Part shown: positions 1 to 64,000 of the stretch, in pieces
Position numbering within the stretch: the stretch's first letter is position 1
Layout of the letters: the number at the start of each line of letters is the position of its first letter
NCBI GenBank assembly: GCA_043820025.1
Contig: JBDRED010000005.1
Span: 20,442 to 84,441 of the forward strand
Reading direction: 5' to 3'
DNA from: Elusimicrobiota bacterium
Lineage (GTDB): Bacteria > RUG730 > JBDRED01
DNA: 64,000 bases
The notes under the pieces: generated by a model
Database searches by the model: none
What the model was told of the DNA's origin: nothing
Seen by the model: the letters and a program-made list of their open reading frames with translations, nothing else
Program-made: the position numbers and the translations under genes

Positions 1-2370
1 TTTTATTATTGCATTAAACACCTATTGAAATCAACCGGACTAAAACGATTACAAATTAAATATTTTATTATTGGTATGGCCGTAGGGTTTGGAGGAGGAG
101 GGACAGCTTTTTTAATGGTGTTTCAGATAGATATATATCCGTGGCCTCATTTGTTGGTTTTTCTCTATCCTATAATTTTAACTTATGCGATTATGAAATA
201 TCGACTTATGGATATTGACCTTATATGGAGATATGCGCTAAGCAATATTCTATACGCAATAATTTTTTCGCTAATAGTTATTTCCTTTGCATATCCTTTC
301 CGGGAAAAATACATTGTAATCAGCGCAATAGTTTTTCTGGGGTTTTTACTTGCTTCATATTCGCATAAAAGCGTAACGGAATATTTACAGCGTATTATTT
401 TTGGCAAGATCAAAACAATATGGGATGAATTAGAACGAGCCGCTGCTGAAGATAAGGTCTTTCATTCAACTAATGAAGTAATAAGAAATACTTTAAGCAG
501 TATTAATAAAGCAATGAATCTTGATACGATTTCATATTTTGCATTTTTAAATGAGAGAAATACTCTCCTTCTTGCGAGTCGGATGGGAAACGCGAAGTTT
601 CCAAAGAATTATGAAATTGCTCTGCAGAAATCTATAATTTCCAGACTAAATGATTTCCCTCCCCCGATATTTATAGACTCATTAGAACAAGACGTTAATA
701 TTACAGATACAGATAGAACCATACTTAATATGTTAAATATGGTTGAAGCGGAACTTGTTTTTCCCATAAATGTTGTGGGAATATTTACAGGCGTTTTATT
801 TTTAGGTAAGAAAAAAAATGAAAAATTAATCCATAAACAAGATGTAAATAAGTTAAAAAATATTGTAAAAGCGATGGAACGCAGACTGGCTTATGTAATG
901 TTTATCGAATCAAAACTAGAAGATAGCGAGGATAAGTTAAGAGAGCGGATTGAACAGGCGCATTACAAGTATCAAAAACATTTAGTTGATGCGTCAAAAA
1001 GAATGGTTGATATTAAAAATCTTGATGAGCTTTCAAAAGAGGTTGTGCATATAATGCTGAGAAGCGCTAACACTATGTATGCGGCAGTTTATCTATATGA
1101 CGCAGAAAATGAGGTGTATCGCAAAATCTATGAAAAAGGTTCTTTGGAAGGAATAAGTATAATTGATGAAATAAAAGAAGATGAGTATTTACTTAAACTT
1201 CTCAGAGACAGAGACAAGGAGTTATACTTTAAAGATTTATCACGATCAGCAAGCGAACTTGGTTTAAAAGATTTGAAAATGGCGGAAGATCTGGCAAAAA
1301 AGATGGGCGCTTCAATAATAATGCCAATATTTCTTGAGAGGCTCTTAGGTTTCATTGTGGTAGGAGAGAATAGGTCAAAGAAGGATTTTGGAACAAATGA
1401 TATGAATACTCTGCATATGGTTAGTAATAACGCCGGAATGGTAATACAAAATATATATGTCTCAAAAAATGTTGTAAGAGACGCTTTAACAGGATTATAC
1501 AATAGAGGCTATTGCGAAAAATCAATAAGAGATAATATAGAGAAAGCAATAACAGATAACGAGCATGCATCGTTATTAATAATTGATATTGATTTCTTTA
1601 AAAAATATAATGATACATATGGACACCAGCAGGGAGATGATATACTTAAATTATTTGGACAATATCTAAAAGATACAGGAAGGCCTACAGATATTCCGTG
1701 CAGGTATGGCGGAGAGGAGTTTGCGATAATACTGCCTGATACAAATATGGAGGGAGCAAAGATTTTTGCAGAGAGGCTAAGTACAGGATTAAAGGAACAT
1801 AAGGTGCTGAAAACAATAACATTGAGTATTGGCGTTGGAACATTTATCGGAGATATTGGAAAAGAAGATAGAGAAAGTTTAGAGTATAATGTTGAAAAGG
1901 TTCGAGATATCCTATTAAAAAGAGCGGATGACGCGTTGTATAAAGCAAAGGATACAGGAAGAGATAAGGTATGCATTAGCGAAGATATGACGCTAAGCTC
2001 AATAATTGGGAAAGGCATAGATATTCAAAGAGTGCTTTTAATAGAAGATGATGAGATTTTAGCTGAAACAGTAAAGAATTTTATGCAGTTTAAGGGATAT
2101 GAGATAGAGATAAAAAAGACAGGCCGGGAAAGTTTAGATATTGCAAAAGCATTTAGGCCTGACGTGATTCTTTTAGACTTAGGACTTCCGGATATTGACG
2201 GATCTATAGTATTAGAGAGACTGCTTGATATGGGAGTAACATCGCATATAGCTATATTCAGCGCTTATGGAGACAGAAAGGAAGAGATAATGAAGAAAGG
2301 CGCAAAGAAATTCTTCTTAAAACCAACAGATTTGGCAGAGATCGAGGCCTGGATGAAACAACTTTCGTAA
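1..2370 (+). CDS. Membrane sensor diguanylate cyclase with C-terminal receiver domain (multi-TM N-terminus, GAF-like middle, GGDEF, REC); 5'-partial
   Basis: Frame 1 is open from nt 1 with no stop before the TTG at 25, so the gene probably starts upstream of the window. The hydrophobic N-terminus carries YAIMKYRLMDIDL, resembling 7TM sensor modules. The RYGGEEF active site has RPTD (RxxD I-site) five residues upstream. The C-terminus has VLLIEDDE...ILLDLGLPDIDG receiver signatures. Confidence 0.8.
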   Translation, partial: FYYCIKHLLKSTGLKRLQIKYFIIGMAVGFGGGGTAFLMVFQIDIYPWPHLLVFLYPIILTYAIMKYRLMDIDLIWRYALSNILYAIIFSLIVISFAYPFREKYIVISAIVFLGFLLASYSHKSVTEYLQRIIFGKIKTIWDELERAAAEDKVFHSTNEVIRNTLSSINKAMNLDTISYFAFLNERNTLLLASRMGNAKFPKNYEIALQKSIISRLNDFPPPIFIDSLEQDVNITDTDRTILNMLNMVEAELVFPINVVGIFTGVLFLGKKKNEKLIHKQDVNKLKNIVKAMERRLAYVMFIESKLEDSEDKLRERIEQAHYKYQKHLVDASKRMVDIKNLDELSKEVVHIMLRSANTMYAAVYLYDAENEVYRKIYEKGSLEGISIIDEIKEDEYLLKLLRDRDKELYFKDLSRSASELGLKDLKMAEDLAKKMGASIIMPIFLERLLGFIVVGENRSKKDFGTNDMNTLHMVSNNAGMVIQNIYVSKNVVRDALTGLYNRGYCEKSIRDNIEKAITDNEHASLLIIDIDFFKKYNDTYGHQQGDDILKLFGQYLKDTGRPTDIPCRYGGEEFAIILPDTNMEGAKIFAERLSTGLKEHKVLKTITLSIGVGTFIGDIGKEDRESLEYNVEKVRDILLKRADDALYKAKDTGRDKVCISEDMTLSSIIGKGIDIQRVLLIEDDEILAETVKNFMQFKGYEIEIKKTGRESLDIAKAFRPDVILLDLGLPDIDGSIVLERLLDMGVTSHIAIFSAYGDRKEEIMKKGAKKFFLKPTDLAEIEAWMKQLS

Positions 2371-2408
2371 AATACCCAAACTCCCATTTTCTAACCCTTT
2401 TTTATTCC

Positions 2409-2437
2409 TTTACATTCTTCTATAATTATTCTATACT
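2409..2437 (+). promoter_or_regulatory. Candidate sigma70-type promoter for rpsO-pnp (TTTACA-17-TATACT)
   Basis: Hexamers read directly at 2409-2414 and 2432-2437 with 17-nt spacing, about 27 nt upstream of the rpsO ATG. Confidence 0.35.
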
Positions 2438-2463
2438 ACTGTTTCTAATTTAGGGAGGATATT

Positions 2464-2733
2464 ATGAGTATTACAAAAGAAAAAAAGACAGAATTAATTA
2501 AAAAATTTAAAGAACATGAGAAAGATACAGGTTCATCAACTGTCCAGGTAGCTGTTCTCACAGAACGGATTAATAATTTAACTGAACATTTTAAGATTCA
2601 TGCAAAGGACCAGGGCTCTAGAAGAGGGCTTCTTCAGATGGTTGGACAGCGTAGAAAGCTGTTGAGTTATATCAAAAAGCAGGATCTAAAGAAGTATAAT
2701 GATCTTATAGCAAGTCTAAATCTAAGGAAGTAA
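2464..2733 (+). CDS. rpsO: 30S ribosomal protein S15
   Basis: 89 aa with [22 protein letters not shown]...[17 protein letters not shown], the typical S15 pattern. GGAGG RBS upstream. Conserved rpsO-pnp synteny. Confidence 0.95.
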
Positions 2734-2737
2734 ATAA

Positions 2738-4819
2738 ATGAAAGAAAAAATAATAAGTATAGACATTGGCGGCAAGCCGCTGATTTTAAAAACGGGTTTA
2801 TTGGCAAAACAGGCTAACGCAAGTGTAACGGTTCAGTATGGTGAAACAGTAGTTTTGGTTACTTTAGTGACAAAAACCAGTGAAGAGGTTACAGATTTTG
2901 TGCCTTTAATGGTTGATTACAGAGAGCGAACATATGCCGCAGGCAGGATCCCGGGCGGTTTTTTTAAACGCGAAGGCAGGCCAAGAGAGTCTGAAATTTT
3001 AGCATCCAGGCTTATTGACAGGCCGCTTAGGCCGCTTTTCCCAAAAGGCATTAATAAAGATATTATTTTAAATGCTATTGTGCTTTCGTCTGACCAGGAA
3101 AACAATCCGGATTTACCTGCGCTTATTGGTTCATCAATGGCAGTTATTTTGTCAGGGCTTCCATTCAGCGGGCCTATTGGCGGGGTTAGAGTCGGATATG
3201 TAAAGGGAGAGTTTAAGATTAACCCTACATTTTCTGAGCTTGAAGATTCAGACCTTGATTTGATTGTTGTAGGCACTGAAAATAGTGTTGCTATGCTTGA
3301 GGGCAGTTCTAATGAGGTTTCTGAAGAAATAATTACTGAAGCAATAATGATTGCTCAGAAAGAAATAGCAAAAATAGTGGATATGCAAAAAAGCTTTGCT
3401 AATGAATGCGGCGTAAAACAAACAAAGGTAGAAAATGTTGAGGATGAGTTTGACGCGCATGTCGCAAGGCTGCTTCCTGAATATAAGGATTCAATAAAGA
3501 AGGGAATAACGATAATAGATAAACTGGAACGAGAACAGGCGTTATCAGAAATTAACGAGAAGATAAAGCAAAACTTTCCGGAAGATGAAAATGGCTCTAT
3601 TGCTTTAACTGTTTATGAACGTTTGACAAATATATGTTTTAGGGAATTAGTGGTAAAGGATAAAAAACGTCCTGATGGCCGCGCGTTTGATGAAGTAAGA
3701 AAAATAACTTGCGGAGTTGGTATTCTGCCTCGTACGCATGGTTCAGCATTGTTTTCCAGAGGAGAAACGCAGGCGCTTGCAGTAGCAACACTCGGAACTC
3801 CTAGGGATAAGCAGATAATAGATGACCTCGAAGGCGAATACAAAAAGCATTTTATGCTTCACTACAATTTCCCGTCATTTGCTGTTGGAGAGGCTAGGCC
3901 TAATAGAGGGCCCGGCAGGCGTGAAATAGGGCATGGCAATCTTGCTGAAAGAGCGTTGGAGCCAATGCTTCCTCAATCTGATAATTTTCCGTATACTATT
4001 AGGATTGTATCTGATATTTTGGAATCAAACGGATCATCGTCAATGGCATCTGTATGCGGCGGGACATTGTCGCTTATGGACGCCGGTGTGCCGATTAAGA
4101 ATCCTGTTGCAGGTATATCGGTAGGTTTGGTTAAAGAAAAGGAAGGCGATGTGCTTCTGGTAGATATAGCCGGGTTTGAAGATCATTACGGAGATATGGA
4201 TTTTAAAGTTGCAGGCACAGTGAATGGAATAACCGCAATACAGCTTGATATTAAAATTGAAGGCCTTGATCGCGGCTTAATAGAAAATACATTAGCTCTT
4301 TCTAAAAAGTCACGATTAAAAATATTGGATATTATGAAAGAAACAATAAAAGAGCCTAGGGCAGAGATGAGTAAGCTTGCTCCAAAGATCGATACAGTTA
4401 TGGTTGATCCCGGCAAGGTTCGTCTTGTGATCGGACAAGGCGGAAAGAATATTAAAAAAATTATGGAAGACTGCAAAGTTGAGATTGATGTAACAGATCT
4501 GGGAGAAGTTATTATCAGCGCTGTGGATGCCGAGGGTTTAGTAAAAGCCAAAGAAATGGTTTTGTTATACACAGCTGATGCGGAAGTTGGTAAGATTTAT
4601 AAAGGAAGAGTTACTAAGATAACAACATTTGGAGCGTTCGTTGAGATTCTGCCCGGCAAAGAAGGGCTTGTTCATGTATCGCAATTGGCTGATAAACGAG
4701 TTGAAAAGGTCGAGGATTTTCTTAGCGAGGGCGACGAGATTTATGTAAAATTATTTGAAATAGATAGCATGGGAAGATTAAATCTTTCTAAAAAAATGGC
4801 TGATAAAGAACGGGGTTAA
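2738..4819 (+). CDS. pnp: Polyribonucleotide nucleotidyltransferase (PNPase)
   Basis: 693 aa with two RNase PH-like halves (RPLRPLFP, GSSSMASVCGG), then KH (GQGGKNIKKI) and S1 (GRVTKITTFGAFVEI) domains. Confidence 0.97.
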   Translation: MKEKIISIDIGGKPLILKTGLLAKQANASVTVQYGETVVLVTLVTKTSEEVTDFVPLMVDYRERTYAAGRIPGGFFKREGRPRESEILASRLIDRPLRPLFPKGINKDIILNAIVLSSDQENNPDLPALIGSSMAVILSGLPFSGPIGGVRVGYVKGEFKINPTFSELEDSDLDLIVVGTENSVAMLEGSSNEVSEEIITEAIMIAQKEIAKIVDMQKSFANECGVKQTKVENVEDEFDAHVARLLPEYKDSIKKGITIIDKLEREQALSEINEKIKQNFPEDENGSIALTVYERLTNICFRELVVKDKKRPDGRAFDEVRKITCGVGILPRTHGSALFSRGETQALAVATLGTPRDKQIIDDLEGEYKKHFMLHYNFPSFAVGEARPNRGPGRREIGHGNLAERALEPMLPQSDNFPYTIRIVSDILESNGSSSMASVCGGTLSLMDAGVPIKNPVAGISVGLVKEKEGDVLLVDIAGFEDHYGDMDFKVAGTVNGITAIQLDIKIEGLDRGLIENTLALSKKSRLKILDIMKETIKEPRAEMSKLAPKIDTVMVDPGKVRLVIGQGGKNIKKIMEDCKVEIDVTDLGEVIISAVDAEGLVKAKEMVLLYTADAEVGKIYKGRVTKITTFGAFVEILPGKEGLVHVSQLADKRVEKVEDFLSEGDEIYVKLFEIDSMGRLNLSKKMADKERG

Positions 4820-4821
4820 TT

Positions 4822-5043
4822 ATGGAGAAATCATTAATTATAAAAGATGTTGTCGGAAATACCGCCGGGCTTATATGGAAACAATTACATGAACAGAGCG
4901 GCGGACTAAGGACGGTTGATTTAAAAAAAGACCTGCTTGTTTCAAATAGCATGCTGTTCGCTGCGATAGGCTGGTTATTTAGAGAAAATAAAATCGAACT
5001 TGTTCCTGAAGAAACAGGGTTTATAGTTAAGCTAATTGGATAG
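4822..5043 (+). CDS. Small winged-helix protein (DUF2582-like)
   Basis: 73 aa. The NTAGLIWKQL...LFAAIGWLFRENKIEL pattern resembles the DUF2582 wHTH family. Starts 3 nt after the pnp stop. Confidence 0.55.
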   Translation: MEKSLIIKDVVGNTAGLIWKQLHEQSGGLRTVDLKKDLLVSNSMLFAAIGWLFRENKIELVPEETGFIVKLIG

Positions 5044-5052
5044 ATTTTATAA

Positions 5053-5106
5053 GCAGGAGATAGTTTGTGTTTCTGAATTAAATACAGCTTATCTCCTGTT
5101 TTTTAA
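5053..5106 (+). terminator. Rho-independent terminator after pnp operon
   Basis: Stem caggagata / tatctcctg followed by a T-run (ttttttaattt). Confidence 0.55.
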
Positions 5107-5253
5107 TTTCGGAGACTCCGAATAAGTTAACAGAGAGAGACAGTTCCTGACTGTTAACCTGCATATCAGTTTATAAATTTGAATTTTAATATTTAGGATT
5201 TTTTGTTCAGTATTTTGAAGAATAGCTGAATATTTGAGCAGGGAGGGCTGATT

Positions 5254-7407
5254 TTGTCTAAAGGAAAAGAAACATCAGAAAATAAATATAAAGAACTGTA
5301 TGGTATTCTTGCCTTTATAGTCGCAGGGCTTTTGTTATACTTTGTCATATTCCCGCGCAATTCGGGAATCATCGGAGCGTTTGTATCATCTCAATGTAAT
5401 TATTTATTTGGTTATGGCAGATATGTGTTACCCATAATGTTTATTGTTATGGGATGGAGTTTTTTTAAGGAAGATATAATACGCTGGATATATAAGGTTA
5501 TTGGCGGCATAGTATTTATTTTTTCCGGGGCGATGTTCCTGGGCCTTTTAAGCAGCGCTGATATGACAGCGGAGTTTGGCGGCGTGGCCGGCAGGCTGTC
5601 AGCATACTTTTCTATAAAACTTTTAGGCGTAGCAGGATCGTATATAATCTCGTTTGCTTTTTTTCTTGTTTCAATAATTTTTATTACCAATGCGTCTATT
5701 AGAAATTTTCTGGACTGGTCTAATAATAGAATTAAAGAATTTATTACAGCGCTTATTTCTAAGGCGCGTGAAACCGCAGAACAAAATATAGTCAAAAAAA
5801 ACAAGAAAAAAAAACCAATAATTAATAAAACCAAAGATGAAGAAATTCGTCAGGCGCCTGCGATTGTGAGGCCGACTCTTCTTGAAGAACCCGGAAAACC
5901 GGTTAAAATAAAGCCTGTAGCTGAGAAGAAGGAAAAGGCAAAGGCTGTTGCAGCGGTTATGCAGGCAGTTCCGGAAGAAGTTTCAATGAGCGATTATAAA
6001 CTGCCTTCGCCTGATCTTCTGGAAAAACCCAGGCATGACAATGTGCAGATGTCAGAAGATGATTTAAAGAAAAATGCAGAGATTCTTCAGAGCACACTGC
6101 AAAACTTTGGCGTTGACGCGCATGTTTCTGAAATCCAGCCCGGTCCTGTGATAACACGTTATGAGGTACAGCTTGCGCCAGGCGTTAAGGTCAGCACAAT
6201 AACTAGCCTTTCTAATGATATTTCCCTTTCCATGAAAGCGGAATCAATTCGTATTCTTGCTCCAATACCCGGGAAATCAGCTGTTGGTATAGAGATCCCA
6301 AATCTTAAATCACAGCCTGTTGTATTTAGAGAGATTATTGAATCAAAGGAATTTAAAAACTCAAAAGCAAAGCTTCCAATCGCAATAGGCAAAACCGTTT
6401 CCGGAAAGGCTATGATTGGGGATATTTCTACTATGCCTCATCTTTTAGTGGCCGGTGCGACAGGCAGCGGCAAGAGCGTATGTATTAATACGATCATAAT
6501 GAGTATTCTTTATAGCGCAAGGCCTGATGAGGTTAAGTTTATACTCGTTGACCCAAAGATGGTGGAACTAAATTATTATCAGGATATGCCGCATCTTTAT
6601 GCGCCGGTTATTACAAATCCAAAAGAGGCTGCGAAGACATTATACGGTTTAGTAATACTTATGGAAAAAAGATATAAGAAGTTTGCTGATAATAAGGTAA
6701 GAAATATAGAATCATATAATGAAAAAATGAAGAAAGAAGGCGAGCCCGGCGACTTTTATGTTGTGGTTATTATTGACGAGCTTGCGGATTTAATGCTTGT
6801 CGCCTCGAGAGAGGTTGAGGAATCAATAGTAAGGCTTACACAGATGGCGCGCGCAGTGGGAATTCATTTGGTGCTCGCTACACAGCGCCCGTCGGTGGAT
6901 GTTATCACAGGCGTTATTAAAGCTAATCTTCCGTCTAGGATTGCGTTTCAGGTAATGTCAAAGACTGACTCAAGGGTAATACTTGACACGATCGGGGCGG
7001 AATACTTGTTGGGCAGGGGAGATATGCTTTATCTTCCTGCCGGAGCGCCAAAGCCTGTGCGGCTTCAGGGAGCTTATTTATCCGAAGAAGATGTGCAGGC
7101 TGTGCTGAGAGATATAAGATCAAAAGCAAAACCTGATTATAATAGAGTTAAGGAAGACTTAACTGCTCCAAAATCCGACGAGGAAGAGGATGACGAGCAA
7201 AAAGCGCTTTTAAGGCGCGCTCTTGAGCTTGTGGTTGAACGGAAAAAAGTTTCGTATGATTTATTGCGCGCGAATGGTTTCAGCGGGCCTAAAGCCACAA
7301 ATTTAATGAGTATTATGGAAATGAAAGGATTTATTGAAAAGCCAAGAGGAACGAATAAATGGGAAATATATTTTGATAAGATTGAAGAATACGCAGGCGG
7401 TCAATAA
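5254..7407 (+). CDS. ftsK: DNA translocase FtsK
   Basis: N-terminal TM segments, a charged/proline-rich linker, a motor domain with Walker A GATGSGKSV and Walker B VVIIDELADL, and a C-terminal gamma wHTH domain. Confidence 0.93.
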   Translation: MSKGKETSENKYKELYGILAFIVAGLLLYFVIFPRNSGIIGAFVSSQCNYLFGYGRYVLPIMFIVMGWSFFKEDIIRWIYKVIGGIVFIFSGAMFLGLLSSADMTAEFGGVAGRLSAYFSIKLLGVAGSYIISFAFFLVSIIFITNASIRNFLDWSNNRIKEFITALISKARETAEQNIVKKNKKKKPIINKTKDEEIRQAPAIVRPTLLEEPGKPVKIKPVAEKKEKAKAVAAVMQAVPEEVSMSDYKLPSPDLLEKPRHDNVQMSEDDLKKNAEILQSTLQNFGVDAHVSEIQPGPVITRYEVQLAPGVKVSTITSLSNDISLSMKAESIRILAPIPGKSAVGIEIPNLKSQPVVFREIIESKEFKNSKAKLPIAIGKTVSGKAMIGDISTMPHLLVAGATGSGKSVCINTIIMSILYSARPDEVKFILVDPKMVELNYYQDMPHLYAPVITNPKEAAKTLYGLVILMEKRYKKFADNKVRNIESYNEKMKKEGEPGDFYVVVIIDELADLMLVASREVEESIVRLTQMARAVGIHLVLATQRPSVDVITGVIKANLPSRIAFQVMSKTDSRVILDTIGAEYLLGRGDMLYLPAGAPKPVRLQGAYLSEEDVQAVLRDIRSKAKPDYNRVKEDLTAPKSDEEEDDEQKALLRRALELVVERKKVSYDLLRANGFSGPKATNLMSIMEMKGFIEKPRGTNKWEIYFDKIEEYAGGQ

Positions 7408-8051
7408 TGCTGAGGAAATATTTATTATTTGTTATTTTTTTTATGATATTCGTGATGCCTCTCAGAGCAATGTCCGGCGAAGAGTTGATCAATAAACTTC
7501 AAGTCAGGGAAGACGCTGTGAAGACAATGCAGTTTGCGTACACGCAGAGCATTAAATCTCCGGAGATTGAACAGGAAAATATGATCAAAGGCATTGTGTA
7601 TTTTAAGAAACCGAATAAGTTTTTTATTAAAACTCAAAGCCCGTACGTACAGCATTTTATAAGCAATGGAGATACGCTTTGGATATATACGCCGGAGAAT
7701 AAACAAGCGATAAAACGCGCGGCTGATACTCTGTTACAAGAGGAACATATTGCAAGATTTTTTGATTTTATTTTCAATATTGAGAAATGTGACGAGCAGT
7801 ATAAATCGCTGCCTTTAAGACAAAATAAAAATTATTATTATCTTTCATTAGTGTCGAAACAGGACAATGCCGAAGCAATTAAGCTGTCAATAAATAAAGA
7901 GCTGATGTTTCCTCAAAAAATAGAATTATTTAGCGGGGAGATTACAATAGCGACTAGTTTGAGCGCTATAAAGTTTGATAAGATTATAAAGAATAAAGAA
8001 TTCGAATTTATTGCGCCCAAAGATGTAGAAATATGGGAAATGGAGGACTAG
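7407..8051 (+). CDS. LolA-like outer-membrane lipoprotein carrier protein
   Basis: Signal peptide. FAYTQS...GIVYFKKPNKFFIKTQSP...NGDTLWIYTPENKQ matches the LolA family pattern. ATGA-type overlap with ftsK. Confidence 0.7.
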   Translation: MLRKYLLFVIFFMIFVMPLRAMSGEELINKLQVREDAVKTMQFAYTQSIKSPEIEQENMIKGIVYFKKPNKFFIKTQSPYVQHFISNGDTLWIYTPENKQAIKRAADTLLQEEHIARFFDFIFNIEKCDEQYKSLPLRQNKNYYYLSLVSKQDNAEAIKLSINKELMFPQKIELFSGEITIATSLSAIKFDKIIKNKEFEFIAPKDVEIWEMED

Positions 8052-8057
8052 ATAATT

Positions 8058-8834
8058 ATGTCACTCGGAATATATCTAAAAAACGCAAGACAGAAAATGA
8101 GACTTGAAATACATGATATAAGCGTTAAGACTCGCATTAACAAAAAATATCTTCAAGCATTTGAAAATGAGGAATTTGACGCGCTGCCTGAGGAAGTTTA
8201 TGTTAAAGGATTCCTTAAAAATTACGCGGCTGAATTATCGCTAAATCCCGAAGAGGTTGTGGATTTATACATAAAAACCAGATATGGGGATAGTATTATG
8301 CAGGTGAAAAATGATTCTTATCCTCCTCAACCTATTTTCTTTAGACAAAAAATTGATGTAAAAAGAAATATTTTAGGCGCTGTGGCTGTTGTGAGTTCGC
8401 TAAGTCTGGCTATTTTCTTTATTGTAAAAATGACGCTGTTTTCCTACTCTTTGCCTAAGGTGTTTACTCCTGCAGTCCCAAGCGATGCCATTATAGAAAA
8501 TATTATTTCGAATAGCACTGTTCTGGCGAATCCTTCTGTGACGAGCTTAATTAAAAAACCTATACCGCAAATGCCGCTCAAATTTAAAATTAATACAATC
8601 GGAAAAGTTTGGATTTGTGTAACTATTGACGGTAAAGTCGCTTTTCAGGGCGAGCTGGATAAAGGATATAATAAGAATTGGGAAGCAAAACAAGATTTTA
8701 CATTAAAGATTGGGAATGTGTGGGGCATTTTGTTGAGTCTGAATGGCAAGGAAGTGGATGTAAAGAAAAACAGCGTAAGAGGCGTTAATACTATAAGCAT
8801 TAACAGAAAGAATTATAAGAATTGGCTTAAATGA
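8058..8834 (+). CDS. RodZ-like cytoskeleton protein (N-terminal HTH, TM, C-terminal DUF4115-like)
   Basis: N-terminal LGIYLKNARQKMRLEIHDISVKTRINKKYLQAFE is an Xre-type HTH as in RodZ. A single TM follows, with a beta-rich C-terminal domain. Confidence 0.7.
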   Translation: MSLGIYLKNARQKMRLEIHDISVKTRINKKYLQAFENEEFDALPEEVYVKGFLKNYAAELSLNPEEVVDLYIKTRYGDSIMQVKNDSYPPQPIFFRQKIDVKRNILGAVAVVSSLSLAIFFIVKMTLFSYSLPKVFTPAVPSDAIIENIISNSTVLANPSVTSLIKKPIPQMPLKFKINTIGKVWICVTIDGKVAFQGELDKGYNKNWEAKQDFTLKIGNVWGILLSLNGKEVDVKKNSVRGVNTISINRKNYKNWLK

Positions 8835-10174
8835 AAAAAATATATTTTATAACTTTAGGATGCAATAAAAATCAGGTTGATAGCGAATATATCACAGCTC
8901 GGATAGCTCCAATATTTCAATTAACCGGGAATCCTGAAGAAGCGGATATAATAATTATAAGCGGCTGTAGTTTTTTGAAGTCTGCTCGTGATGAGGCTGA
9001 GGATTATATTACAGAGTATATAAAGTACAAAGAGAATAAGTGCAGCTGCCTCATTGTTTCAGGGTGTTTTGGCGAGTACGCGGCAGATGAAATTATAAAT
9101 AATTTTGCTGATGTGGATATAGTTGTAGGAATTGCGTATTTTCATATATTGCCAAATATAATAAAAAGTTTTTATAACAAGACGTTAGAAAAACGCGTTT
9201 GGATCGGCTCAAAGGATATAAGCAGTCTATATGATAAAGGGCTGCGTGTTGTGCCGTATGGCGCCAGCGCCTATGTAAAAATTTCGGATGGCTGCGATAA
9301 TAGATGTTCTTATTGCCTTATACCGGCCATACGAGGATCTTTGCAGAGCAGGAGCATAAAGGATATAAAGGATGAGGTCGTAAAGCTGGCTGACAATGGA
9401 GTCAAAGAGATTAATCTTTTAGCTCAGGATATCGGCTCCTATGGTATTGACAGAAAGGATGGGGCGAATCTTTATAAACTGTTAACAGAGCTTGTTAAGA
9501 TACAGGGTATTAAGTGGATACGGCTTTTGTATCTACATCCCAGGCATATTAATGAAGCTTTTGCGAAGCTGGTTTGTGACGAAGAAAAGATTTGTTCATA
9601 TTTAGATATTCCGCTTCAGCATATAAATGACAAAATATTACAGGCTATGAATAGGAATATCACAAGTCAAGAGATAATAGAAAAAATTGAGATGCTTAGA
9701 AAAAATATACCTGAACTGGTGCTTAGAACAACATTTATTGTCGGGTTTCCGGGTGAAACCAATAGTGACTTTAATGAGCTGTTAGACTTTGCGGGTAAAT
9801 ATATTTTTGATAAAATCGGCGTATTTTGTTATTCAGAGGAACAAGGGACAAAAGCTGTCGAATATAGTAACAAGATTACGCAAGAAATAAAGGAAGAGCG
9901 TTTTAAAAAGTTAATTGAGAGACAGGAACAGATTGCGCAGGAGCATAACAAGAAATGGATTGGCAAAGAACTCGATATAATTGTCGAGAATTATATCAAA
10001 GATAAAAAAACAGGCGTTGGGCGTATGTATGGTATGGCGCCTGACGTTGACGGAGTAGTTTATTTTCAGACGTGTAAAGCTGTCAGCTCAGGGCAGTTCG
10101 TTAAGGTAAAAATTATTAAAACAGATGCATATGATATGTATGGGACACAGAGCGCGATTGCGAGGACAAAATGA
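8831..10174 (+). CDS. rimO: Ribosomal protein S12 methylthiotransferase RimO (radical SAM, MiaB family)
   Basis: N-terminal LGCNKNQVDSE cluster, radical-SAM CDNRCSYCLIP, and a C-terminal TRAM-like domain. Confidence 0.85.
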   Translation: MKKIYFITLGCNKNQVDSEYITARIAPIFQLTGNPEEADIIIISGCSFLKSARDEAEDYITEYIKYKENKCSCLIVSGCFGEYAADEIINNFADVDIVVGIAYFHILPNIIKSFYNKTLEKRVWIGSKDISSLYDKGLRVVPYGASAYVKISDGCDNRCSYCLIPAIRGSLQSRSIKDIKDEVVKLADNGVKEINLLAQDIGSYGIDRKDGANLYKLLTELVKIQGIKWIRLLYLHPRHINEAFAKLVCDEEKICSYLDIPLQHINDKILQAMNRNITSQEIIEKIEMLRKNIPELVLRTTFIVGFPGETNSDFNELLDFAGKYIFDKIGVFCYSEEQGTKAVEYSNKITQEIKEERFKKLIERQEQIAQEHNKKWIGKELDIIVENYIKDKKTGVGRMYGMAPDVDGVVYFQTCKAVSSGQFVKVKIIKTDAYDMYGTQSAIARTK

Positions 10175-10740
10175 ATATTTCAAATAAATTAACCATAAGC
10201 AGAATTTTTATTATGCCTATATTTATTGCTGGCGTAACTTTCCCCGGAGTAGTATGGAAGCTGACAGCGCTTATATGTTTCTTTTATGTGGCGTTTTCTG
10301 ACTGGTTGGACGGAGCGCTTGCCAGGAAGTATGGCTGGGTGTCGGATTTTGGGAAGTTTATGGATCCATTGGCAGACAAGATTTTTATTTGCAGCGCGTT
10401 TATATCATTTGTGGATGTCACATATTTAAATATACCTTCTTGGATGATAATAATAATAATCAGCAGAGAGTTTATGATAACAGGTTTGAGAACACTCGCG
10501 GTTTCTAAAGGCATAGTTCTTCCTGCTACAAATTCCGGTAAGTTTAAGACGACATCGCAGCTTATTGCGATATTTATTATTTTGACAATACTCATTTTAA
10601 AAGAAATGGATGTTCCTATAGATTATCATATATATTTTAAGATGACGCCTATGATAATAACCGGAGTGGTAACGCTTCTTACGGTTATTTCAGGATATCA
10701 TTATTTGCTGGATAACGGAAGTTTCTTGAAAGATAATTAA
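10171..10740 (+). CDS. pgsA: CDP-diacylglycerol--glycerol-3-phosphate 3-phosphatidyltransferase
   Basis: CDP-alcohol phosphatidyltransferase motif DWLDGALARK...GKFMDPLADK. Multi-TM protein. Confidence 0.9.
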   Translation: MNISNKLTISRIFIMPIFIAGVTFPGVVWKLTALICFFYVAFSDWLDGALARKYGWVSDFGKFMDPLADKIFICSAFISFVDVTYLNIPSWMIIIIISREFMITGLRTLAVSKGIVLPATNSGKFKTTSQLIAIFIILTILILKEMDVPIDYHIYFKMTPMIITGVVTLLTVISGYHYLLDNGSFLKDN

Positions 10741-10762
10741 TAATAAATTATATGAGGATTTT

Positions 10763-11215
10763 ATGACGATGCAAATTATAATGAGAATGTTAAGCAGTGG
10801 TTTTTTTGTCGGCTATCTGCCGTATGCTCCCGGGACCTGGGCGAGTATTGTGGCTCTGATATTTTTTTGGTTCGTTCCCATTAATTCATTTTTAGATATT
10901 TTTATACTGCTTGGCGCAACGATCATGAGCATATTTATCGCGACCAAGGCCGAAGCTTACTGGGGAGTGCATGATGATAAACGTATTGTTATTGACGAAT
11001 GGATTGGCTGTGGATGGGCGATTTGCCTCATTCCTCACGAATATAAATATTATTTGGCAGCGCTTGCGCTATTTAGGGTGTTTGATATTACGAAGCCGTT
11101 TTTTATAAAAAAAGCGGAGCTTTTAAAGCGTGGATACGGAATTATGGCTGATGATGTTGTGGCCGGGATTTGCGCGGCTATTGTTTTACGCGTGTTTATA
11201 GGTTTTGGGTTATGA
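10763..11215 (+). CDS. pgpA: Phosphatidylglycerophosphatase A
   Basis: 150 aa with GTWASIVAL, DDKRIVIDEW and FRVFDITKP motifs typical of PgpA. Adjacent to pgsA. Confidence 0.85.
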   Translation: MTMQIIMRMLSSGFFVGYLPYAPGTWASIVALIFFWFVPINSFLDIFILLGATIMSIFIATKAEAYWGVHDDKRIVIDEWIGCGWAICLIPHEYKYYLAALALFRVFDITKPFFIKKAELLKRGYGIMADDVVAGICAAIVLRVFIGFGL

Positions 11216-12111
11216 GCAAAGACGCGCAGGCTATTCTTAATCGCTTCCTGAATTATCTAAATATAGAAAAAAGTTTTTCTGAAAATACGCGTTTAAGTTA
11301 TTCGAATGACCTGAGGCAGTTTGTGGCTTACTTAGACGAGAATAACCGGGAATTGATAAATATTGACAGGCAGGTAGGCCGCGCCTATCTTGCTGAACTG
11401 ACGACAAAGGGCTATAAAAAAACATCGTTAGCGCGTAAGATTGCTGTGCTAAAAAGTTTTTATAAATATTTGCTTGCAGAGAATATTGTTAAAAAAAACA
11501 ACTTCCTTTATATCCGCAGTCCAAAGCAGGATATAAAAGTGCCTACGTTTTTAGATAAAGACGAGGTTATAGATTTAATCGAAGCTCCATCCGATAATTC
11601 GCTTTTCTCATCAAGAGATAAGTCAATATTTGAAGTGTTTTACGCTACAGGCGTGAGAATAAGCGAGCTTGTAAATATTAGATATAAGGATATTGATTTT
11701 TTGGGAGAATCAATTAAAGTTTTGGGTAAAGGTAATAAGGAGCGGCTTATACCTATTGGGCGAAATAGTCTGGGTATTGTGAAAACTTATTATGATCGGC
11801 TTAGGCAGAACATGAAGGGCTTATCGCATGATTACATTTTTGTTAATCGTAAGGGCGGCGTTTTAACAGCTCGAAGCGTTAGAAGAATAGTTGAGAAGTA
11901 TATTAAAAAATTAAGTATTAAAAAAAAGGTGTCGCCTCATACACTAAGGCATACATTTGCTACGCATCTTATTAATGCCGGATGCGACCTGAGGTCTGTT
12001 CAAGAAATGCTTGGGCATGTAAATCTCGCGACAACCCAGATATATACGCACATTGATATTGAGAGGCTTAAAAAGGATTACAAAAAGGCGCACCCGCATT
12101 CAGGAAAATAG
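11212..12111 (+). CDS. Tyrosine recombinase, XerC/XerD family
   Basis: C-terminal HTLRHTFATHL...LGHVNLATTQIYTH catalytic signature. I placed the start at ATG 11212 (ATGA overlap with the pgpA stop) rather than the track start at 11170. Confidence 0.88.
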   Translation: MSKDAQAILNRFLNYLNIEKSFSENTRLSYSNDLRQFVAYLDENNRELINIDRQVGRAYLAELTTKGYKKTSLARKIAVLKSFYKYLLAENIVKKNNFLYIRSPKQDIKVPTFLDKDEVIDLIEAPSDNSLFSSRDKSIFEVFYATGVRISELVNIRYKDIDFLGESIKVLGKGNKERLIPIGRNSLGIVKTYYDRLRQNMKGLSHDYIFVNRKGGVLTARSVRRIVEKYIKKLSIKKKVSPHTLRHTFATHLINAGCDLRSVQEMLGHVNLATTQIYTHIDIERLKKDYKKAHPHSGK

Positions 12112-12174
12112 GAAACAGCGTTTTTATTAATACCATTAATGTGATTATAGAGTCTCGACTCATTTTGAGGTTTT

Positions 12175-13143
12175 ATGGAAACTAATATTAGAAGCTTAAT
12201 AGAGCAGATTGGCTGTGAAGAGAGCGAGGCAAGGCTTGCTTTGGAGTTATGCGACTATGACGCTGAAAAAGCGCTTGGCCAGTTTAATAATCTTGTGCAG
12301 GATCTCACAATAATTAAGGCTAGGATTAAATCGCCGTCCGCAGGGATATTCGCCCTTTTTATGATAATACTTAATCCTAAAGAGAAAAGAGTTATCCGGC
12401 TTAGCGCAGTGGTTTGTAATAATCCTGCGATATGCGAGACAAATCTTGATGGCAATTGGTTTGTGTTTGATCGTAAAATATACACAATACGTTTAGGCGA
12501 AGGCTCATTACAATCCTCAACGCAGGAGTTGGAAAGCCATTTATTCCAAAATTTGCAGTATGAAAAATCGAAAAATTTATATGAACTCCTTCGTCATCGC
12601 AAAGATGCGGCAGTTTCTGAATTTATTGAAAAGCTTGTTTCACAGATTCGGTTCTTTTCAGATTCTTTAGAACTTAATTTATTAATAGATTACATAGGAC
12701 AAAAGACAAAAAAACGACAACAAATGTCGCTTTCAAAAGAAAGCGCCGCTATGTCTCTAAGGCAAGAGAAAACAAATATTGACCTTGCGATAACTCTTGT
12801 AAAAGGGAAAGTACAGAATTCTGTGCCGGCTAAATTTTTATTAAATGGCGATATGGTAATGACTGAGGTTGTGGATGAAAGGGATGTCGCGAGCTATATT
12901 TGCAGGCTTTTTGGAGGAGTGAAACAGGAAAAAGATGTTCCGCTTCACGCAGTTGTTGAGGATATAGTTGCCGGAAAGAATTATTTAACCGTAAAGGTAA
13001 GGTTTAGCCCCGGGATTACCGGGTTTGCTTATGTTTTGCCTGAAGATGATATTATTGTTATTGAAAACAGGAGCGTTATGCCGGCTCGCAGACTGCGTAA
13101 GTTTTTTGTTGATATTAAAAAGAAATTCGACTATAATATATGA
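12175..13143 (+). CDS. Hypothetical protein with N-terminal UBA-like helical motif
   Basis: 322-aa ORF. The N-terminus EESEARLALELCDYDAEKALGQF resembles UBA/EF-Ts N-terminal folds. I do not recognise the rest. Confidence 0.5.
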   Translation: METNIRSLIEQIGCEESEARLALELCDYDAEKALGQFNNLVQDLTIIKARIKSPSAGIFALFMIILNPKEKRVIRLSAVVCNNPAICETNLDGNWFVFDRKIYTIRLGEGSLQSSTQELESHLFQNLQYEKSKNLYELLRHRKDAAVSEFIEKLVSQIRFFSDSLELNLLIDYIGQKTKKRQQMSLSKESAAMSLRQEKTNIDLAITLVKGKVQNSVPAKFLLNGDMVMTEVVDERDVASYICRLFGGVKQEKDVPLHAVVEDIVAGKNYLTVKVRFSPGITGFAYVLPEDDIIVIENRSVMPARRLRKFFVDIKKKFDYNI

Positions 13144-13275
13144 TTAATTCACACACTTCTCTTGAAGCGTTTTTTAACGTTTCATAAGTCTGGCAGTGTT
13201 GTCTTTTGCCGTTTATTTACGGTATTAGATCTGCCGGCAATGGAGGGGTGGAGGAAAAAACACTAGGAGGATAAA

Positions 13276-14091
13276 ATGGCAAACATCACTATGAAAAGCC
13301 TGCTTGAAGCAGGGGTGCACTTTGGGCATCAAAAGCGTCGCTGGAATCCAAAAATGGCGCGGTTCATCTTTGGCGAGAGAAATAATATTCATATTATTGA
13401 CCTGCAAAAGACAGTTAAGGAACTTAGGGCCGCGTACAAATATATAAAGGATGCTGTAGCAGAAGGCAAAACCGTGCTTTTTTGCGGCACAAAGAGGCAG
13501 GCGCAGGAATCAATTGCCGAAGAAGCGAAGCGTACAGGCATGTTTTATGTAAATCATAGATGGCTTGGAGGCATGCTTACCAATTTCACTACAATTAAAA
13601 CCCGCGTTGAAAGGCTCAAATATTTACAAGCATTAAAAGCCAGCCCGAATTGGACAAAACTTAGCAAGAAAGAGATAGCCAGGCTCGACAAAGAATTGAC
13701 TAAAATGGATAGAGCTTTAAGCGGCATAAAGGATATGAATAAACTGCCCGGGATACTTTTAGTTATTGATCCATCACAAGAGACTACGGCAATACTTGAA
13801 GCGCGTAAACTTAAAATTCCAATTGTGGCTGTTGTGGATACAAATTGCGATCCTGATGTTGTTGATATTCCGGTTCCGGGCAATGATGACGCGATACGCG
13901 CAATAAAACTATTTTTAACTATATTCGGGGATGCGATTTTAGAAGGAAAAGAGATAGCCGGAAAGGTTAATATTGAGGATAAAGAAGAAAAGAAAGAAGA
14001 TGTAAATGAAGAAAAATCTAGTCAAATTGAAGTGAACGATAAGAATGTTTCGGAAGATGCAGGTTTAGTTGAAGGCGGGCCTGAAGCATAA
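13276..14091 (+). CDS. rpsB: 30S ribosomal protein S2
   Basis: LLEAGVHFGHQKRRWNPKM signature with an acidic C-terminal tail. AGGAGG RBS. Confidence 0.96.
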   Translation: MANITMKSLLEAGVHFGHQKRRWNPKMARFIFGERNNIHIIDLQKTVKELRAAYKYIKDAVAEGKTVLFCGTKRQAQESIAEEAKRTGMFYVNHRWLGGMLTNFTTIKTRVERLKYLQALKASPNWTKLSKKEIARLDKELTKMDRALSGIKDMNKLPGILLVIDPSQETTAILEARKLKIPIVAVVDTNCDPDVVDIPVPGNDDAIRAIKLFLTIFGDAILEGKEIAGKVNIEDKEEKKEDVNEEKSSQIEVNDKNVSEDAGLVEGGPEA

Positions 14092-14178
14092 AACACTTAC
14101 GTTCGTATTTTGCTGCAGCGGTGAAAATTTTAATGACTCGCGGTACGCGCAATGCGCAACGAATAAAGGAGAATATAT

Positions 14179-14775
14179 ATGGAGATTAAAGCACAGGATG
14201 TTCAAAAATTAAGAGAAAGAACCGGCGTTGGAATGATGGAGTGCAGAAATGCGCTTAAAGACGCCAATGGAAATATTGATAAAGCTATAGATTTGCTTAG
14301 AGAGAGAGGAATCGCAAAAGCTGCTAAAAGGGCTGATCGCACAGCAAGAGAAGGACGCATTATCAGCTATATACATCCGGGCGATAAGCTGGGCGCTATT
14401 GTGGAAATAAATTGCGAAACGGATTTTGTCGCGCGCACCGCAGAATTTGGCGATCTTGGAAGAGAAATTGCTATGCAGGTAGCGGCTGCTCAGCCTATTT
14501 ATGTAACATCTGAGGATGTTCCGCAGGAAGAGATAGAAAAAGAAAAAAAGATTTTAATGAAACAGGTTGAGGATAGCGGAAAGCCGGCTCAGGTTGTTGA
14601 AAAAATAGTCAGCGGAAAAATTAATAAATATTTTGAAGAAGTATGTTTAATGGACCAGGTTTATATCAAGGATTCAGGAAAAAAAATTAAAGATCTGGTA
14701 AATGAATATCGCGCAAAGATTGGAGAAAATGTTCAAATAAGAAGGTTTGCATGTTTTAAATTAGGGGAGAAATAA
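14179..14775 (+). CDS. tsf: Translation elongation factor Ts (short form)
   Basis: LRERTGVGMMECRNALKDANGNIDKAIDLLRERG UBA-like N-terminus and EINCETDFVAR motif. rpsB-tsf-pyrH-frr synteny. Confidence 0.95.
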   Translation: MEIKAQDVQKLRERTGVGMMECRNALKDANGNIDKAIDLLRERGIAKAAKRADRTAREGRIISYIHPGDKLGAIVEINCETDFVARTAEFGDLGREIAMQVAAAQPIYVTSEDVPQEEIEKEKKILMKQVEDSGKPAQVVEKIVSGKINKYFEEVCLMDQVYIKDSGKKIKDLVNEYRAKIGENVQIRRFACFKLGEK

Positions 14776-14778
14776 TAT

Positions 14779-15501
14779 ATGGGCACTGCTTCAAACTTGT
14801 CGCGTTATAAGAGAATATTAATTAAACTCAGCGGTGAGTCTTTGGCAGTTAATGGACAAAGCGGCCTTAGCGCTGACGTTGTTGATAAATTAGCTCATCA
14901 GCTTAAAAAGGTGCAGGCATTGCCTACGCAGATTTCAATTGTAATAGGCGGTGGTAATATTTGGCGTGGTGTTTTTGGCGAGAATATGGACAGGGTTACG
15001 TCTGATTACATGGGGATGCTCGCAACCATGATTAATGCGCTTGCCTTGCAAAACGCTTTAGAGAGTATAGGTGTGCCGACCAGAGTTCAGAGCGCGATAA
15101 ATATGCAAAAACTTGCAGAACCTTTTATTCGCAGAAGAGCTATCCGCCATCTTGAAAAGGGAAGGATAGTGATTTTTGCATGCGGCACAGGAAATCCTTT
15201 TTTTACAACCGATACTGCGGCTGTTTTAAGAGCTTCTGAGGTTGAAGCAGAAGTTATTTTAAAGGCAACAAAGGTAGATGGGGTTTATTCTGACGATCCT
15301 GTTAAAAATAAAGACGCTAAGCGGTATACCGATCTAAGTTTTCAGGAAGCGCTTGTTGAAAATCTGCGAATAATGGACGCTACGGCGTTTTCTTTATGCA
15401 GAGAAAAGAATATCCCGGTTATTGTATTTGATATGACTAAAAATAATAATATTGTAGACGTTGTTTGCGGTAAGAACGTTGGAACTTTGATACATAATTA
15501 A
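14779..15501 (+). CDS. pyrH: UMP kinase
   Basis: ILIKLSGESL, GGGNIWRG and TTDTAAVLRA motifs. Confidence 0.95.
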   Translation: MGTASNLSRYKRILIKLSGESLAVNGQSGLSADVVDKLAHQLKKVQALPTQISIVIGGGNIWRGVFGENMDRVTSDYMGMLATMINALALQNALESIGVPTRVQSAINMQKLAEPFIRRRAIRHLEKGRIVIFACGTGNPFFTTDTAAVLRASEVEAEVILKATKVDGVYSDDPVKNKDAKRYTDLSFQEALVENLRIMDATAFSLCREKNIPVIVFDMTKNNNIVDVVCGKNVGTLIHN

Positions 15502-15544
15502 AATTTCGTTTATCGTTCTAAAGACCATTTTTCAGGAGGGTATT

Positions 15545-16108
15545 ATGGATACTATTAGAAACGTTTCTCATATGGCAGAGGCGAATATGAAGAAGAGTAT
15601 TGAGAAATTAAAAGAAGAACTTCTTCAGGTTAGAACCGGAAGAGCTAATCCTGGAATTTTTGATAATATTAAAATTGAAAGTTATGGAACTCAAGTGCCG
15701 CTTAACCAAATTGCTTCTATTCTTGTTCCTGAACCCAGAGTTTTAGAGATTAAGCCTTGGGATGTAAATACATTACGCGATATTGAAAAAGCAATTTCAA
15801 ATTCATCATTAGGGCTTACTCCTAATAATGACGGTAAATTGATAAGGCTTATACTGCCAAAACTTACAGAAGAAACACGCAAAGATCTTGTAAAATATAT
15901 TAAAAAAGTTGAAGAACAGCAAAAGATAGCTATCAGAAATCAAAGGCGGGAAGCTATAGAAGAACTTAAAAACGCTGAAAAAGGGAAGGTTATTACAGAA
16001 GATCTGCTTAATTTAGGCGAAACTGAGATTCAAAAATTAACTGATAAATATATTCATCTTGTGGAGGACATGATTAAACATAAAGAGCAGGAAATTATGG
16101 AAGTCTAG
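15545..16108 (+). CDS. frr: Ribosome recycling factor
   Basis: 187 aa with LQVRTGRANPGIFDNIKIESYG and LTEETRKDLVK patterns. Confidence 0.95.
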   Translation: MDTIRNVSHMAEANMKKSIEKLKEELLQVRTGRANPGIFDNIKIESYGTQVPLNQIASILVPEPRVLEIKPWDVNTLRDIEKAISNSSLGLTPNNDGKLIRLILPKLTEETRKDLVKYIKKVEEQQKIAIRNQRREAIEELKNAEKGKVITEDLLNLGETEIQKLTDKYIHLVEDMIKHKEQEIMEV

Positions 16109-16117
16109 GGGGGAATT

Positions 16118-16285
16118 ATGGCTCATCAAATAAAGGATGAATGTGTTGGCTGTGGATCGTGCACAAAGATTTGCACTCAACGCGCAATTGTATCTAATGG
16201 AGATAAATATAAAATTGACGCAGAAAAATGCGTAGATTGCGGTGATTGTGTTGCTATCTGCCCGGTAGAAGCGATAAAAGAATAG
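16118..16285 (+). CDS. Small 2x[4Fe-4S] ferredoxin (55 aa; below the ORF-track length cut-off)
   Basis: My own translation is MAHQIKDECVGCGSCTKICTQRAIVSNGDKYKIDAEKCVDCGDCVAICPVEAIKE. It has two CxxCxxCxxxC(P) cluster motifs. A GGGGGG purine tract lies just upstream of the ATG. Confidence 0.8.
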   Translation: MAHQIKDECVGCGSCTKICTQRAIVSNGDKYKIDAEKCVDCGDCVAICPVEAIKE

Positions 16286-16358
16286 TTACTAGTATCAAGG
16301 GGTTAATCTTGTGTGAAAAAATATACATAGGATTATCCCCTTTTTATTTAAGTGTGTA

Positions 16359-16458
16359 TAATTGTCATTCTGAACTTGCCTGCCCGGCCATAGGCGGAGC
16401 AGTCGCCGTCGGGGCAGGAATGACAGAGAGAAATGGATCCCCGCCTTCGCGGGTATGA
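16359..16458. repeat. Hairpin repeat element, family C (taattgtcatNctgaa head)
   Basis: gtcattc(16364-16370)...cctgccc pairs with ggggcagg-aatgac(16411-16424). A second hairpin cccgc-cttc-gcggg ends in gtatgac. The 16-mer head recurs at 49635-49650 with one substitution. Confidence 0.6.
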
Positions 16459-16501
16459 CGCAGCAGCGTTACTTTCTATTTTCTAAAAAGTGAGGGTATA
16501 T

Positions 16502-17188
16502 ATGTCAGTACCGGCGCATGTCGCTATTATTATGGATGGGAACGGCAGATGGGCAAAGTCTAAGGGTTTCCCGCGTATTATTGGGCATAGGTATGGTATG
16601 AAGAGGATAAAGGATGTGGTGAAATCTGCTGATGAGGCTGGGGTGAAAATACTTACGTTGTATGCTTTCTCGACGGAGAATTGGAAACGTCCCAAAAATG
16701 AAGTTCATGGGCTTATGAATCTTTTAGAGATTTATTTAAAAAAAGAGATCAATGAACTTGATAAAAAAAATGTCAGGTTTAGAACAATCGGCGATATAAC
16801 AGCGCTGCCTAATGATATTCAACAGCTAATAAATAACTCTGTAAAAAAGACAGAAAAAAATACAGGATTAATACTGAATATTGCGCTTAATTACGGCGGT
16901 AGAAGCGAGATTGTATCAGCAGTTAATAAAATATGTAAAGATCGGAAAAAGGCTGTTACAGAGGATGAATTCGCAGATTATTTGGATACCAAGGGGCAGG
17001 CTGATCCTGACCTCTTAATCCGCACAGGCGGCGATATGAGAGTCAGTAACTTTTTATTATGGCAGATCGCGTATTCAGAAATTGTTTTTATTAATAAATT
17101 TTGGCCTGATTTTAAAAAGCAGGACTTTAATTCCGCTTTAAAAGAGTATAGTTCGCGTGAGAGGAGGTTTGGCAGTGCAAAAGAGTAA
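16502..17188 (+). CDS. uppS: Undecaprenyl diphosphate synthase
   Basis: HVAIIMDGNGRWA and FSTENWKRP motifs. Start moved to ATG 16502, downstream of a GAGGG RBS. Confidence 0.93.
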   Translation: MSVPAHVAIIMDGNGRWAKSKGFPRIIGHRYGMKRIKDVVKSADEAGVKILTLYAFSTENWKRPKNEVHGLMNLLEIYLKKEINELDKKNVRFRTIGDITALPNDIQQLINNSVKKTEKNTGLILNIALNYGGRSEIVSAVNKICKDRKKAVTEDEFADYLDTKGQADPDLLIRTGGDMRVSNFLLWQIAYSEIVFINKFWPDFKKQDFNSALKEYSSRERRFGSAKE

Positions 17189-18011
17189 TTTGGTTTTACG
17201 ATTTATTATTGCGGTATTTGGAATTTGGTTTATTATATTTATTACGCATTGGGGATTTATTCCGTTCTTTTTGCTTATAACCGTGATTGTGGTTATAGGC
17301 GTTTTAGAATGGTTTTCATTAATGGCTGTAATGGGATACAAGCCTTTGCGTATTTTAGGAATGTGTTTCACTCTTTTGATAATGCTTTCTTTTTTCGCGA
17401 ATGGGATAGGCATTAATATAAAACATCCTATGTTAATTGTAACATCCGCAGTAATCACAATGTTTATAATAATATTTTTTATAGCAGGCATGTTTAGAAA
17501 AAGTATTGACGCGCTTATCATCGATGTTTCAATGACATTTTTCGGGGTTTTTTATATTGCCTGGATGCTGGGACACTTCATAGGTTTAAGAGAGATGGCT
17601 TTGTTTGGAGAATATTATGTGTACTTGGCGTTCTGTTCTGTGTGGGCGCTGGACAGCGCAGCTTACTTTATTGGCATGAAATACGGCAAGCATAAATTGA
17701 TTCCCGGTATCAGCCCGAATAAATCTGTGGAAGGCGCAGTGGCCGGGTTTGCGGCGAGCATTATTGTGGTGTGCCTCGCTAAGCTGATAGTGATAAAGTA
17801 TATGACTTTTGGGGAATGTTTGATAATAGGAAGCGTGATTGGGATAGTCGGACAATTTGGAGATTTTGCCGAGTCTGTTATAAAGCGAAATGCCGGTGTC
17901 AAAGATTCCGGAAGAATTGTATTAGGACATGGCGGCGTACTGGATCGTTTTGACAGCTTAATATTTGTAGTGCCAACTGTGTATTATATTTTAAAATTTT
18001 TATCAAGATAG
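17175..18011 (+). CDS. cdsA: Phosphatidate cytidylyltransferase
   Basis: Multi-TM protein with C-terminal KRNAGVKDSGRIVLGHGGVLDRFDS signature. The likely GTG start at 17175 is preceded by GAGGAGG (17161-17167). Confidence 0.88.
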   Translation: MQKSNLVLRFIIAVFGIWFIIFITHWGFIPFFLLITVIVVIGVLEWFSLMAVMGYKPLRILGMCFTLLIMLSFFANGIGINIKHPMLIVTSAVITMFIIIFFIAGMFRKSIDALIIDVSMTFFGVFYIAWMLGHFIGLREMALFGEYYVYLAFCSVWALDSAAYFIGMKYGKHKLIPGISPNKSVEGAVAGFAASIIVVCLAKLIVIKYMTFGECLIIGSVIGIVGQFGDFAESVIKRNAGVKDSGRIVLGHGGVLDRFDSLIFVVPTVYYILKFLSR

Positions 18012-18060
18012 AAGTCAGAATACAGAATTCAGAAACTACTTTCTAATTTCTATTTTCTAA
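18010..18060. repeat. Tandem heptamer element, family D: (NCAGAAN)x3 - ctac - (TTTCTAN)x3
   Basis: tcagaat-acagaat-tcagaaa (18015-18035) is followed by tttctaa-tttctat-tttctaa (18040-18060), forming an imperfect hairpin. The 12-mer agaagtcagaat is shared with 46222-46233. Confidence 0.7.
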
Positions 18061-18093
18061 AAATTTCTGCAAAGAAATTTTTCCGGAGGAGAG

Positions 18094-19251
18094 ATGAAAA
18101 CGATTGCTGTGCTTGGGTCTACCGGTTCTATTGGAACAATGACACTTGATGTTATAACAAAACTCAAGAACTATAAGGTGATAGCTTTATCTGCCTACAA
18201 AAATATTCCGCTATTAAAAAAACAAATACAGAGGTTCCGGCCAAAAGAGATAGTGATTTTTGATTCAGAAGCAAAAGATAAATTCATTAAAAATGAAAAG
18301 GCTTTGATAAAGAAATTTAATCTTAGAGTGCATACAGGCGTGGATGGATTAAACAGGATAGCGTCATTAAAAGGATTGGATATTGTTCTTGTGGCAGTTG
18401 TCGGCGCTATAGGCCTGGAACCAATATTTAGCGCGATTCGTAATAAAATTACAGTGGCTTTGGCGAATAAAGAACCGCTGGTAATTGCCGGAAGTTTAAT
18501 AATGAAGGAAGCTGAAAAATATCAAACAAGAATACTGCCTGTAGACAGCGAACATAGCGCTATATTCCAATGCCTTCTCGGAGAAAATCCAAATAATATA
18601 AAAAGAATTCTTCTTACAGCTTCCGGCGGGCCGTTCTATAAGTTTACTGAGAAACAGCTAAAATCAATTAATGTAAAAGATTCATTGAAACATCCGAGAT
18701 GGAAGATGGGGCCTAAGATTACTATTGATTCGGCAACATTAATGAATAAAGGTTTAGAGGTTATTGAGGCGCATCATTTGTTTGGCGTTCCTCTGAATAA
18801 AATTTCAGTTGTTATACATCCGCAGTCAATTATACATTCTATGGTGGAGTTTATAGACGATTCAATAAAAGCGCAGATGAGCGCAACGGATATGCGCGGC
18901 CCTATTCAAAATGCTTTGACATTTCCAAATAGGGAGAAATCATCTATTCCTTCTCTTGATTTAACTAAGATAGGCTGTTTTACATTTGATAAGCCTGACA
19001 CAAAAATGTTTCCATGTTTAGCGCTGGCTATTAATGCTCAAAAAATCGGCGGAACCATGCCGGCTGTTCTAAATGCGGCGAATGAAATAGCGGTTGCTAA
19101 ATTTTTAAAAGGTGAAATTGGTTTTTTAGATATTCCGAAAATTATAAAAAAAACAATGAGTAAGCATATTCCCAAGAAACTGCGCGCTATTAAAGATGTT
19201 TTAATAGCGGATGAATGGGCGAGAAAAACAGCTTTAGGGGTGTTAAAATGA
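18094..19251 (+). CDS. dxr: 1-deoxy-D-xylulose 5-phosphate reductoisomerase
   Basis: LGSTGSIGT NADPH-binding N-terminus, NKE...DSEHSAIFQC and HPRWKMG motifs. Confidence 0.95.
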   Translation: MKTIAVLGSTGSIGTMTLDVITKLKNYKVIALSAYKNIPLLKKQIQRFRPKEIVIFDSEAKDKFIKNEKALIKKFNLRVHTGVDGLNRIASLKGLDIVLVAVVGAIGLEPIFSAIRNKITVALANKEPLVIAGSLIMKEAEKYQTRILPVDSEHSAIFQCLLGENPNNIKRILLTASGGPFYKFTEKQLKSINVKDSLKHPRWKMGPKITIDSATLMNKGLEVIEAHHLFGVPLNKISVVIHPQSIIHSMVEFIDDSIKAQMSATDMRGPIQNALTFPNREKSSIPSLDLTKIGCFTFDKPDTKMFPCLALAINAQKIGGTMPAVLNAANEIAVAKFLKGEIGFLDIPKIIKKTMSKHIPKKLRAIKDVLIADEWARKTALGVLK

Positions 19252-20297
19252 TTACAATACTGCTCGTAGCCGCAGCCCTGGGCATAGTTATTATTATCCA
19301 TGAATTGGGCCATTTTATGTTCGCAAAACTATTTGGCGTTAAGGTTGAGGTTTTTTCTCTGGGATTTGGGCCGGAATGGTTTGGTTTTACTAAGAATGGA
19401 ACCAGATACAAAGTAAGCCTGATCCCTCTTGGCGGTTATGTTAAAATGGCCGGAGAAATTCCGGGTGATAAAAAGGAATATGTAAAGGGGGATTTTCTCT
19501 GGCTTGCATGGTGGAAGAGAATACTCGTGGCTTTCGTAGGCCCGCTGATGAATGTATTGGGCGCGGTTGTTATAATATTTGTAATTGTTTTTAAATCAGG
19601 ATTGGCAGTTCCTTTGAACGATCCTGTGATAGGAGCGCTGGTCGAGGGAATGCCTGCGCAGATTGCCGGGATTAAATCAGGCGACGTAATAGAAGAAATA
19701 AATGGCGTGAAAATAAGTTCTTGGGAAGATTTAACAAAAAATATTAATGACAAAAAAAATGATCCGATACATTTGAAGTTAATAAGGCAGGGGGAAGCGA
19801 AGGATCTGGAACTAACGCCAATCTATAATGATAAGTATAAGGTATACATGATTGGCATAGGCCCTAAAATTGAGATAAAAAATGTCTCAATATTTAAGAG
19901 CATAGTTTATAGTTTTCAAACCGTTGGGTATCTCGTTATTCTTTTTTTTAAAACAATTTTCTTGGCTCTGGCAGGAAAGCTCGAGGCGCAGGTTATGGGG
20001 CCCATAGGCGTAGCCCATACATTGACTATGGCTGCAAGATCAAATATTTTAGAGTTTTTAAATTTACTTGCTATGGTCAGCATAAACTTGGGACTTATAA
20101 ATATACTGCCATTGCCTTTACTGGACGGAGGCCATATTGTATTATACTTATGGGAAGGAATAAGAGGTAAAGCTGTTTCGGAAAAGGTAATGCAATACAT
20201 ACAATTGATCGGATTGTTTTTGCTTATTGGATTAATTGTGTTTGCCACAAAACAGGATATAGTCAGGATATTTTTTACAAATAATTTAGGAAGTTAG
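19248..20297 (+). CDS. rseP: RIP zinc metalloprotease RseP (site-2 protease with PDZ domain)
   Basis: HELGHF zinc motif in TM1, a PDZ segment (GMPAQIAGIKSGDVIEEING), and C-terminal NILPLPLLDGGH. Start set at ATG 19248 (ATGA overlap with dxr). Confidence 0.9.
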   Translation: MITILLVAAALGIVIIIHELGHFMFAKLFGVKVEVFSLGFGPEWFGFTKNGTRYKVSLIPLGGYVKMAGEIPGDKKEYVKGDFLWLAWWKRILVAFVGPLMNVLGAVVIIFVIVFKSGLAVPLNDPVIGALVEGMPAQIAGIKSGDVIEEINGVKISSWEDLTKNINDKKNDPIHLKLIRQGEAKDLELTPIYNDKYKVYMIGIGPKIEIKNVSIFKSIVYSFQTVGYLVILFFKTIFLALAGKLEAQVMGPIGVAHTLTMAARSNILEFLNLLAMVSINLGLINILPLPLLDGGHIVLYLWEGIRGKAVSEKVMQYIQLIGLFLLIGLIVFATKQDIVRIFFTNNLGS

Positions 20298-20306
20298 CGC
20301 AGATTG

Positions 20307-20384
20307 AGTATCCGAACTTTGGGGTCTGTCCCTCATTTCGGATACTTATCCGAAATGAGGGACAGACCCCAAAGTTCGGATACT
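20307..20384. repeat. 78-bp near-perfect palindrome, family A (core TGAGGGACAGACCCCAAA flanked by CCGAA/TTCGG)
   Basis: The left arm 20307-20341 is the exact reverse complement of the right arm 20350-20384. Sits 10 nt after the rseP stop and is followed by tttt. A second copy lies at 52941-53020. Confidence 0.9.
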
Positions 20385-20415
20385 TTTAGAATGAGAAAAA
20401 TAGGCGGGGCAGAAG

Positions 20416-21474
20416 ATGAAATACACGCGAAACAAAACAAGAAAGGTTAATGTCGGAAAAGTAACTATCGGCGGAGCTGATAATATTATCGTGCAGTCTA
20501 TGACAAATACTAATACAGCCGATGTTTCAGCAACTGTTAAACAGATTCATGTGCTGGAAAAAGCAGGGTGCGAGATTGTCAGGGTTAGTGTGCCGGATGA
20601 AACTTCAGCCGCGGCTTTATCTAAGATAAAAAAGAAAATAAATATTCCATTGGTTGCGGATATTCATTTTGATTATAAATTAGCGCTTTTGGCAATCGCT
20701 AATGGCGCGGACAAGGTCAGAATTAATCCGGGTAATATGCGAAAGGATAAATTAAAGGATATTTTAAATATGGCCAAGGATCGCAATACAGCTATCCGTA
20801 TTGGCGTAAATAGCGGGTCATTAAAAAAACTGCATGGCAGTTCCATTAAATTGTCGTCTGAAAAACGGGCCGGTATTTTGGTTGATGCTGTGAGCGAATA
20901 TCTAAATACATTTGAAAGAGAATCTTTTTATAACACAGTAGTAGCGCTTAAAGCGTCAGATGTTGGAACTACAATAAAGGCATGCGAGATTTTTAGTAAT
21001 AATTTTAAATACCCGGCGCATATAGGCATTACTGAGTCAGGGTCATTGTTCCAAGGGTCTATAAAATCAACTGCAGGACTCGCGCAGATTATTTCCGGGG
21101 GTTTAGGCGATACAATGCGAATTTCATTAAGCGCTGATCCTGTTTGGGAAGTTCGCGCCGCGTATATTCTTTTGCAGTCTTTAGGCATAAGGCAAAAAAT
21201 GCCAAATATAATTTCCTGTCCTACTTGCGCCAGAACAACTGTGGATGTTATAAAATTGGTTGCGGAAATAGAAAAAGTATTATATTCTTTTGACTGGTCG
21301 GGCGATAGGGCCTGTCTTAAAACAATAGCTGTAATGGGGTGTGTTGTTAACGGCCCGGGGGAAGCGAAGGAAGCGGATTTGGGAATTACCGGTGCAGGGA
21401 ATAAGATTTGTTTATTCAAAAAAGGCAGGATAATAGCGACATTAAAAAAAGAACAGTTCAGATCGGTTTTTTGA
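20416..21474 (+). CDS. ispG: 4-hydroxy-3-methylbut-2-enyl diphosphate synthase
   Basis: VQSMTNT, RVSVPD and RINPGN motifs. C-terminal cysteines CPTCAR...MGCVVNGPGE. Confidence 0.95.
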   Translation: MKYTRNKTRKVNVGKVTIGGADNIIVQSMTNTNTADVSATVKQIHVLEKAGCEIVRVSVPDETSAAALSKIKKKINIPLVADIHFDYKLALLAIANGADKVRINPGNMRKDKLKDILNMAKDRNTAIRIGVNSGSLKKLHGSSIKLSSEKRAGILVDAVSEYLNTFERESFYNTVVALKASDVGTTIKACEIFSNNFKYPAHIGITESGSLFQGSIKSTAGLAQIISGGLGDTMRISLSADPVWEVRAAYILLQSLGIRQKMPNIISCPTCARTTVDVIKLVAEIEKVLYSFDWSGDRACLKTIAVMGCVVNGPGEAKEADLGITGAGNKICLFKKGRIIATLKKEQFRSVF

Positions 21475-21532
21475 GCGAATTAAAAAAATTGATAGCTTAA
21501 AAATTTAAAAATAATTAATGGAAGGTTATGAT

Positions 21533-23239
21533 ATGAGATTTTCAAAAACACTTATACCTACGCTAAAAGAGGTGCCTAAAGACGCGGAGATTGTAAGTCA
21601 TAAGCTAATGTACCGCGCAGGCATGATCCGCAAATTATCAGCAGGTATATACGAATGGCTGCCTATTGGGTTTCGCGTTCTAAAAAAAGTAGAAAATATT
21701 ATTAGAGAAGAAATGGATAATGCGGGCGCACTTGAAGTATTCCTTCCTGCGCTTCAGCCAAAGGATTTATGGATGAAGAGCGGCAGGTGGGACGTGTACG
21801 GCAAAGAGCTAATGCGCCTCAAAGATCGTCATGAACGTGAATTTTGCCTGGGCCCGACGCATGAAGAGGTAATTACAAATCGTGTTGGGGCAGAGGTTAA
21901 GTCTTATAGGAATCTGCCAATTACTTTATATCAATTCCAAACCAAGTTTCGAGACGAAATACGTCCAAGGTTTGGGATTATGCGGAGCCGCGAGTTTTAT
22001 ATGAAAGACGCTTATAGTTTTGATACTACTGACGAGAATGCGCAGAAGTCATATGAGATTATGGTTGAAGCGTATAAAAAAATGTTTAAGAGATGCGGAC
22101 TGGAATTTGGGGTTGTTGAAGCTGATTCAGGCGCTATTGGAGGAAGCTTTTCTCATGAGTTTATGGTGTTTGCCGAGTCAGGCGAGAGTAAGATTGTGTC
22201 ATGCGCGTGCGGATATGCGGCTAATTTAGAGAAAGCGTCAGCTGATTTTAAAATTTATGACGATAATAATAATGAAAAGAATTATGAAAAGGTTAAAACA
22301 CCGAATGTGACAAGCGTTGAGGAAGTTTCAAAATTTCTTCAAATACCTGCGCATAAATTTTTAAAGGCATTGGTGTATAAAACTAATAATGAGTATATAA
22401 TGGTTTTGATAAGGGGCGACAGGCAGATAAATGAACATAAGCTTTCCGGTTATCTTAAAGTTAATGAGTTAATAAAACCGGAAGAGAAAGAGATAATTGA
22501 GAAGCTGGGGCTTGTTCCGGGTTTTCTGGGGCCATTAAAATTACAAAAAAATCTGCGTATTATCGCGGATGCGTCTGTTACGACAATTACCGGCGCTGTG
22601 GCAGGAGCGAATGAAAAAGATTACCATTGCATAAATGTGAATTTTAAACGGGATATTAATTGCGGCGAAATAGCCGATGTGATTTTGGTAAACGAAGACG
22701 ATAGATGTAGTAAGTGCGGAATGCAGCTGCATTTTAGCCAGGGTATTGAGGTTGGGCATACATTTAAACTTGGCACAAAATACAGCGATGCAATGCAGGC
22801 TGAGTATCTTGATGAAAACGGCGAAACTAAGTCTATGATTATGGGATGTTATGGTATCGGAGTTTCGCGCGTTGTCGCTGCTGCTATTGAGCAGAATCAT
22901 GATGCTAATGGAATTATCTGGCCGTGGGCAATAGCGCCTTATCAAATTGGAGTTGTAATAACTGACACAAGTAATAATAGCTTGATGGAGATTGGCGAAA
23001 AAATATATAATACGCTTAAGGCTGAAGGCTTTGATGCGCTTTTAGATGATAGAGATGAAAGAGCCGGCGTTAAGTTTAAAGATATGGACCTTATAGGGAT
23101 TCCTTTGCGTATTATTATTGGAAAAAAATATTTAGAAAATAAAGAATTTGAGTTAAAGCCGCGCAAACAAGGCGAATCAACCGGCTGTAAAGAAGAAAAA
23201 TTATTAGACGTAATTAATGAATTAAGAAAACTATTGTAA
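21533..23239 (+). CDS. proS: Prolyl-tRNA synthetase (bacterial type with insertion/editing domain)
   Basis: Class II motifs (FRDEIRPRFGIMRSREFYMKDAYSF; GCYGIGVSR) and a C-terminal anticodon-binding domain. Start at ATG 21533. Confidence 0.95.
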   Translation: MRFSKTLIPTLKEVPKDAEIVSHKLMYRAGMIRKLSAGIYEWLPIGFRVLKKVENIIREEMDNAGALEVFLPALQPKDLWMKSGRWDVYGKELMRLKDRHEREFCLGPTHEEVITNRVGAEVKSYRNLPITLYQFQTKFRDEIRPRFGIMRSREFYMKDAYSFDTTDENAQKSYEIMVEAYKKMFKRCGLEFGVVEADSGAIGGSFSHEFMVFAESGESKIVSCACGYAANLEKASADFKIYDDNNNEKNYEKVKTPNVTSVEEVSKFLQIPAHKFLKALVYKTNNEYIMVLIRGDRQINEHKLSGYLKVNELIKPEEKEIIEKLGLVPGFLGPLKLQKNLRIIADASVTTITGAVAGANEKDYHCINVNFKRDINCGEIADVILVNEDDRCSKCGMQLHFSQGIEVGHTFKLGTKYSDAMQAEYLDENGETKSMIMGCYGIGVSRVVAAAIEQNHDANGIIWPWAIAPYQIGVVITDTSNNSLMEIGEKIYNTLKAEGFDALLDDRDERAGVKFKDMDLIGIPLRIIIGKKYLENKEFELKPRKQGESTGCKEEKLLDVINELRKLL

Positions 23240-23290
23240 AATACAAATTATAATTCACCGGGACTATCCCCTTTAATGTTTGGAGGTTTA

Positions 23291-24316
23291 ATGAAGGCTT
23301 TTGTAATGAGCGCCGGATTGGGAACTCGGCTTAGGCCGCTTACATTTCATGTTCCTAAACCAATGATAACGATCGCGAATAAGCCTGTATTGCAGAATAC
23401 TCTCGAGCTTTTGTCTAAGCATAATGTTAAGGATGTAGCGGTTAATCTCCATTCTTTTCCGGAGATTATTAAAAAGTATTTTGGAAATGGCGAAAAATTT
23501 GATATAAATATTACTTACTCATTTGAGAAAGAACTCCTAGGCACTGCCGGCGGAGTTCGAAAGATGAAAGATATGCTTGATGAGACATTTATTGTTATGA
23601 GCGGCGATGGTTTGGTGGATTTAGACATTACAGAGGTTTTAAAATTCCATAAAGAGAAAAAGACTATTGCGACAATCGTGTTAAAATCTAAGGACAAAAA
23701 ATTTGAATATGGCGTTGTGCGCGCCGGCAAAGACTGCGCGATTGAACAGTTCATTGAAAAGCCTTTGTGGGGCGATGTTTTTGAAAATCGCGTAAACACA
23801 GGAATATATATATTAGAACCTGAAATATTTGACTATATACCTGAAAATAAGTTTTATGATTTTGGTCATAATGTGTGGCCGGAACTGCTAAAAAAAAATA
23901 TTCCGATATATGCTTATGAGATAGATAGTTATTGGTGCGATATTGGGAATCTTTATGAGTATAGAAAGGCGCAGATTGATGTGATGTCCGGCGCGGTAAA
24001 TATTAAAATTCCCGGCAGGGAAATCTCTAATAAAATCTGGGTTGGAGATAATACTGAGATTGATTCAAATGCAGATTTAATGCCGCCCTGCATAATTGGA
24101 AACAGCTGTAAGATAAATAAAGGAGCGGCAATTAAGGGCAATACTGTTATTGGCAATAATGTAATTATAGACGACAGCGCTTCTATAGAAAATTGCGTAA
24201 TATGGGATAATGTTAGAATTGGGAAGGGGAGCGTTTTAAAAGATTGTATTGTTGGTTCAGATTCAAATGTAACGAGCGGCAGTATTGTTTATGAAGGAAC
24301 AATAGTAAAAAAATAA
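23291..24316 (+). CDS. Sugar-1-phosphate nucleotidyltransferase with C-terminal left-handed beta-helix
   Basis: N-terminal [16 protein letters not shown]...PKPM NTP-transferase motif. The C-terminal hexapeptide-like repeats are I/V/N-rich. Sugar and nucleotide specificity cannot be assigned by eye. Confidence 0.8.
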
Positions 24317-24374
24317 AATAAAAATCGTAATGCGTCAAATTTCAAAACGTATTGCGTATAAAAGGAGAGGGAAA

Positions 24375-25562
24375 ATGAGTAATAAATATCCGCGTTTCGT
24401 ATTTTCATCAGAGTCAGTAACCGAAGGCCATCCGGATAAGGTGTGTGATCAGATTTCTGACGCAGTACTTGATGAGGTGTTAACCAATGATCCTAACGGC
24501 CGTGTAGCGTGCGAAACATTTATTACTGTGGGCATGCTTATTATCGGAGGAGAAATAACAACAAACTCAAACGTTGAGGTTCAAGAGCTGGCGAGGTCGG
24601 TAATAAAAGATATTGGTTATACAGACGCTAAATATGGTTTTAACTATGAATCATGCGGCGTTCTAAACGCTATTGGCAAACAGTCGCCTGATATTGCGCA
24701 GGGAGTTGATGTGGGCGGAGCCGGCGACCAAGGGCTAATGATCGGATATGCGTGCAAAGAGACTGAGGAGCTTATGCCAATGCCAATAATGCTTGCGCAT
24801 AAACTTGCAGCGAGGCTTGCTAAGGTAAGAAAGGAAGGCATTCTTGGTTATCTGGGGCCTGATGGTAAATCTCAAGTTAGCGTTGAATATATTGACGGCA
24901 AGCCCAGCCGTGTTGACAGCGTAGTTATTTCTACTCAGCATACAACAGAAATTTTAGACAGCACAGGCCATCAGATCACACAGGCCTCAAGAGATGAGAT
25001 TATTCAGAATGTAGTACTGCCAATAATTAATAAGAACCTGCTTGATCAAAATACAAAATATTATATTAATCCTACCGGAAAGTTTGTTATTGGCGGGCCT
25101 CAGTCAGATACAGGTATGACCGGCAGAAAAATAATCGTTGATACATACGGCGGAATGGCTGCGCATGGCGGCGGCGCTTTTTCAGGAAAGGATCCAACAA
25201 AGGTTGACCGCAGCGCTTGTTATGCAGCCAGATATATAGCTAAAAATATTGTAGCAGCAGGATTAGCTGAGAAATGCACGATTCAGCTCGCGTATGCAAT
25301 AGGCGTAGCTGAGCCTGTGTCAATTATGGTAGACGCAATGGGGACAAGCGAGCTTCCGTGCACAGATTTAGAAAAATTGGTTCGTGAAAATTTTAATCTT
25401 ACGCCTGCCGGTATTATAAAGATGCTTGATTTGAAAAAGCCAATCTATAGAAAGACAGCGGCATACGGGCATTTTGGAAGAAATGAATTTTCATGGGAAA
25501 AGACGGATAGGGCTGAAGCATTAAAAAAATCCGCTTTAAAAATCTGTAAGATGGTAGTGTGA
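24375..25562 (+). CDS. metK: S-adenosylmethionine synthetase
   Basis: [27 protein letters not shown] and [16 protein letters not shown] motifs. Start at ATG 24375 after a GGAGAGGG RBS. Confidence 0.96.
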
Positions 25563-25640
25563 CAAAAGTCACAAAAAAAAAACTTGCACTTTGAATATAA
25601 GTATTGTAAGCTTTTTAAGATTTAAAAAAGGAGGGTTTAT

Positions 25641-26594
25641 ATGAAAAAACTCGCATCGATCGTGCTTATTATTGTGATGTTTAGCTTAAGCGGTTGTGGC
25701 GACACAAACTTTTTTAGCTGGACTCATAAAGCAGGCAGTAAAAAGACAACGGAAGCTTTGACAGCTGACGGACAAAGCGCATTAGCAAAGAAGGATTATG
25801 ATGGAGCTTATGCTTATTTCTCAGACGCTATTGCAAAAGATTCGTCTAACAGCGAAGCAAGATACGGCAGAGCTCAGGCTGCTTATGGAAAAGCAGGGAT
25901 CAGCTTATCTTCGCTCCTGGCAAGCGCATTACAAAATATGGAAGATGATAATGGCATGATATCTACTTTTGATATTGTTCAACCGAGCGATTTATCTCCG
26001 GACAGCCTTATTCCTGATTCGATTGGTGACCTAAAAAATTTATATGACGCTACAGCGCAGGTTGTTGAGGATTTAAAAATAATAGCTGACGGGCATGGGA
26101 ATGGAGTTATTCCTGCTGATGATCCTGATGTAAATATTAACCTTGCATTTGCTCAGCTGATTCAAGGCGTGCTCTTTGTATTAGACAGCAATGCGGATGG
26201 ATATCCGGGCATCGCAGGCGATTTGGTTCAGGTTAATAAAGATTATACAGTAACTGAGCCAAAAGACTTTGAGTGGAACGCGCTTAAAGCGGACGCTGTT
26301 GCGTTAGATAAATTTAAAAAGCAGGTTCAAAAAGGCGTAATATATGTTTTAGGGACAGGCGCAAAAGGCAAAGCAGTTGAATTTTTTGGCGCATCTATTT
26401 ATGCGGGATTAGATTCAGTTTACAGCAGTTTTAGAGGCTCTATAGAATATTTAGATACAGCTATTAACTCAGGCAGTCTTCCAAAGACAGGTATTTTATA
26501 CGACCTAAAAACAAACTTTACCGAACTTGTAAAACAAGGCGAAGGTATAGAAGGCGATGACTTCGGGGATCTTTGGAATGAGATAAATAGCTAA
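25641..26594 (+). CDS. Hypothetical lipoprotein
   Basis: Signal peptide with lipobox LSGC and a strong AGGAGGG RBS. No domain recognised beyond one TPR-like helix pair near the N-terminus. Confidence 0.6.
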   Translation: MKKLASIVLIIVMFSLSGCGDTNFFSWTHKAGSKKTTEALTADGQSALAKKDYDGAYAYFSDAIAKDSSNSEARYGRAQAAYGKAGISLSSLLASALQNMEDDNGMISTFDIVQPSDLSPDSLIPDSIGDLKNLYDATAQVVEDLKIIADGHGNGVIPADDPDVNINLAFAQLIQGVLFVLDSNADGYPGIAGDLVQVNKDYTVTEPKDFEWNALKADAVALDKFKKQVQKGVIYVLGTGAKGKAVEFFGASIYAGLDSVYSSFRGSIEYLDTAINSGSLPKTGILYDLKTNFTELVKQGEGIEGDDFGDLWNEINS

Positions 26595-26622
26595 TTTTAG
26601 AATATTTAATAAGGAGGGGATT

Positions 26623-27897
26623 GTGTATAAAAAAATAATAAGTATAATTGCTCTAACATTATTTGTATCTACTGCAATGCTGTATTCTGCTGAATCGCCA
26701 TTTTATAAACGCGGAGTAAGAGCGCTTGGCATGGGCGGAGCGCATGTGTGCCTTTCAGACGACCAGAACGCTTTTTTCTATAACCCGGCCGGGATTACAA
26801 AACGAGAAAAGAGAATGCTTACATTAGTTGATATGCCTATATCAATAACTGACGATATGTTAAAATTCTATGATTGGTATAAAGATAATGAAGACGCATT
26901 AAAAGATTTTGATAAACTTCCGGAAACGGATAAAACAGAGCTTCTTAATGATATTACAGATAAGATTACCTCTTACAGAACCAGATTTACATTTGGCGGC
27001 CCTATATTTCCGCTTAACTTCAACTATATCTCAGGACCTAGAGGCGCGAACAACAACATGTTCTGGGGGATTGGAGTATTTGACCAGGTTGATATAGGTT
27101 TTAATTTGAATTCAGGTATTCTTATACCAAAGCTGGATATTTGGGGACATGCGGATGTGGCAGGTATGTTTATGCTTGCGAGAAAGTTTGATAATGATGT
27201 GTCAGTCGGCGCAAATATTAAATACATAGGAAGAGCAGGGCTTGATGAAAGAGGAATAAGTATTCTTGCGCTTGAAGGCTTAGAGCCTATGATACAGCCC
27301 GGATTTGGTATGGGCGTTGACCTTGGCGTAACATGGGATTTTAAAGAAAATATGGAAGTCGGAATGAGCATTATGGACGTAGGCGGCACGCCTATTAAGT
27401 ATAAAGAAGCTACAAAAGATACAACTGACGATGGCGTAACAACAACTCAGACTAAGGAAGAATATACAGGAATAATTTATTCCAGAGTTAATTTAGGTTT
27501 TGCTTACAAGCCGATCGATACATGGAATCTTCCATTAAAGCCTGATTTAACCTTAGCTGTTGATATTCATGATGTTCTTGATTCAGAGGATGACGGTAAG
27601 CTAAGCTTTTCAGAGCTATTTAAAAAGATGCATATGGGCGCTGAATTTCAATGGAACCTGGTTCAGTTTAGATGCGGCCTTAATTCAGGATATCCGACAT
27701 TGGGATTAGGCGCGTCTCTGTTAGGTTTTAAGGTTGAGTATGCTTACTATACTGATGAAATGGGGCTGTTCCCGGGCGACCTTCCGGAAACAAATCACAT
27801 GATTTCAGTTGCGTGGAGATTTGGAGCAGGAAGAGTAAGCGAAAAGGAGTCAATGCGTCTAAAGGAAAAAAGATTAGCTAGATATAGTAAAATATAA
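26623..27897 (+). CDS. Outer-membrane beta-barrel protein, FadL/PorV/TraF-like
   Basis: Signal peptide, then RALGMGGAHVCLSDDQNAFFYNPAGI, a signature seen at the N-terminus of FadL-superfamily/PorV-like barrels. The rest has alternating beta-strand-like sequence rich in aromatics and Gly. Confidence 0.55.
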   Translation: MYKKIISIIALTLFVSTAMLYSAESPFYKRGVRALGMGGAHVCLSDDQNAFFYNPAGITKREKRMLTLVDMPISITDDMLKFYDWYKDNEDALKDFDKLPETDKTELLNDITDKITSYRTRFTFGGPIFPLNFNYISGPRGANNNMFWGIGVFDQVDIGFNLNSGILIPKLDIWGHADVAGMFMLARKFDNDVSVGANIKYIGRAGLDERGISILALEGLEPMIQPGFGMGVDLGVTWDFKENMEVGMSIMDVGGTPIKYKEATKDTTDDGVTTTQTKEEYTGIIYSRVNLGFAYKPIDTWNLPLKPDLTLAVDIHDVLDSEDDGKLSFSELFKKMHMGAEFQWNLVQFRCGLNSGYPTLGLGASLLGFKVEYAYYTDEMGLFPGDLPETNHMISVAWRFGAGRVSEKESMRLKEKRLARYSKI

Positions 27898-27924
27898 TTA
27901 AATTTTTCCAAAATATTTAGATTC

Positions 27925-27960
27925 AAACAAGCCGGTGCATACAGCCCGGCTTGTTTTTGT
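27925..27960 (+). terminator. Rho-independent terminator
   Basis: aaacaagccgg / ccggcttgttt stem followed by ttgt. Confidence 0.7.
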
Positions 27961-28044
27961 TAGAGGGACGGTCATTTACCGATGGGGACATTCCTCAAGG
28001 CCGGAAAGAGGGGTGGGGATGAGTGTCCCCATTGTTTAAATTAT

Positions 28045-29685
28045 ATGAAACATTTACTTAAACTAATTTTATTTCTTGTTTTGCTGCTAAGCAGTTATCT
28101 TTATGCCGGTTATGCTCCTCCTCGGCCCGGCAGATTTAATACAGAATATAATAACCGTTCTACACAATCAAATATTCCTCAAATGAGGACATACGCTATA
28201 CCTAAAAAGCGGTCGCAGTTTGTTTCAGGAACATTAAAACCATTAATTATCCTAATAGAATTTTCGGATGTAAAGGCGCGCGTCTCGTCTACAACTACCT
28301 ATTTCGATAATATGGTTTTTTCCGCAGGCGGCGCAAGCATGAATACATATTACAAAGAAAATTCCGAAAATAAAATGAGTTTTTCCAAGATTGGAAATCC
28401 AAATCCTACTTTATGGCTTACTGCAGAAAATACACTGGCATATTATGGAGCAGATGATGATAACATTGACGAGCGTATAGACGAGTTAGCAAAAACAGCT
28501 GTAATCAAAGCGGATAATCAAGGTGTTGATTTTTCTCAATATGATGATGATGGCGACGGATATGTTGATTATGTAATCATTGTTCATGCAGGACAGGCGC
28601 AGGAGTATTCAGGCGTTTCCAATGATATATGGTCGCACCAGGGGATAATTCCGAATGGTTATTCGGTAGACGGCGTAAAGGTTAGGGCATACGCAATGGT
28701 GTCCGAGTATTCGCCTGTGGGCGTGTTTTCTCATGAGTTTGGGCATTTACTTGGACTGCCTGATTTGTATGATACTGCAACAGGAGATACTGTTGTCGCA
28801 ACATGGTGCCTTATGGATTTAGGCGCCTGGCTTGGCGGAGCAAATCACGACGGAACAAATCCGAGTCATCTTTCAGTATGGTGCAAAAAATATTTAGGCT
28901 GGATAAGCGCAGAGGAGATTACTGCAGATAAAAAAAATATGTTGATATATCCAAACGCTGAGGCGGAACCTGCGGGAGAAAAGAAGTATTTAAAAATTCC
29001 TATTCTTGGATCCAATACAGAATATTTTTTAGTCGAATATCGCAGAAAGACTCCGTCTCCGTATATCTTTGAAAAAAATATCGGAGGCGAAGGCATATTA
29101 ATTTGGCATATTAATGATAGTGTCAACCTATTTAGAATTGGCGCGAATAAGGTAAATGTTGATCCTGATAACCTTGGCGTTGCTCTTATAAGCGCGGATG
29201 ATATTGTGAATGTTGAAACAGCGGAAGGCGATCCATGGAGAAAAGGGCAGATATTTATGAGCCCGAGAAGCGATAGCAGTGACGGCAGAAAGAGTAATAT
29301 TTTGATATCGAACTTTGGAATACCCGGAAATACTTTTGATACTATGGATATTTACATTATTAAAATGACTTCTAATCTATCAATAAATCAGCATTATGCT
29401 TATCCAAGCCCTTCTCTTGGCCCGGTTAATTTTAAATTTATTTCTGATACAAATATTAATGACGGAACAGTATATATTTATAACATTGCGGGCGAAGAAA
29501 TAAGAAGAATGAATGTTAATAGCGATAATATTTTAGTCAATTCATCTAAAGATTACGCTCTTGTTTATGATGTTTTATGGGATGGATATAATAATAATGG
29601 AGAGCCGTCTGCTTCAGGCCTTTATTTATATCTATTAAAAGCTGATAATGTGTATGTAAAAAATAAGTTTGCAATAGTTAAATAG
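28045..29685 (+). CDS. Secreted M6-family (immune inhibitor A-like) zinc metalloprotease with FlgD-Ig/T9SS-like C-terminal domain
   Basis: The signal peptide starts at MKHLLKLILFLVLLL. Zinc motif HEFGHLLGLPDLYD. The C-terminal ~90 aa (YPSP...VYIYNIAGEEI...LWDGYNNNGEPSASGLYLYLLK...FAIVK) match the CTD/FlgD-Ig pattern. Confidence 0.75.
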   Translation: MKHLLKLILFLVLLLSSYLYAGYAPPRPGRFNTEYNNRSTQSNIPQMRTYAIPKKRSQFVSGTLKPLIILIEFSDVKARVSSTTTYFDNMVFSAGGASMNTYYKENSENKMSFSKIGNPNPTLWLTAENTLAYYGADDDNIDERIDELAKTAVIKADNQGVDFSQYDDDGDGYVDYVIIVHAGQAQEYSGVSNDIWSHQGIIPNGYSVDGVKVRAYAMVSEYSPVGVFSHEFGHLLGLPDLYDTATGDTVVATWCLMDLGAWLGGANHDGTNPSHLSVWCKKYLGWISAEEITADKKNMLIYPNAEAEPAGEKKYLKIPILGSNTEYFLVEYRRKTPSPYIFEKNIGGEGILIWHINDSVNLFRIGANKVNVDPDNLGVALISADDIVNVETAEGDPWRKGQIFMSPRSDSSDGRKSNILISNFGIPGNTFDTMDIYIIKMTSNLSINQHYAYPSPSLGPVNFKFISDTNINDGTVYIYNIAGEEIRRMNVNSDNILVNSSKDYALVYDVLWDGYNNNGEPSASGLYLYLLKADNVYVKNKFAIVK

Positions 29686-29714
29686 CGCTGAAAAAGCATC
29701 TATTTGTGGAAGTA

Positions 29715-29754
29715 TATTAATGGAAAATAATCCAAGAAGTATAAAATATTATGT
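29715..29754 (+). repeat. 40-bp direct repeat, left copy (duplicate of methyltransferase RBS and first 12 codons)
   Basis: tattaatggaaaataatccaagaagtataaaatattatgt is identical to 31402-31441. Confidence 0.92.
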
Positions 29755-29812
29755 TAATATATTTATTGGGCAAAGGGAAAGGTTGGAAAGATTATTAATA
29801 ACTTTGTGTTAG
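29720..29812 (+). pseudogene. Remnant: duplicated first 12 codons of the methyltransferase gene running into unrelated sequence (30 codons then TAG)
   Basis: Translates to MENNPRSIKYYV NIFIGQRERLERLLITLC*. The first 12 residues are identical to the start of the ORF at 31407. Confidence 0.5.
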
Positions 29813-29847
29813 ATTTGTATATGCGGCTAAATACTTCGAAAAAATAC

Positions 29848-29889
29848 TTGACAAATAACCAGTAAGTACCTAAAATGGGTACATACTGG
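29848..29889 (+). promoter_or_regulatory. AbiEi promoter (TTGACA-17-TAAAAT) with inverted-repeat operator overlapping the -10
   Basis: TTGACA at 29848-29853 and TAAAAT at 29871-29876. Inverted repeat ccagtaAgtacc (29859-29870) / gggtacAtactgg (29877-29889). RBS GGAGGA at 29888-29893. Confidence 0.6.
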
Positions 29890-29896
29890 AGGATGT

Positions 29897-30532
29897 ATGA
29901 TACAAAAGATTCTGGAAAACGCAATTTCGGGTGAATTTGACTATAATTTATTGCTATATTGCCTATCTGAATATAAAAATCCCAGGAAAGAGATCACAAA
30001 GTTATTGAAAAGGAAAGATATAATTAGAGTAAAAAAGGGTTTATATGTTTTTGGGGAAAAAGTGAAAAATGCGCCTCCATATTCACTGGAGGTATTGGCG
30101 AATCTAATATATGGGCCGTCGTATATATCATGCGAATATGCGTTAAGCTATTATGGCTTGATTCCTGAAAGAGTAAAGATTGTTTCGAGTATAACGAATA
30201 AAAGAAATAAATATTTTAGTACGCCGATAGGGGATTTCTCTTATAAATATTTGGCTTCTCAAAAATATAGAGTCGGGATCACCCAAATACAAATAGATAA
30301 GGTTAGAAATATTTTGATAGCGACAAAAGAGAAAGCGTTAATTGATTTTATTCATAATGAAAAAATATCGGATGTCGCTGAGATGAAAAGTTTTCTTTGC
30401 GAAAATTTGAGAATTGACGAAGAAATGTTATTAGATTTAGACGTAACTCAAATTCGTTCCATTAATGAAGTATTTAAATCAAATACAATTAAATTATTAG
30501 TTGATTATTTGACTATTATTAGAGGAAAATAA
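29897..30532 (+). CDS. AbiEi-family antitoxin / transcriptional regulator (type IV TA, abortive infection)
   Basis: 211 aa. KGLYVF...ANLIYGPSYISCEYALSYYGLIPE matches the AbiEi pattern. Lies immediately upstream of an AbiEii gene (2-nt gap). Confidence 0.8.
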   Translation: MIQKILENAISGEFDYNLLLYCLSEYKNPRKEITKLLKRKDIIRVKKGLYVFGEKVKNAPPYSLEVLANLIYGPSYISCEYALSYYGLIPERVKIVSSITNKRNKYFSTPIGDFSYKYLASQKYRVGITQIQIDKVRNILIATKEKALIDFIHNEKISDVAEMKSFLCENLRIDEEMLLDLDVTQIRSINEVFKSNTIKLLVDYLTIIRGK

Positions 30533-30534
30533 TA

Positions 30535-31377
30535 ATGATATTAGCGGTTGAGAAGATGCTTAGTAAATATAAATTGGATTCAGTGGCTTCGTATGAAAAT
30601 GCTCTGAAAGAAATAATACAAGAGATTGCTTTGCTTGGGCTTTGGAGAGCTAAGTTTTTTGAGCATGCTGCTTTTTATGGAGGAACAGCTTTGCGAATTT
30701 TCTATGGGATGGATCGATTTTCAGAAGATTTAGATTTTTCGTTATTAAAACCAAACAAAAGCTTTAATTTATTTATCTATAATAAAGCTGTTCAAGAGGA
30801 ATTATCGAGTATGGGGTTTAATGTTCAAGTAAATGAAAAAAAGAGAAACAATGAGAGTAATATTCAGGCAGCATTTATTAAGGCTGACACAAAGATGTAT
30901 GATTTTGAAGTCAACTTGGATCCAAGAAAAAAGTTGAAAATTAAGTTTGAAATTGATATAAATCCGCCTCAAAAATTTGAAACGGAAACAAAATATTTGC
31001 TTAATCCTACGGAATTTTATGTAAAGGTTTACTCAAAACCCGATCTGTTTGCCGGGAAATTACATGCTGTTTTGTGCCGCAGGTGGGGGAAGAGAGTAAA
31101 AGGCAGAGACTGGTTTGATTTTATTTGGTTTGTCAAAAATAAAGTGCCTGTTAATTTGCGGCACTTGGAGGCGAGGTTAAAACAAACAGAGCATTTAGAA
31201 AAAAATGCGGTTTTCAATGCGGATGTTTTAAGAGAAATGCTCTTAAAAAGGATAGAAGAATTAGATATTGAATTGGCTAAGAAGGATGTTTTGTTATTCC
31301 TTTCAGATACTGAAAGATTGCAAACATGGTCTAAAGAATTCTTTTCTCATATAGTATCTCAACTGATGGTTTTGTAA
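30535..31377 (+). CDS. AbiEii/AbiGii-family nucleotidyltransferase toxin
   Basis: FYGGTALRIFYGMDRFSEDLDFS is the NTase motif of DUF1814/AbiEii. 280 aa. Confidence 0.85.
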   Translation: MILAVEKMLSKYKLDSVASYENALKEIIQEIALLGLWRAKFFEHAAFYGGTALRIFYGMDRFSEDLDFSLLKPNKSFNLFIYNKAVQEELSSMGFNVQVNEKKRNNESNIQAAFIKADTKMYDFEVNLDPRKKLKIKFEIDINPPQKFETETKYLLNPTEFYVKVYSKPDLFAGKLHAVLCRRWGKRVKGRDWFDFIWFVKNKVPVNLRHLEARLKQTEHLEKNAVFNADVLREMLLKRIEELDIELAKKDVLLFLSDTERLQTWSKEFFSHIVSQLMVL

Positions 31378-31401
31378 TTTGTAACATCGTAAAAAGGCGT
31401 T

Positions 31402-31441
31402 TATTAATGGAAAATAATCCAAGAAGTATAAAATATTATGT
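31402..31441 (+). repeat. 40-bp direct repeat, right copy (true 5' end of methyltransferase gene)
   Basis: Identical to 29715-29754. The copies are 1,687 bp apart and bracket the AbiE cassette. Confidence 0.92.
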
Positions 31442-32240
31442 AAAGAGATATCTATTAAAGCATCAAGATGTTTTTAAAGATAAGAAGGTTATAGATATTC
31501 CCTGTGGCAATGGAGTAACAACAGGAATATTAAAAGAAATCGGAGCTGATCCTGTCCCTATTGATTTATTCCCTGAATATTTCAAAATTCAAGGGATGGC
31601 CTGTATAAAAGCCGATATGACAGAAGAGCTCCCGATAGAAAATGCTTCTATAGATTATATAATAAGCCAGGAAGGGCTTGAGCATATTTCTGACCAGGCA
31701 AAGGTATTTAAAGAATTTAACAGAGTATTAAAAAATAAAGGCGAGCTGTTGATTACAACTCCAAATTTCTCTAATTTGCAGTCGAGGTTATATCATTTTT
31801 TATCAGAATCGGAGAAAACGCTGTCTTTTATGCCGCCAAATGAGATTGATTCTATATGGATGACAAATGAGAATGAAAATAGAGATATTTATTTTGGGCA
31901 TATTTTTCTTATCGGAGTGCAAAAGCTTCGTTTGTTGGCAAAGCTTGCAGGGTTTAAAATAAAGAGCGTAGAAAAAACAAAATTGAAAACAACATCGCTC
32001 TTATTGTTTATTATATTGTATCCATTAATATTATTAATTAATTTTATAACATATCGCAGAAACCTGAAAAAATATAAATCTTTAGATCCTAAAAAAACCT
32101 TTCATGAAATATTTAAACTATCCGTAAATCCCGGAATTCTTCTGGGATCGCATCTATTTATAATCTTCCAAAAAGAAAAAAGTGTTTCAGAAGCGGAATC
32201 CAGTCTAAAAAAAATACATAAAACCTTCGCAACAACCTAA
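31407..32240 (+). CDS. Class I SAM-dependent methyltransferase with C-terminal transmembrane segment
   Basis: Motif I VIDIPCGNGVTTG and post-I/II acidic residues (PIDLF, ADMTE). A Methyltransf_11-like core is followed by the hydrophobic stretch TTSLLLFIILYPLILLINFI. Confidence 0.8.
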   Translation: MENNPRSIKYYVKRYLLKHQDVFKDKKVIDIPCGNGVTTGILKEIGADPVPIDLFPEYFKIQGMACIKADMTEELPIENASIDYIISQEGLEHISDQAKVFKEFNRVLKNKGELLITTPNFSNLQSRLYHFLSESEKTLSFMPPNEIDSIWMTNENENRDIYFGHIFLIGVQKLRLLAKLAGFKIKSVEKTKLKTTSLLLFIILYPLILLINFITYRRNLKKYKSLDPKKTFHEIFKLSVNPGILLGSHLFIIFQKEKSVSEAESSLKKIHKTFATT

Positions 32241-32243
32241 ATA

Positions 32244-32304
32244 GGGGTCAGGTCTCTACATTCCACATTTGTGGATAAAATGTGGAATGTAGAGACCTGA
32301 CCCC
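32244..32304. repeat. 61-bp palindrome, family B (GGGGTCAGGTCTCTACATTCCACATTT arm)
   Basis: The left arm 32244-32270 is the exact reverse complement of the right arm 32278-32304, with a 7-nt loop gtggata. Starts 4 nt after the methyltransferase stop. Confidence 0.92.
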
Positions 32305-32389
32305 AAATGCAAATACCTGGAACAAAAGTAATCCTTATCTGTCTAATACTTAAAGATTGTATTTTCAGTTGAAATAGACAAGGGGATTT

Positions 32390-35056
32390 ATGAAAAAAAT
32401 TTTATCAATTATATCTGTGATTCTTGTTATGTGTGTTTATGTTCAGGCTGCAGTGCCAAATGAAATAACATATCAAGGCAGATTAAGGGAATATGGCAAA
32501 CCTGTAACAGGCGCGCGAAACATGGAGGTTGCGGTATTCGGGACAGAAACAGGGGGGAGCGCGTTGTGGACAGGCACATATACGGGAGTGCAGGTAAGCA
32601 GCGGAGTATTTACAGTATCGTTAAGCCCGGAGGGAACCGTTGATTGGCGAAAAAGTGATCTCTGGATAGAAACAAAGATAGGAAGCCAGGCTTTGAGCCC
32701 AAGGAATAAAATAACAGCGCAAGGCTATGCATTGCACGCGCGAACAGCAGAGGATATGGCAAAGAGCGCAGGCGAAACAATAAACTTTTTAATAGGAACA
32801 AGCACAAATACGAGAATAACAAGCGCAGGGTTAGAGGTAACAGGAAAGATAACCGTAGATAACGTAGAGGTTGATAATATAACAATAGGAACAACAGGGT
32901 CGAGCGGAGTATTAAGGATATATGGCGATATAGAAAGCACAGGCACAATAAAGGGAGTAAGATTCAAAGGCGATGGCAGTAAATTAACAGGCGTATATGC
33001 AAGCAGTATAACAGCAGAAGGAATAGTGAGCGGAACAATAAATGATTTGAGATTGTCGAGTAATGTAACAAAATTTGGAAATAGTATAGAAAGCGGCGAA
33101 ATAACAAACGGGACAATAGTAAATGAAGATATAAATAATAGCGCGGCAATAGCATGGAGTAAGATAGATAAAACAGGCGCAGTGGCGAGCGATATCGGCG
33201 CATTAAGCGCAAGCTTGATAGCTGCGGATGATTTTACGCAACTAGAGGTAGATAATTTAAGGTCAGGCAAGCTTGATGACGGAACAATGCCCTGGACAAA
33301 TGCAACAGTAATAACAAGCGGAGAGATATCGAGCACATTACTTGATGCAAATTTACAGGATTTAATAGACGGGACATTATCAGCAAGCAAGGTAGAGAAT
33401 GGAACATACTTCATAGACAGCGTAGGAACGAGCGGCCAGGTATGGAAATCCGACGGATCAGGAAAAGGAATATGGGGAACTGATAATAATACGCAATTAA
33501 GCGAGGGAGATGTAGAAAGCTATATAGCGAATGATATAACGAGCGGATATGTTCCGTATAGTAATGGAACAAAACTAGTAACAAGCGCGATATTTACAAA
33601 TGGAACGAATGTAGGAATAGGAACAAGCTCAGCGTCGAACAGACTGCATTTGTATACTGATACGGTAAATGCAATATTATTAAGAACAGAGAATGGAAAC
33701 GGGTGGACATATACAGGAACAGATACACTGGGGGATAGTATATTAAAAGCCGGGAGCAATAAGGATGTAAAGATAAGTGATGATAGTAATAATGGAATAA
33801 TAGTAAAGGACGGCGGGAATGTGGGAATAGGAACAACAGCGCCTACAGCAAAACTTTCAGTAGAAGGAGACATAAGTTTAACAGGCAATATAGACGGAAT
33901 AGATTTATCGGTAAAAGCAAGCGCATGGGACACGCATGAAAGCAACACGAGCAATCCGCATACAGTAACAGCAAGCCAATTAGGGCTTGGCAACGTAACA
34001 AATACAAATATTTTAAACAGCTGGAGTCAGAATGACGGGCAGTATATCGCAACTGATGAGATAAGAGCGCGCGACAGCGGCGGTATAAGCATACGCGATG
34101 ATGCGGGAAATTTAGGATTAATGATTCAAGACGGAGGCAAGGTGGGAATAGGAACAACATTGCCAAATGGAAAATTAAGTATTGACGGAAGTTTTACAAG
34201 TCAGGCATATAGTGACCATAGCAGATTAATATTTAACAACAGCAAGAATTATGGAATAGGCGCAGGCCAGATAAGCGCGAGCGCAAATGATAAGGATTTA
34301 TATATTTGGAGCGAAAAAGATGCAACAAATAAGGATGCGGATATACGATTTATGAGCACAACGAATGGTAATTATGATCCGAGCAATGAAAGCTATTGGC
34401 AGAATAATATGATAATAAAAGGCGACAGCGGAAATGTTGGAATAGGGAAAATAAATCCTCAAGCATTATTAGATGTTAATGGAAAAATTAAATCTGATGA
34501 GTTGGAAGTATCAACACGTATAAAAGATAAGACAGGATTTCTTATGCCTGTTGGTGCAATTTTAGCGTACTCGTCGACTACTGCGCCGGAGGGGTTCTTA
34601 TATTGTGATGGAACAGCAGTATCTAGGACCGAATATGCGGACCTGTTTTTGCTAGTGCAGGAAATTTATGGAGAGGGAGATGGGTCAACAACATTTAATC
34701 TGCCGGATTTCAGAGGAAGGTTTTTACGTGGAGTGGATGATGGCTCCGGCAGGGATCCGGATGTAAACGATAGGCCTGTTATGAATCTTGGAGGAGAAAC
34801 AAACAACGCAGTAGGTTCTGTGCAGGCAGATGAGTTTAAAGGGCATGCCCATAATGTATATTATAATACTCAAGATGCATCGCCGCCGCCGGATAACTCA
34901 GGAGCAATGACCATTTACGGGTTGTCTAATTCTGTTGTTTACGAAGGAGCGCAGTCAAGAACTAATTATCAAATTGGGAAATTTAATTTAAATTCATCAG
35001 GCGGTAATGAAACCAGGCCTGAAAATGCATACGTTGCTTATATTATAAAGTACTAA
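32390..35056 (+). CDS. Secreted tail-fibre-like protein with C-terminal phage tail-collar domain
   Basis: Signal peptide. Four G(N/K)VGIG(T/K)xxPxxxLxVxG-type repeats. The C-terminus PVGAILAYSSTTAPEGFLYCDGTAVSRTEYADLF...GDGSTTFNLPDFRGRFLRG matches the Collar (phage tail collar) domain. Confidence 0.8.
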   Translation: MKKILSIISVILVMCVYVQAAVPNEITYQGRLREYGKPVTGARNMEVAVFGTETGGSALWTGTYTGVQVSSGVFTVSLSPEGTVDWRKSDLWIETKIGSQALSPRNKITAQGYALHARTAEDMAKSAGETINFLIGTSTNTRITSAGLEVTGKITVDNVEVDNITIGTTGSSGVLRIYGDIESTGTIKGVRFKGDGSKLTGVYASSITAEGIVSGTINDLRLSSNVTKFGNSIESGEITNGTIVNEDINNSAAIAWSKIDKTGAVASDIGALSASLIAADDFTQLEVDNLRSGKLDDGTMPWTNATVITSGEISSTLLDANLQDLIDGTLSASKVENGTYFIDSVGTSGQVWKSDGSGKGIWGTDNNTQLSEGDVESYIANDITSGYVPYSNGTKLVTSAIFTNGTNVGIGTSSASNRLHLYTDTVNAILLRTENGNGWTYTGTDTLGDSILKAGSNKDVKISDDSNNGIIVKDGGNVGIGTTAPTAKLSVEGDISLTGNIDGIDLSVKASAWDTHESNTSNPHTVTASQLGLGNVTNTNILNSWSQNDGQYIATDEIRARDSGGISIRDDAGNLGLMIQDGGKVGIGTTLPNGKLSIDGSFTSQAYSDHSRLIFNNSKNYGIGAGQISASANDKDLYIWSEKDATNKDADIRFMSTTNGNYDPSNESYWQNNMIIKGDSGNVGIGKINPQALLDVNGKIKSDELEVSTRIKDKTGFLMPVGAILAYSSTTAPEGFLYCDGTAVSRTEYADLFLLVQEIYGEGDGSTTFNLPDFRGRFLRGVDDGSGRDPDVNDRPVMNLGGETNNAVGSVQADEFKGHAHNVYYNTQDASPPPDNSGAMTIYGLSNSVVYEGAQSRTNYQIGKFNLNSSGGNETRPENAYVAYIIKY

Positions 35057-35097
35057 ATTGTGAAGGTTAAGTATTTATTAGTGTAGAATTGATGCAG

Positions 35098-35242
35098 TAC
35101 AGGCTCTTGAGACCCTGTAGATAAAAGAGTAACCGGGGTTTAAAGACCCCGGGCTACAACGAGAGAGAATACTCTTTCGAAGATCCTCGGGTCTAGCCCG
35201 AGGATGACAAATACTGCGGAACAAATTTAGGGAATATTTGTC
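35098..35242. other. Cluster of four consecutive stem-loops (possible structured RNA or composite repeat element)
   Basis: - H1: tacagg/cctgta (35098-35119).
- H2: aaagagta/tactcttt (35124-35177), enclosing ccggggt/accccgg.
- H3: atcctcggg/cccgaggat (35183-35205).
- H4: gacaaata/tatttgtc (35206-35242). Confidence 0.45.
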
Positions 35243-35266
35243 TAATATGTATAGCACGGAAAAATC

Positions 35267-35296
35267 TTGCAGTAAGGAGCTATTTTTTGCATAATA
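35267..35296 (+). promoter_or_regulatory. Candidate promoter of the Tad-like operon (TTGCAG-18-ATAATA with TG extended -10)
   Basis: TTGCAG at 35267-35272, TG at 35288-35289 and ATAATA at 35291-35296. This would place the transcription start upstream of ATG 35335 and argues against the track start at 35287. Confidence 0.4.
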
Positions 35297-35334
35297 AAAA
35301 TACTTCGCAATCAAACATATCTTGGAGACATGGG

Positions 35335-36486
35335 ATGAAATCTTATTTTCTTAAACTTTTCGTATCTGCTGCCCTTGTTACAATAATTTCTACAATTTCA
35401 TACGCAGAAATTTCTACAGCTGACAGCGGTAATATTGAAGTCTTTACATCTTTTGGCCCGATGCTTATGGGCCAGACATCCGCGTTTGTTACTGTTGATT
35501 CGCTAATAAGTGATACATATGGCGATGTTCAAAGCGGCGGCGGGGATCAGATCTCGTCATCATTTTTTGAGTTTATTGAATATGCCGTAATGTCCAGCCC
35601 TGCTCTTCTCACATGGAAGGATCCGGATAGTAAATACTTTGTGGTCGTTCTTCCTGATAAGGTTGATTTCCAAACAGTTTACGAGGATTTATATGGCTTA
35701 GATCCGTCTATAGGATTCCCAAAAGCTGTATATTGGAAAACCAACTCGCCTCAATCAGAGGTTGAGCTTGAGAAAAAAGCTGCATTCGCGGACGGTTATA
35801 TATATGAAAAGAAGGTTGCTCTAGACCTCGGTATCTATAATTATAAATATTGCGCGACGAATGATAGTTATCCGGATATGTATGAGCTTTTAACAAGCTC
35901 ATTCGTTGTGACGCGGGCGCCTAATGGGTTCACTAATAAAGGCGTTGCTGATGGTTCCATTGTTTCAAACGCGCGTGTTCCTCTAATGTGGGATCAGGGA
36001 GATCCTGTTGATGCGCCGTTTACATATGAGGTCTGGTTAAAAGAAGGCGATCTTGGCAGCTGGGTAATGATTCATAGCGGTTCTGAAAATAGCTATGAGT
36101 TAACAGCTCTAAACTATGCTACAAAATACTATTGGAAGATTAAGAGCACAAATAAAAATGGCGCTTGGGCGTGGAGCAGTGAATATTCATTTACCACGAT
36201 CAATTCCGTTGACAGGCCGTTTAATTATCCAAACCCATTCAATCCAAATAAACAAAAAACGAGTATTGTTTTTAATAGCGCTTCTGCGCAGGACGTAACA
36301 ATAAAGATTTATTCAGAATATGGCGACCCTGTCTTTAGCGCAACGCACAGCGCCGAGATTGGAGCAAATGAATTTATTTACGACGGAAAGGATGATAGAG
36401 GCGAGACGCTGTATAATGGTTCATATATTTGCAGAATAGAAACTAATGAAGGAGCAAAAGCATGTTATATATTAATAATAAAATAA
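35335..36486 (+). CDS. Secreted protein with Fn3-like domain and FlgD-Ig/T9SS-like C-terminal domain
   Basis: Signal peptide MKSYFLKLFVSAALV. An Fn3-like segment (PLMWDQG...YEVWLKEG...YYWKIKSTNKNG). C-terminus NYPNPFNPNKQKTSIVF...VTIKIYSEYGDPV...YDGKDDRGETLYNGSYICRIE...YILIIK. Confidence 0.65.
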   Translation: MKSYFLKLFVSAALVTIISTISYAEISTADSGNIEVFTSFGPMLMGQTSAFVTVDSLISDTYGDVQSGGGDQISSSFFEFIEYAVMSSPALLTWKDPDSKYFVVVLPDKVDFQTVYEDLYGLDPSIGFPKAVYWKTNSPQSEVELEKKAAFADGYIYEKKVALDLGIYNYKYCATNDSYPDMYELLTSSFVVTRAPNGFTNKGVADGSIVSNARVPLMWDQGDPVDAPFTYEVWLKEGDLGSWVMIHSGSENSYELTALNYATKYYWKIKSTNKNGAWAWSSEYSFTTINSVDRPFNYPNPFNPNKQKTSIVFNSASAQDVTIKIYSEYGDPVFSATHSAEIGANEFIYDGKDDRGETLYNGSYICRIETNEGAKACYILIIK

Positions 36487-38318
36487 TTTATAAAATATTT
36501 TCCGGAATTTTGTTTGTAATATTAATCTCTCAAACAATATTTGCGTCTGATGGTTACAGAAGGCATTTCTTGTCCTATGGGCCAAGCGCTTCTGCTTCAG
36601 CTTTAGGAGAGTCATATACTGCGCTGGGCCACGATGGAACTGTATCATATTATAACCCTGCGCTCCTTACAACTCTAAGCGGCTATCAAACATCAGTATC
36701 TAACTGGTTTTTATATGATACAGCGAGGTATAGCTTTGCAGGCTTTTCATCATCAAACGAAAAGCAGGCGTTTTCAATAAGCGGCATACAGTTTTTGAGA
36801 GACAATATCGAGGTAAGAACAAATATTTACGACGAACCGACAAACACTAAGAATAGCCAGTTGGCAATTTTCGGAGCTTACGCGCGTTATATTGAAAAAT
36901 ATAAACTGCATACAGGATTGTCTCTTAAATATCTAAATTATGAAATGTATACTTATACAAGCACCGGTTTTAGTTTGGATTTAGGATTTGCAAAAGACAT
37001 ATACTTTCGAAAGAATGAGATAGGAAAGGAGTTTAGGATTGCGTCAGGTTTAAGGATTCAAAATATTATTCAGAAACCTATTAAAATGATAGAGGAAGAA
37101 GAGAAGATGCCGTTTGGCGTTATATTAGGACTCGGATTAAGCACGACTCTGTTTAATAGATATAGCGAGGCAAAAGACAGAATAGTGTCTGACAGAATTA
37201 CATTTGTAATTGACCTGGGAATGGTTGACAGTGTTTTCGAATATTCCGGAGGATTAGAGTATTCTTATAAAGGTTTCGCTCATCTTAGAGGAGGGTGGAA
37301 GGAAGGATTAACCGGAGGCGTTGGATTTACATTTGGCGATTTAAATATTAATTATGCGCTTCTTGTAAAGGAGTTTACAAGCTTTAATAAGGTTGATGTG
37401 GCGTATAGGTTCGGGCCAAAAGGCGCGGAATCAATCAAACCAAAAAATGTGGAGATAAAACAGAATCGTGATTTAGGGCTGATGAAAGAAGCGCAGAGAA
37501 TCCTCTCAGAGTCTCAAGCTGAAGAGGCTGATAGAGAAAAGAAGTTTAATATTCTTTTTAAGGAAGCGAAAGGATACCATAACGCAAAAAAATATCTTAA
37601 GGCTACAGATAAATTTAGGGAGATAATGTTATATTACCCTGAACAAACCAAGGTGCAGTCATATTATGACGAGATTAAGAAAACAATGAAAGCGCAGGCT
37701 GAAAATGAAATGACTACGGATTTTGAAAAGCTTGCTTACTCAAAGGCTTATATGAATTATATTAATCAGAATATCGGAAATGCTGTAAATGAATGGAACA
37801 AAGTTTTACAGTTTAATGAAAATCAAAAAGAAGTAAAGGAATACAAAGAATGGGGCGAAAAATACTTAGCTGATACAGCTCAGCTCGAAAGGGAAAAGGA
37901 GCTCGAAGCAAAAGTTAAAGCAGAGTATGGTAGTGGAACAGCGCAATATGATGAAAAGAAATGGATTTCTTCAATAAAAACAATGGAAGGAGTTCAATCA
38001 ATGTGCAAGAAGAATCCTTTCCCAAGAGCTCTTGAGTGGAATGATAAGGCGCAGGAATATATTAATAAGGCGCTTGAAAAACTTGCTAAGAGCCGGGTCG
38101 TTAGGAATGAGCAAAAAGATGTGGTTAAAGAAGCTCAGCCAAAGATTGATAAAGAAGGAGCTGATAAAAAATACAGGGAAGGGCTTGTATCATACGCGCA
38201 TGGTAAGACGAGCAGCGCAATACAATTATGGGAGATAGCAGTGCGCCTTGATCCGGGCCATGATAAGGCATGGAAAGCGATTGATAGAGCAAAAGAAGAA
38301 TTAGGAGCGGCAAAATGA
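36462..38318 (+). CDS. Outer-membrane FadL/PorV-like barrel fused to C-terminal TPR region (TadD-like?)
   Basis: After the signal peptide comes GPSASASALGESYTALGHDGTVSYYNPALL, the same signature as the ORF at 26623. The beta-rich region runs to about aa 320, then helical TPR-like repeats (e.g. REGLVSYAHGKTSSAIQLWEIAVRLDPGHDKAW). AAGGAG RBS. Overlaps the upstream gene by 25 nt. Confidence 0.6.
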   Translation: MLYINNKIIYKIFSGILFVILISQTIFASDGYRRHFLSYGPSASASALGESYTALGHDGTVSYYNPALLTTLSGYQTSVSNWFLYDTARYSFAGFSSSNEKQAFSISGIQFLRDNIEVRTNIYDEPTNTKNSQLAIFGAYARYIEKYKLHTGLSLKYLNYEMYTYTSTGFSLDLGFAKDIYFRKNEIGKEFRIASGLRIQNIIQKPIKMIEEEEKMPFGVILGLGLSTTLFNRYSEAKDRIVSDRITFVIDLGMVDSVFEYSGGLEYSYKGFAHLRGGWKEGLTGGVGFTFGDLNINYALLVKEFTSFNKVDVAYRFGPKGAESIKPKNVEIKQNRDLGLMKEAQRILSESQAEEADREKKFNILFKEAKGYHNAKKYLKATDKFREIMLYYPEQTKVQSYYDEIKKTMKAQAENEMTTDFEKLAYSKAYMNYINQNIGNAVNEWNKVLQFNENQKEVKEYKEWGEKYLADTAQLEREKELEAKVKAEYGSGTAQYDEKKWISSIKTMEGVQSMCKKNPFPRALEWNDKAQEYINKALEKLAKSRVVRNEQKDVVKEAQPKIDKEGADKKYREGLVSYAHGKTSSAIQLWEIAVRLDPGHDKAWKAIDRAKEELGAAK

Positions 38319-39079
38319 AATTATTTTTTAGATCGTTAACTTTAGTATTCCTTTTTGTATGCTGTATACAGATCGCCGGCGCTGTTGATACTATTGAAAT
38401 ATCAGTCGAGGTTACGGAAATCAATAACACAAAGGCGAAAGAATTAGGTATTAAGTGGCTGGATAGTATTGAGGTTGTGGAAGAGGGCTATACCGGATAC
38501 ACAGATGGAGCTGATCAAATAGTTATTAATGGGACTGAGCTGGATGTTATTAATAAAATAGGCAAGATAACGCCTTTAAGAGCGGAATTAAAATTTTTGC
38601 AAGAGAATGGCGCTGCGGAAATTTTATCTAAACCAAAATTAATTACTAAATCAGGAAGCAAGGCAAATACACTTATAGGCGGCGAGTTTCCGATAGTTGT
38701 GCCCGGCGTAGGCGGGGCTCAAGGCACAGTTGAGTGGAAGAAATATGGTATAAAGATGAATATTTCGCCGGAGGTAATATCTCGAAATAACGAAAAAATT
38801 ATTGCGTTAGATTTAAATACCGAAGTCAGCAGGCTTGATTGGGCAAATTCTGTTCAGGGATTTCCTTCAGTTACTGTGAGACAGGCAGAATCATCTGTAG
38901 AGCTTAAGAGCGGACAGACAATGACTATTGCAGGACTTATTAGAACTCTAGAGAAAAAAGACAGGGCAGGACTTCCTGTGCTTGGCAGTATTCCTCTATT
39001 AAGATATTTTTTTTCTCATGAAGTAGTAACTAAGGAAAAATCTACAATATTAATTTTTGTCACACCAAAGATATTATAA
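38315..39079 (+). CDS. Minimal secretin (CpaC/RcpA-type secretin core only)
   Basis: 254 aa with a signal peptide. IEISVEVTEINNTKAKELGIKW...AEILSKPKLITKSGSKANTLIGGEFP...MTIAGLI...GLPVLGSIPLLRYFF...TILIFVTPKIL is a typical secretin C-domain. No N0/N1-type domains precede it. Confidence 0.8.
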   Translation: MKLFFRSLTLVFLFVCCIQIAGAVDTIEISVEVTEINNTKAKELGIKWLDSIEVVEEGYTGYTDGADQIVINGTELDVINKIGKITPLRAELKFLQENGAAEILSKPKLITKSGSKANTLIGGEFPIVVPGVGGAQGTVEWKKYGIKMNISPEVISRNNEKIIALDLNTEVSRLDWANSVQGFPSVTVRQAESSVELKSGQTMTIAGLIRTLEKKDRAGLPVLGSIPLLRYFFSHEVVTKEKSTILIFVTPKIL

Positions 39080-39082
39080 TGA

Positions 39083-39592
39083 ATGACTAAACTAGTCGCT
39101 GTCTCTAATTATCCGAGGACTGCTATTATGCGTTTCATAAAAAAAATAATTAAAAACAATAAGGGGCAGGCTATTGTTGAAACTGCGCTAATCATGACAA
39201 TAATACTCATGATTCTTATAGGCAGTATGCAGTTGTTCATTTATGTTTTTTCCAGCTCTTTGGGAAATCATGTAGCTTATAAAGCTAACAGAGTTTACTC
39301 GGTTTCTCCTGAGGGCTGCTTCAGGGATGTGCTGACAGTGGCCAGATATTTTATTTTTTTTAAAAATGGTTTTATGCTGCCTACGTCCACAGATGAAAGG
39401 ATAGAGGATATCGAAGGCGGATATCAGATAACATCGATATATTTGACATTTAAAACAATAATCTTTGGCAGGAAAATTATTCGAGTATTTGACGGATGGT
39501 TATGGAATAGTCATAAATCGAGATCAAGAATGATTAAGTCTCCGGATTCTGAATTTCATAATAAGGCATATCCCGGAGCAAGCGAGTTTTAA
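39083..39592 (+). CDS. TadE-like pseudopilin
   Basis: NNKGQAIVETALIMTIILMIL is a TadE-type N-terminal motif (G / xxxVE then a hydrophobic helix). The true start may be ATG 39128. Confidence 0.7.
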   Translation: MTKLVAVSNYPRTAIMRFIKKIIKNNKGQAIVETALIMTIILMILIGSMQLFIYVFSSSLGNHVAYKANRVYSVSPEGCFRDVLTVARYFIFFKNGFMLPTSTDERIEDIEGGYQITSIYLTFKTIIFGRKIIRVFDGWLWNSHKSRSRMIKSPDSEFHNKAYPGASEF

Positions 39593-39593
39593 C

Positions 39594-40670
39594 ATGTTTA
39601 ATATTAAAATAAAATTAAAACTAAATAACAAAGGCCAGGTACTGCCATTACTATTCAGTGTGATCTTTGTAATGATTATTCTTTTTTATATGTCTCTAAA
39701 TTATGGCAAGGCTGTTTATAGGGCAATGGAGGTGCAGAATGCTGCGGATAACGCGGCGCTTTCAGCAGCGGCATACAGGGCAAGGGTTTTAAATTATTTA
39801 GGATGTATGAACCGAAAGATATCTGCATGCCTTTATGGCGGTACTGTAATACCTTTGCCTACGAAGACAGATTATTTGGCTTCCTTTGCTGAGTGGGGAT
39901 TATTGCACTATAATGATTTCATGTTTGTTGCTTCTCTTTTTGGAATCTGTCCCCAAGTAGGAATTCCTATATTGCCTATGCGTTTTGTAGATAGTCAGAA
40001 AAAAATTGGGCATGTAGTAGATTTTTCACACATGTTTTGTCCAGGGACCGATTGTGGTTCGGAAGATTGTAAAGTTATGATTCAAATAGATAGGTTTCTT
40101 GTTAATTCAATGATAATTCTTCAAGACATTGTTATAACTGCTTATCCAATAACAGAGAATGTAATTATATATCAGGTTGTTGAAGCTAACTGCGAGGGGG
40201 CAAGAGGCGCTCTGGTACAGGGATATAGCTTGGGTCTGGAACGTAATAAGAAAGGCGTTAAATACATGAAGACAAACTCAACCTGTATAAGCTGGCCTCC
40301 CGGACCTTTTTGGCCCGGAGGCCATATTCATTTTGCAACTGCAGAAGATTGGAAGGAAGATAAAAAATCATGGCTGTATGCAGATAAAAAAAATAATGCT
40401 TTTGATAAAAGTCATAAGATGATAGTCGGCGTAACAAAAAAATATGATGATAATCCTTTTTGGTTTTCAGATGAGCGTCTGCCTATTTGGGGTAGATATA
40501 TAAGAACTGCATCAGCTTCGACATATAATCCTAATGGCTCTATGTTTGTATCGGTTGAGAATAATGAAATTTCGCCTGTTTTTAAGGCTTATAAATCTGC
40601 GGCTGATCCGGGCTGGAAGGCGCACCAAGTTCAGGATTTAATGATGGCCGGATTGATAACGAATAGCTGA
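39594..40670 (+). CDS. TadG-like pilus assembly protein (Tad N-terminal domain)
   Basis: NNKGQVLPLLFSVIFVMIILF...YGKAVYRAMEVQNAADNAALSAAAY matches the TadE/G-like N-terminal family pattern. 358 aa. Confidence 0.65.
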   Translation: MFNIKIKLKLNNKGQVLPLLFSVIFVMIILFYMSLNYGKAVYRAMEVQNAADNAALSAAAYRARVLNYLGCMNRKISACLYGGTVIPLPTKTDYLASFAEWGLLHYNDFMFVASLFGICPQVGIPILPMRFVDSQKKIGHVVDFSHMFCPGTDCGSEDCKVMIQIDRFLVNSMIILQDIVITAYPITENVIIYQVVEANCEGARGALVQGYSLGLERNKKGVKYMKTNSTCISWPPGPFWPGGHIHFATAEDWKEDKKSWLYADKKNNAFDKSHKMIVGVTKKYDDNPFWFSDERLPIWGRYIRTASASTYNPNGSMFVSVENNEISPVFKAYKSAADPGWKAHQVQDLMMAGLITNS

Positions 40671-40771
40671 TTTGGGGTCAGGTCTCTACATTCCACATTT
40701 GTAGCTGATTTGGGGTCAGGTATCTACATTCAACATTTGTGTATAAAATGTGGAATGTAGAGACCTGACCC
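40664..40771. repeat. Family B palindrome with tandemly duplicated left half (2 x 38 nt) overlapping the TadG-like stop codon
   Basis: Units 40664-40701 and 40702-40739 (agctgatttggggtcaggtNtctacattcNacatttgt) differ at 2 positions. The right arm aaatgtggaatgtagagacctgacccc is at 40745-40771. The stop TGA at 40668-40670 lies inside unit 1. Confidence 0.92.
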
Positions 40772-40784
40772 CTAGGAGATTTTA

Positions 40785-41279
40785 ATGAAATTGGTTAATG
40801 ATAAAGGCCAGGCAATAGTTGAAACCGTAATTTTTATTCCTATACTTATTATGCTGGTTTCCATGATATTTTGGGCAATAAATGTTGTTCTTACAAAGCA
40901 GCAGCTTGTATCTGCGGCAAGGTTTGGGACGGATATGATTTATTATACTGAGATGGGCGAGGAAACCATAAAGGAAGAAATTGTGAATTATCTTTGCGGC
41001 GAGCCCGGAGAATCGAATAATAATGAGGATGAAGATAGAGAAGCTGTCGGGCGTAAACTGGACACTGAAAAAATACAGGAAATTATTATAAATATCGATC
41101 GCAGCGGCGGGCTTTTAAATTTAGGCCTTTCTAAGGTTTCTATTAAATATGTGATAGATGTGCCAAAGGTATTTACAGTAATGGCAAAGGCAATTAGGGC
41201 GCAGACTGAGGATGATCCTGAAGGAATAATTATTGAAGGTAAGTCTGCAATACTAGCGGGTTTCGAAGGAAGAATGTAA
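40785..41279 (+). CDS. TadE-like pseudopilin
   Basis: NDKGQAIVETVIFIPILIMLVSMIF N-terminus, the same processing-like motif as the ORF at 39083. Confidence 0.7.
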   Translation: MKLVNDKGQAIVETVIFIPILIMLVSMIFWAINVVLTKQQLVSAARFGTDMIYYTEMGEETIKEEIVNYLCGEPGESNNNEDEDREAVGRKLDTEKIQEIIINIDRSGGLLNLGLSKVSIKYVIDVPKVFTVMAKAIRAQTEDDPEGIIIEGKSAILAGFEGRM

Positions 41280-41366
41280 ATATGGAATTGAGAATCGGGA
41301 ATAGTGAATTGAGGTAAGGTCAATAAATAAAAGCAATGTATTATAATTTCATGGAGGAAATATTTT

Positions 41367-42248
41367 ATGAAAAAACAGGTATTGTATGCGGTTGTTTTAG
41401 GAGGGTTAACAGCGCTTTTTATGTTTGCTTATATAAGCAAGGTTCAGATGGATTATAGCCGGGGAGCGGAGAAGGCGACTGTATTGGTTGCAAAGCAGTA
41501 TGTTGATCAGACAGTGCTTTTAGACAGTACTATGTTTATTGAGAAGAAGGTGCCTAAAGACTATATTCAGCCTAGAGCTATAGAGTCTTTAAAGGATCTG
41601 ATCAATGAGGAAGGCAACTCAGTTTTTATGAGCATAGTCCCTATTGAAGAAGGAGAGCAGCTTGTTGCGACAAAGCTTTTAATGCTTGGCGTTGAAACAG
41701 GTATTGCCGCTGTTACGCCTTCGAATATGCGCGCAGTAACATTAACGAACATCAATGATTCGGTTAAGATGATTAAACCGGGAAATAGAGTGGATGTTGT
41801 TTTAACATTTGAGTATGACGATAAAGACGGAAACAGCAGTGAGGTTACAAGCACAATATTACAGAATGTACTGGTTCTGGCTGTGGGAAATCAGATAATA
41901 GGCGGTATGCAGATAAGTTTAGGAAAGGATAAAAAAAATGTAGTGAGCGCGCAAGGGCTTAATAATATAGAAACTATTTCACTCGCAGTATCTCCATCAG
42001 ACGGTGAAAAATTAGCTCTTGCGTCGGAAAAGGGTGAAATTACTTTTTCACTGCGGCCGATTGGCGATGAGCAGATTTATGAATCAAAAGGGGTGCAGAT
42101 GTCAGATCTTGTGGGTAATATTAACATAACTTCCGGATCAGGCGGTAATAAAGGGCACGGATCGTCGGAAAGTAATGATTATCTTAAGATGGTGCAGAAA
42201 CAGCAGGCAGAAGCAATGAAATTGTTGCAAAAATATAAAAAGCAATAA
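41367..42248 (+). CDS. cpaB: Flp pilus assembly protein CpaB/RcpC
   Basis: N-terminal TM, a SAF-like segment (VLVAKQYVDQTVLLDSTMF...GEQLVATKL), and an RcpC-like beta-clip (RAVTLTNIND...IKPGNRVDVVLTF...ILQNVLVLAVG). Confidence 0.8.
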   Translation: MKKQVLYAVVLGGLTALFMFAYISKVQMDYSRGAEKATVLVAKQYVDQTVLLDSTMFIEKKVPKDYIQPRAIESLKDLINEEGNSVFMSIVPIEEGEQLVATKLLMLGVETGIAAVTPSNMRAVTLTNINDSVKMIKPGNRVDVVLTFEYDDKDGNSSEVTSTILQNVLVLAVGNQIIGGMQISLGKDKKNVVSAQGLNNIETISLAVSPSDGEKLALASEKGEITFSLRPIGDEQIYESKGVQMSDLVGNINITSGSGGNKGHGSSESNDYLKMVQKQQAEAMKLLQKYKKQ

Positions 42249-42263
42249 TTTAAGGAATAAAAA

Positions 42264-44345
42264 ATGGCAAAGATTATATCAATACTGGGTTCTAGTAATA
42301 AAATAAATGACTCAGTAGCCGCAGTTAATTTAGCATGCGCCGTAAAAGGATTAACTAAAGGCAAAGTTCTAGTGCTTGATTTTTATCAGAGCGATATATC
42401 GCAGTGTGAACTGCTTTTAGATTATTATCCGGAGAAGAAGATAGGTAATGTGATTGAAGTTATGGATAAATTAGACGCAAATATTTTAAAGGGGTATCTG
42501 CCTGCGCATGATAAAACAGGCGTTTCATTATTGTCAGGGTATTCTGACTGCGCAATGGATTTAACAAAATCGGATATTCAAATTCTTATTAAACTTTTTT
42601 CTAGTGCTTATGACTGCCTTGTGATTAATACTAATAAGAATAATAAAGAAATTCTTGAATCGGTTTTAGATCTTTCAACTGATTTGGTATCTGTTATTGA
42701 CCCGGAGGTGCTCTCATTAAGGAAGATAAAGGAATATATAGATTTTTTTAAATCAAGGCACCTCCCATTAGATCTGGCGCAGTTTGTTAGAGTGAAAACA
42801 GATGCTGAACATGCGCTAACACAAGAGCAGGTAGAGGAATATATCGGTGTTAAAGCTCCTCTATTAATTAATTTTTCAAACGATCTTGTTACAACGTCAA
42901 TTAATAAAGGCGTTCCGTTCTTAATATCAAAACCGCATAGTGATATGTCCAGACAGTTTAAGGAACTTGCTAATATTCTTTTAAACAGTAAACAATCTGA
43001 TAAGGCAAAAAGTCAAAATGATGAAATTATTGACGCAAAGGATCAAAGAAGAGATGATAAAAGAAATGAGGTTGATTATAAGGCGTTAAAAGAAAAAATA
43101 CATAAGGATTTAATAGCAGAGCTTAGGATGAAGAATGTTGATGTAAATGCATTAGCTGACAGCAATCAGGCTGAATATATTAGAGAAACAACAAAGGAAA
43201 CAATTCGAGACCTTATAGCTTATGAGGGCGGTTCTTTATCGAGAGAAGAAAGATCTAAATTTGTTAATGAGCTTATGAATGAGGTTTTGGGCTTAGGTTG
43301 TTTAGAAGAACTTTTATGTAATCCGGAAATAACGGAAATTATGGTTAATGGGCCTGATATGATTTATATAGAAAAAAAGGGAAAGCTTACTCTTAGCGGT
43401 TTAAGATTCCCGTCTACAGAACAACTTATGACAGTTATTGACAGAATAGTATCTCCTCTTGGAAGACGCGTTGACGAATCTGTGCCATTGGTGGATGCAA
43501 GGCTTGCTGACGGTTCGCGCGTTAATATTATTATACCTCCTTTGGCTCTTAATGGACCAACAATAACTATAAGAAAATTTTCTGAGAGCAAACTTCAGAT
43601 TGAAGACTTAATTAACTTTGGCGCTCTTACGCCTGATATGGGCGAGATTTTAAAAATATGTGTTCAGCTTCGTAAGAATATAGTCGTATCAGGGGGAACA
43701 GGCAGTGGAAAGACAACTCTTTTAAATGTAATATCATCCTTTATTCCGTCGGATGAGCGTATTTGCACAATTGAGGACTCTGCGGAATTAAAACTGCCTC
43801 AGGATCATGTTGTGCGATTAGAATCAAAACCGGCGTCGCTTGAGGGAACCGGCGCTATTCCAATACGAAGGCTGGTTATAAATGCTCTGAGAATGAGGCC
43901 TGACAGAATCGTAGTCGGAGAATGCCGCGGCGGAGAGACGCTTGATATGTTACAAGCTATGAACACAGGCCATGACGGGTCTCTTACAACGCTTCACGCT
44001 AATAATCCCAAGGATGCGATCTCTCGTATCTCAACAATGGTAGTTATGGCAGGAACAGAGCTCCCTGAAAAAGCTATTAGAGAACAGATAGGTTCTGCTG
44101 TGCATTTAATTGTACAGCTTAATCGTCTTTCCGACGGATCAAGGAAGGTTACTGAAATAGCAGAGGTTGCCGGTATAAAGGATGATAAGCTTCAGATAAA
44201 TTCATTATTTAAGTTTAATCAGCATTCAGTAAAGGATGGGAAGGTATCAGGTGCGTTTGAGCCTACAGGCAGTCTTCCGACATTTTACGAGGAGATTGAG
44301 CGCCACGGCCTTAATCTTGATAAAGGTATCTTTAATAAAAAATAG
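42264..44345 (+). CDS. Fusion of a TadZ/CpaE-like degenerate ParA/MinD domain (N-terminal ~240 aa) with the CpaF/TadA secretion ATPase
   Basis: The N-terminus IISILGSSNKINDSVAAVNLACAV...KVLVLDF...YDCLVINTN...DLVSVIDPEVLSLRKIKE has a MinD/ParA-type layout but lacks the GKT lysine-threonine. The C-terminus has the CpaF core: ITEIMVNGPD, Walker A SGGTGSGKTTLLN, Asp box TIEDSAEL, Walker B RPDRIVVGECRG and His box TLHAN. Confidence 0.85.
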   Translation: MAKIISILGSSNKINDSVAAVNLACAVKGLTKGKVLVLDFYQSDISQCELLLDYYPEKKIGNVIEVMDKLDANILKGYLPAHDKTGVSLLSGYSDCAMDLTKSDIQILIKLFSSAYDCLVINTNKNNKEILESVLDLSTDLVSVIDPEVLSLRKIKEYIDFFKSRHLPLDLAQFVRVKTDAEHALTQEQVEEYIGVKAPLLINFSNDLVTTSINKGVPFLISKPHSDMSRQFKELANILLNSKQSDKAKSQNDEIIDAKDQRRDDKRNEVDYKALKEKIHKDLIAELRMKNVDVNALADSNQAEYIRETTKETIRDLIAYEGGSLSREERSKFVNELMNEVLGLGCLEELLCNPEITEIMVNGPDMIYIEKKGKLTLSGLRFPSTEQLMTVIDRIVSPLGRRVDESVPLVDARLADGSRVNIIIPPLALNGPTITIRKFSESKLQIEDLINFGALTPDMGEILKICVQLRKNIVVSGGTGSGKTTLLNVISSFIPSDERICTIEDSAELKLPQDHVVRLESKPASLEGTGAIPIRRLVINALRMRPDRIVVGECRGGETLDMLQAMNTGHDGSLTTLHANNPKDAISRISTMVVMAGTELPEKAIREQIGSAVHLIVQLNRLSDGSRKVTEIAEVAGIKDDKLQINSLFKFNQHSVKDGKVSGAFEPTGSLPTFYEEIERHGLNLDKGIFNKK

Positions 44346-44361
44346 TTGAGGTATAGTAGAT

Positions 44362-45240
44362 ATGACAAAAGTTTTTGCGTTATTGGCAATATTATTTTCA
44401 GCGCTTTTTTCAGGATATATAATTTATTTACTTTATAGCGCAATACAGGCGGCTAAGTCTTCGAAAAAATTTGATTACTTAAATCTAAGAAAGCTAAAAA
44501 GACTCGACAAAAAATTATTAATAAGAAATATGATTAATAATCCATATTCAAAGGTTACAAAAAATATTAAATGGTCTGTTAGCGTATTATTCTTTATCTT
44601 TTTAATGTTTGCGCTAGGCGATTTTATTTATTCTCTTTTAGGCCTTATCGGCATATTTGTGATTATAGGCAAGGCGCTGATAAGAAAACATAAAAAACAG
44701 ATAAACCTTTTTGATGCTCAGCTTATAGAAGCATTTGGAATGCTGGCTAATTCTCTAAAAGCAGGGCAGTCCTTACTGCAAGCGCTTGAGACAATGCTTG
44801 CTAATTCCAAGCCGCCGGTGTCTGTTGAATTTAGCGAGGTTTTAAGAGAGGTAAAGCTTGGCAAGTCTTTTGATAAGGCGCTTATTTCACTTGGGCAGAG
44901 AATTAAGAGCAAGGATTTGAGCATGGCAATAACATCAATTAATCTAGCGCGTGAGACAGGAGGTAACTTATCTGAGATATTGCTAAAAATTGCGTACACT
45001 ATGCGTGAACGAAAAAAACTTTACGGCAAGATAGACGCAATGACAACCCAAGGAAAGTCATCAGGGGTAATATTATCATTTGCGCCATTTGGCGTTTTAG
45101 GCCTTATGTATCTTATTGAACCTGAGATGATAGGATTAATGTTTACTACAACATTTGGAAAGGTAATGCTGCTTTTGTGTATAGGAATGGTGCTTATGGG
45201 TATGCATGTTATTAATAAGATAGTTGATATAAAATTATAA
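44362..45240 (+). CDS. TadB-like type II secretion system F-family inner-membrane protein
   Basis: 292 aa with TM segments flanking a T2SSF-like cytoplasmic domain (LKAGQSLLQALE...EVKLGKSFDKAL...LARETGGNLSEIL). Confidence 0.8.
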   Translation: MTKVFALLAILFSALFSGYIIYLLYSAIQAAKSSKKFDYLNLRKLKRLDKKLLIRNMINNPYSKVTKNIKWSVSVLFFIFLMFALGDFIYSLLGLIGIFVIIGKALIRKHKKQINLFDAQLIEAFGMLANSLKAGQSLLQALETMLANSKPPVSVEFSEVLREVKLGKSFDKALISLGQRIKSKDLSMAITSINLARETGGNLSEILLKIAYTMRERKKLYGKIDAMTTQGKSSGVILSFAPFGVLGLMYLIEPEMIGLMFTTTFGKVMLLLCIGMVLMGMHVINKIVDIKL

Positions 45241-45321
45241 TAAGTGTTTTAGTGTTTAGGTGTTTAAGCTATTATAATATTTCCTCTCATTTGTGACTTG
45301 AGGGGTAGGGAGAATAATAAA

Positions 45322-46212
45322 ATGTTATTAGTTTTTTTTCTTGTGCCTATATTAGCCGGGGTTACGATGGGGGTTATTGTCGTAATTGTTTTTTCTTTTT
45401 TTCAAAATATTCAGATAAGGCAGAGATTGTCTATTGAGGAAAAGGGCAGCAGGGAGCTTGCTCAGGGGAATCTTTCAAGAATATTCATGTCTGTAGCGTC
45501 AAGCGTTGGTCGCGCTGTAATCAAGGTTAAACTTCCGATACTGGAAAAAATTAAGGTTGAAATAGAGAGAAATTTTACTATTCTTGGGAAGCCGTATATT
45601 AATATCTCTCCTTATCTTTGGGTTGGTATTCAGATCATGGCAGGATTAGGTTTAGGCGGATTTTTATTTTTTTATGTATCAAAAAACTTATTATTTCTTC
45701 TAACCGGCCTTATTATAGGATTTTATGCTCCGATAATTGCTATCAAAAATAAGGTAAAGAGTAAATATGAAAAGATATTTAGCGAAATGCCTGATATTTT
45801 AGATCTTTTAACATTAATGGTAGAGGCCGGACTTGATTTTTCTAACGCTGTTCATAGGCTTGTGCAGACAGAAAAAGGAGAGCTTGTGAATGAACTGGCT
45901 CATGCGCAGGAGGAAGCTAAGCTTGGAAAATCGAGAATACAGGCTCTTATTGACATGTCAAAACGCGTTAATTTTCCGCCTCTTACAAATGTTATTAATT
46001 CTGTCACACTATCGCTTAAGACCGGTTCGAGCATGGCTCCGACGCTTAGGTCGCTTTCAGAACAGTTTAGGGTTGAAAGGACTCAAATGGTAGAAAAGCT
46101 GGCTGCTAAAGCTCCAACAAAACTTATGTTTCCTCTTATAATGTTTATCTTTCCGACAATATTTATTGTTATCTTCGGCCCTGTAATTTTATCATTTATT
46201 TATAATAGATAA
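45322..46212 (+). CDS. TadC-like type II secretion system F-family inner-membrane protein
   Basis: T2SSF-like domain (PDILDLLTLMVEAGLDFSNAV...EAKLGKSRIQAL) with three TM regions. Start moved to ATG 45322. Confidence 0.75.
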   Translation: MLLVFFLVPILAGVTMGVIVVIVFSFFQNIQIRQRLSIEEKGSRELAQGNLSRIFMSVASSVGRAVIKVKLPILEKIKVEIERNFTILGKPYINISPYLWVGIQIMAGLGLGGFLFFYVSKNLLFLLTGLIIGFYAPIIAIKNKVKSKYEKIFSEMPDILDLLTLMVEAGLDFSNAVHRLVQTEKGELVNELAHAQEEAKLGKSRIQALIDMSKRVNFPPLTNVINSVTLSLKTGSSMAPTLRSLSEQFRVERTQMVEKLAAKAPTKLMFPLIMFIFPTIFIVIFGPVILSFIYNR

Positions 46213-46221
46213 TACTAGCGC

Positions 46222-46285
46222 AGAAGTCAGAATCCAGAATCCAGAATCCAGAATAATTATAATCAGTTCTTTATTCTATATTCTG
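46222..46285. repeat. Tandem heptamer element, family D: tcagaat + (ccagaat)x3 with downstream inverted attct units
   Basis: The heptamers at 46227-46254 are followed by attctatattctg (46273-46285). The element sits between the convergent genes tadC(+) and the minus-strand gene ending at 46276, so it may act as a bidirectional terminator. Confidence 0.7.
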
Positions 46286-47331
46286 AAATATATAATTGTT
46301 CCGATATATTTGTTAGTATTATTAAAGACTGTTAGTAGCTCAATAGTTTTATTATCTATATTCGCAGTAATTTTAGAGTTGGGCTTAGATGACGCATCCT
46401 TAAAAGCGTCTGCCAATGGTTTTATTTGCGGTATTTCCAGAATGTGTTTATTCACGCTATCGCCTGCAATGTTTAATGCTAGGCTGAATTTAGATGACAA
46501 TGCAATAAGTTTATTCTCCGAATTAAAGACAGCTATTGCTCCTTCTGTAAAATTATTTATTAAGCCTCGAATCAGTAAAGAAATATTTTTATTTATTTCG
46601 TTCGCGGATTTTTCCATAGCCTGATCTTCTCTATTATACTTTTCAATAATATCATTTAGGTGTCCGGCTAGGCCTGCTAACTCGTCCTTGGATTTTATTT
46701 CAATTTTCTCGCCTCTGCCTAATAATGAGGATCTCAGCATATTTTCAAAACTTTTAAATCTTGATGAGATCTGTATTTTCATAAATGAAATTATTAAAAT
46801 GATAGCGATAATCAGCACGATCAATAATGAAAAAAACATGTTTCGTTTTATGCCTGCGAGTTTTTGCTTAATTTCAACGGTAGTAAGCCCAATACATAAG
46901 GTTAATGACTCAGTTACAGGAGAAGAGAATATTTCAATATTGGGATCATTGGTTTTTTGTATTATATTTTTTTTGGAAGCAATAGACTTTTTTGTATATT
47001 CATCTGTATATTCCTTGTCCCATTCTGATGTTTTATTGTGCATAATAACTTTACCTGCTCCGTCTACGATATACGCTGTGGTCAATTCGTCTAATTTTAA
47101 AATACTTTCTATCTGCGAAAGCAATAATAAGTCGTCTTGTAAATCAATAGCTTTGTTTATTAGAGGTTTTGAGAGGTCAGATGCGGTTTGGGCTCTGTTG
47201 TACAGGTCTGTGTACAAAGACTTTTTTTGCGCGGGTATGAGACGAAAATAATTGAAATAAATAATTATTATTGATACTAAAAGTATAGTAAAAACAATCA
47301 GCTTTGATGAAAGGGTTTTAATTCTTAACAT
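46276..47331 (-). CDS. Membrane sensor-like protein (TM - periplasmic domain - TM - HAMP-like - PAS-like), no recognisable output domain
   Basis: Two hydrophobic helices (aa ~10-30 and ~165-185). A HAMP-like DELAGLAGHLNDIIEKYN follows. No kinase, GGDEF or MCP signalling motif seen. Confidence 0.5.
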   Translation of the reverse strand: MLRIKTLSSKLIVFTILLVSIIIIYFNYFRLIPAQKKSLYTDLYNRAQTASDLSKPLINKAIDLQDDLLLLSQIESILKLDELTTAYIVDGAGKVIMHNKTSEWDKEYTDEYTKKSIASKKNIIQKTNDPNIEIFSSPVTESLTLCIGLTTVEIKQKLAGIKRNMFFSLLIVLIIAIILIISFMKIQISSRFKSFENMLRSSLLGRGEKIEIKSKDELAGLAGHLNDIIEKYNREDQAMEKSANEINKNISLLIRGLINNFTEGAIAVFNSENKLIALSSKFSLALNIAGDSVNKHILEIPQIKPLADAFKDASSKPNSKITANIDNKTIELLTVFNNTNKYIGTIIYFRI

Positions 47332-47342
47332 GATAAGCTCCT

Positions 47343-48164
47343 TTAGACAGAATTTCTTAGATAATAAAGGGCAAAAATTAATAGTCCTAAAATTATTCTG
47401 TAATATACAAATATATTAAGACTGTGTTTTTTTACAAATGATAAGAGAAATTTAATGGCAATATAACCTGTAATAGCGGAAATACTGAACCCGATAATTA
47501 AATTGCCGAGAGTGTAAACATCAAGTCCATTGTTAATAATATCAGGGATTTTTAATAATCCGGCGCCCAAAATAATTGGCATTGATATGAGAAATGAAAA
47601 CCTTGCGGATGATTCTCTGTTAAATCCGCAGATTAAAGCGGCGATTATCGTTATCGCTGAACGAGAAACACCGGGTATTAGAGCTAAGCATTGGTATAGG
47701 CCTATAATGATCGCTATGTTAACAGACATAGCGCTCAGTTCTTTATTTTTTTTAGCTGATTTATCGGTAAACCATAAATATAATGCTATTGATATTAGAA
47801 AAAAACTTATCCACAAAGGATTTCTAAATGTAGTTTCAATTATGTCGTCCATCATAAAGCCCACTATTCCCGCAGGTATTGTGGCTATTATAATCAGCCA
47901 TGCCAGGCGCGCGTAAAGGTCATCCTTTATTCGTCTTAAAAATATACTGCGTAAAAAACCTAATATTAGATTATAAAAATCTTCCCAAAAATACGCGATA
48001 AGAGATAGTGTAGTGCCTAGATGCAGCATTACATCAAAAGCAAGGCCGGGGTCTTTAAACTTTAAAAGCCATGGAATTAAAACAAGATGGCCGGATGAGC
48101 TTATAGGCAGAAACTCTCCGAATCCCTGAATTGTGCCGAGAATAATAGCGTTTAATGTTGTCAT
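47343..48164 (-). CDS. uppP: Undecaprenyl-diphosphate phosphatase
   Basis: N-terminal GTIQGFGEFLPISSSGHL motif and PGVSRSAITI motif. Multi-TM protein. Confidence 0.92.
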   Translation of the reverse strand: MTTLNAIILGTIQGFGEFLPISSSGHLVLIPWLLKFKDPGLAFDVMLHLGTTLSLIAYFWEDFYNLILGFLRSIFLRRIKDDLYARLAWLIIIATIPAGIVGFMMDDIIETTFRNPLWISFFLISIALYLWFTDKSAKKNKELSAMSVNIAIIIGLYQCLALIPGVSRSAITIIAALICGFNRESSARFSFLISMPIILGAGLLKIPDIINNGLDVYTLGNLIIGFSISAITGYIAIKFLLSFVKKHSLNIFVYYRIILGLLIFALYYLRNSV

Positions 48165-48173
48165 AATGAAGTT

Positions 48174-48202
48174 ATTTTATTAGTTATCAAGTAGTTTGTC
48201 AA
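48174..48202 (-). promoter_or_regulatory. Candidate uppP promoter (TTGACA-17-TAAAAT); only 9 nt separate the -10 from the ATG
   Basis: The reverse complement reads ttgaTTGACAaactacttgataactaaTAAAATaacttcattATG. Confidence 0.4.
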
Positions 48203-48390
48203 TCAAGGGGAAGACCTTTTTCTTTTGTCTGTTCTATTTTTTCGCAATAAATTCCATTTAACTTCATGCAAACTTCACACCTGTATGTTTTACTGATAGT
48301 GAATCGTTAGTTTGAGAAAGAAGAAAGGTTGAGGAGAAGGATATTTACCCAACAACCAAAACTGCGAAATTAAGCAGTCAGTTGGGAACC

Positions 48391-48421
48391 AGAGGCGGGA
48401 AGATCTCCCGCCTCTTTTTTT
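48391..48421 (+). terminator. Strong rho-independent terminator with no upstream + strand gene (orphan)
   Basis: gaggcggga-agatc-tcccgcctc followed by 8 T. The reverse orientation lacks a T-tract. Confidence 0.7.
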
Positions 48422-48502
48422 ATTTGAAAAGCAATACGAAGCGCCATACCCGCCCCGCTGAATTCTGTTCTCATAATATTTTCCTCAAATTTTTCCTAAA
48501 AA

Positions 48503-48513
48503 TGTTATATAAT
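48503..48513 (+). promoter_or_regulatory. Candidate extended -10 promoter element for the gldA-like gene
   Basis: tgttatataat read directly, about 30 nt upstream of ATG 48543. Confidence 0.3.
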
Positions 48514-48542
48514 ACTTGCAATTCATACTTAAGGGAAAAACA

Positions 48543-49595
48543 ATGTATAAAACTATCGGCCCGGCAATATATATTGAAGGCAGTAATGTAATAACAAAAG
48601 CTATACCTGTGCTTAAAAGATGGGGATGCCGCGGTATTATCTTAGGCGAAAGGCGGCTCTTTGAAAAGTTTACAAAGGAGATAAATCCTTTTTTAAAAAA
48701 ACTTTCGCTGACAAAAGAATTTTTTAATGGCGAGTGCGCAAAGCATGAGATAGATAGAATTGTAAAAATATGTAAAAATAAAAAATATAATTATATTATT
48801 GGTTTCGGCGGCGGCAAAGCATTAGATACTGCAAAAGCCGTCAGTTTTTATATTAATAAACCCTGCTTAACCATACCAACAAGCTCGGCAACGAGCGCAG
48901 CTTCAACCGCATTGTCAGCCCTTTATACAGAAAACGGCGTATCATCATATTATCTTGAATTACCCGCAAGCCCGGCCTGCGTAGTAGTTGATTTTAATTT
49001 AATAATTAATGCTCCGCAGAGATATATTGCTTCGGGTATGGCAGATGCTCTGGCAAAATATTACGAATCAATGGCATTTACCGGAGCCGTTTCCAAAGAT
49101 TTGTTTGTTAATATCGCATTACAGATAGCTGAAAGAATACATAATACTATCTTCACAATAGGCAAAGGCGCGTATAATGATGCAGGCAGCGGCAGATGTT
49201 CAGAGGCGTTTAAAGAAATTGTCCGCATTAATATACTTTTAGCCGGCGTTGTCGGCGGTTTTGGAGGAGAAGGCTGCAGGGCATGCGCAGCGCACGCTGT
49301 AAATAACGGCTTTACGCGCGTTCCTGCTATGAGGCGGTTTCTGCACGGTGAGATGGTAGGATATGGTAATATCCTGCAGTTAAAGCTGGAAAATAAAAAT
49401 AGCGAGATAAAAAAACTGAAAAAATTATATAAGGCGTTGTCTCTTCCTTATTCCTTTGAATCGTTTCAGGTAGAGATGAATGATAATCAGAAAGAAAATG
49501 TTATTAAACATATTTGTTCGCGCAAAGAAACACTTAAGAATATGCCAAGAAGGATCTCAAAGGATGAGATCGAGAAAATATTGTTTAATTTATAA
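48543..49595 (+). CDS. Glycerol dehydrogenase-family (iron-containing alcohol dehydrogenase superfamily) oxidoreductase
   Basis: GFGGGKALDTAKAV NAD-binding motif. Metal ligand-like positions GMADALAKYYE, AHAVNNGFT and LHGEMVGYG parallel GldA. The substrate cannot be assigned. Confidence 0.78.
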   Translation: MYKTIGPAIYIEGSNVITKAIPVLKRWGCRGIILGERRLFEKFTKEINPFLKKLSLTKEFFNGECAKHEIDRIVKICKNKKYNYIIGFGGGKALDTAKAVSFYINKPCLTIPTSSATSAASTALSALYTENGVSSYYLELPASPACVVVDFNLIINAPQRYIASGMADALAKYYESMAFTGAVSKDLFVNIALQIAERIHNTIFTIGKGAYNDAGSGRCSEAFKEIVRINILLAGVVGGFGGEGCRACAAHAVNNGFTRVPAMRRFLHGEMVGYGNILQLKLENKNSEIKKLKKLYKALSLPYSFESFQVEMNDNQKENVIKHICSRKETLKNMPRRISKDEIEKILFNL

Positions 49596-49634
49596 AATGC
49601 TAAGAGTTATTATTGTTTCTTTTGAATTCTATTC

Positions 49635-49684
49635 TAATTGTCATACTGAATACCCGATCAGGCCGAGGACAGGTTTAATTCAGC
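49635..49684. repeat. Family C repeat head and imperfect hairpin
   Basis: taattgtcatactgaa (49635-49650) matches 16359-16374 apart from one base. ctgaat...attcag flanks a GC-rich interior. Confidence 0.55.
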
Positions 49685-49710
49685 ATCTTTGTTATAGCGC
49701 AAAGGAGATA

Positions 49711-49754
49711 TATTTTGATTTTAGGACGACACCTGTGTCGTAAAAATCAAAATA
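49711..49754. repeat. 44-nt near-perfect hairpin upstream of alaS
   Basis: tattttgatttt (49711-49722) pairs with aaaatcaaaata (49743-49754). The inner stem is acgacac/gtgtcgt. Confidence 0.7.
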
Positions 49755-49866
49755 TGTCTCACTTGCGCAATGACTTCTGAATTTATACGATTGAAAAAGA
49801 AAAAATATTAAGTAGAATAGAAGAAACAATTTTGGGAAAGATCTAATGAGTTTTAGGAGAAAAATT

Positions 49867-52509
49867 ATGATAACCGGCGAGATTAGAAACAAGTATTTAA
49901 AATTCTTTGAAAGCAAGGGGCATACTGTTAAGCAAAGCGCTTCTCTTATTCCCTCAAATGATCCGTCGCTTCTTTTTACAAGCGCCGGCATGGTGCCGTT
50001 TAAAGACCTTTTTTTAGGCAAGGTAAAGGCGGAATATACGAGAGCTGTGTCTATACAAAAATGCGTGCGCACAACAGATATTGATAATATCGGGCACACA
50101 TCCAGGCATTTGACATTTTTTGAAATGATGGGCAACTTTTCATTTGGCGATTATTTTAAAGAAGACGCGATAAATTGGGCATGGGAGTTTTTCATAGATG
50201 TTTTAAAACTTCCAAAAGAAAAACTTTATGTTACAGTTTTTAAAGACGATGATGAGTCATTTAATCTTTGGGAAAAGCTAATTGATTCTAAAAGAATATA
50301 TAAGCTTGGCGAGGATACGAATTTTTGGGCTATTGGCGATACAGGGCCGTGCGGGCCATGCTCTGAAATTCTTTTTGATATGGGCAAGGAAATGGGCTGC
50401 GGCAAAAAGGATTGCAAGCCCGGGTGTGATTGTGATAGGTATCTTGAGGTTTGGAATCTGGTTTTTACAGAGTTTGATAAACAAAAAGACGGTTCTTTAA
50501 AGCCTTTGCCCGGCAAAAACATTGATACAGGAATGGGACTTGAGAGATTAGCAAGCGTTGTCCAGGGCGTTCATTCGCCGTATGAGACTGATGTATTTAG
50601 AAATATTTATAAGCGGATTGAAGAACTTGGAAAAAAACAGAACGCTTCATTTAAGGTTAACGAGACAGCTTTTAGAATAATAAGCGATCATGCTCGAACA
50701 GCGACATTTTTGTTAGCTGATGGAGTAACTCCGTCCAATGAAGGAAGAGGTTATGTGTTAAAGCGGCTTATAAGGCGCGCTGTTCGTCAGGGGCATATTA
50801 TCGGATTGAATAATTTTTTCCATGAGGCGGCTCATAAGGTTATTGACGAGATGAGAGGAGCGTATCCTTATATTAGTGAAAAAGGCGCTTATATTGAGGA
50901 AATATTAAAATCAGAAGAAAGCAAATTTAAAGAGACATTAGAAACCGGAATAAAGCTGATAGATGAGCTTAAAGCGAAATATTCAAAGGATAAAATATTT
51001 CCCGGCAATGAATTATTTAAGCTTTTTGACACTTATGGTTTGCCTTTAGATTTTGCGAGAGACATAGCAAGAGACGAAGGCTATGATATAGACGAGAAAG
51101 GGTTTTATAAAGCAATGGAAGAACAGAAAAAACATTCGCGAAAAAATGTTGAGGGCTGGGGGGAAGATGATAAGTTAATATCCTCGCTTCAGAATAAGGT
51201 AAGGGAAGTGATTTTTGCAGGCTATGATAAGGAAGAATGTAATTCTGAAATTGTTGATATTATACAAAAGGACAAAGAGGTTAATAATATTAAAAAGGGC
51301 GATGAAGATACAGCCTTGATTCTTTCTGTCACTCCTTTTTACCCTGAGTCCGGAGGCCAGAGCTGCGATGTTGGAATAATTATTTCTAAAAATAATGCCA
51401 GGTTTGAGGTGACTGACACAAAAAAACCGGCTCCGGGAATAATTGTTCATTATGGAAGTTTGGTTGAGGGAGAGCTCGCAGTAGGGGATTCGGTTATAGC
51501 AAAGATCAATATTAAGAATAGAGAAGATATAAGAAGAAATCATACTGCCACTCATCTCTTGCAGGCTGTTCTTAGAAAGATATTAGGGCCGCATGTTGCG
51601 CAGCAGGGATCTTTGGTTTCTTCCGGCGGTTTTAGATTTGATTTTACGCACCCAAAAGCGATCCCGTCCGAGGAGATTATGAAAATTGAGGACGGAGTAA
51701 ATGAAATTATTCAATCTAATTACTTAGTTAACAGCGAGGAAATGAGTATAAATGACGCGCAGAAAAAAGGCGCGTTAGCGTTTTTTGGAGAAAAATATGG
51801 AGAGAAGGTCAGGGTTGTTTCTCTTTCATGCGATGAAAAAATAAGTATGGAGCTTTGCGGAGGCACGCACGCAAAAGCAACGGGAGAGATAGGATTATTC
51901 GTAATAGTTTCAGAGTCCGGCATTGCCGGCGGCGTGCGGCGCATAGAGGCTGTTACTGGCAGAGGAGCAATCGAATGGCTTAGGAAACAACGCGAATTGC
52001 TGCAGATAACAGCAAAGAGAATGAAGTCTTCAGTAGATGAAATTCCGGCGCAGGCTGAGAGCCTTATTAAAAAAATCAAGGACCAGGATAAAGAGATGGC
52101 AGAGCTAAAAATGAAAATTATGAAATATGAAAGCGCGTCATTGATAGAAAAAGCTGAAGATATGGGAGGAGTAAAAGTATTAAGCCATATTGTTTCTGGT
52201 ATGCAGATAAATGAGATTAGGTCTCTTTGTGATATGTTAAAAGGAAAGATTGGCTCAGGTATTGTTTTTATTATCTTAGAAAATGAAGGCGGTAGTCAGC
52301 TGATCTGTTCTATTACCTCGGATTTAGTAAAGAATAAAAAACTAGACGCAAAAGCGTTATTGATGGATGCTGCGAGCAAGTTTGGCGGCGGCGGCGGCGG
52401 CAGGCCTGATATGGCTCAGGCAGGTTTAAAAACAAAAATTAAATCAGAGGAAATAATAAAAGAATTCAAAAAAATAATCAAAGAAGCTTTAGAAAATATC
52501 AAACAATAA
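49867..52509 (+). CDS. alaS: Alanyl-tRNA synthetase
   Basis: IRNKYLKFFESKGH, FTSAGMVPFK and the editing-domain HTATHLL...CGGTH motifs. C-terminal DHHA1-like GGGGGGRPDMAQAG. Confidence 0.96.
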   Translation: MITGEIRNKYLKFFESKGHTVKQSASLIPSNDPSLLFTSAGMVPFKDLFLGKVKAEYTRAVSIQKCVRTTDIDNIGHTSRHLTFFEMMGNFSFGDYFKEDAINWAWEFFIDVLKLPKEKLYVTVFKDDDESFNLWEKLIDSKRIYKLGEDTNFWAIGDTGPCGPCSEILFDMGKEMGCGKKDCKPGCDCDRYLEVWNLVFTEFDKQKDGSLKPLPGKNIDTGMGLERLASVVQGVHSPYETDVFRNIYKRIEELGKKQNASFKVNETAFRIISDHARTATFLLADGVTPSNEGRGYVLKRLIRRAVRQGHIIGLNNFFHEAAHKVIDEMRGAYPYISEKGAYIEEILKSEESKFKETLETGIKLIDELKAKYSKDKIFPGNELFKLFDTYGLPLDFARDIARDEGYDIDEKGFYKAMEEQKKHSRKNVEGWGEDDKLISSLQNKVREVIFAGYDKEECNSEIVDIIQKDKEVNNIKKGDEDTALILSVTPFYPESGGQSCDVGIIISKNNARFEVTDTKKPAPGIIVHYGSLVEGELAVGDSVIAKINIKNREDIRRNHTATHLLQAVLRKILGPHVAQQGSLVSSGGFRFDFTHPKAIPSEEIMKIEDGVNEIIQSNYLVNSEEMSINDAQKKGALAFFGEKYGEKVRVVSLSCDEKISMELCGGTHAKATGEIGLFVIVSESGIAGGVRRIEAVTGRGAIEWLRKQRELLQITAKRMKSSVDEIPAQAESLIKKIKDQDKEMAELKMKIMKYESASLIEKAEDMGGVKVLSHIVSGMQINEIRSLCDMLKGKIGSGIVFIILENEGGSQLICSITSDLVKNKKLDAKALLMDAASKFGGGGGGRPDMAQAGLKTKIKSEEIIKEFKKIIKEALENIKQ

Positions 52510-52518
52510 AGAGGGTTT

Positions 52519-52953
52519 ATGATAATTGGCGTTATTGGCGGAAGAGTTTGCAGTGATGATACAAAAAAGGCAGCGTTTAAAATCGGAGCGCATATAGCTG
52601 AGTCAGGGCACTATCTTATGTGCGGCGGATATTCGGGCGTAATGGAAGAGGCATGCAGGGGGTGTAAGAGCAAGAATGGCACAACTATAGGCATATTAAT
52701 GCACGAAGATAAAAGAGAGATGAATCCATACATAGATATTCCAATAGTTACAGCTATGAGTTTAGCAAGGAATGCTATAATTGTGAGGTCAGCTGATATA
52801 CTTATAGCTTTTGAAGGAAGTTATGGCACGCTCTCAGAGATAGGTATGGGTTTAGCGCTAGAAAAACCAATAATTGGCTTTAAAACATGGGATATTAAAG
52901 GAATTACTACTGCAGACACAGTTGAGGATATAATCCGCAAATTACCGAACTGA
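52519..52953 (+). CDS. TIGR00725/LOG-like Rossmann-fold protein
   Basis: IIGVIGG...LMCGGYSGVMEEACRG...GTTIGIL...ADILIAFEGSYGTLSEI pattern. Confidence 0.7.
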   Translation: MIIGVIGGRVCSDDTKKAAFKIGAHIAESGHYLMCGGYSGVMEEACRGCKSKNGTTIGILMHEDKREMNPYIDIPIVTAMSLARNAIIVRSADILIAFEGSYGTLSEIGMGLALEKPIIGFKTWDIKGITTADTVEDIIRKLPN

Positions 52954-53020
52954 GGGACAGACCCCAAATTCGGTTACTCGGGAGTAACCGAATTTGGGGT
53001 CTGTCCCTCAGTTCGGTAAT
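52941..53020. repeat. 80-bp perfect palindrome, family A, overlapping the last 4 codons and stop of the upstream gene
   Basis: The left arm 52941-52979 is the exact reverse complement of the right arm 52982-53020. The stop TGA at 52951-52953 lies inside the element core cTGAgggacagacccc. Confidence 0.92.
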
Positions 53021-53042
53021 TACTATACCGACAAATATTTTC

Positions 53043-53071
53043 TTGACAATAAAATTTCAAATTGATATATT
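53043..53071 (+). promoter_or_regulatory. Candidate rplM-rpsI promoter (TTGACA-17-TATATT)
   Basis: Hexamers at 53043-53048 and 53066-53071, 50 nt upstream of the rplM ATG. Confidence 0.5.
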
Positions 53072-53121
53072 TAACGAATCTCATTAGAATTATACATAAT
53101 ATATAGGGCAGGTAAAAGACA

Positions 53122-53559
53122 ATGAAGACATATACAGCGAAGAAAGAAGATTTAAAACAAGAATGGTTTGTAATTGACGCAAAGGATAGAGTGCTTGGAA
53201 GGCTTGCGGTTAAGGTTGCAAATATACTTCGAGGCAAGACTAAGCCTATTTACACGCCGCATGTTGATACCGGCGACAATGTAGTTATAATAAACGCTGA
53301 AAAGGTTCGTTTAACAGGTAATAAGCTTAAACAAAAATTCGCGTTTAGGCATTCCGGTTACCCGGGCGGAGATACTCTAACTCGTTATGATATACTTATG
53401 AAAGAAAAGCCTGAACAGGCAATACTCTTGGCAGTTCGCGGTATGCTTCCAAAAAACAAACTGCGTGCTGTGTTTATGAAGAAACTGCATGTTTATAAAG
53501 GTGTTGAGCATCCGCATTCAGCTCAACAGCCAAAAGAATTAAATATTCCAACTAATTAG
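53122..53559 (+). CDS. rplM: 50S ribosomal protein L13
   Basis: [15 protein letters not shown]...LRGK...YTPHVDTGD pattern. Confidence 0.96.
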
Positions 53560-53572
53560 AGAGGAAGTAATT

Positions 53573-53974
53573 ATGGCGCATACTATGACAGAATTTTGGG
53601 CAACAGGAAGAAGAAAGAGTTCAGTAGCAAGGGTTAAATTAATACCCGGTAATGGATCTATTTTAGTTAATAGAAAGACTATAGAAAACTATTTCGGCGG
53701 CTTGTCGCAAATTAAAAATGAAATTTTACTGCCTTTAGAATTAACCAAAACATTAACGAAATATGATGTAAGAATAAATGTTCAAGGCGGCGGCACAACA
53801 GGCCAGGCCGGAGCAATAAGACATGGCATAGCAAGAGCATTAGCAGGTTTAGACGAAGCAAATAAAACAATTCTAAAAAAACAAGGGTTACTTACTCGAG
53901 ATTCAAGAATGGTTGAGAGAAAGAAACCCGGACGTCCTAAGGCTCGCAAACGATTCCAATTCTCTAAACGATAA
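53573..53974 (+). CDS. rpsI: 30S ribosomal protein S9
   Basis: [10 protein letters not shown]...[19 protein letters not shown]...[12 protein letters not shown]...[10 protein letters not shown]. Confidence 0.96.
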
Positions 53975-54022
53975 TCTTTTTTTTAAAACCAGGGAAATAT
54001 GATACAGGAGGACTATACCTAC

Positions 54023-55213
54023 ATGAAGTTGTCTAAAAGAGTAGAGAAAATAAGCGCGTCAATAACACTCGCGATTTCTGCTAAAGCAAAGATGATGAAA
54101 GAAAAAGGCGAGCCTGTTATTGGATTTGGCGCCGGAGAACCTGATTTTGACACTCCGGATTATATTAAGGATGCGGCAAAAAAGGCAATAGATAACGGAT
54201 ATACAAAATACACTCCAAATGCAGGTATGCCTGATCTTAAAAATGCTATATGCGAGAAATTTGAGCGTGATAATGGTTTAAAATATAAACCAAATCAAAT
54301 AATTGTTTCAAATGGGGCTAAACAGTCTCTTTTTAACGCTATTTGCGCTATATGCAATGAAGGCGATGAGGTTATAATAATAGCGCCATATTGGGTGACA
54401 TATTACGAACAGATATCATTTACCGGAGCAAAACCTGTTATTGTGTATTCTAACATGAATGATGGGTTCAAGGCTCCTTTAAAGAGAATAAAGGACGCAA
54501 TAACAAAAAAAACAAAAGCAATTATAATAAACAGCCCATGTAATCCAACAGGCGCAGTGTGCTCGAAGAGCGAACTTTCAGGTATAGCTGAAATAGCTGT
54601 GGCAAACGATATATTCGTTATTTCCGACGAGATATATGAAGAAATAATCTATGACACTGAACATATCAGCATTGCTTCATTGGGCGAGGAAATAAAAAAG
54701 AAAACTATAGTAATAAATGGCGTATCAAAGTCGTATTCTATGACCGGCTGGCGTATAGGTTACGCTGCAGCGGAAAAGGAAATAATTGACGCTATGGATA
54801 GATTTCAAAGTCATACAACGTCAAACGCGAATTCTATAGCGCAGAAGGCTGCGATTAGCGCTTTAACAGGGAATAAGGATGCAGTAAAAGAGATGGTTAG
54901 GCATTTTAAAGAAAGACGCGATTATATAGTTAATGCTCTAAATGAAATTGATGGAGTTAAATGCAATATGCCGCAAGGCGCGTTTTACGTTTTTCCGGAT
55001 ATAAGCGCGCATATAGGCAAGACTATTAATGGCAAAAGAATCAGCGGATCATTGGAATTTTGCGAGGCGTTATTAGAAGAAGAAATGGTTGCGGTTGTGC
55101 CTGGCGAGGATTTTGGCGAAAACAATGCCGTTCGTCTTTCATACGCTCTAAGTTTAGATAATATTAAAACCGGAATAGAAAGATTTAAAAAATTTATTTT
55201 GAAGTTAAAATAA
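54023..55213 (+). CDS. Pyridoxal phosphate-dependent aminotransferase, class I (aspartate aminotransferase-like)
   Basis: GEPDFDTP, NSPCNPTG and SKSYSMTGWRIGY (PLP lysine) motifs. Start at ATG 54023 after an AGGAGG RBS. Confidence 0.85.
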   Translation: MKLSKRVEKISASITLAISAKAKMMKEKGEPVIGFGAGEPDFDTPDYIKDAAKKAIDNGYTKYTPNAGMPDLKNAICEKFERDNGLKYKPNQIIVSNGAKQSLFNAICAICNEGDEVIIIAPYWVTYYEQISFTGAKPVIVYSNMNDGFKAPLKRIKDAITKKTKAIIINSPCNPTGAVCSKSELSGIAEIAVANDIFVISDEIYEEIIYDTEHISIASLGEEIKKKTIVINGVSKSYSMTGWRIGYAAAEKEIIDAMDRFQSHTTSNANSIAQKAAISALTGNKDAVKEMVRHFKERRDYIVNALNEIDGVKCNMPQGAFYVFPDISAHIGKTINGKRISGSLEFCEALLEEEMVAVVPGEDFGENNAVRLSYALSLDNIKTGIERFKKFILKLK

Positions 55214-55244
55214 AAGTGTTATTTTTAAACGTAGGAGGTTGATT

Positions 55245-56483
55245 ATGTCAAAAAACAAAATATATATTATTGATGTTACAAACAGGGATGGCGTACAGAC
55301 CGCATGTTTAGGATTGGCAAAGCTTGAAAAAACACTTGTTAATAAATACTTGGCTGAGATGGGAGTTTTTCAGTCAGAATTTGGTTTCCCGTTGACAAAG
55401 CATGAGACTAATTATTTGAGGGCGAATCTTGAGCTGGGGAAAAAAGGATTTTTTAAGGGTATGAGGCTTAGCGGCTGGATAAGGGCTATAGAGTCAGATG
55501 TTGTTGCGGCTAAACTGCTGGTGCCTGAATTAAAATATATAAATCTTTCGATATCAACTTCTGATCAGATGATTACGCATAAATTTAAGGGTAAAATTGA
55601 TAGAAGTATGGTTATTTCTCAGATGCAGAAAGCTGTTAAAAAATCTAGAGAATTAGGAATAAAAGGCATAGGGGTTAATGCTGAAGACGCGTCACGCAGT
55701 GATTTGGATTACTTAGTGGAATTTGTCAAAGCCGCAAAGGATGCCGGCGCTGACAGGTTTAGGTATTGTGACACACTGGGTTATGACAGTCCTTTCTCTA
55801 TTTATGCTCGTATAAAATATATTCTTGATAGAGTAAGTATTCCGGTTGAACTGCATTGCCATAATGATTTAGGCATGGTAGTTGCTACCAGTATATGCGG
55901 CGCTCAAGCCGCTTTGGATTCAGGAGTAGACGCGTACATTAATACGACTATAAATGGAATGGGAGAGCGCGCCGGTAATGCTGATCTTGTGTCTGTTATT
56001 CTTGCTGTGTTAAAATCAAGCGGTTTCTCGGAACAATACCAGTTAGACAAAAAAATTAATCTTAAAAAAGCGTGGAAGATAGCAAAGTACGCTTCTTACG
56101 CGTTTGGAGTTCCGATTCCGATTAATCAGCCGGGCGTTGGCGCAAACGCATTTGCGCATGAATCAGGTATACATGCTGATGGGGCGTTAAAGGATCGTAG
56201 AAATTATGAGTTATACGACTATGAAGAGCTTGGACGCGGAGACGCGGAGATTATTGAAACCGGGCGTATGATAACCACTGGCGAGTATGGCGGTATAAAG
56301 GGCTTTAGAAATGTATATGGTAAGATGGAAATTAAGTTTAAAGATGAAGAGGAAGCTAATGAAATATTAGACCTCGTTAGATACGCGAATGTCCATACTC
56401 AAAAACCATTAGTTGAAGATGAGCTCAAGTTTATAGCAAAGTATCCAAAACAAGCGCGTAAAATACTTACAGTTGCGCCATAA
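55245..56483 (+). CDS. HMGL-like family synthase (homocitrate / isopropylmalate / citramalate / Re-citrate synthase family, short form)
   Basis: DVTNRDGVQT (a variant of DTTLRDGEQ), HCHNDLGM and HESGIH motifs. About 412 aa, without the LeuA regulatory domain. Specificity not assignable. Confidence 0.75.
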   Translation: MSKNKIYIIDVTNRDGVQTACLGLAKLEKTLVNKYLAEMGVFQSEFGFPLTKHETNYLRANLELGKKGFFKGMRLSGWIRAIESDVVAAKLLVPELKYINLSISTSDQMITHKFKGKIDRSMVISQMQKAVKKSRELGIKGIGVNAEDASRSDLDYLVEFVKAAKDAGADRFRYCDTLGYDSPFSIYARIKYILDRVSIPVELHCHNDLGMVVATSICGAQAALDSGVDAYINTTINGMGERAGNADLVSVILAVLKSSGFSEQYQLDKKINLKKAWKIAKYASYAFGVPIPINQPGVGANAFAHESGIHADGALKDRRNYELYDYEELGRGDAEIIETGRMITTGEYGGIKGFRNVYGKMEIKFKDEEEANEILDLVRYANVHTQKPLVEDELKFIAKYPKQARKILTVAP

Positions 56484-56525
56484 TCGTAAAGCGTTGCGCG
56501 CAGATCGTAAATAATATTAATACAA

Positions 56526-56560
56526 GGGACAGCCCCTCAAAGCGGGACTGTCCCTTTTTT
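56526..56560 (+). terminator. Rho-independent terminator
   Basis: gggacagccc...gggactgtccc stem followed by tttttt. Confidence 0.75.
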
Positions 56561-56570
56561 CAGTTTTTTG

Positions 56571-56588
56571 ATTCTGTATTCTGAATTC
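56571..56588. repeat. Family D heptamer units in inverted orientation
   Basis: attctgtattctgaattc is the reverse complement of gaattcagaatacagaat. It shares the 14-mer tcagaatacagaat with 18015-18028. Confidence 0.65.
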
Positions 56589-56609
56589 AATTTTGCATAT
56601 TTTCCATGC

Positions 56610-56637
56610 TTGACTTGCAGGAATAGAGTTGTATAAT
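56610..56637 (+). promoter_or_regulatory. Candidate greA promoter (TTGACT-16-TATAAT)
   Basis: Hexamers at 56610-56615 and 56632-56637. Confidence 0.45.
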
Positions 56638-56674
56638 AATACATAAAACGCATACATTTTAGGGGGAAAAGAAA

Positions 56675-57145
56675 ATGTCAGATAAGGTGTATTTAACTCA
56701 TGAAGGATATAAAAAATTAAAAGATGAATTAGACCATCTTAAGAAAGTTGAGCGGAGGCAAATCGCTCAGCAAATAAAGGAAGCGCGCGAACAAGGAGAC
56801 CTTTCGGAAAACGCTGAGTATGACGCGGCAAAGGAGAAACAGGCGAGAAATGAGTATAGAATTCACATGCTCCAGGAAAAATTAAGCTTGGTGGAAATTA
56901 TTAAAATTGGCAAAGGCGATTCTAAAGAAGTTGTTGTTGGGTCAAGTGTTGAGTTGGAGAATCTGAATGATAAAACAAAACTAACATATACCCTGGTTGA
57001 CGCTTCTGAAGCTGATTTTGGTTCAGGAAAAATTTCTATAAGTTCGCCGGTAGCGCAGGGGTTGCTTGGCCACAAACAAGGAGAAGAGGTGGAGATTGTT
57101 ATTCCAGCAGGAATTCTCAAATTTAAGATAATCTCTATCTTCTAA
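56675..57145 (+). CDS. greA: Transcription elongation factor GreA
   Basis: LT.EGY.KL..EL..L...R......I..AR..GDLSENAEYDAAKE pattern. 156 aa. Confidence 0.93.
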   Translation: MSDKVYLTHEGYKKLKDELDHLKKVERRQIAQQIKEAREQGDLSENAEYDAAKEKQARNEYRIHMLQEKLSLVEIIKIGKGDSKEVVVGSSVELENLNDKTKLTYTLVDASEADFGSGKISISSPVAQGLLGHKQGEEVEIVIPAGILKFKIISIF

Positions 57146-57158
57146 GGAGGAATAGAAT

Positions 57159-57680
57159 ATGATACATTTTAAACATGTATTATTCGCTATGCTGGTAAGT
57201 ATTTTTTTATTTGGATGTTCTAAGTCGCCAATCAAGGACGAGCTGGATGTCGTAAATGATATAAAAGACTCGGGTAATCTTTCAGAACCATCAATTCGCG
57301 ATACAGATTTTGATGCGACAAATAGTCTTAACACTATATATTTTGAGTATGACCAGGCAAGTCTGTCTGACTCTGCGAGAAATATTTTGGGAAATAATGC
57401 GGATTGGTTAAAGGAAAATAATAAGGGCGTGGTTTTAGTTGAAGGCCACACGGATGAGAGAGGCACTACGGAGTATAACCTCGCTCTTGGACAAAAACGC
57501 GCTACTGCGGTAAGAAATTATTTGATATACCTGGGTATTGAGGCTGACCGCATAGCTACTATTAGTTATGGCGAAGAAAAACCGGCGCTTAGCGGTTTTG
57601 GCGAGAGTGTGTGGGTAAAGAACAGAAGAGTTGAATTTGTTTGTTCAAGGATTGCTAATCAAGAGGTAATAAAGAAATAA
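57159..57680 (+). CDS. pal: Peptidoglycan-associated lipoprotein (OmpA-like domain)
   Basis: Lipobox LFGC. IYFEYDQASL...VLVEGHTDERGTTEYNLALGQKRA...NRRVEF. Confidence 0.85.
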   Translation: MIHFKHVLFAMLVSIFLFGCSKSPIKDELDVVNDIKDSGNLSEPSIRDTDFDATNSLNTIYFEYDQASLSDSARNILGNNADWLKENNKGVVLVEGHTDERGTTEYNLALGQKRATAVRNYLIYLGIEADRIATISYGEEKPALSGFGESVWVKNRRVEFVCSRIANQEVIKK

Positions 57681-58411
57681 TGAGAAAAATTAAATATTTA
57701 TTATTTTTAATTTTTGTGTCAATGTTTCTGTCAGGCTGTTTTGCTACAAGACAGGACGCTATTAATATCAGGCTTGAATTAAGATCTCTGCATCAAGAAC
57801 TGGCGCAGATCAAGAAAAACCAGGCAGATATGATAACAGATATTGAACAGCAGACTACATATCTTATGCAGATTGGCGGAAAGGTTGACGAGAGTAATGA
57901 CAGCGTTAATAACCAGTTCAATAAAATATCATTTAAGCAGGATACTTTGAAGGAACTGACTCAGCGTTTGCAGGGTGTTGAAGACAGGCTTTATAAACTT
58001 TGGGTATCGACTATGCCGTTAAGAAGCGCGTTGCCGGAGGAGATTTATGAGACTGCGAGGGAAGATTTTGATAAAGGCAGATATGATGTAGCAGAGTCTG
58101 GTTTTAAAAAGTTTCTGCAGGATTATCCTAATACGGAATTCGCTGTTTATGCGCAATATGGCCTTGCGGACTCATTATATATGCAGGAAAAATGGCAGGA
58201 TGCTATTCAGAAATACGATATTTTCTTAAATCTTTATTCAACTAATGAGTTAGCGCCAAGAGCATTGTTGAAAAAGGCGATATGCTTAAAAGCGCTGGGC
58301 GAACATATATATGCGAAAAAGGTTCTGGAATTAATAATAAATAAATTTCCTGACACTGAAGACGCAAAATATGCTAAGGAAGAGATGGATACGGTTGTTT
58401 TAAATGATTAG
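57680..58411 (+). CDS. Tol-Pal system protein CpoB/YbgF-like (coiled coil + TPR)
   Basis: Signal/lipobox-like LSGC, an N-terminal coiled coil, and C-terminal TPRs (YPNTEFAVYAQYGLADSLY..., ...ALLKKAICL). Lies immediately after pal with a 1-nt overlap. Confidence 0.7.
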   Translation: MRKIKYLLFLIFVSMFLSGCFATRQDAINIRLELRSLHQELAQIKKNQADMITDIEQQTTYLMQIGGKVDESNDSVNNQFNKISFKQDTLKELTQRLQGVEDRLYKLWVSTMPLRSALPEEIYETAREDFDKGRYDVAESGFKKFLQDYPNTEFAVYAQYGLADSLYMQEKWQDAIQKYDIFLNLYSTNELAPRALLKKAICLKALGEHIYAKKVLELIINKFPDTEDAKYAKEEMDTVVLND

Positions 58412-59108
58412 GAAAGATTTTATATATTTTGATTTTAAATACTCGTTTGCGGCCTCTGTTTTGATCCATTTTTTAGGCTTGATTATCGCCGTTTTTGTTA
58501 TTGTGTCGCCGCATAAAAAGATTTATGTCAGTATTCCAATCGAGATGATTCACCTCGAGCCTGCGCAAGAAGAGAAGGAAGAGGTGATTGTTAAGGAAGA
58601 TGTAGTTGTTAAGGAACAGCCAAAGATTAAAGAGATAGTTAAGAAAAATGAAGATGCAATATCTGTAAAGAACGAAGAAAAACCTAAAGAAAATATTGCG
58701 CCTCAAAAAAGGTATATTGAAAATAAACTTCCTGAAATTAAAAAAACTGAAACATCTGTCAGGCAGAGAGTCCGGAATTTAAATAAGGTAAATAATAAGA
58801 CGGTATTTACGCCGACTGTAGCAGGAGATTTTCCTTATACATATTATCTGCGCCTGATTCAGTCGAAGATAAGTTCTAATTGGGATATAGGATCTACGCA
58901 AACCGAGGATAAAAAGGTCATAATTTTTTTTAAGATATTGCGGGATGGCTCTATTGAAGATACGCGCTTTAGTGAGAGGTCAGGGGATGAGCAGTTTGAT
59001 TATACGGCAATGCGCGCAGTGCAGTTAGGAGCTCCTTTCCCTCCATTGCCGCAAGAGTATTCAGAAAGTTATTTGGGGGTGTATTTTGGATTTGATTTTA
59101 AGAACTAA
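58404..59108 (+). CDS. TolA/TonB-family energy-transducer protein (N-terminal TM, charged linker, TonB_C-like domain)
   Basis: TM helix, a KE-rich linker, and the C-terminus YYLRLIQSKISSNW...FKILRDGSI...SGDEQFDYTAMRAV....PFPPLP. I call it TolA-like from the Tol-Pal context. Confidence 0.6.
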   Translation: MIRKDFIYFDFKYSFAASVLIHFLGLIIAVFVIVSPHKKIYVSIPIEMIHLEPAQEEKEEVIVKEDVVVKEQPKIKEIVKKNEDAISVKNEEKPKENIAPQKRYIENKLPEIKKTETSVRQRVRNLNKVNNKTVFTPTVAGDFPYTYYLRLIQSKISSNWDIGSTQTEDKKVIIFFKILRDGSIEDTRFSERSGDEQFDYTAMRAVQLGAPFPPLPQEYSESYLGVYFGFDFKN

Positions 59109-60387
59109 AAAGTGGTTTCTCTTAATTCTTACTCTAACTTTTTGTATACAGTTTGTTAATGGAACGGATGTGTATCTTAATATAACAAAAAAGGGAGGGA
59201 GAAGGCTTTTTATATGGATACCTGAATTTACTTTAATAAATCAGAAACAGAATTTTTCAAAAGAGAAGGTTAAGGGATATCAAGAACTGTTAAAAAAGGA
59301 TGTGCGCGGAACAGGCCTTTTTCGAGTAGAAGAAGCGCAGGTTTTAACTAAACTTGAAACAGGCGTTGATTATAAAACATGGGCGAAAAATAATTTGGAT
59401 TTTGTGCTTGTCTGCGAAGTTAACTCGATCAATAAGGCCGGTTTTACAGCTATGCTTTATGATGTTGTCAGCAAGAAACAGGTTTTTGAAAAGGAATGGC
59501 CGGTAGAAAATGACAATTGGGATAGAACTATGCATAAAGTTGCCGATTATCTGGTCTTTATTTTTACCGGTACACCCGGGCTTTACACAACCAGAATAGC
59601 GTATACGTCAAACGCTACAGGCAATAAAGAGATATGGATGGTTGATTATGACGGAGAGAATGCTGTTAGTCTAACTAATCACCGCTCTATAAGTATACTT
59701 CCAAGGTGGAGTCCCGGCGGAAAAGAGATAATTTATACTTGTTATAAACATAATAATCCGGATTTGTTTCACTATAGCTTGAATAACAAGATGCATACAG
59801 TCTTATCCGCAGAACAGGGTTTGAACAGTCCTGCTGTTTATTCTCCGGATGGAGAATATATCGCGTTGACGCGCACAATTGATGGTGATCCGGAGATATG
59901 TATTATTGATAAGACAGGGAAGTTTGTCAGACGTTTAACAAGGGCTAGAGGCATAGATACCTCGCCTTCATGGTCTGCAAATGGCAAGGAACTTGCGTTT
60001 GTTTCTGAAAGGACCGGGGTTACGCAGATATACAGCATTGATAGTAATGGAGGAATAGCAAAGCCTTTAACATCAGATAATACTTTTAAGGATTCTCCTC
60101 AATGGTCGCCTATGGGTGATAAAATTGTATTTGCGTCACGAAAGGATATTAAATGGGATATATTTGTAATTGATATTTTAACAAAAAATATTTATCAGCT
60201 TACATCGAGCGATGGAAATAATGAAAATCCATGCTGGTCGCCGGATGGCAATAAGCTGTGTTTTACATCTACGAGATTTGGCAATAAAGAACTGTTTATT
60301 ATGGACGCTGATGGTTCAAATCAAAGAAAGATTGCCAATTTAAAGGGCAGTGTTTTTACTCCGAGCTGGTCAGCATCTGAGGAATAA
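59086..60387 (+). CDS. tolB: Tol-Pal system beta-propeller protein TolB
   Basis: N-terminal alpha/beta domain, then repeated WSP(D/G)G.K(I/L).F(T/V)S propeller blades (WSPGGKEIIYT, YSPDGEYIAL, WSANGKELAFVS, WSPMGDKIVFAS, WSPDGNKLCFTS). TTG start. Confidence 0.85.
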   Translation: MDLILRTKKWFLLILTLTFCIQFVNGTDVYLNITKKGGRRLFIWIPEFTLINQKQNFSKEKVKGYQELLKKDVRGTGLFRVEEAQVLTKLETGVDYKTWAKNNLDFVLVCEVNSINKAGFTAMLYDVVSKKQVFEKEWPVENDNWDRTMHKVADYLVFIFTGTPGLYTTRIAYTSNATGNKEIWMVDYDGENAVSLTNHRSISILPRWSPGGKEIIYTCYKHNNPDLFHYSLNNKMHTVLSAEQGLNSPAVYSPDGEYIALTRTIDGDPEICIIDKTGKFVRRLTRARGIDTSPSWSANGKELAFVSERTGVTQIYSIDSNGGIAKPLTSDNTFKDSPQWSPMGDKIVFASRKDIKWDIFVIDILTKNIYQLTSSDGNNENPCWSPDGNKLCFTSTRFGNKELFIMDADGSNQRKIANLKGSVFTPSWSASEE

Positions 60388-60439
60388 TAATACGGAATTT
60401 CATTAAAAATTTCTATAGAGAAATTTTTTGGGGGGGGGA

Positions 60440-61057
60440 ATGAATGTGACAATTTTTGAATATTTTGTAAAGGGCGGTATTATGATGTATCCGCTTTTTT
60501 TATGTTCAATACTATCTTTAACTGTGATTATAAATAAAATTATTTTATTTGTTTCAATTAGAGATAATAATATTAAATTTGCTCACAGCATAGTTAAATT
60601 AGCCGGAGAAAAGAAATTTGATGACGCGATTGTTGTGTCAAAAACAAAGAACACTCCATTAGGCGATTTTCTATCTGCCGGCCTAGAGGCTGTTCCAAAA
60701 GGAAGAGAATCTGTTGAGGAAGCGTTTGAAGAACAATCGTTGGTTGTGTTAAATCAGCTGGAGAAATATTTGCCGATTCTTTCAGTTGTGGCAGGCGTTG
60801 CCACACTCACAGGTTTTTCAGGCACAGTTATTGGAATGATACGCGCTTTCAACGCGATTGCGGCAAATGGCGTTTCATCGCCAACAATAGTCGCTACCGG
60901 AATAGCTGAGGCATTGATCACAACCGCCACAGGGCTTATGATTGCTATACCTACGCTTGTGGGCTTTCACTATTTTAATTACAGGGTAAATAATTATATT
61001 ACGTTTATGGAAATGACTTCGATTGATTTTATTAAGGGTGTGTTTTATAAAAAATGA
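60440..61057 (+). CDS. tolQ: MotA/TolQ/ExbB proton-channel protein
   Basis: Three TM helices and the GTVIGMIRAF...IAEALITTATGLMIAIP signature. Confidence 0.82.
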   Translation: MNVTIFEYFVKGGIMMYPLFLCSILSLTVIINKIILFVSIRDNNIKFAHSIVKLAGEKKFDDAIVVSKTKNTPLGDFLSAGLEAVPKGRESVEEAFEEQSLVVLNQLEKYLPILSVVAGVATLTGFSGTVIGMIRAFNAIAANGVSSPTIVATGIAEALITTATGLMIAIPTLVGFHYFNYRVNNYITFMEMTSIDFIKGVFYKK

Positions 61058-61491
61058 ATATTGATAGACGATTAAAAAGAGTAAGGTCAAGGCTAAATAG
61101 AAATATATTACAGCTAGATTCTACTCCTATGACTGATGTGGTTTTTTTGCTTTTAATATTTTTTATGTTGTCCTCATCATTTTTAGCTTTGCCCGGGATA
61201 AAGATCAATGTCCCAAAAGCAGTAACAACTGAGACGGATATTGAAAATAAGGTTATAATAAGTATTGATAAAAATCAAAAAATCTACATTAATGATAAAG
61301 AAGTGAATATAAATAAACTTTTAACAGAACTTCCTTCTTACACAAGAGAAAATCAGAATAATTCAGTAATAATAAAAGCTGATAAGAGCATTGAATATGG
61401 TGTGGTTGTTGATGTGATAGATATTGTTAAACAGAGCGGCGTAAAAAAAATAGCTATAGCGACAATACCTAAAAGCAGGGCCCGTGTTTGA
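61054..61491 (+). CDS. tolR: ExbD/TolR biopolymer transport protein
   Basis: PMTDVVFLLLIFFM with the conserved Asp in the TM, then a periplasmic domain (VIIKADKSIEYGVVVDVID). Confidence 0.8.
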   Translation: MNIDRRLKRVRSRLNRNILQLDSTPMTDVVFLLLIFFMLSSSFLALPGIKINVPKAVTTETDIENKVIISIDKNQKIYINDKEVNINKLLTELPSYTRENQNNSVIIKADKSIEYGVVVDVIDIVKQSGVKKIAIATIPKSRARV

Positions 61492-61529
61492 CCGTTTTAA
61501 GATATCGAATCAAGATTGCAGGAGTAGTA

Positions 61530-62204
61530 ATGCCAATACCCTATCTTAGAAAGATTCCATTGTTCAGTAATCTTGGCCGAAAAGATTTTGAGCTTGTGAA
61601 ATCTATAGCAAAATCGCAAAATTACAGGAAAGGAGAACGCATACTTTCCGAGGGAGATAAAGGCGACGCTTTATTTATAGTGTTAAAAGGACTGGTTAAG
61701 ATCAATAAGAAAGCGTATGGAAAGATCAAAACATTAGCAATACTAAAAAAAGGCGATTTTTTTGGAGAGATGTCTCTTATTGATAAAGAGGCGAGGTCAG
61801 CTTCAGCTTATGCTATGCAGGACGTAGAGCTTTTGCTTATTACGCGCTCAAGCTTTACAAAAACGCTTAAAAATAATTCGGCATTGACCGGCAGGATAAT
61901 TGAAACGCTTTGCGAACGATTGCGAAGGGCAAATGAAGAAATTGAAATTCTGTCGTTTCAAAATATTGTGGGCAGGATGGCTACCACTATCTTGTATTTA
62001 GCTGAGAAATATGGCAGAAAGCAGGGCAGTTCTATAAAAATAAATCTGAAATTAACAAAAAAGGATCTTGCTGAGATGGTTGGAACAGCGCGGGAAGTTG
62101 TAAGCAGAGTCGCGCGTAATCTTATTCATATCGGATGCATTGATATGAAGTCGAATTATATTATTATTAAAGATAAAGAAAAACTAGAAAGCTTTATACA
62201 ATAG
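61530..62204 (+). CDS. Crp/Fnr-family transcriptional regulator (cNMP-binding domain + HTH)
   Basis: The cNMP-binding fold has FGEMSLIDKEARSASA. C-terminal HTH TKKDLAEMVGTAREVVSRVARNL. Start at ATG 61530. Confidence 0.85.
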   Translation: MPIPYLRKIPLFSNLGRKDFELVKSIAKSQNYRKGERILSEGDKGDALFIVLKGLVKINKKAYGKIKTLAILKKGDFFGEMSLIDKEARSASAYAMQDVELLLITRSSFTKTLKNNSALTGRIIETLCERLRRANEEIEILSFQNIVGRMATTILYLAEKYGRKQGSSIKINLKLTKKDLAEMVGTAREVVSRVARNLIHIGCIDMKSNYIIIKDKEKLESFIQ

Positions 62205-62272
62205 ATGTATAGAATTGAGAATAGAGCATTAATTTTCTATTCCCGGCGCCCAATTCTATAAAAGAGGTGGAT

Positions 62273-63526
62273 ATGAAATTTCAGGCTGTGCGCGGAACGC
62301 GCGATATTTTTAACGAGGAAGCAAAGATATTTTTATATATTGAAACTACTGCGCAGGAACTTTTTCTTAAGAATGGATATAAGGAGCTGAGGACTCCAAT
62401 ATTTGAGCAAAATGAGCTATTTACAAGAACTCTTGGAGATACGGCTGATATAGTTACAAAGGAAATGTATGTTTTTAAAGACAGGGGAGACAGGCTTTTA
62501 GCGTTAAGGCCCGAAGGCACAGCGCCTGTTGTGCGCGCCGCTATAGAACACAGCATACTGCAGGGCGGCGGAGCAAAAAAAATATTTTATGCAGGGCCTA
62601 TGTTTAGGTATGAACGTCCTCAAAAAGGCCGCTATCGCCAGTTTTATCAGATTGGCGCTGAGGTGTTTGGAGTGGATGATCCTCTCGTAGACGCTGATGT
62701 TACTGCGCTTGCTGTAGGAATTTTAAAAAAAACAGGAGTTAAAGATTTTAAACTGCATATTAATAGTGTCGGCTGCGAAGCCTGCAGGCCAAAATTTACC
62801 GAGCAGTTAGAAATTTATTTAAGAGATAAAAAGGAAAAATTGTGCGCAACATGTCAGGAACGATTGGATAAAAATATTCTGCGTATATTTGATTGTAAAA
62901 TCGACGCATGCAAAAATATTTTAAATGAAGCTCCAAGAATAAGCAATAGTTTATGTGATGCGTGTGGAACGAAGTATAATGAATATAAACAGTACCTGAA
63001 TAAATTTAATGTGGCGTTTATTGAAAATGACGCGCTTGTCAGGGGATTGGATTATTATACAGGAATTGTTTTCGAGGTTAAGACAGATTTATTGGGAAGT
63101 CAGGACGCTATAGTAGCCGGTGGCAGGTATGATAATTTAGTTGAGGAGCTTGGCGGTCCAAAAACTCCGGCAGTCGGATTTGCTATAGGCGAAGAAAGAG
63201 TAGCCGAACTTTTAAAGAATACAGACGATGGTAAAGGATATGCGAAGAGTTTAATTTACTGCTTGTTTACTGACAAGGAAAAATTTCTTCTAAATATTGA
63301 TTTAATTAATGATATTAAGGAAAGAGATTTTATTGTTGAGTATGACTATACATTCCGAAGCCTAAAGGCGCAGATGAAGTACGCGAATAGTTTAGGAGCA
63401 AAGATTGTTTTAATTATTGGAGATAAAGAAATTCAGGAAAAAATGATAACTGTGAAATACATGGAATCGGGCGAGCAGGAAGAGGCGCCGCTCGATAATA
63501 TCCTTAACAGTTTACAAAGGAAATAA
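62273..63526 (+). CDS. hisS: Histidyl-tRNA synthetase
   Basis: AVRGTRD, LRPEGTAPVVRA, FRYERPQKGRYRQFYQ and GGGRYD-like (AGGRYDNL) motifs. Confidence 0.95.
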   Translation: MKFQAVRGTRDIFNEEAKIFLYIETTAQELFLKNGYKELRTPIFEQNELFTRTLGDTADIVTKEMYVFKDRGDRLLALRPEGTAPVVRAAIEHSILQGGGAKKIFYAGPMFRYERPQKGRYRQFYQIGAEVFGVDDPLVDADVTALAVGILKKTGVKDFKLHINSVGCEACRPKFTEQLEIYLRDKKEKLCATCQERLDKNILRIFDCKIDACKNILNEAPRISNSLCDACGTKYNEYKQYLNKFNVAFIENDALVRGLDYYTGIVFEVKTDLLGSQDAIVAGGRYDNLVEELGGPKTPAVGFAIGEERVAELLKNTDDGKGYAKSLIYCLFTDKEKFLLNIDLINDIKERDFIVEYDYTFRSLKAQMKYANSLGAKIVLIIGDKEIQEKMITVKYMESGEQEEAPLDNILNSLQRK

Positions 63527-63528
63527 AT

Positions 63529-64000
63529 ATGGAAATTAGAAATCAAGATTCTCTTAAAAGCCCAATCGGCGAGTTTTTAAGGAAATTTATTATTTATGCT
63601 CTGCCGTTGTTTTCATTTTTACTTGCTATCGCGTTTTATCTTAGGACGTATGATTCTTGTCAGGTAAAGATTTCATTAGTGCAGGTGGGCGTTCCGGTCT
63701 TATTTTCTTTGTGGCTTATAAGCAGGATAGAAAATAATAATCTTTTAGAATCTGTTAGAGGATATGAGAAAACTTTATTGCCGGTTTTGCTTTTTCTTAT
63801 TTCAGGCATAGTTTCATACATGATTTCTCCGTTTAAAGACACATCGTTAGAAGAACTTTTAAGAAGGCTCTTATATATTTTAACATTTACAATTATTATT
63901 TCTGAATTTACTAACAAGGATCAAATAGAGTTGTTTTTAAGATGGATTATACTTGCGGCCTTTGTGTCGTCATTATATGGAATAATTCAGTGGTTTGGCC
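63529..64000 (+). CDS. Polytopic membrane protein, possibly O-antigen ligase/polymerase-like; 3'-partial
   Basis: My own translation from ATG 63529 stays open to the window end (157 codons). It has several hydrophobic helices, and the N-terminal pattern (YDSCQVKISLVQV...) is reminiscent of Wzy_C/O-antigen ligase family proteins. The functional call is weak. Confidence 0.4.
   Translation, partial: MEIRNQDSLKSPIGEFLRKFIIYALPLFSFLLAIAFYLRTYDSCQVKISLVQVGVPVLFSLWLISRIENNNLLESVRGYEKTLLPVLLFLISGIVSYMISPFKDTSLEELLRRLLYILTFTIIISEFTNKDQIELFLRWIILAAFVSSLYGIIQWFG

Follow-up and report, generated by a model that had tools for sequence, protein, structure and literature searches.

A Tad-type gene set without Flp pilin or prepilin peptidase genes, preceded by a surface-cargo and barrel cassette, in an Elusimicrobiota bacterium

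The closest described relatives of the gene cluster considered here are the Tad/Flp (type IVc) pilus loci, such as flp-tad-rcp of Aggregatibacter and pilA-cpaA-F of Caulobacter. With these it shares the CpaF/TadA ATPase, TadB, TadC, CpaB/RcpC, and a secretin, as well as a ParA/MinD domain resembling TadZ, and TadE and TadG proteins whose leaders fit G↓xxxxE. However, the cluster contains neither flp nor tadV and has a foreign two-gene cassette translationally coupled upstream. As in the nearest relatives, CpaF carries a fused TadZ-like domain in which the P-loop has been lost. The secretin is just 254 aa long, which is typical of the phylum. Tad-like clusters in which a genuine major pilin and an essential peptidase of their own seemed to be lacking have also been described as Kil in Myxococcus xanthus, where minor pilins make tip complexes (PMC8460266, PMC12075869). 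There, the authors raised the question of a major pilin "still missing" before naming KilP as that pilin, and they proposed its processing by a different, possibly shared, peptidase (PMC12075869). While KilP has thus been identified in Kil, our cluster is known from a single window (the whole 64-kb stretch of DNA that was analyzed) and shows no sign of a predatory role.

The cassette at the head of the cluster resembles a different group of systems. [quoted passage not shown] The cargo gene adjoins its cognate barrel gene, as in the cassette, and a periplasmic TPR element goes with the barrel (PorE with PorP), whereas in gene 2 of our cluster the TPR is fused to it. In contrast to the T9SS, which has been characterized in Bacteroidota and the FCB group, the cassette occurs in Elusimicrobiota, where it leads type IV secretion system (T4SS) loci and, here, a Tad locus; no T9SS core genes (SprA/Sov, PorKLMN, or PorU) were seen within the 64-kb window. 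The Slam/type XI proteins (TPR plus a 14-strand DUF560 barrel) likewise combine a TPR and a 14-strand barrel next to a surface-cargo gene, but gene 2 has the reverse order (barrel, then TPR), a PorV-family barrel without a DUF560 Pfam match, and a CTD protein rather than a lipoprotein as cargo.

The original prediction of a ten-ORF cluster was borne out in coordinates and junctions: ten ORFs, all on the + strand, occupy positions 35335-46212, with a 25-nt overlap between genes 1 and 2 (36462/36486), a 4-nt ATGA overlap between gene 2 and the secretin gene (38315/38318), and gaps of 3, 1, 114, 87, 15, 16, and 57 nt, in order, at the remaining seven junctions. Profile searches of all ten proteins likewise upheld the domain identities of the predicted parts list. 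The features are as follows.

35335..36486, + strand: gene 1, secreted adhesin-like cargo of 383 aa with a CTD (ATG start at 35335)
36462..38318, + strand: gene 2, PorV/PorQ-like barrel plus TPR (NF033709, AF2 model, Foldseek)
38315..39079, + strand: short Tad secretin, 254 aa (PF00263, 135 bits), starting in the gene 2 stop (ATGA)
39083..39592, + strand: TadE-like minor pilin 1 (PF07811, 27 bits), class-III signal NNKG↓QAIVET, Glu at +5
39594..40670, + strand: TadG-like minor pilin, 358 aa (PF13400, Tad/TadG N-terminus, 30 bits), NNKG↓QVLPL, without Glu at +5
40674..40772, strand not applicable: REP-like perfect palindrome, 27-nt arms and an additional direct copy
40785..41279, + strand: TadE-like minor pilin 2 (PF07811, 29.7 bits), NDKG↓QAIVET
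41280..41366, strand not applicable: 87-nt gap, the usual flp position in relatives, with a -10-like box (TATTATAAT) inside
41367..42248, + strand: CpaB/RcpC periplasmic alignment protein (TIGR03177, 133 bits), 39-46% identity to relatives
42264..44345, + strand: MinD/TadZ-like domain fused to CpaF/TadA ATPase (T2SSE, 221 bits; TIGR03819, 319 bits)
44362..45240, + strand: TadB-like inner-membrane platform protein (PF00482, 67 bits), 37-47% identity to relatives
45298..46212, + strand: TadC-like inner-membrane platform protein (PF00482, 51 bits), 37-46% identity to relatives; the gene likely starts at ATG 45322
46276..47331, - strand: membrane sensor-like gene, 351 aa, convergent, kept beside tadC in relatives

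Judged by sequence, genes 3 to 10 are the standard Elusimicrobiota Tad layout. The Tad variant of this phylum (L007, L009, L010, L021, L025, and L027) has the same gene order; the series secretin-TadE-TadG-TadE-...-CpaB-CpaF fusion-TadB-TadC recurs in L021, L025, and L027 and is partially present in L007, L009, L010, L020, and L024. The secretin and its 246-258-aa counterparts in L009, L025, and L027 share 44-46% identity, and TadE1 has orthologues in L019, L021, L022, L025, and L027, in each case the first gene of TadE type. Identities to related loci are 25-32% for the TadG-like protein and 31-39% between TadE2 and the relatives' TadE gene that precedes flp. The CpaF fusion has dozens of full-coverage homologues of ~700 aa in Elusimicrobiota; the MinD matches of its N-terminal domain are weak and the P-loop there is degenerate, while the Walker A (GGTGSGKTT), Walker B, and His box motifs of the CpaF part are all intact.

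The distinguishing feature of this Tad set is the missing pilin. In 9 of 11 related loci, flp (encoding 53-61 aa) lies upstream of cpaB, mostly as tadE-flp-cpaB. For about 16 further CpaF-fusion matches, the longest contig has the same length as that of an Flp match, suggesting that both lie on one contig. At the corresponding place in our cluster, the 87-nt gap has neither an ORF nor any remnant of Flp, and the Flp HMM gives no match there. The original prediction that the cluster has no Flp or peptidase gene holds through the entire 64 kb: neither an Flp pilin nor an A24 prepilin peptidase was found in the window using motif scans (including the GxGD[..]K catalytic motif of the peptidase), tblastn queries of five Flp proteins from Elusimicrobiota plus an A24 peptidase, a lineage-specific Flp HMM run on six-frame stop-to-stop segments of >=20 aa, and Pfam searches covering practically all ORFs of >=110 aa. 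The sole HMM match in the window was the TadE1 N-terminus (E 3e-4). By this comparison, the loss of flp from the slot upstream of cpaB is real and derived. The TadE leaders follow the same G↓Q-x-x-V-E register as Flp, which is the processing motif of the lineage, and its retention implies a peptidase encoded outside the window.

Split loci, with pilin or peptidase genes apart from the Tad genes, do occur in Elusimicrobiota. In L023, no pilin gene lies within 10 kb of cpaB-cpaF-tadBC, and in L009 the A24 peptidase is encoded ~6 kb away on the opposite strand. Precedents exist both for tadV in trans and for a "missing" major pilin (PMC6668835, PMC12075869). For the genome studied here, the sole Flp candidate at NCBI belongs to another assembly.

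Besides a signal peptide and a region of Fn3/Ig type, gene 1 encodes a C-terminal sorting domain of ~90 aa with CYILIIK as its last residues. This domain matches the T9SS type-A sorting domain TIGR04183 at 23.9 bits (cut-off 23); the Fn3 and FlgD_ig matches are weak. Every gene for a barrel with a TPR domain of one type (TPR1) is preceded by a cargo gene whose 655-2203-aa product has a CTD sharing 41-55% identity with that of gene 1. An M6 peptidase encoded in the same window has a CTD unlike that of gene 1. Gene 2 consists of a 14-strand barrel (residues ~34-320), a disordered linker (321-336), and, at the C-terminus, an all-alpha TPR-like domain (338-615). It matches the PorV/PorQ family NF033709 at 88.7 bits (cut-off 90, E 5e-25) and PorQ at E 6e-15, and its AF2 model (pLDDT 77.9) is matched best in Foldseek by chain F of T9SS translocon complexes (8gl6, E 8e-12; 6h3i, E 8.5e-10; TM 0.64-0.67), the next match being seven orders of magnitude worse. 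The barrel shares 44-49% identity with TPR1-type barrels but ~28% with those of a second type (TPR2); for the TPR half the picture is reversed, with 38-43% identity to TPR2 and no more than 25 bits against TPR1. Gene 2 is thus a domain-swap chimera of a T4SS-type barrel with a different, widespread TPR2 domain. A second PorV-like/CTD-cargo pair, with no secretin adjoining, lies at 26623-29685.

The pair of cargo and barrel genes is found again in relatives, where the 25-nt overlap is conserved and the cargo carries a cognate CTD, and cassettes of the same barrel/cargo type lead VirB2/VirB4/VirD4 T4SS loci in six of them (L001, L003, L006, L012, L014, and L015). PrgB, an aggregation substance, is encoded ahead of the T4SS genes of pCF10. 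The six relatives have a comparable arrangement, with a gene for a large repeat-rich surface protein directly upstream of VirB2/VirB4/VirB8/VirB10/VirD4-type genes, but the host of the cassette is diderm, the anchor would be an outer-membrane barrel and not cell-wall sorting, and the machine downstream in our window is Tad, not T4SS. The original prediction took the two head genes as part of the Tad-like operon and named a lack of synteny with Tad genes in relatives as evidence against its own reading. The cassette is in fact absent from 11 of 11 related Elusimicrobiota Tad loci and its lineage otherwise heads T4SS loci, which counts against that reading. Genes 1 and 2 are therefore best regarded as a cassette independent of the Tad genes. 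Composition is even from the flanks through the cassette and the Tad genes, which argues against an assembly chimera.

Our best reading is that the locus is composite and not demonstrably a new kind of machine: we give a probability of roughly 0.55 to an adhesion locus in which cassette and Tad set stand head-to-tail on an otherwise ordinary piece of chromosome, with flp and tadV elsewhere in the genome. Gene 1 would be exported by Sec, and its CTD, by analogy, would dock on the gene 2 barrel, tethering the adhesin at the cell surface. Such anchoring of CTD proteins is established for PorV/PorQ (PMC5562754), and the PorP-PorE-PG1035 complex likewise comprises a barrel, a TPR-bearing partner, and a cargo (PMC9143113). 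Because the barrel termini are periplasmic, the TPR domain would lie in the periplasm and bind some partner there. The TadE-TadG-TadE minor pilins may prime or tip a fiber whose major pilin and prepilin peptidase would come from other genome sites. A fiber-like protein of 888 aa is encoded immediately upstream, and together with the cluster it reads as an adhesion locus.

A closer union of the two parts is conceivable, in which the barrel-TPR protein works with the Tad secretin at the outer membrane, its TPR2 domain acts in the periplasm like the TPR pilotins or docking proteins TadD, PilF, or PorE, the CTD adhesin is set beside the pilus exit, and Flp and TadV are supplied in trans. The 4-nt overlap (ATGA) in which gene 2 ends and the secretin gene begins points to co-translation and might mean that the two work together more closely than neighboring genes need to, and the swap of TPR1 for TPR2 exactly at the linker, with the cargo-matching barrel retained, would be expected if the TPR specifies the periplasmic partner. 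Furthermore, the locus has no separate TadD-like TPR gene, unlike L010, where one lies between flp and cpaB, and a TPR2-type protein (P0255) and a CpaF fusion (P0072) are probably encoded on one 41,093-bp contig. The overlap, the swapped TPR, and this probable shared contig were counted against the composite reading. However, no TPR2 domain protein was found in the related Tad loci examined, different sequence precedes the secretins of L009 and L027, PorV and TPR2 form an unfused pair without Tad neighbors in L004, and many TPR2-type fusions lie on large chromosomal contigs without a corresponding top CpaF or Flp match. We consider such a joint machine unlikely.

The original prediction suggested a possible pilin-less, Tad-derived machine, of which the parts list and the flp loss stood while pseudopilin-based secretion or display gained no positive support. 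In such a machine, the three proteins TadE/TadG/TadE would assemble into a short piston, or a complex at the tip, like a T2SS endopilus, and the CTD adhesin would be pushed or presented via the short secretin and captured by the PorV-like barrel. An empty flp slot without remnant fits this proposal, as do a second TadE-CpaB junction without flp (L026), the tight coupling of cargo, barrel, and secretin, and the lack of another outer-membrane translocon for CTD cargo in the window. Yet the same cargo/barrel lineage is found beside T4SS genes or alone, with no Tad genes present; the minor-pilin set matches that of flp-bearing relatives; and the pair at 26623-29685 stands without a secretin beside it. 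Since pseudopilins need an A24 peptidase, which the locus lacks, trans-encoded parts are required in any case, and we regard this proposal as quite doubtful. It is more improbable still that the Tad system became inactive when flp was deleted and that the rest is being lost beside an unrelated cassette. The flp gene is indeed missing from its syntenic site, and a mobile-looking palindromic element separates tadG and tadE2, but all eight Tad ORFs are intact and full length compared with their orthologues, with catalytic motifs and processing sites conserved. The degenerate P-loop of the TadZ-like domain, which might also speak for decay, is common to the closest flp-bearing relatives (P0025, P0031, and P0040) and is therefore no sign of it.

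Transcription of the cluster as a single operon, as first proposed, is favored by the tight junctions and made doubtful by the 114-nt gap between tadG and tadE2 (40671-40784), which holds the palindrome with its 27-bp arms (RNA fold -59.5 kcal/mol, z -8.7). An identical second copy of this element is present at 32244-32304, and it could serve as a transcript attenuator or stabilizer. The candidate promoter at 35267-35296 was missed by a consensus scan, and promoter-like sites in the region showed no clear enrichment (46 versus 38.6 +/- 5.4 in shuffles). The 351-aa sensor-like protein encoded beside tadC is 23-41% identical to the products of same-position genes in L019, L020, L022, and L023; it has a weak WalK N-terminal match, its L010 homologue matches PAS, and it may be a regulator.

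The Tad genes of the window lie in a run of ten co-directional ORFs headed by a two-gene cassette. The locus and the neighboring features referred to here are as follows:

20307-20384 and 52940-53021: palindromes of one intergenic family
25641-29685: second barrel and CTD-cargo module
29897-31377: AbiEi/AbiEii toxin-antitoxin pair
32244-32304 and 40674-40772: identical copies of a 27-nt-arm palindrome
32390-35056: 888-aa fibre-like protein
35287/35335-46212, + strand: the ten ORFs, in order an adhesin-like cargo protein with a C-terminal sorting domain (CTD; gene 1), a PorV-like barrel-TPR protein (gene 2), secretin, TadE1, TadG-like, TadE2, CpaB, MinD-like/CpaF fusion, TadB, TadC
38315-39079, + strand: 254-aa secretin
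39594-39660, + strand: leader of the TadG-like protein
41280-41366: 87-nt gap upstream of cpaB
42264-43000, + strand: TadZ/MinD-like domain of the CpaF fusion
46276-47331, - strand: 351-aa membrane sensor-like protein, convergent to the locus

Pfam and NCBIfam scans of the ten proteins agreed with the parts list of the original prediction, and the junctions it had claimed were also recovered: overlaps of 25 and 4 nt, followed by gaps of 3, 1, 114, 87, 15, 16, and 57 nt. Of the components of the Tad/Flp type IVc pilus, the window contains a CpaF/TadA-type ATPase (T2SSE 221 bits, TIGR03819 319 bits; Walker A, Walker B, and His box read from the sequence), the TadB/TadC platform pair (two T2SSF proteins, 67 and 51 bits, orthologous to TadB/TadC of relatives), CpaB/RcpC (TIGR03177 133 bits; 39-46% identity to relatives), the secretin (PF00263 135 bits; 44-46% identity to the Tad-locus secretins of relatives), and the TadE/TadG minor pilins (PF07811 twice and PF13400 once, each above cut-off), whereas flp and tadV/cpaA are not found in its 64 kb. 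All eight Tad ORFs are full-length orthologues of the relatives' genes. The Tad secretins of the phylum are very short, 246-258 aa with signal peptide in the window and in two related loci from other genomes (L009 3652-4428; L027 1134-1874), which corresponds to about one N-domain plus the secretin core and is roughly half of RcpA/CpaC. Residues 61-251 of the CpaF fusion gave only weak MinD matches (E 1e-4 to 1e-3), with a degenerate P-loop; Walker A is lost (GSSNKINDS) here and in the nearest relatives, and the more distant fusion homologues P0078, P0098, and P0116 have an intact KGGVGxT P-loop. In the window's subclade, this domain has the look of a pseudo-ATPase scaffold.

The claimed lack of an Flp pilin and prepilin peptidase holds across the whole 64-kb window, and every method was concordant. 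Motif scans of the window detected neither Flp nor an A24 peptidase, the catalytic-motif scan for the latter included, and tblastn with five Elusimicrobiota Flp sequences and one A24 peptidase found no pilin or peptidase there. Pfam searches of essentially all window ORFs of ≥110 aa gave no PF01478 match and no pilin. Eleven lineage sequences were used to build an Flp HMM, which identified no Flp in any stop-to-stop segment of ≥20 aa in the window; its sole Flp-like signal was the TadE1 N-terminus. When the lineage Flp profile was searched against 5.8 billion proteins, 7154 matches were obtained; among the best 120 of these 7154, which were those listed, was one plausible NCBI Flp candidate, MFH0948278.1, whose assembly differs from that of MFH1714633.1, the NCBI protein identical to gene 2 (locus tag ABH857_00340, 91-kb contig).

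The leader (N/D)KG/Q opens all three pseudopilins (TadE1, TadG-like, and TadE2). Both TadE leaders read G/QAIVE, with Glu at +5 in the same register as in the lineage Flp (SG/QGMVEY), so both should be substrates of an Flp-type peptidase encoded outside the window. The leader of the TadG-like protein is NNKG/Q, as in the TadE pair, but is without Glu at +5. GspK, the tip pseudopilin of type II secretion, likewise lacks Glu at +5, and by this analogy the missing residue would fit a tip-capping role.

In Elusimicrobiota the ~700-aa MinD-like/CpaF fusion is the usual form, and Omnitrophica and Firestonebacteria have it too. Eleven independent related loci (L007/L019, L009, L010, L020/L022, L021, L023, L024, L025, L026, L027, and L028) have in common the gene order (secretin)-TadE-TadG-TadE-...-CpaB-CpaF fusion-TadB-TadC. 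In nine of the eleven, flp (53-61 aa, PF04964) precedes cpaB, and in several of these it directly separates tadE from cpaB; L007 carries three copies. The other two loci depart from this: L023 lacks pilin genes within 10 kb, and in L026 TadE is followed after 200 nt by CpaB. L009, which has a 258-aa secretin, encodes an A24 peptidase ~6 kb from its pilin genes. For ~16 further CpaF-fusion matches, the longest contig has the same size as that of an Flp match, which suggests that the two are on the same contig. Since the slot that holds flp in relatives amounts to only 87 nt here, flp has apparently been lost or relocated as a derived event. MacSyFinder models permit tadV to be encoded apart (PMC6668835), and there are precedents for trans-encoded peptidases and for "missing" major pilins (PMC6668835, PMC12075869). 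In some of the related loci (L021 400-1515; L019 12-695), a further, shorter CpaF-like ATPase gene accompanies the fusion, either upstream of the locus or adjoining the secretin. The 351-aa sensor-like gene, whose product shows weak WalK N-terminal, Cache, and PAS signals and no kinase domain, is kept directly downstream of tadC in L019, L020, L022, and L023, and L010 has a homologue with a PAS match; it may encode a Tad regulator.

The two genes at the head of the locus belong to a different association. The C-terminus of gene 1 matched TIGR04183 at 23.9 bits (cut-off 23; residues 314-391 of the 399-aa ORF), and its Pfam match, PF18962, was under cut-off. Gene 2 scored 88.7 bits against NF033709, under the cut-off of 90, over profile positions 5-316 of 326 (E 5e-25), and some of its homologues are named "PorV/PorQ family protein" by NCBI. 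Its AlphaFold (AF2) model (pLDDT 77.9), built on a 12-sequence alignment and superseding a 5-sequence model that was too weak (pLDDT 51), predicts a FadL-like 14-strand fold resembling PorV (14 long strands, 75-317), a disordered linker at the swap point (321-336), and then an all-alpha repeat domain. The best Foldseek matches in the PDB were 8gl6_F (E 8e-12) and 6h3i_F (E 8.5e-10), with TM 0.64-0.67 and E-values seven orders of magnitude better than those of any other barrel. Both entries are Flavobacterium T9SS translocon complexes, 8gl6 with the RemA CTD bound, and from its length of 345-367 residues we infer that chain F is PorV. Compared with the TadD/PilF-type TPR pilotin, the window TPR is fused to a barrel and has an ordinary signal peptide without a lipobox; it gave no specific match to pilotin families. 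In Slam/type XI secretion, an N-terminal TPR precedes a DUF560 barrel, whereas gene 2 has the reverse order and no DUF560 match.

A word-based search for homologues of gene 2 yielded eight proteins, with Elusimicrobiota or Endomicrobium as their only sources, and an exhaustive phmmer search of 1.84 billion representatives gave 63 matches at E ≤ 1e-30. Named family members come from Elusimicrobia, Endomicrobiaceae, and Ca. Liberimonas magnetica, on contigs of up to 748 kb. Two types of TPR half could be told apart: TPR1, found in barrel fusions heading type IV secretion (T4SS) loci, and TPR2, a different and widespread half that is present in gene 2.

Classes of gene 2 homologues among the top 150 representative matches and earlier matches
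Barrel + TPR2 fusions: at least 33; full-length matches to gene 2, 30-36% identity
Barrel + TPR1 fusions (T4SS-linked type): at least 35
Fusions with other C-terminal halves: at least 21
TPR2-only proteins: at least 41

Similarity of the two halves of gene 2 to each fusion type
Barrel half: TPR1-type, 44-49% identity, 258-285 bits; TPR2-type, ~28% identity, ≤132 bits
TPR half: TPR1-type, ≤25 bits; TPR2-type, 38-43% identity, 200-218 bits

Taken with the PDB matches, these half-by-half identities indicate that the barrel goes along with the cargo CTD and that the TPR half has been exchanged. Barrel-CTD recognition is known for PorV-cargo and PorQ-PorZ (PMC5562754), and by analogy the pairing of the gene 2 barrel with a cargo CTD is consistent with recognition of this style. 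The swap suggests that the barrel is tied to the cargo, and the TPR to something different. In L004, PorV and TPR2 occur as an unfused pair with no Tad neighbours, and a TPR2-type protein (P0255) and a CpaF fusion (P0072) are probably on one 41,093-bp contig.

The neighbourhoods of the eight homologues and a genome scan revealed a recurrent pair, in which a gene for a large repeat-rich secreted protein precedes one for a barrel-TPR protein, the two usually overlapping by 25 nt as in the window. The cargo proteins (383-2203 aa) have a common ~90-aa CTD (FNYPNPFNP...YSEYGD...YDGKD..G..LYNGSYICR...CYILIIK) that is 41-55% identical to that of gene 1; the YPNP...G.Y...K-terminal pattern is kept in all of them, and this CTD type is clearly unlike that of the window's M6 peptidase, whose gene lies 7 kb upstream. 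The pair lies directly upstream of VirB2/TrbC, VirB3-like, and VirB4 genes in L001, L003, L006, L012, L014, and L015, with VirB8, VirB10/TrbI, and VirD4 further downstream in L001; nothing comparable lies downstream of it in L002/L013. The same check turned against the two head genes as conserved Tad members: the cassette was present in 0 of the 11 related Tad loci. The idea that related Tad loci conceal a TadD-like or TPR2 protein was dropped as well, as the TPR2 HMM found none in those examined. Within the 64-kb window, Pfam and NCBIfam scans found no SprA/Sov, PorKLMN, or PorU. A viral-contig scan and plasmid tblastn gave no matches.

The region is most economically read as an adhesion locus of composite make-up: a Tad assembly set typical of the phylum, whose flp and tadV would be encoded elsewhere in the genome, preceded by a CTD-adhesin/PorV-TPR display cassette, with the 888-aa fibre-like protein just upstream. 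On that reading, the Tad genes make up an ordinary phylum-typical system that is locally flp-less, and the locus is a warning against deducing pilin-less machines from a single locus. The pseudopilin-only secretion machine of the original prediction is unlikely; we found no positive evidence for it. Cassette and secretin may be functionally linked, given their 4-nt overlap and the swapped TPR. A bolder reading makes that link central: Elusimicrobiota barrel-TPR fusions would be modular adaptors, here retargeted to the Tad machine, in which (i) the barrel keeps its cognate CTD adhesin at the surface with no need for a classical type IX system, (ii) the swappable periplasmic TPR docks the pair, TPR1 to a conjugative T4SS and TPR2 to the Tad secretin, (iii) the domain swap moved a T4SS-type adhesin pair to an Flp-free Tad machine, and (iv) the TadE/TadG pseudopilus exports or presents the adhesin. 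Taken as one joint claim, this is improbable.

The cassette is the more useful result: a PorV-fold barrel-TPR protein with a cognate CTD adhesin is widespread in Elusimicrobiota and repeatedly heads conjugation-type T4SS loci, and it takes CTD/PorV-type surface anchoring beyond the phyla where type IX secretion has been studied. Literature searches on T9SS in Elusimicrobia and on PorV with T4SS found nothing relevant; in the literature searched, the cassette, its T4SS link, and the natural domain swap appear to be undescribed. The swap offers a testable handle on how diderm bacteria equip conjugation and pilus machines with adhesins.

The proposal of a single operon stood only in part. Genes 1-5 are tightly packed, whereas the 114-nt gap before tadE2 holds a perfect palindrome with 27-bp arms (-59.5 kcal/mol, z -8.7), and TATTATAAT boxes occur in the 87-nt and 57-nt gaps. 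The proposed promoter (35267-35296) was not recovered by a consensus scan, which says little since the consensus may not be that of the phylum. Intrinsic terminators inside the cluster were dropped as candidates, with 7 found against 7.6 expected. Given the tight packing of genes 1-5, the gap palindrome, the boxes, and these uninformative scans, co-transcription of all ten genes is plausible but unproven. The window has two families of long perfect intergenic palindromes that are REP/MITE-like. The two 27-nt-arm copies, one upstream of the 888-aa gene and one in the Tad cluster, flank ~8.4 kb that includes the cassette; the other family has 38-40-nt arms and a common GGGACAGACCCCAAA core.

Otherwise the window is made up of housekeeping chromosome (pnp, ftsK, rpsB-tsf-pyrH-frr, dxr, ispG, proS, metK, alaS, and tol-pal). 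Composition is uniform throughout, and recent foreign origin or an assembly chimera was ruled out because GC, GC3, and tetranucleotide profiles of the locus match those of its flanks. The 888-aa protein just upstream of the cassette carries a phage tail collar domain and weakly matches the N-terminus of mosaic adhesive trimer fibres from Bdellovibrio; a protein with 41% identity to its first ~170 aa also stands ahead of the cassette in L013 (6027-7019). Three proteins make up the second barrel and CTD-cargo module: one of 317 aa whose N-terminus is weakly BamD/TPR-like, one of 424 aa in the PorV/PorQ family (NF033709 E 3.8e-15; also DUF5723/TraF_2), and an M6 metalloprotease of 567 aa ending in an FlgD_ig-type domain. 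The module suggests that surface sorting by PorV-like/TPR/CTD triads is a general theme of the genome. A few kb separate the AbiEi/AbiEii pair from the cassette downstream of it, and an AbiEii gene adjoins the cassette in L002/L013 too (L002 13104-14051), a hint that the cassette moves with mobile or defence-island DNA. At + strand genes, GC skew has uniformly high positive values (0.16-0.28); the one drop, to ~0.02, is at 46-48 kb, the site of two - strand genes, and the skew thus follows the coding strand.
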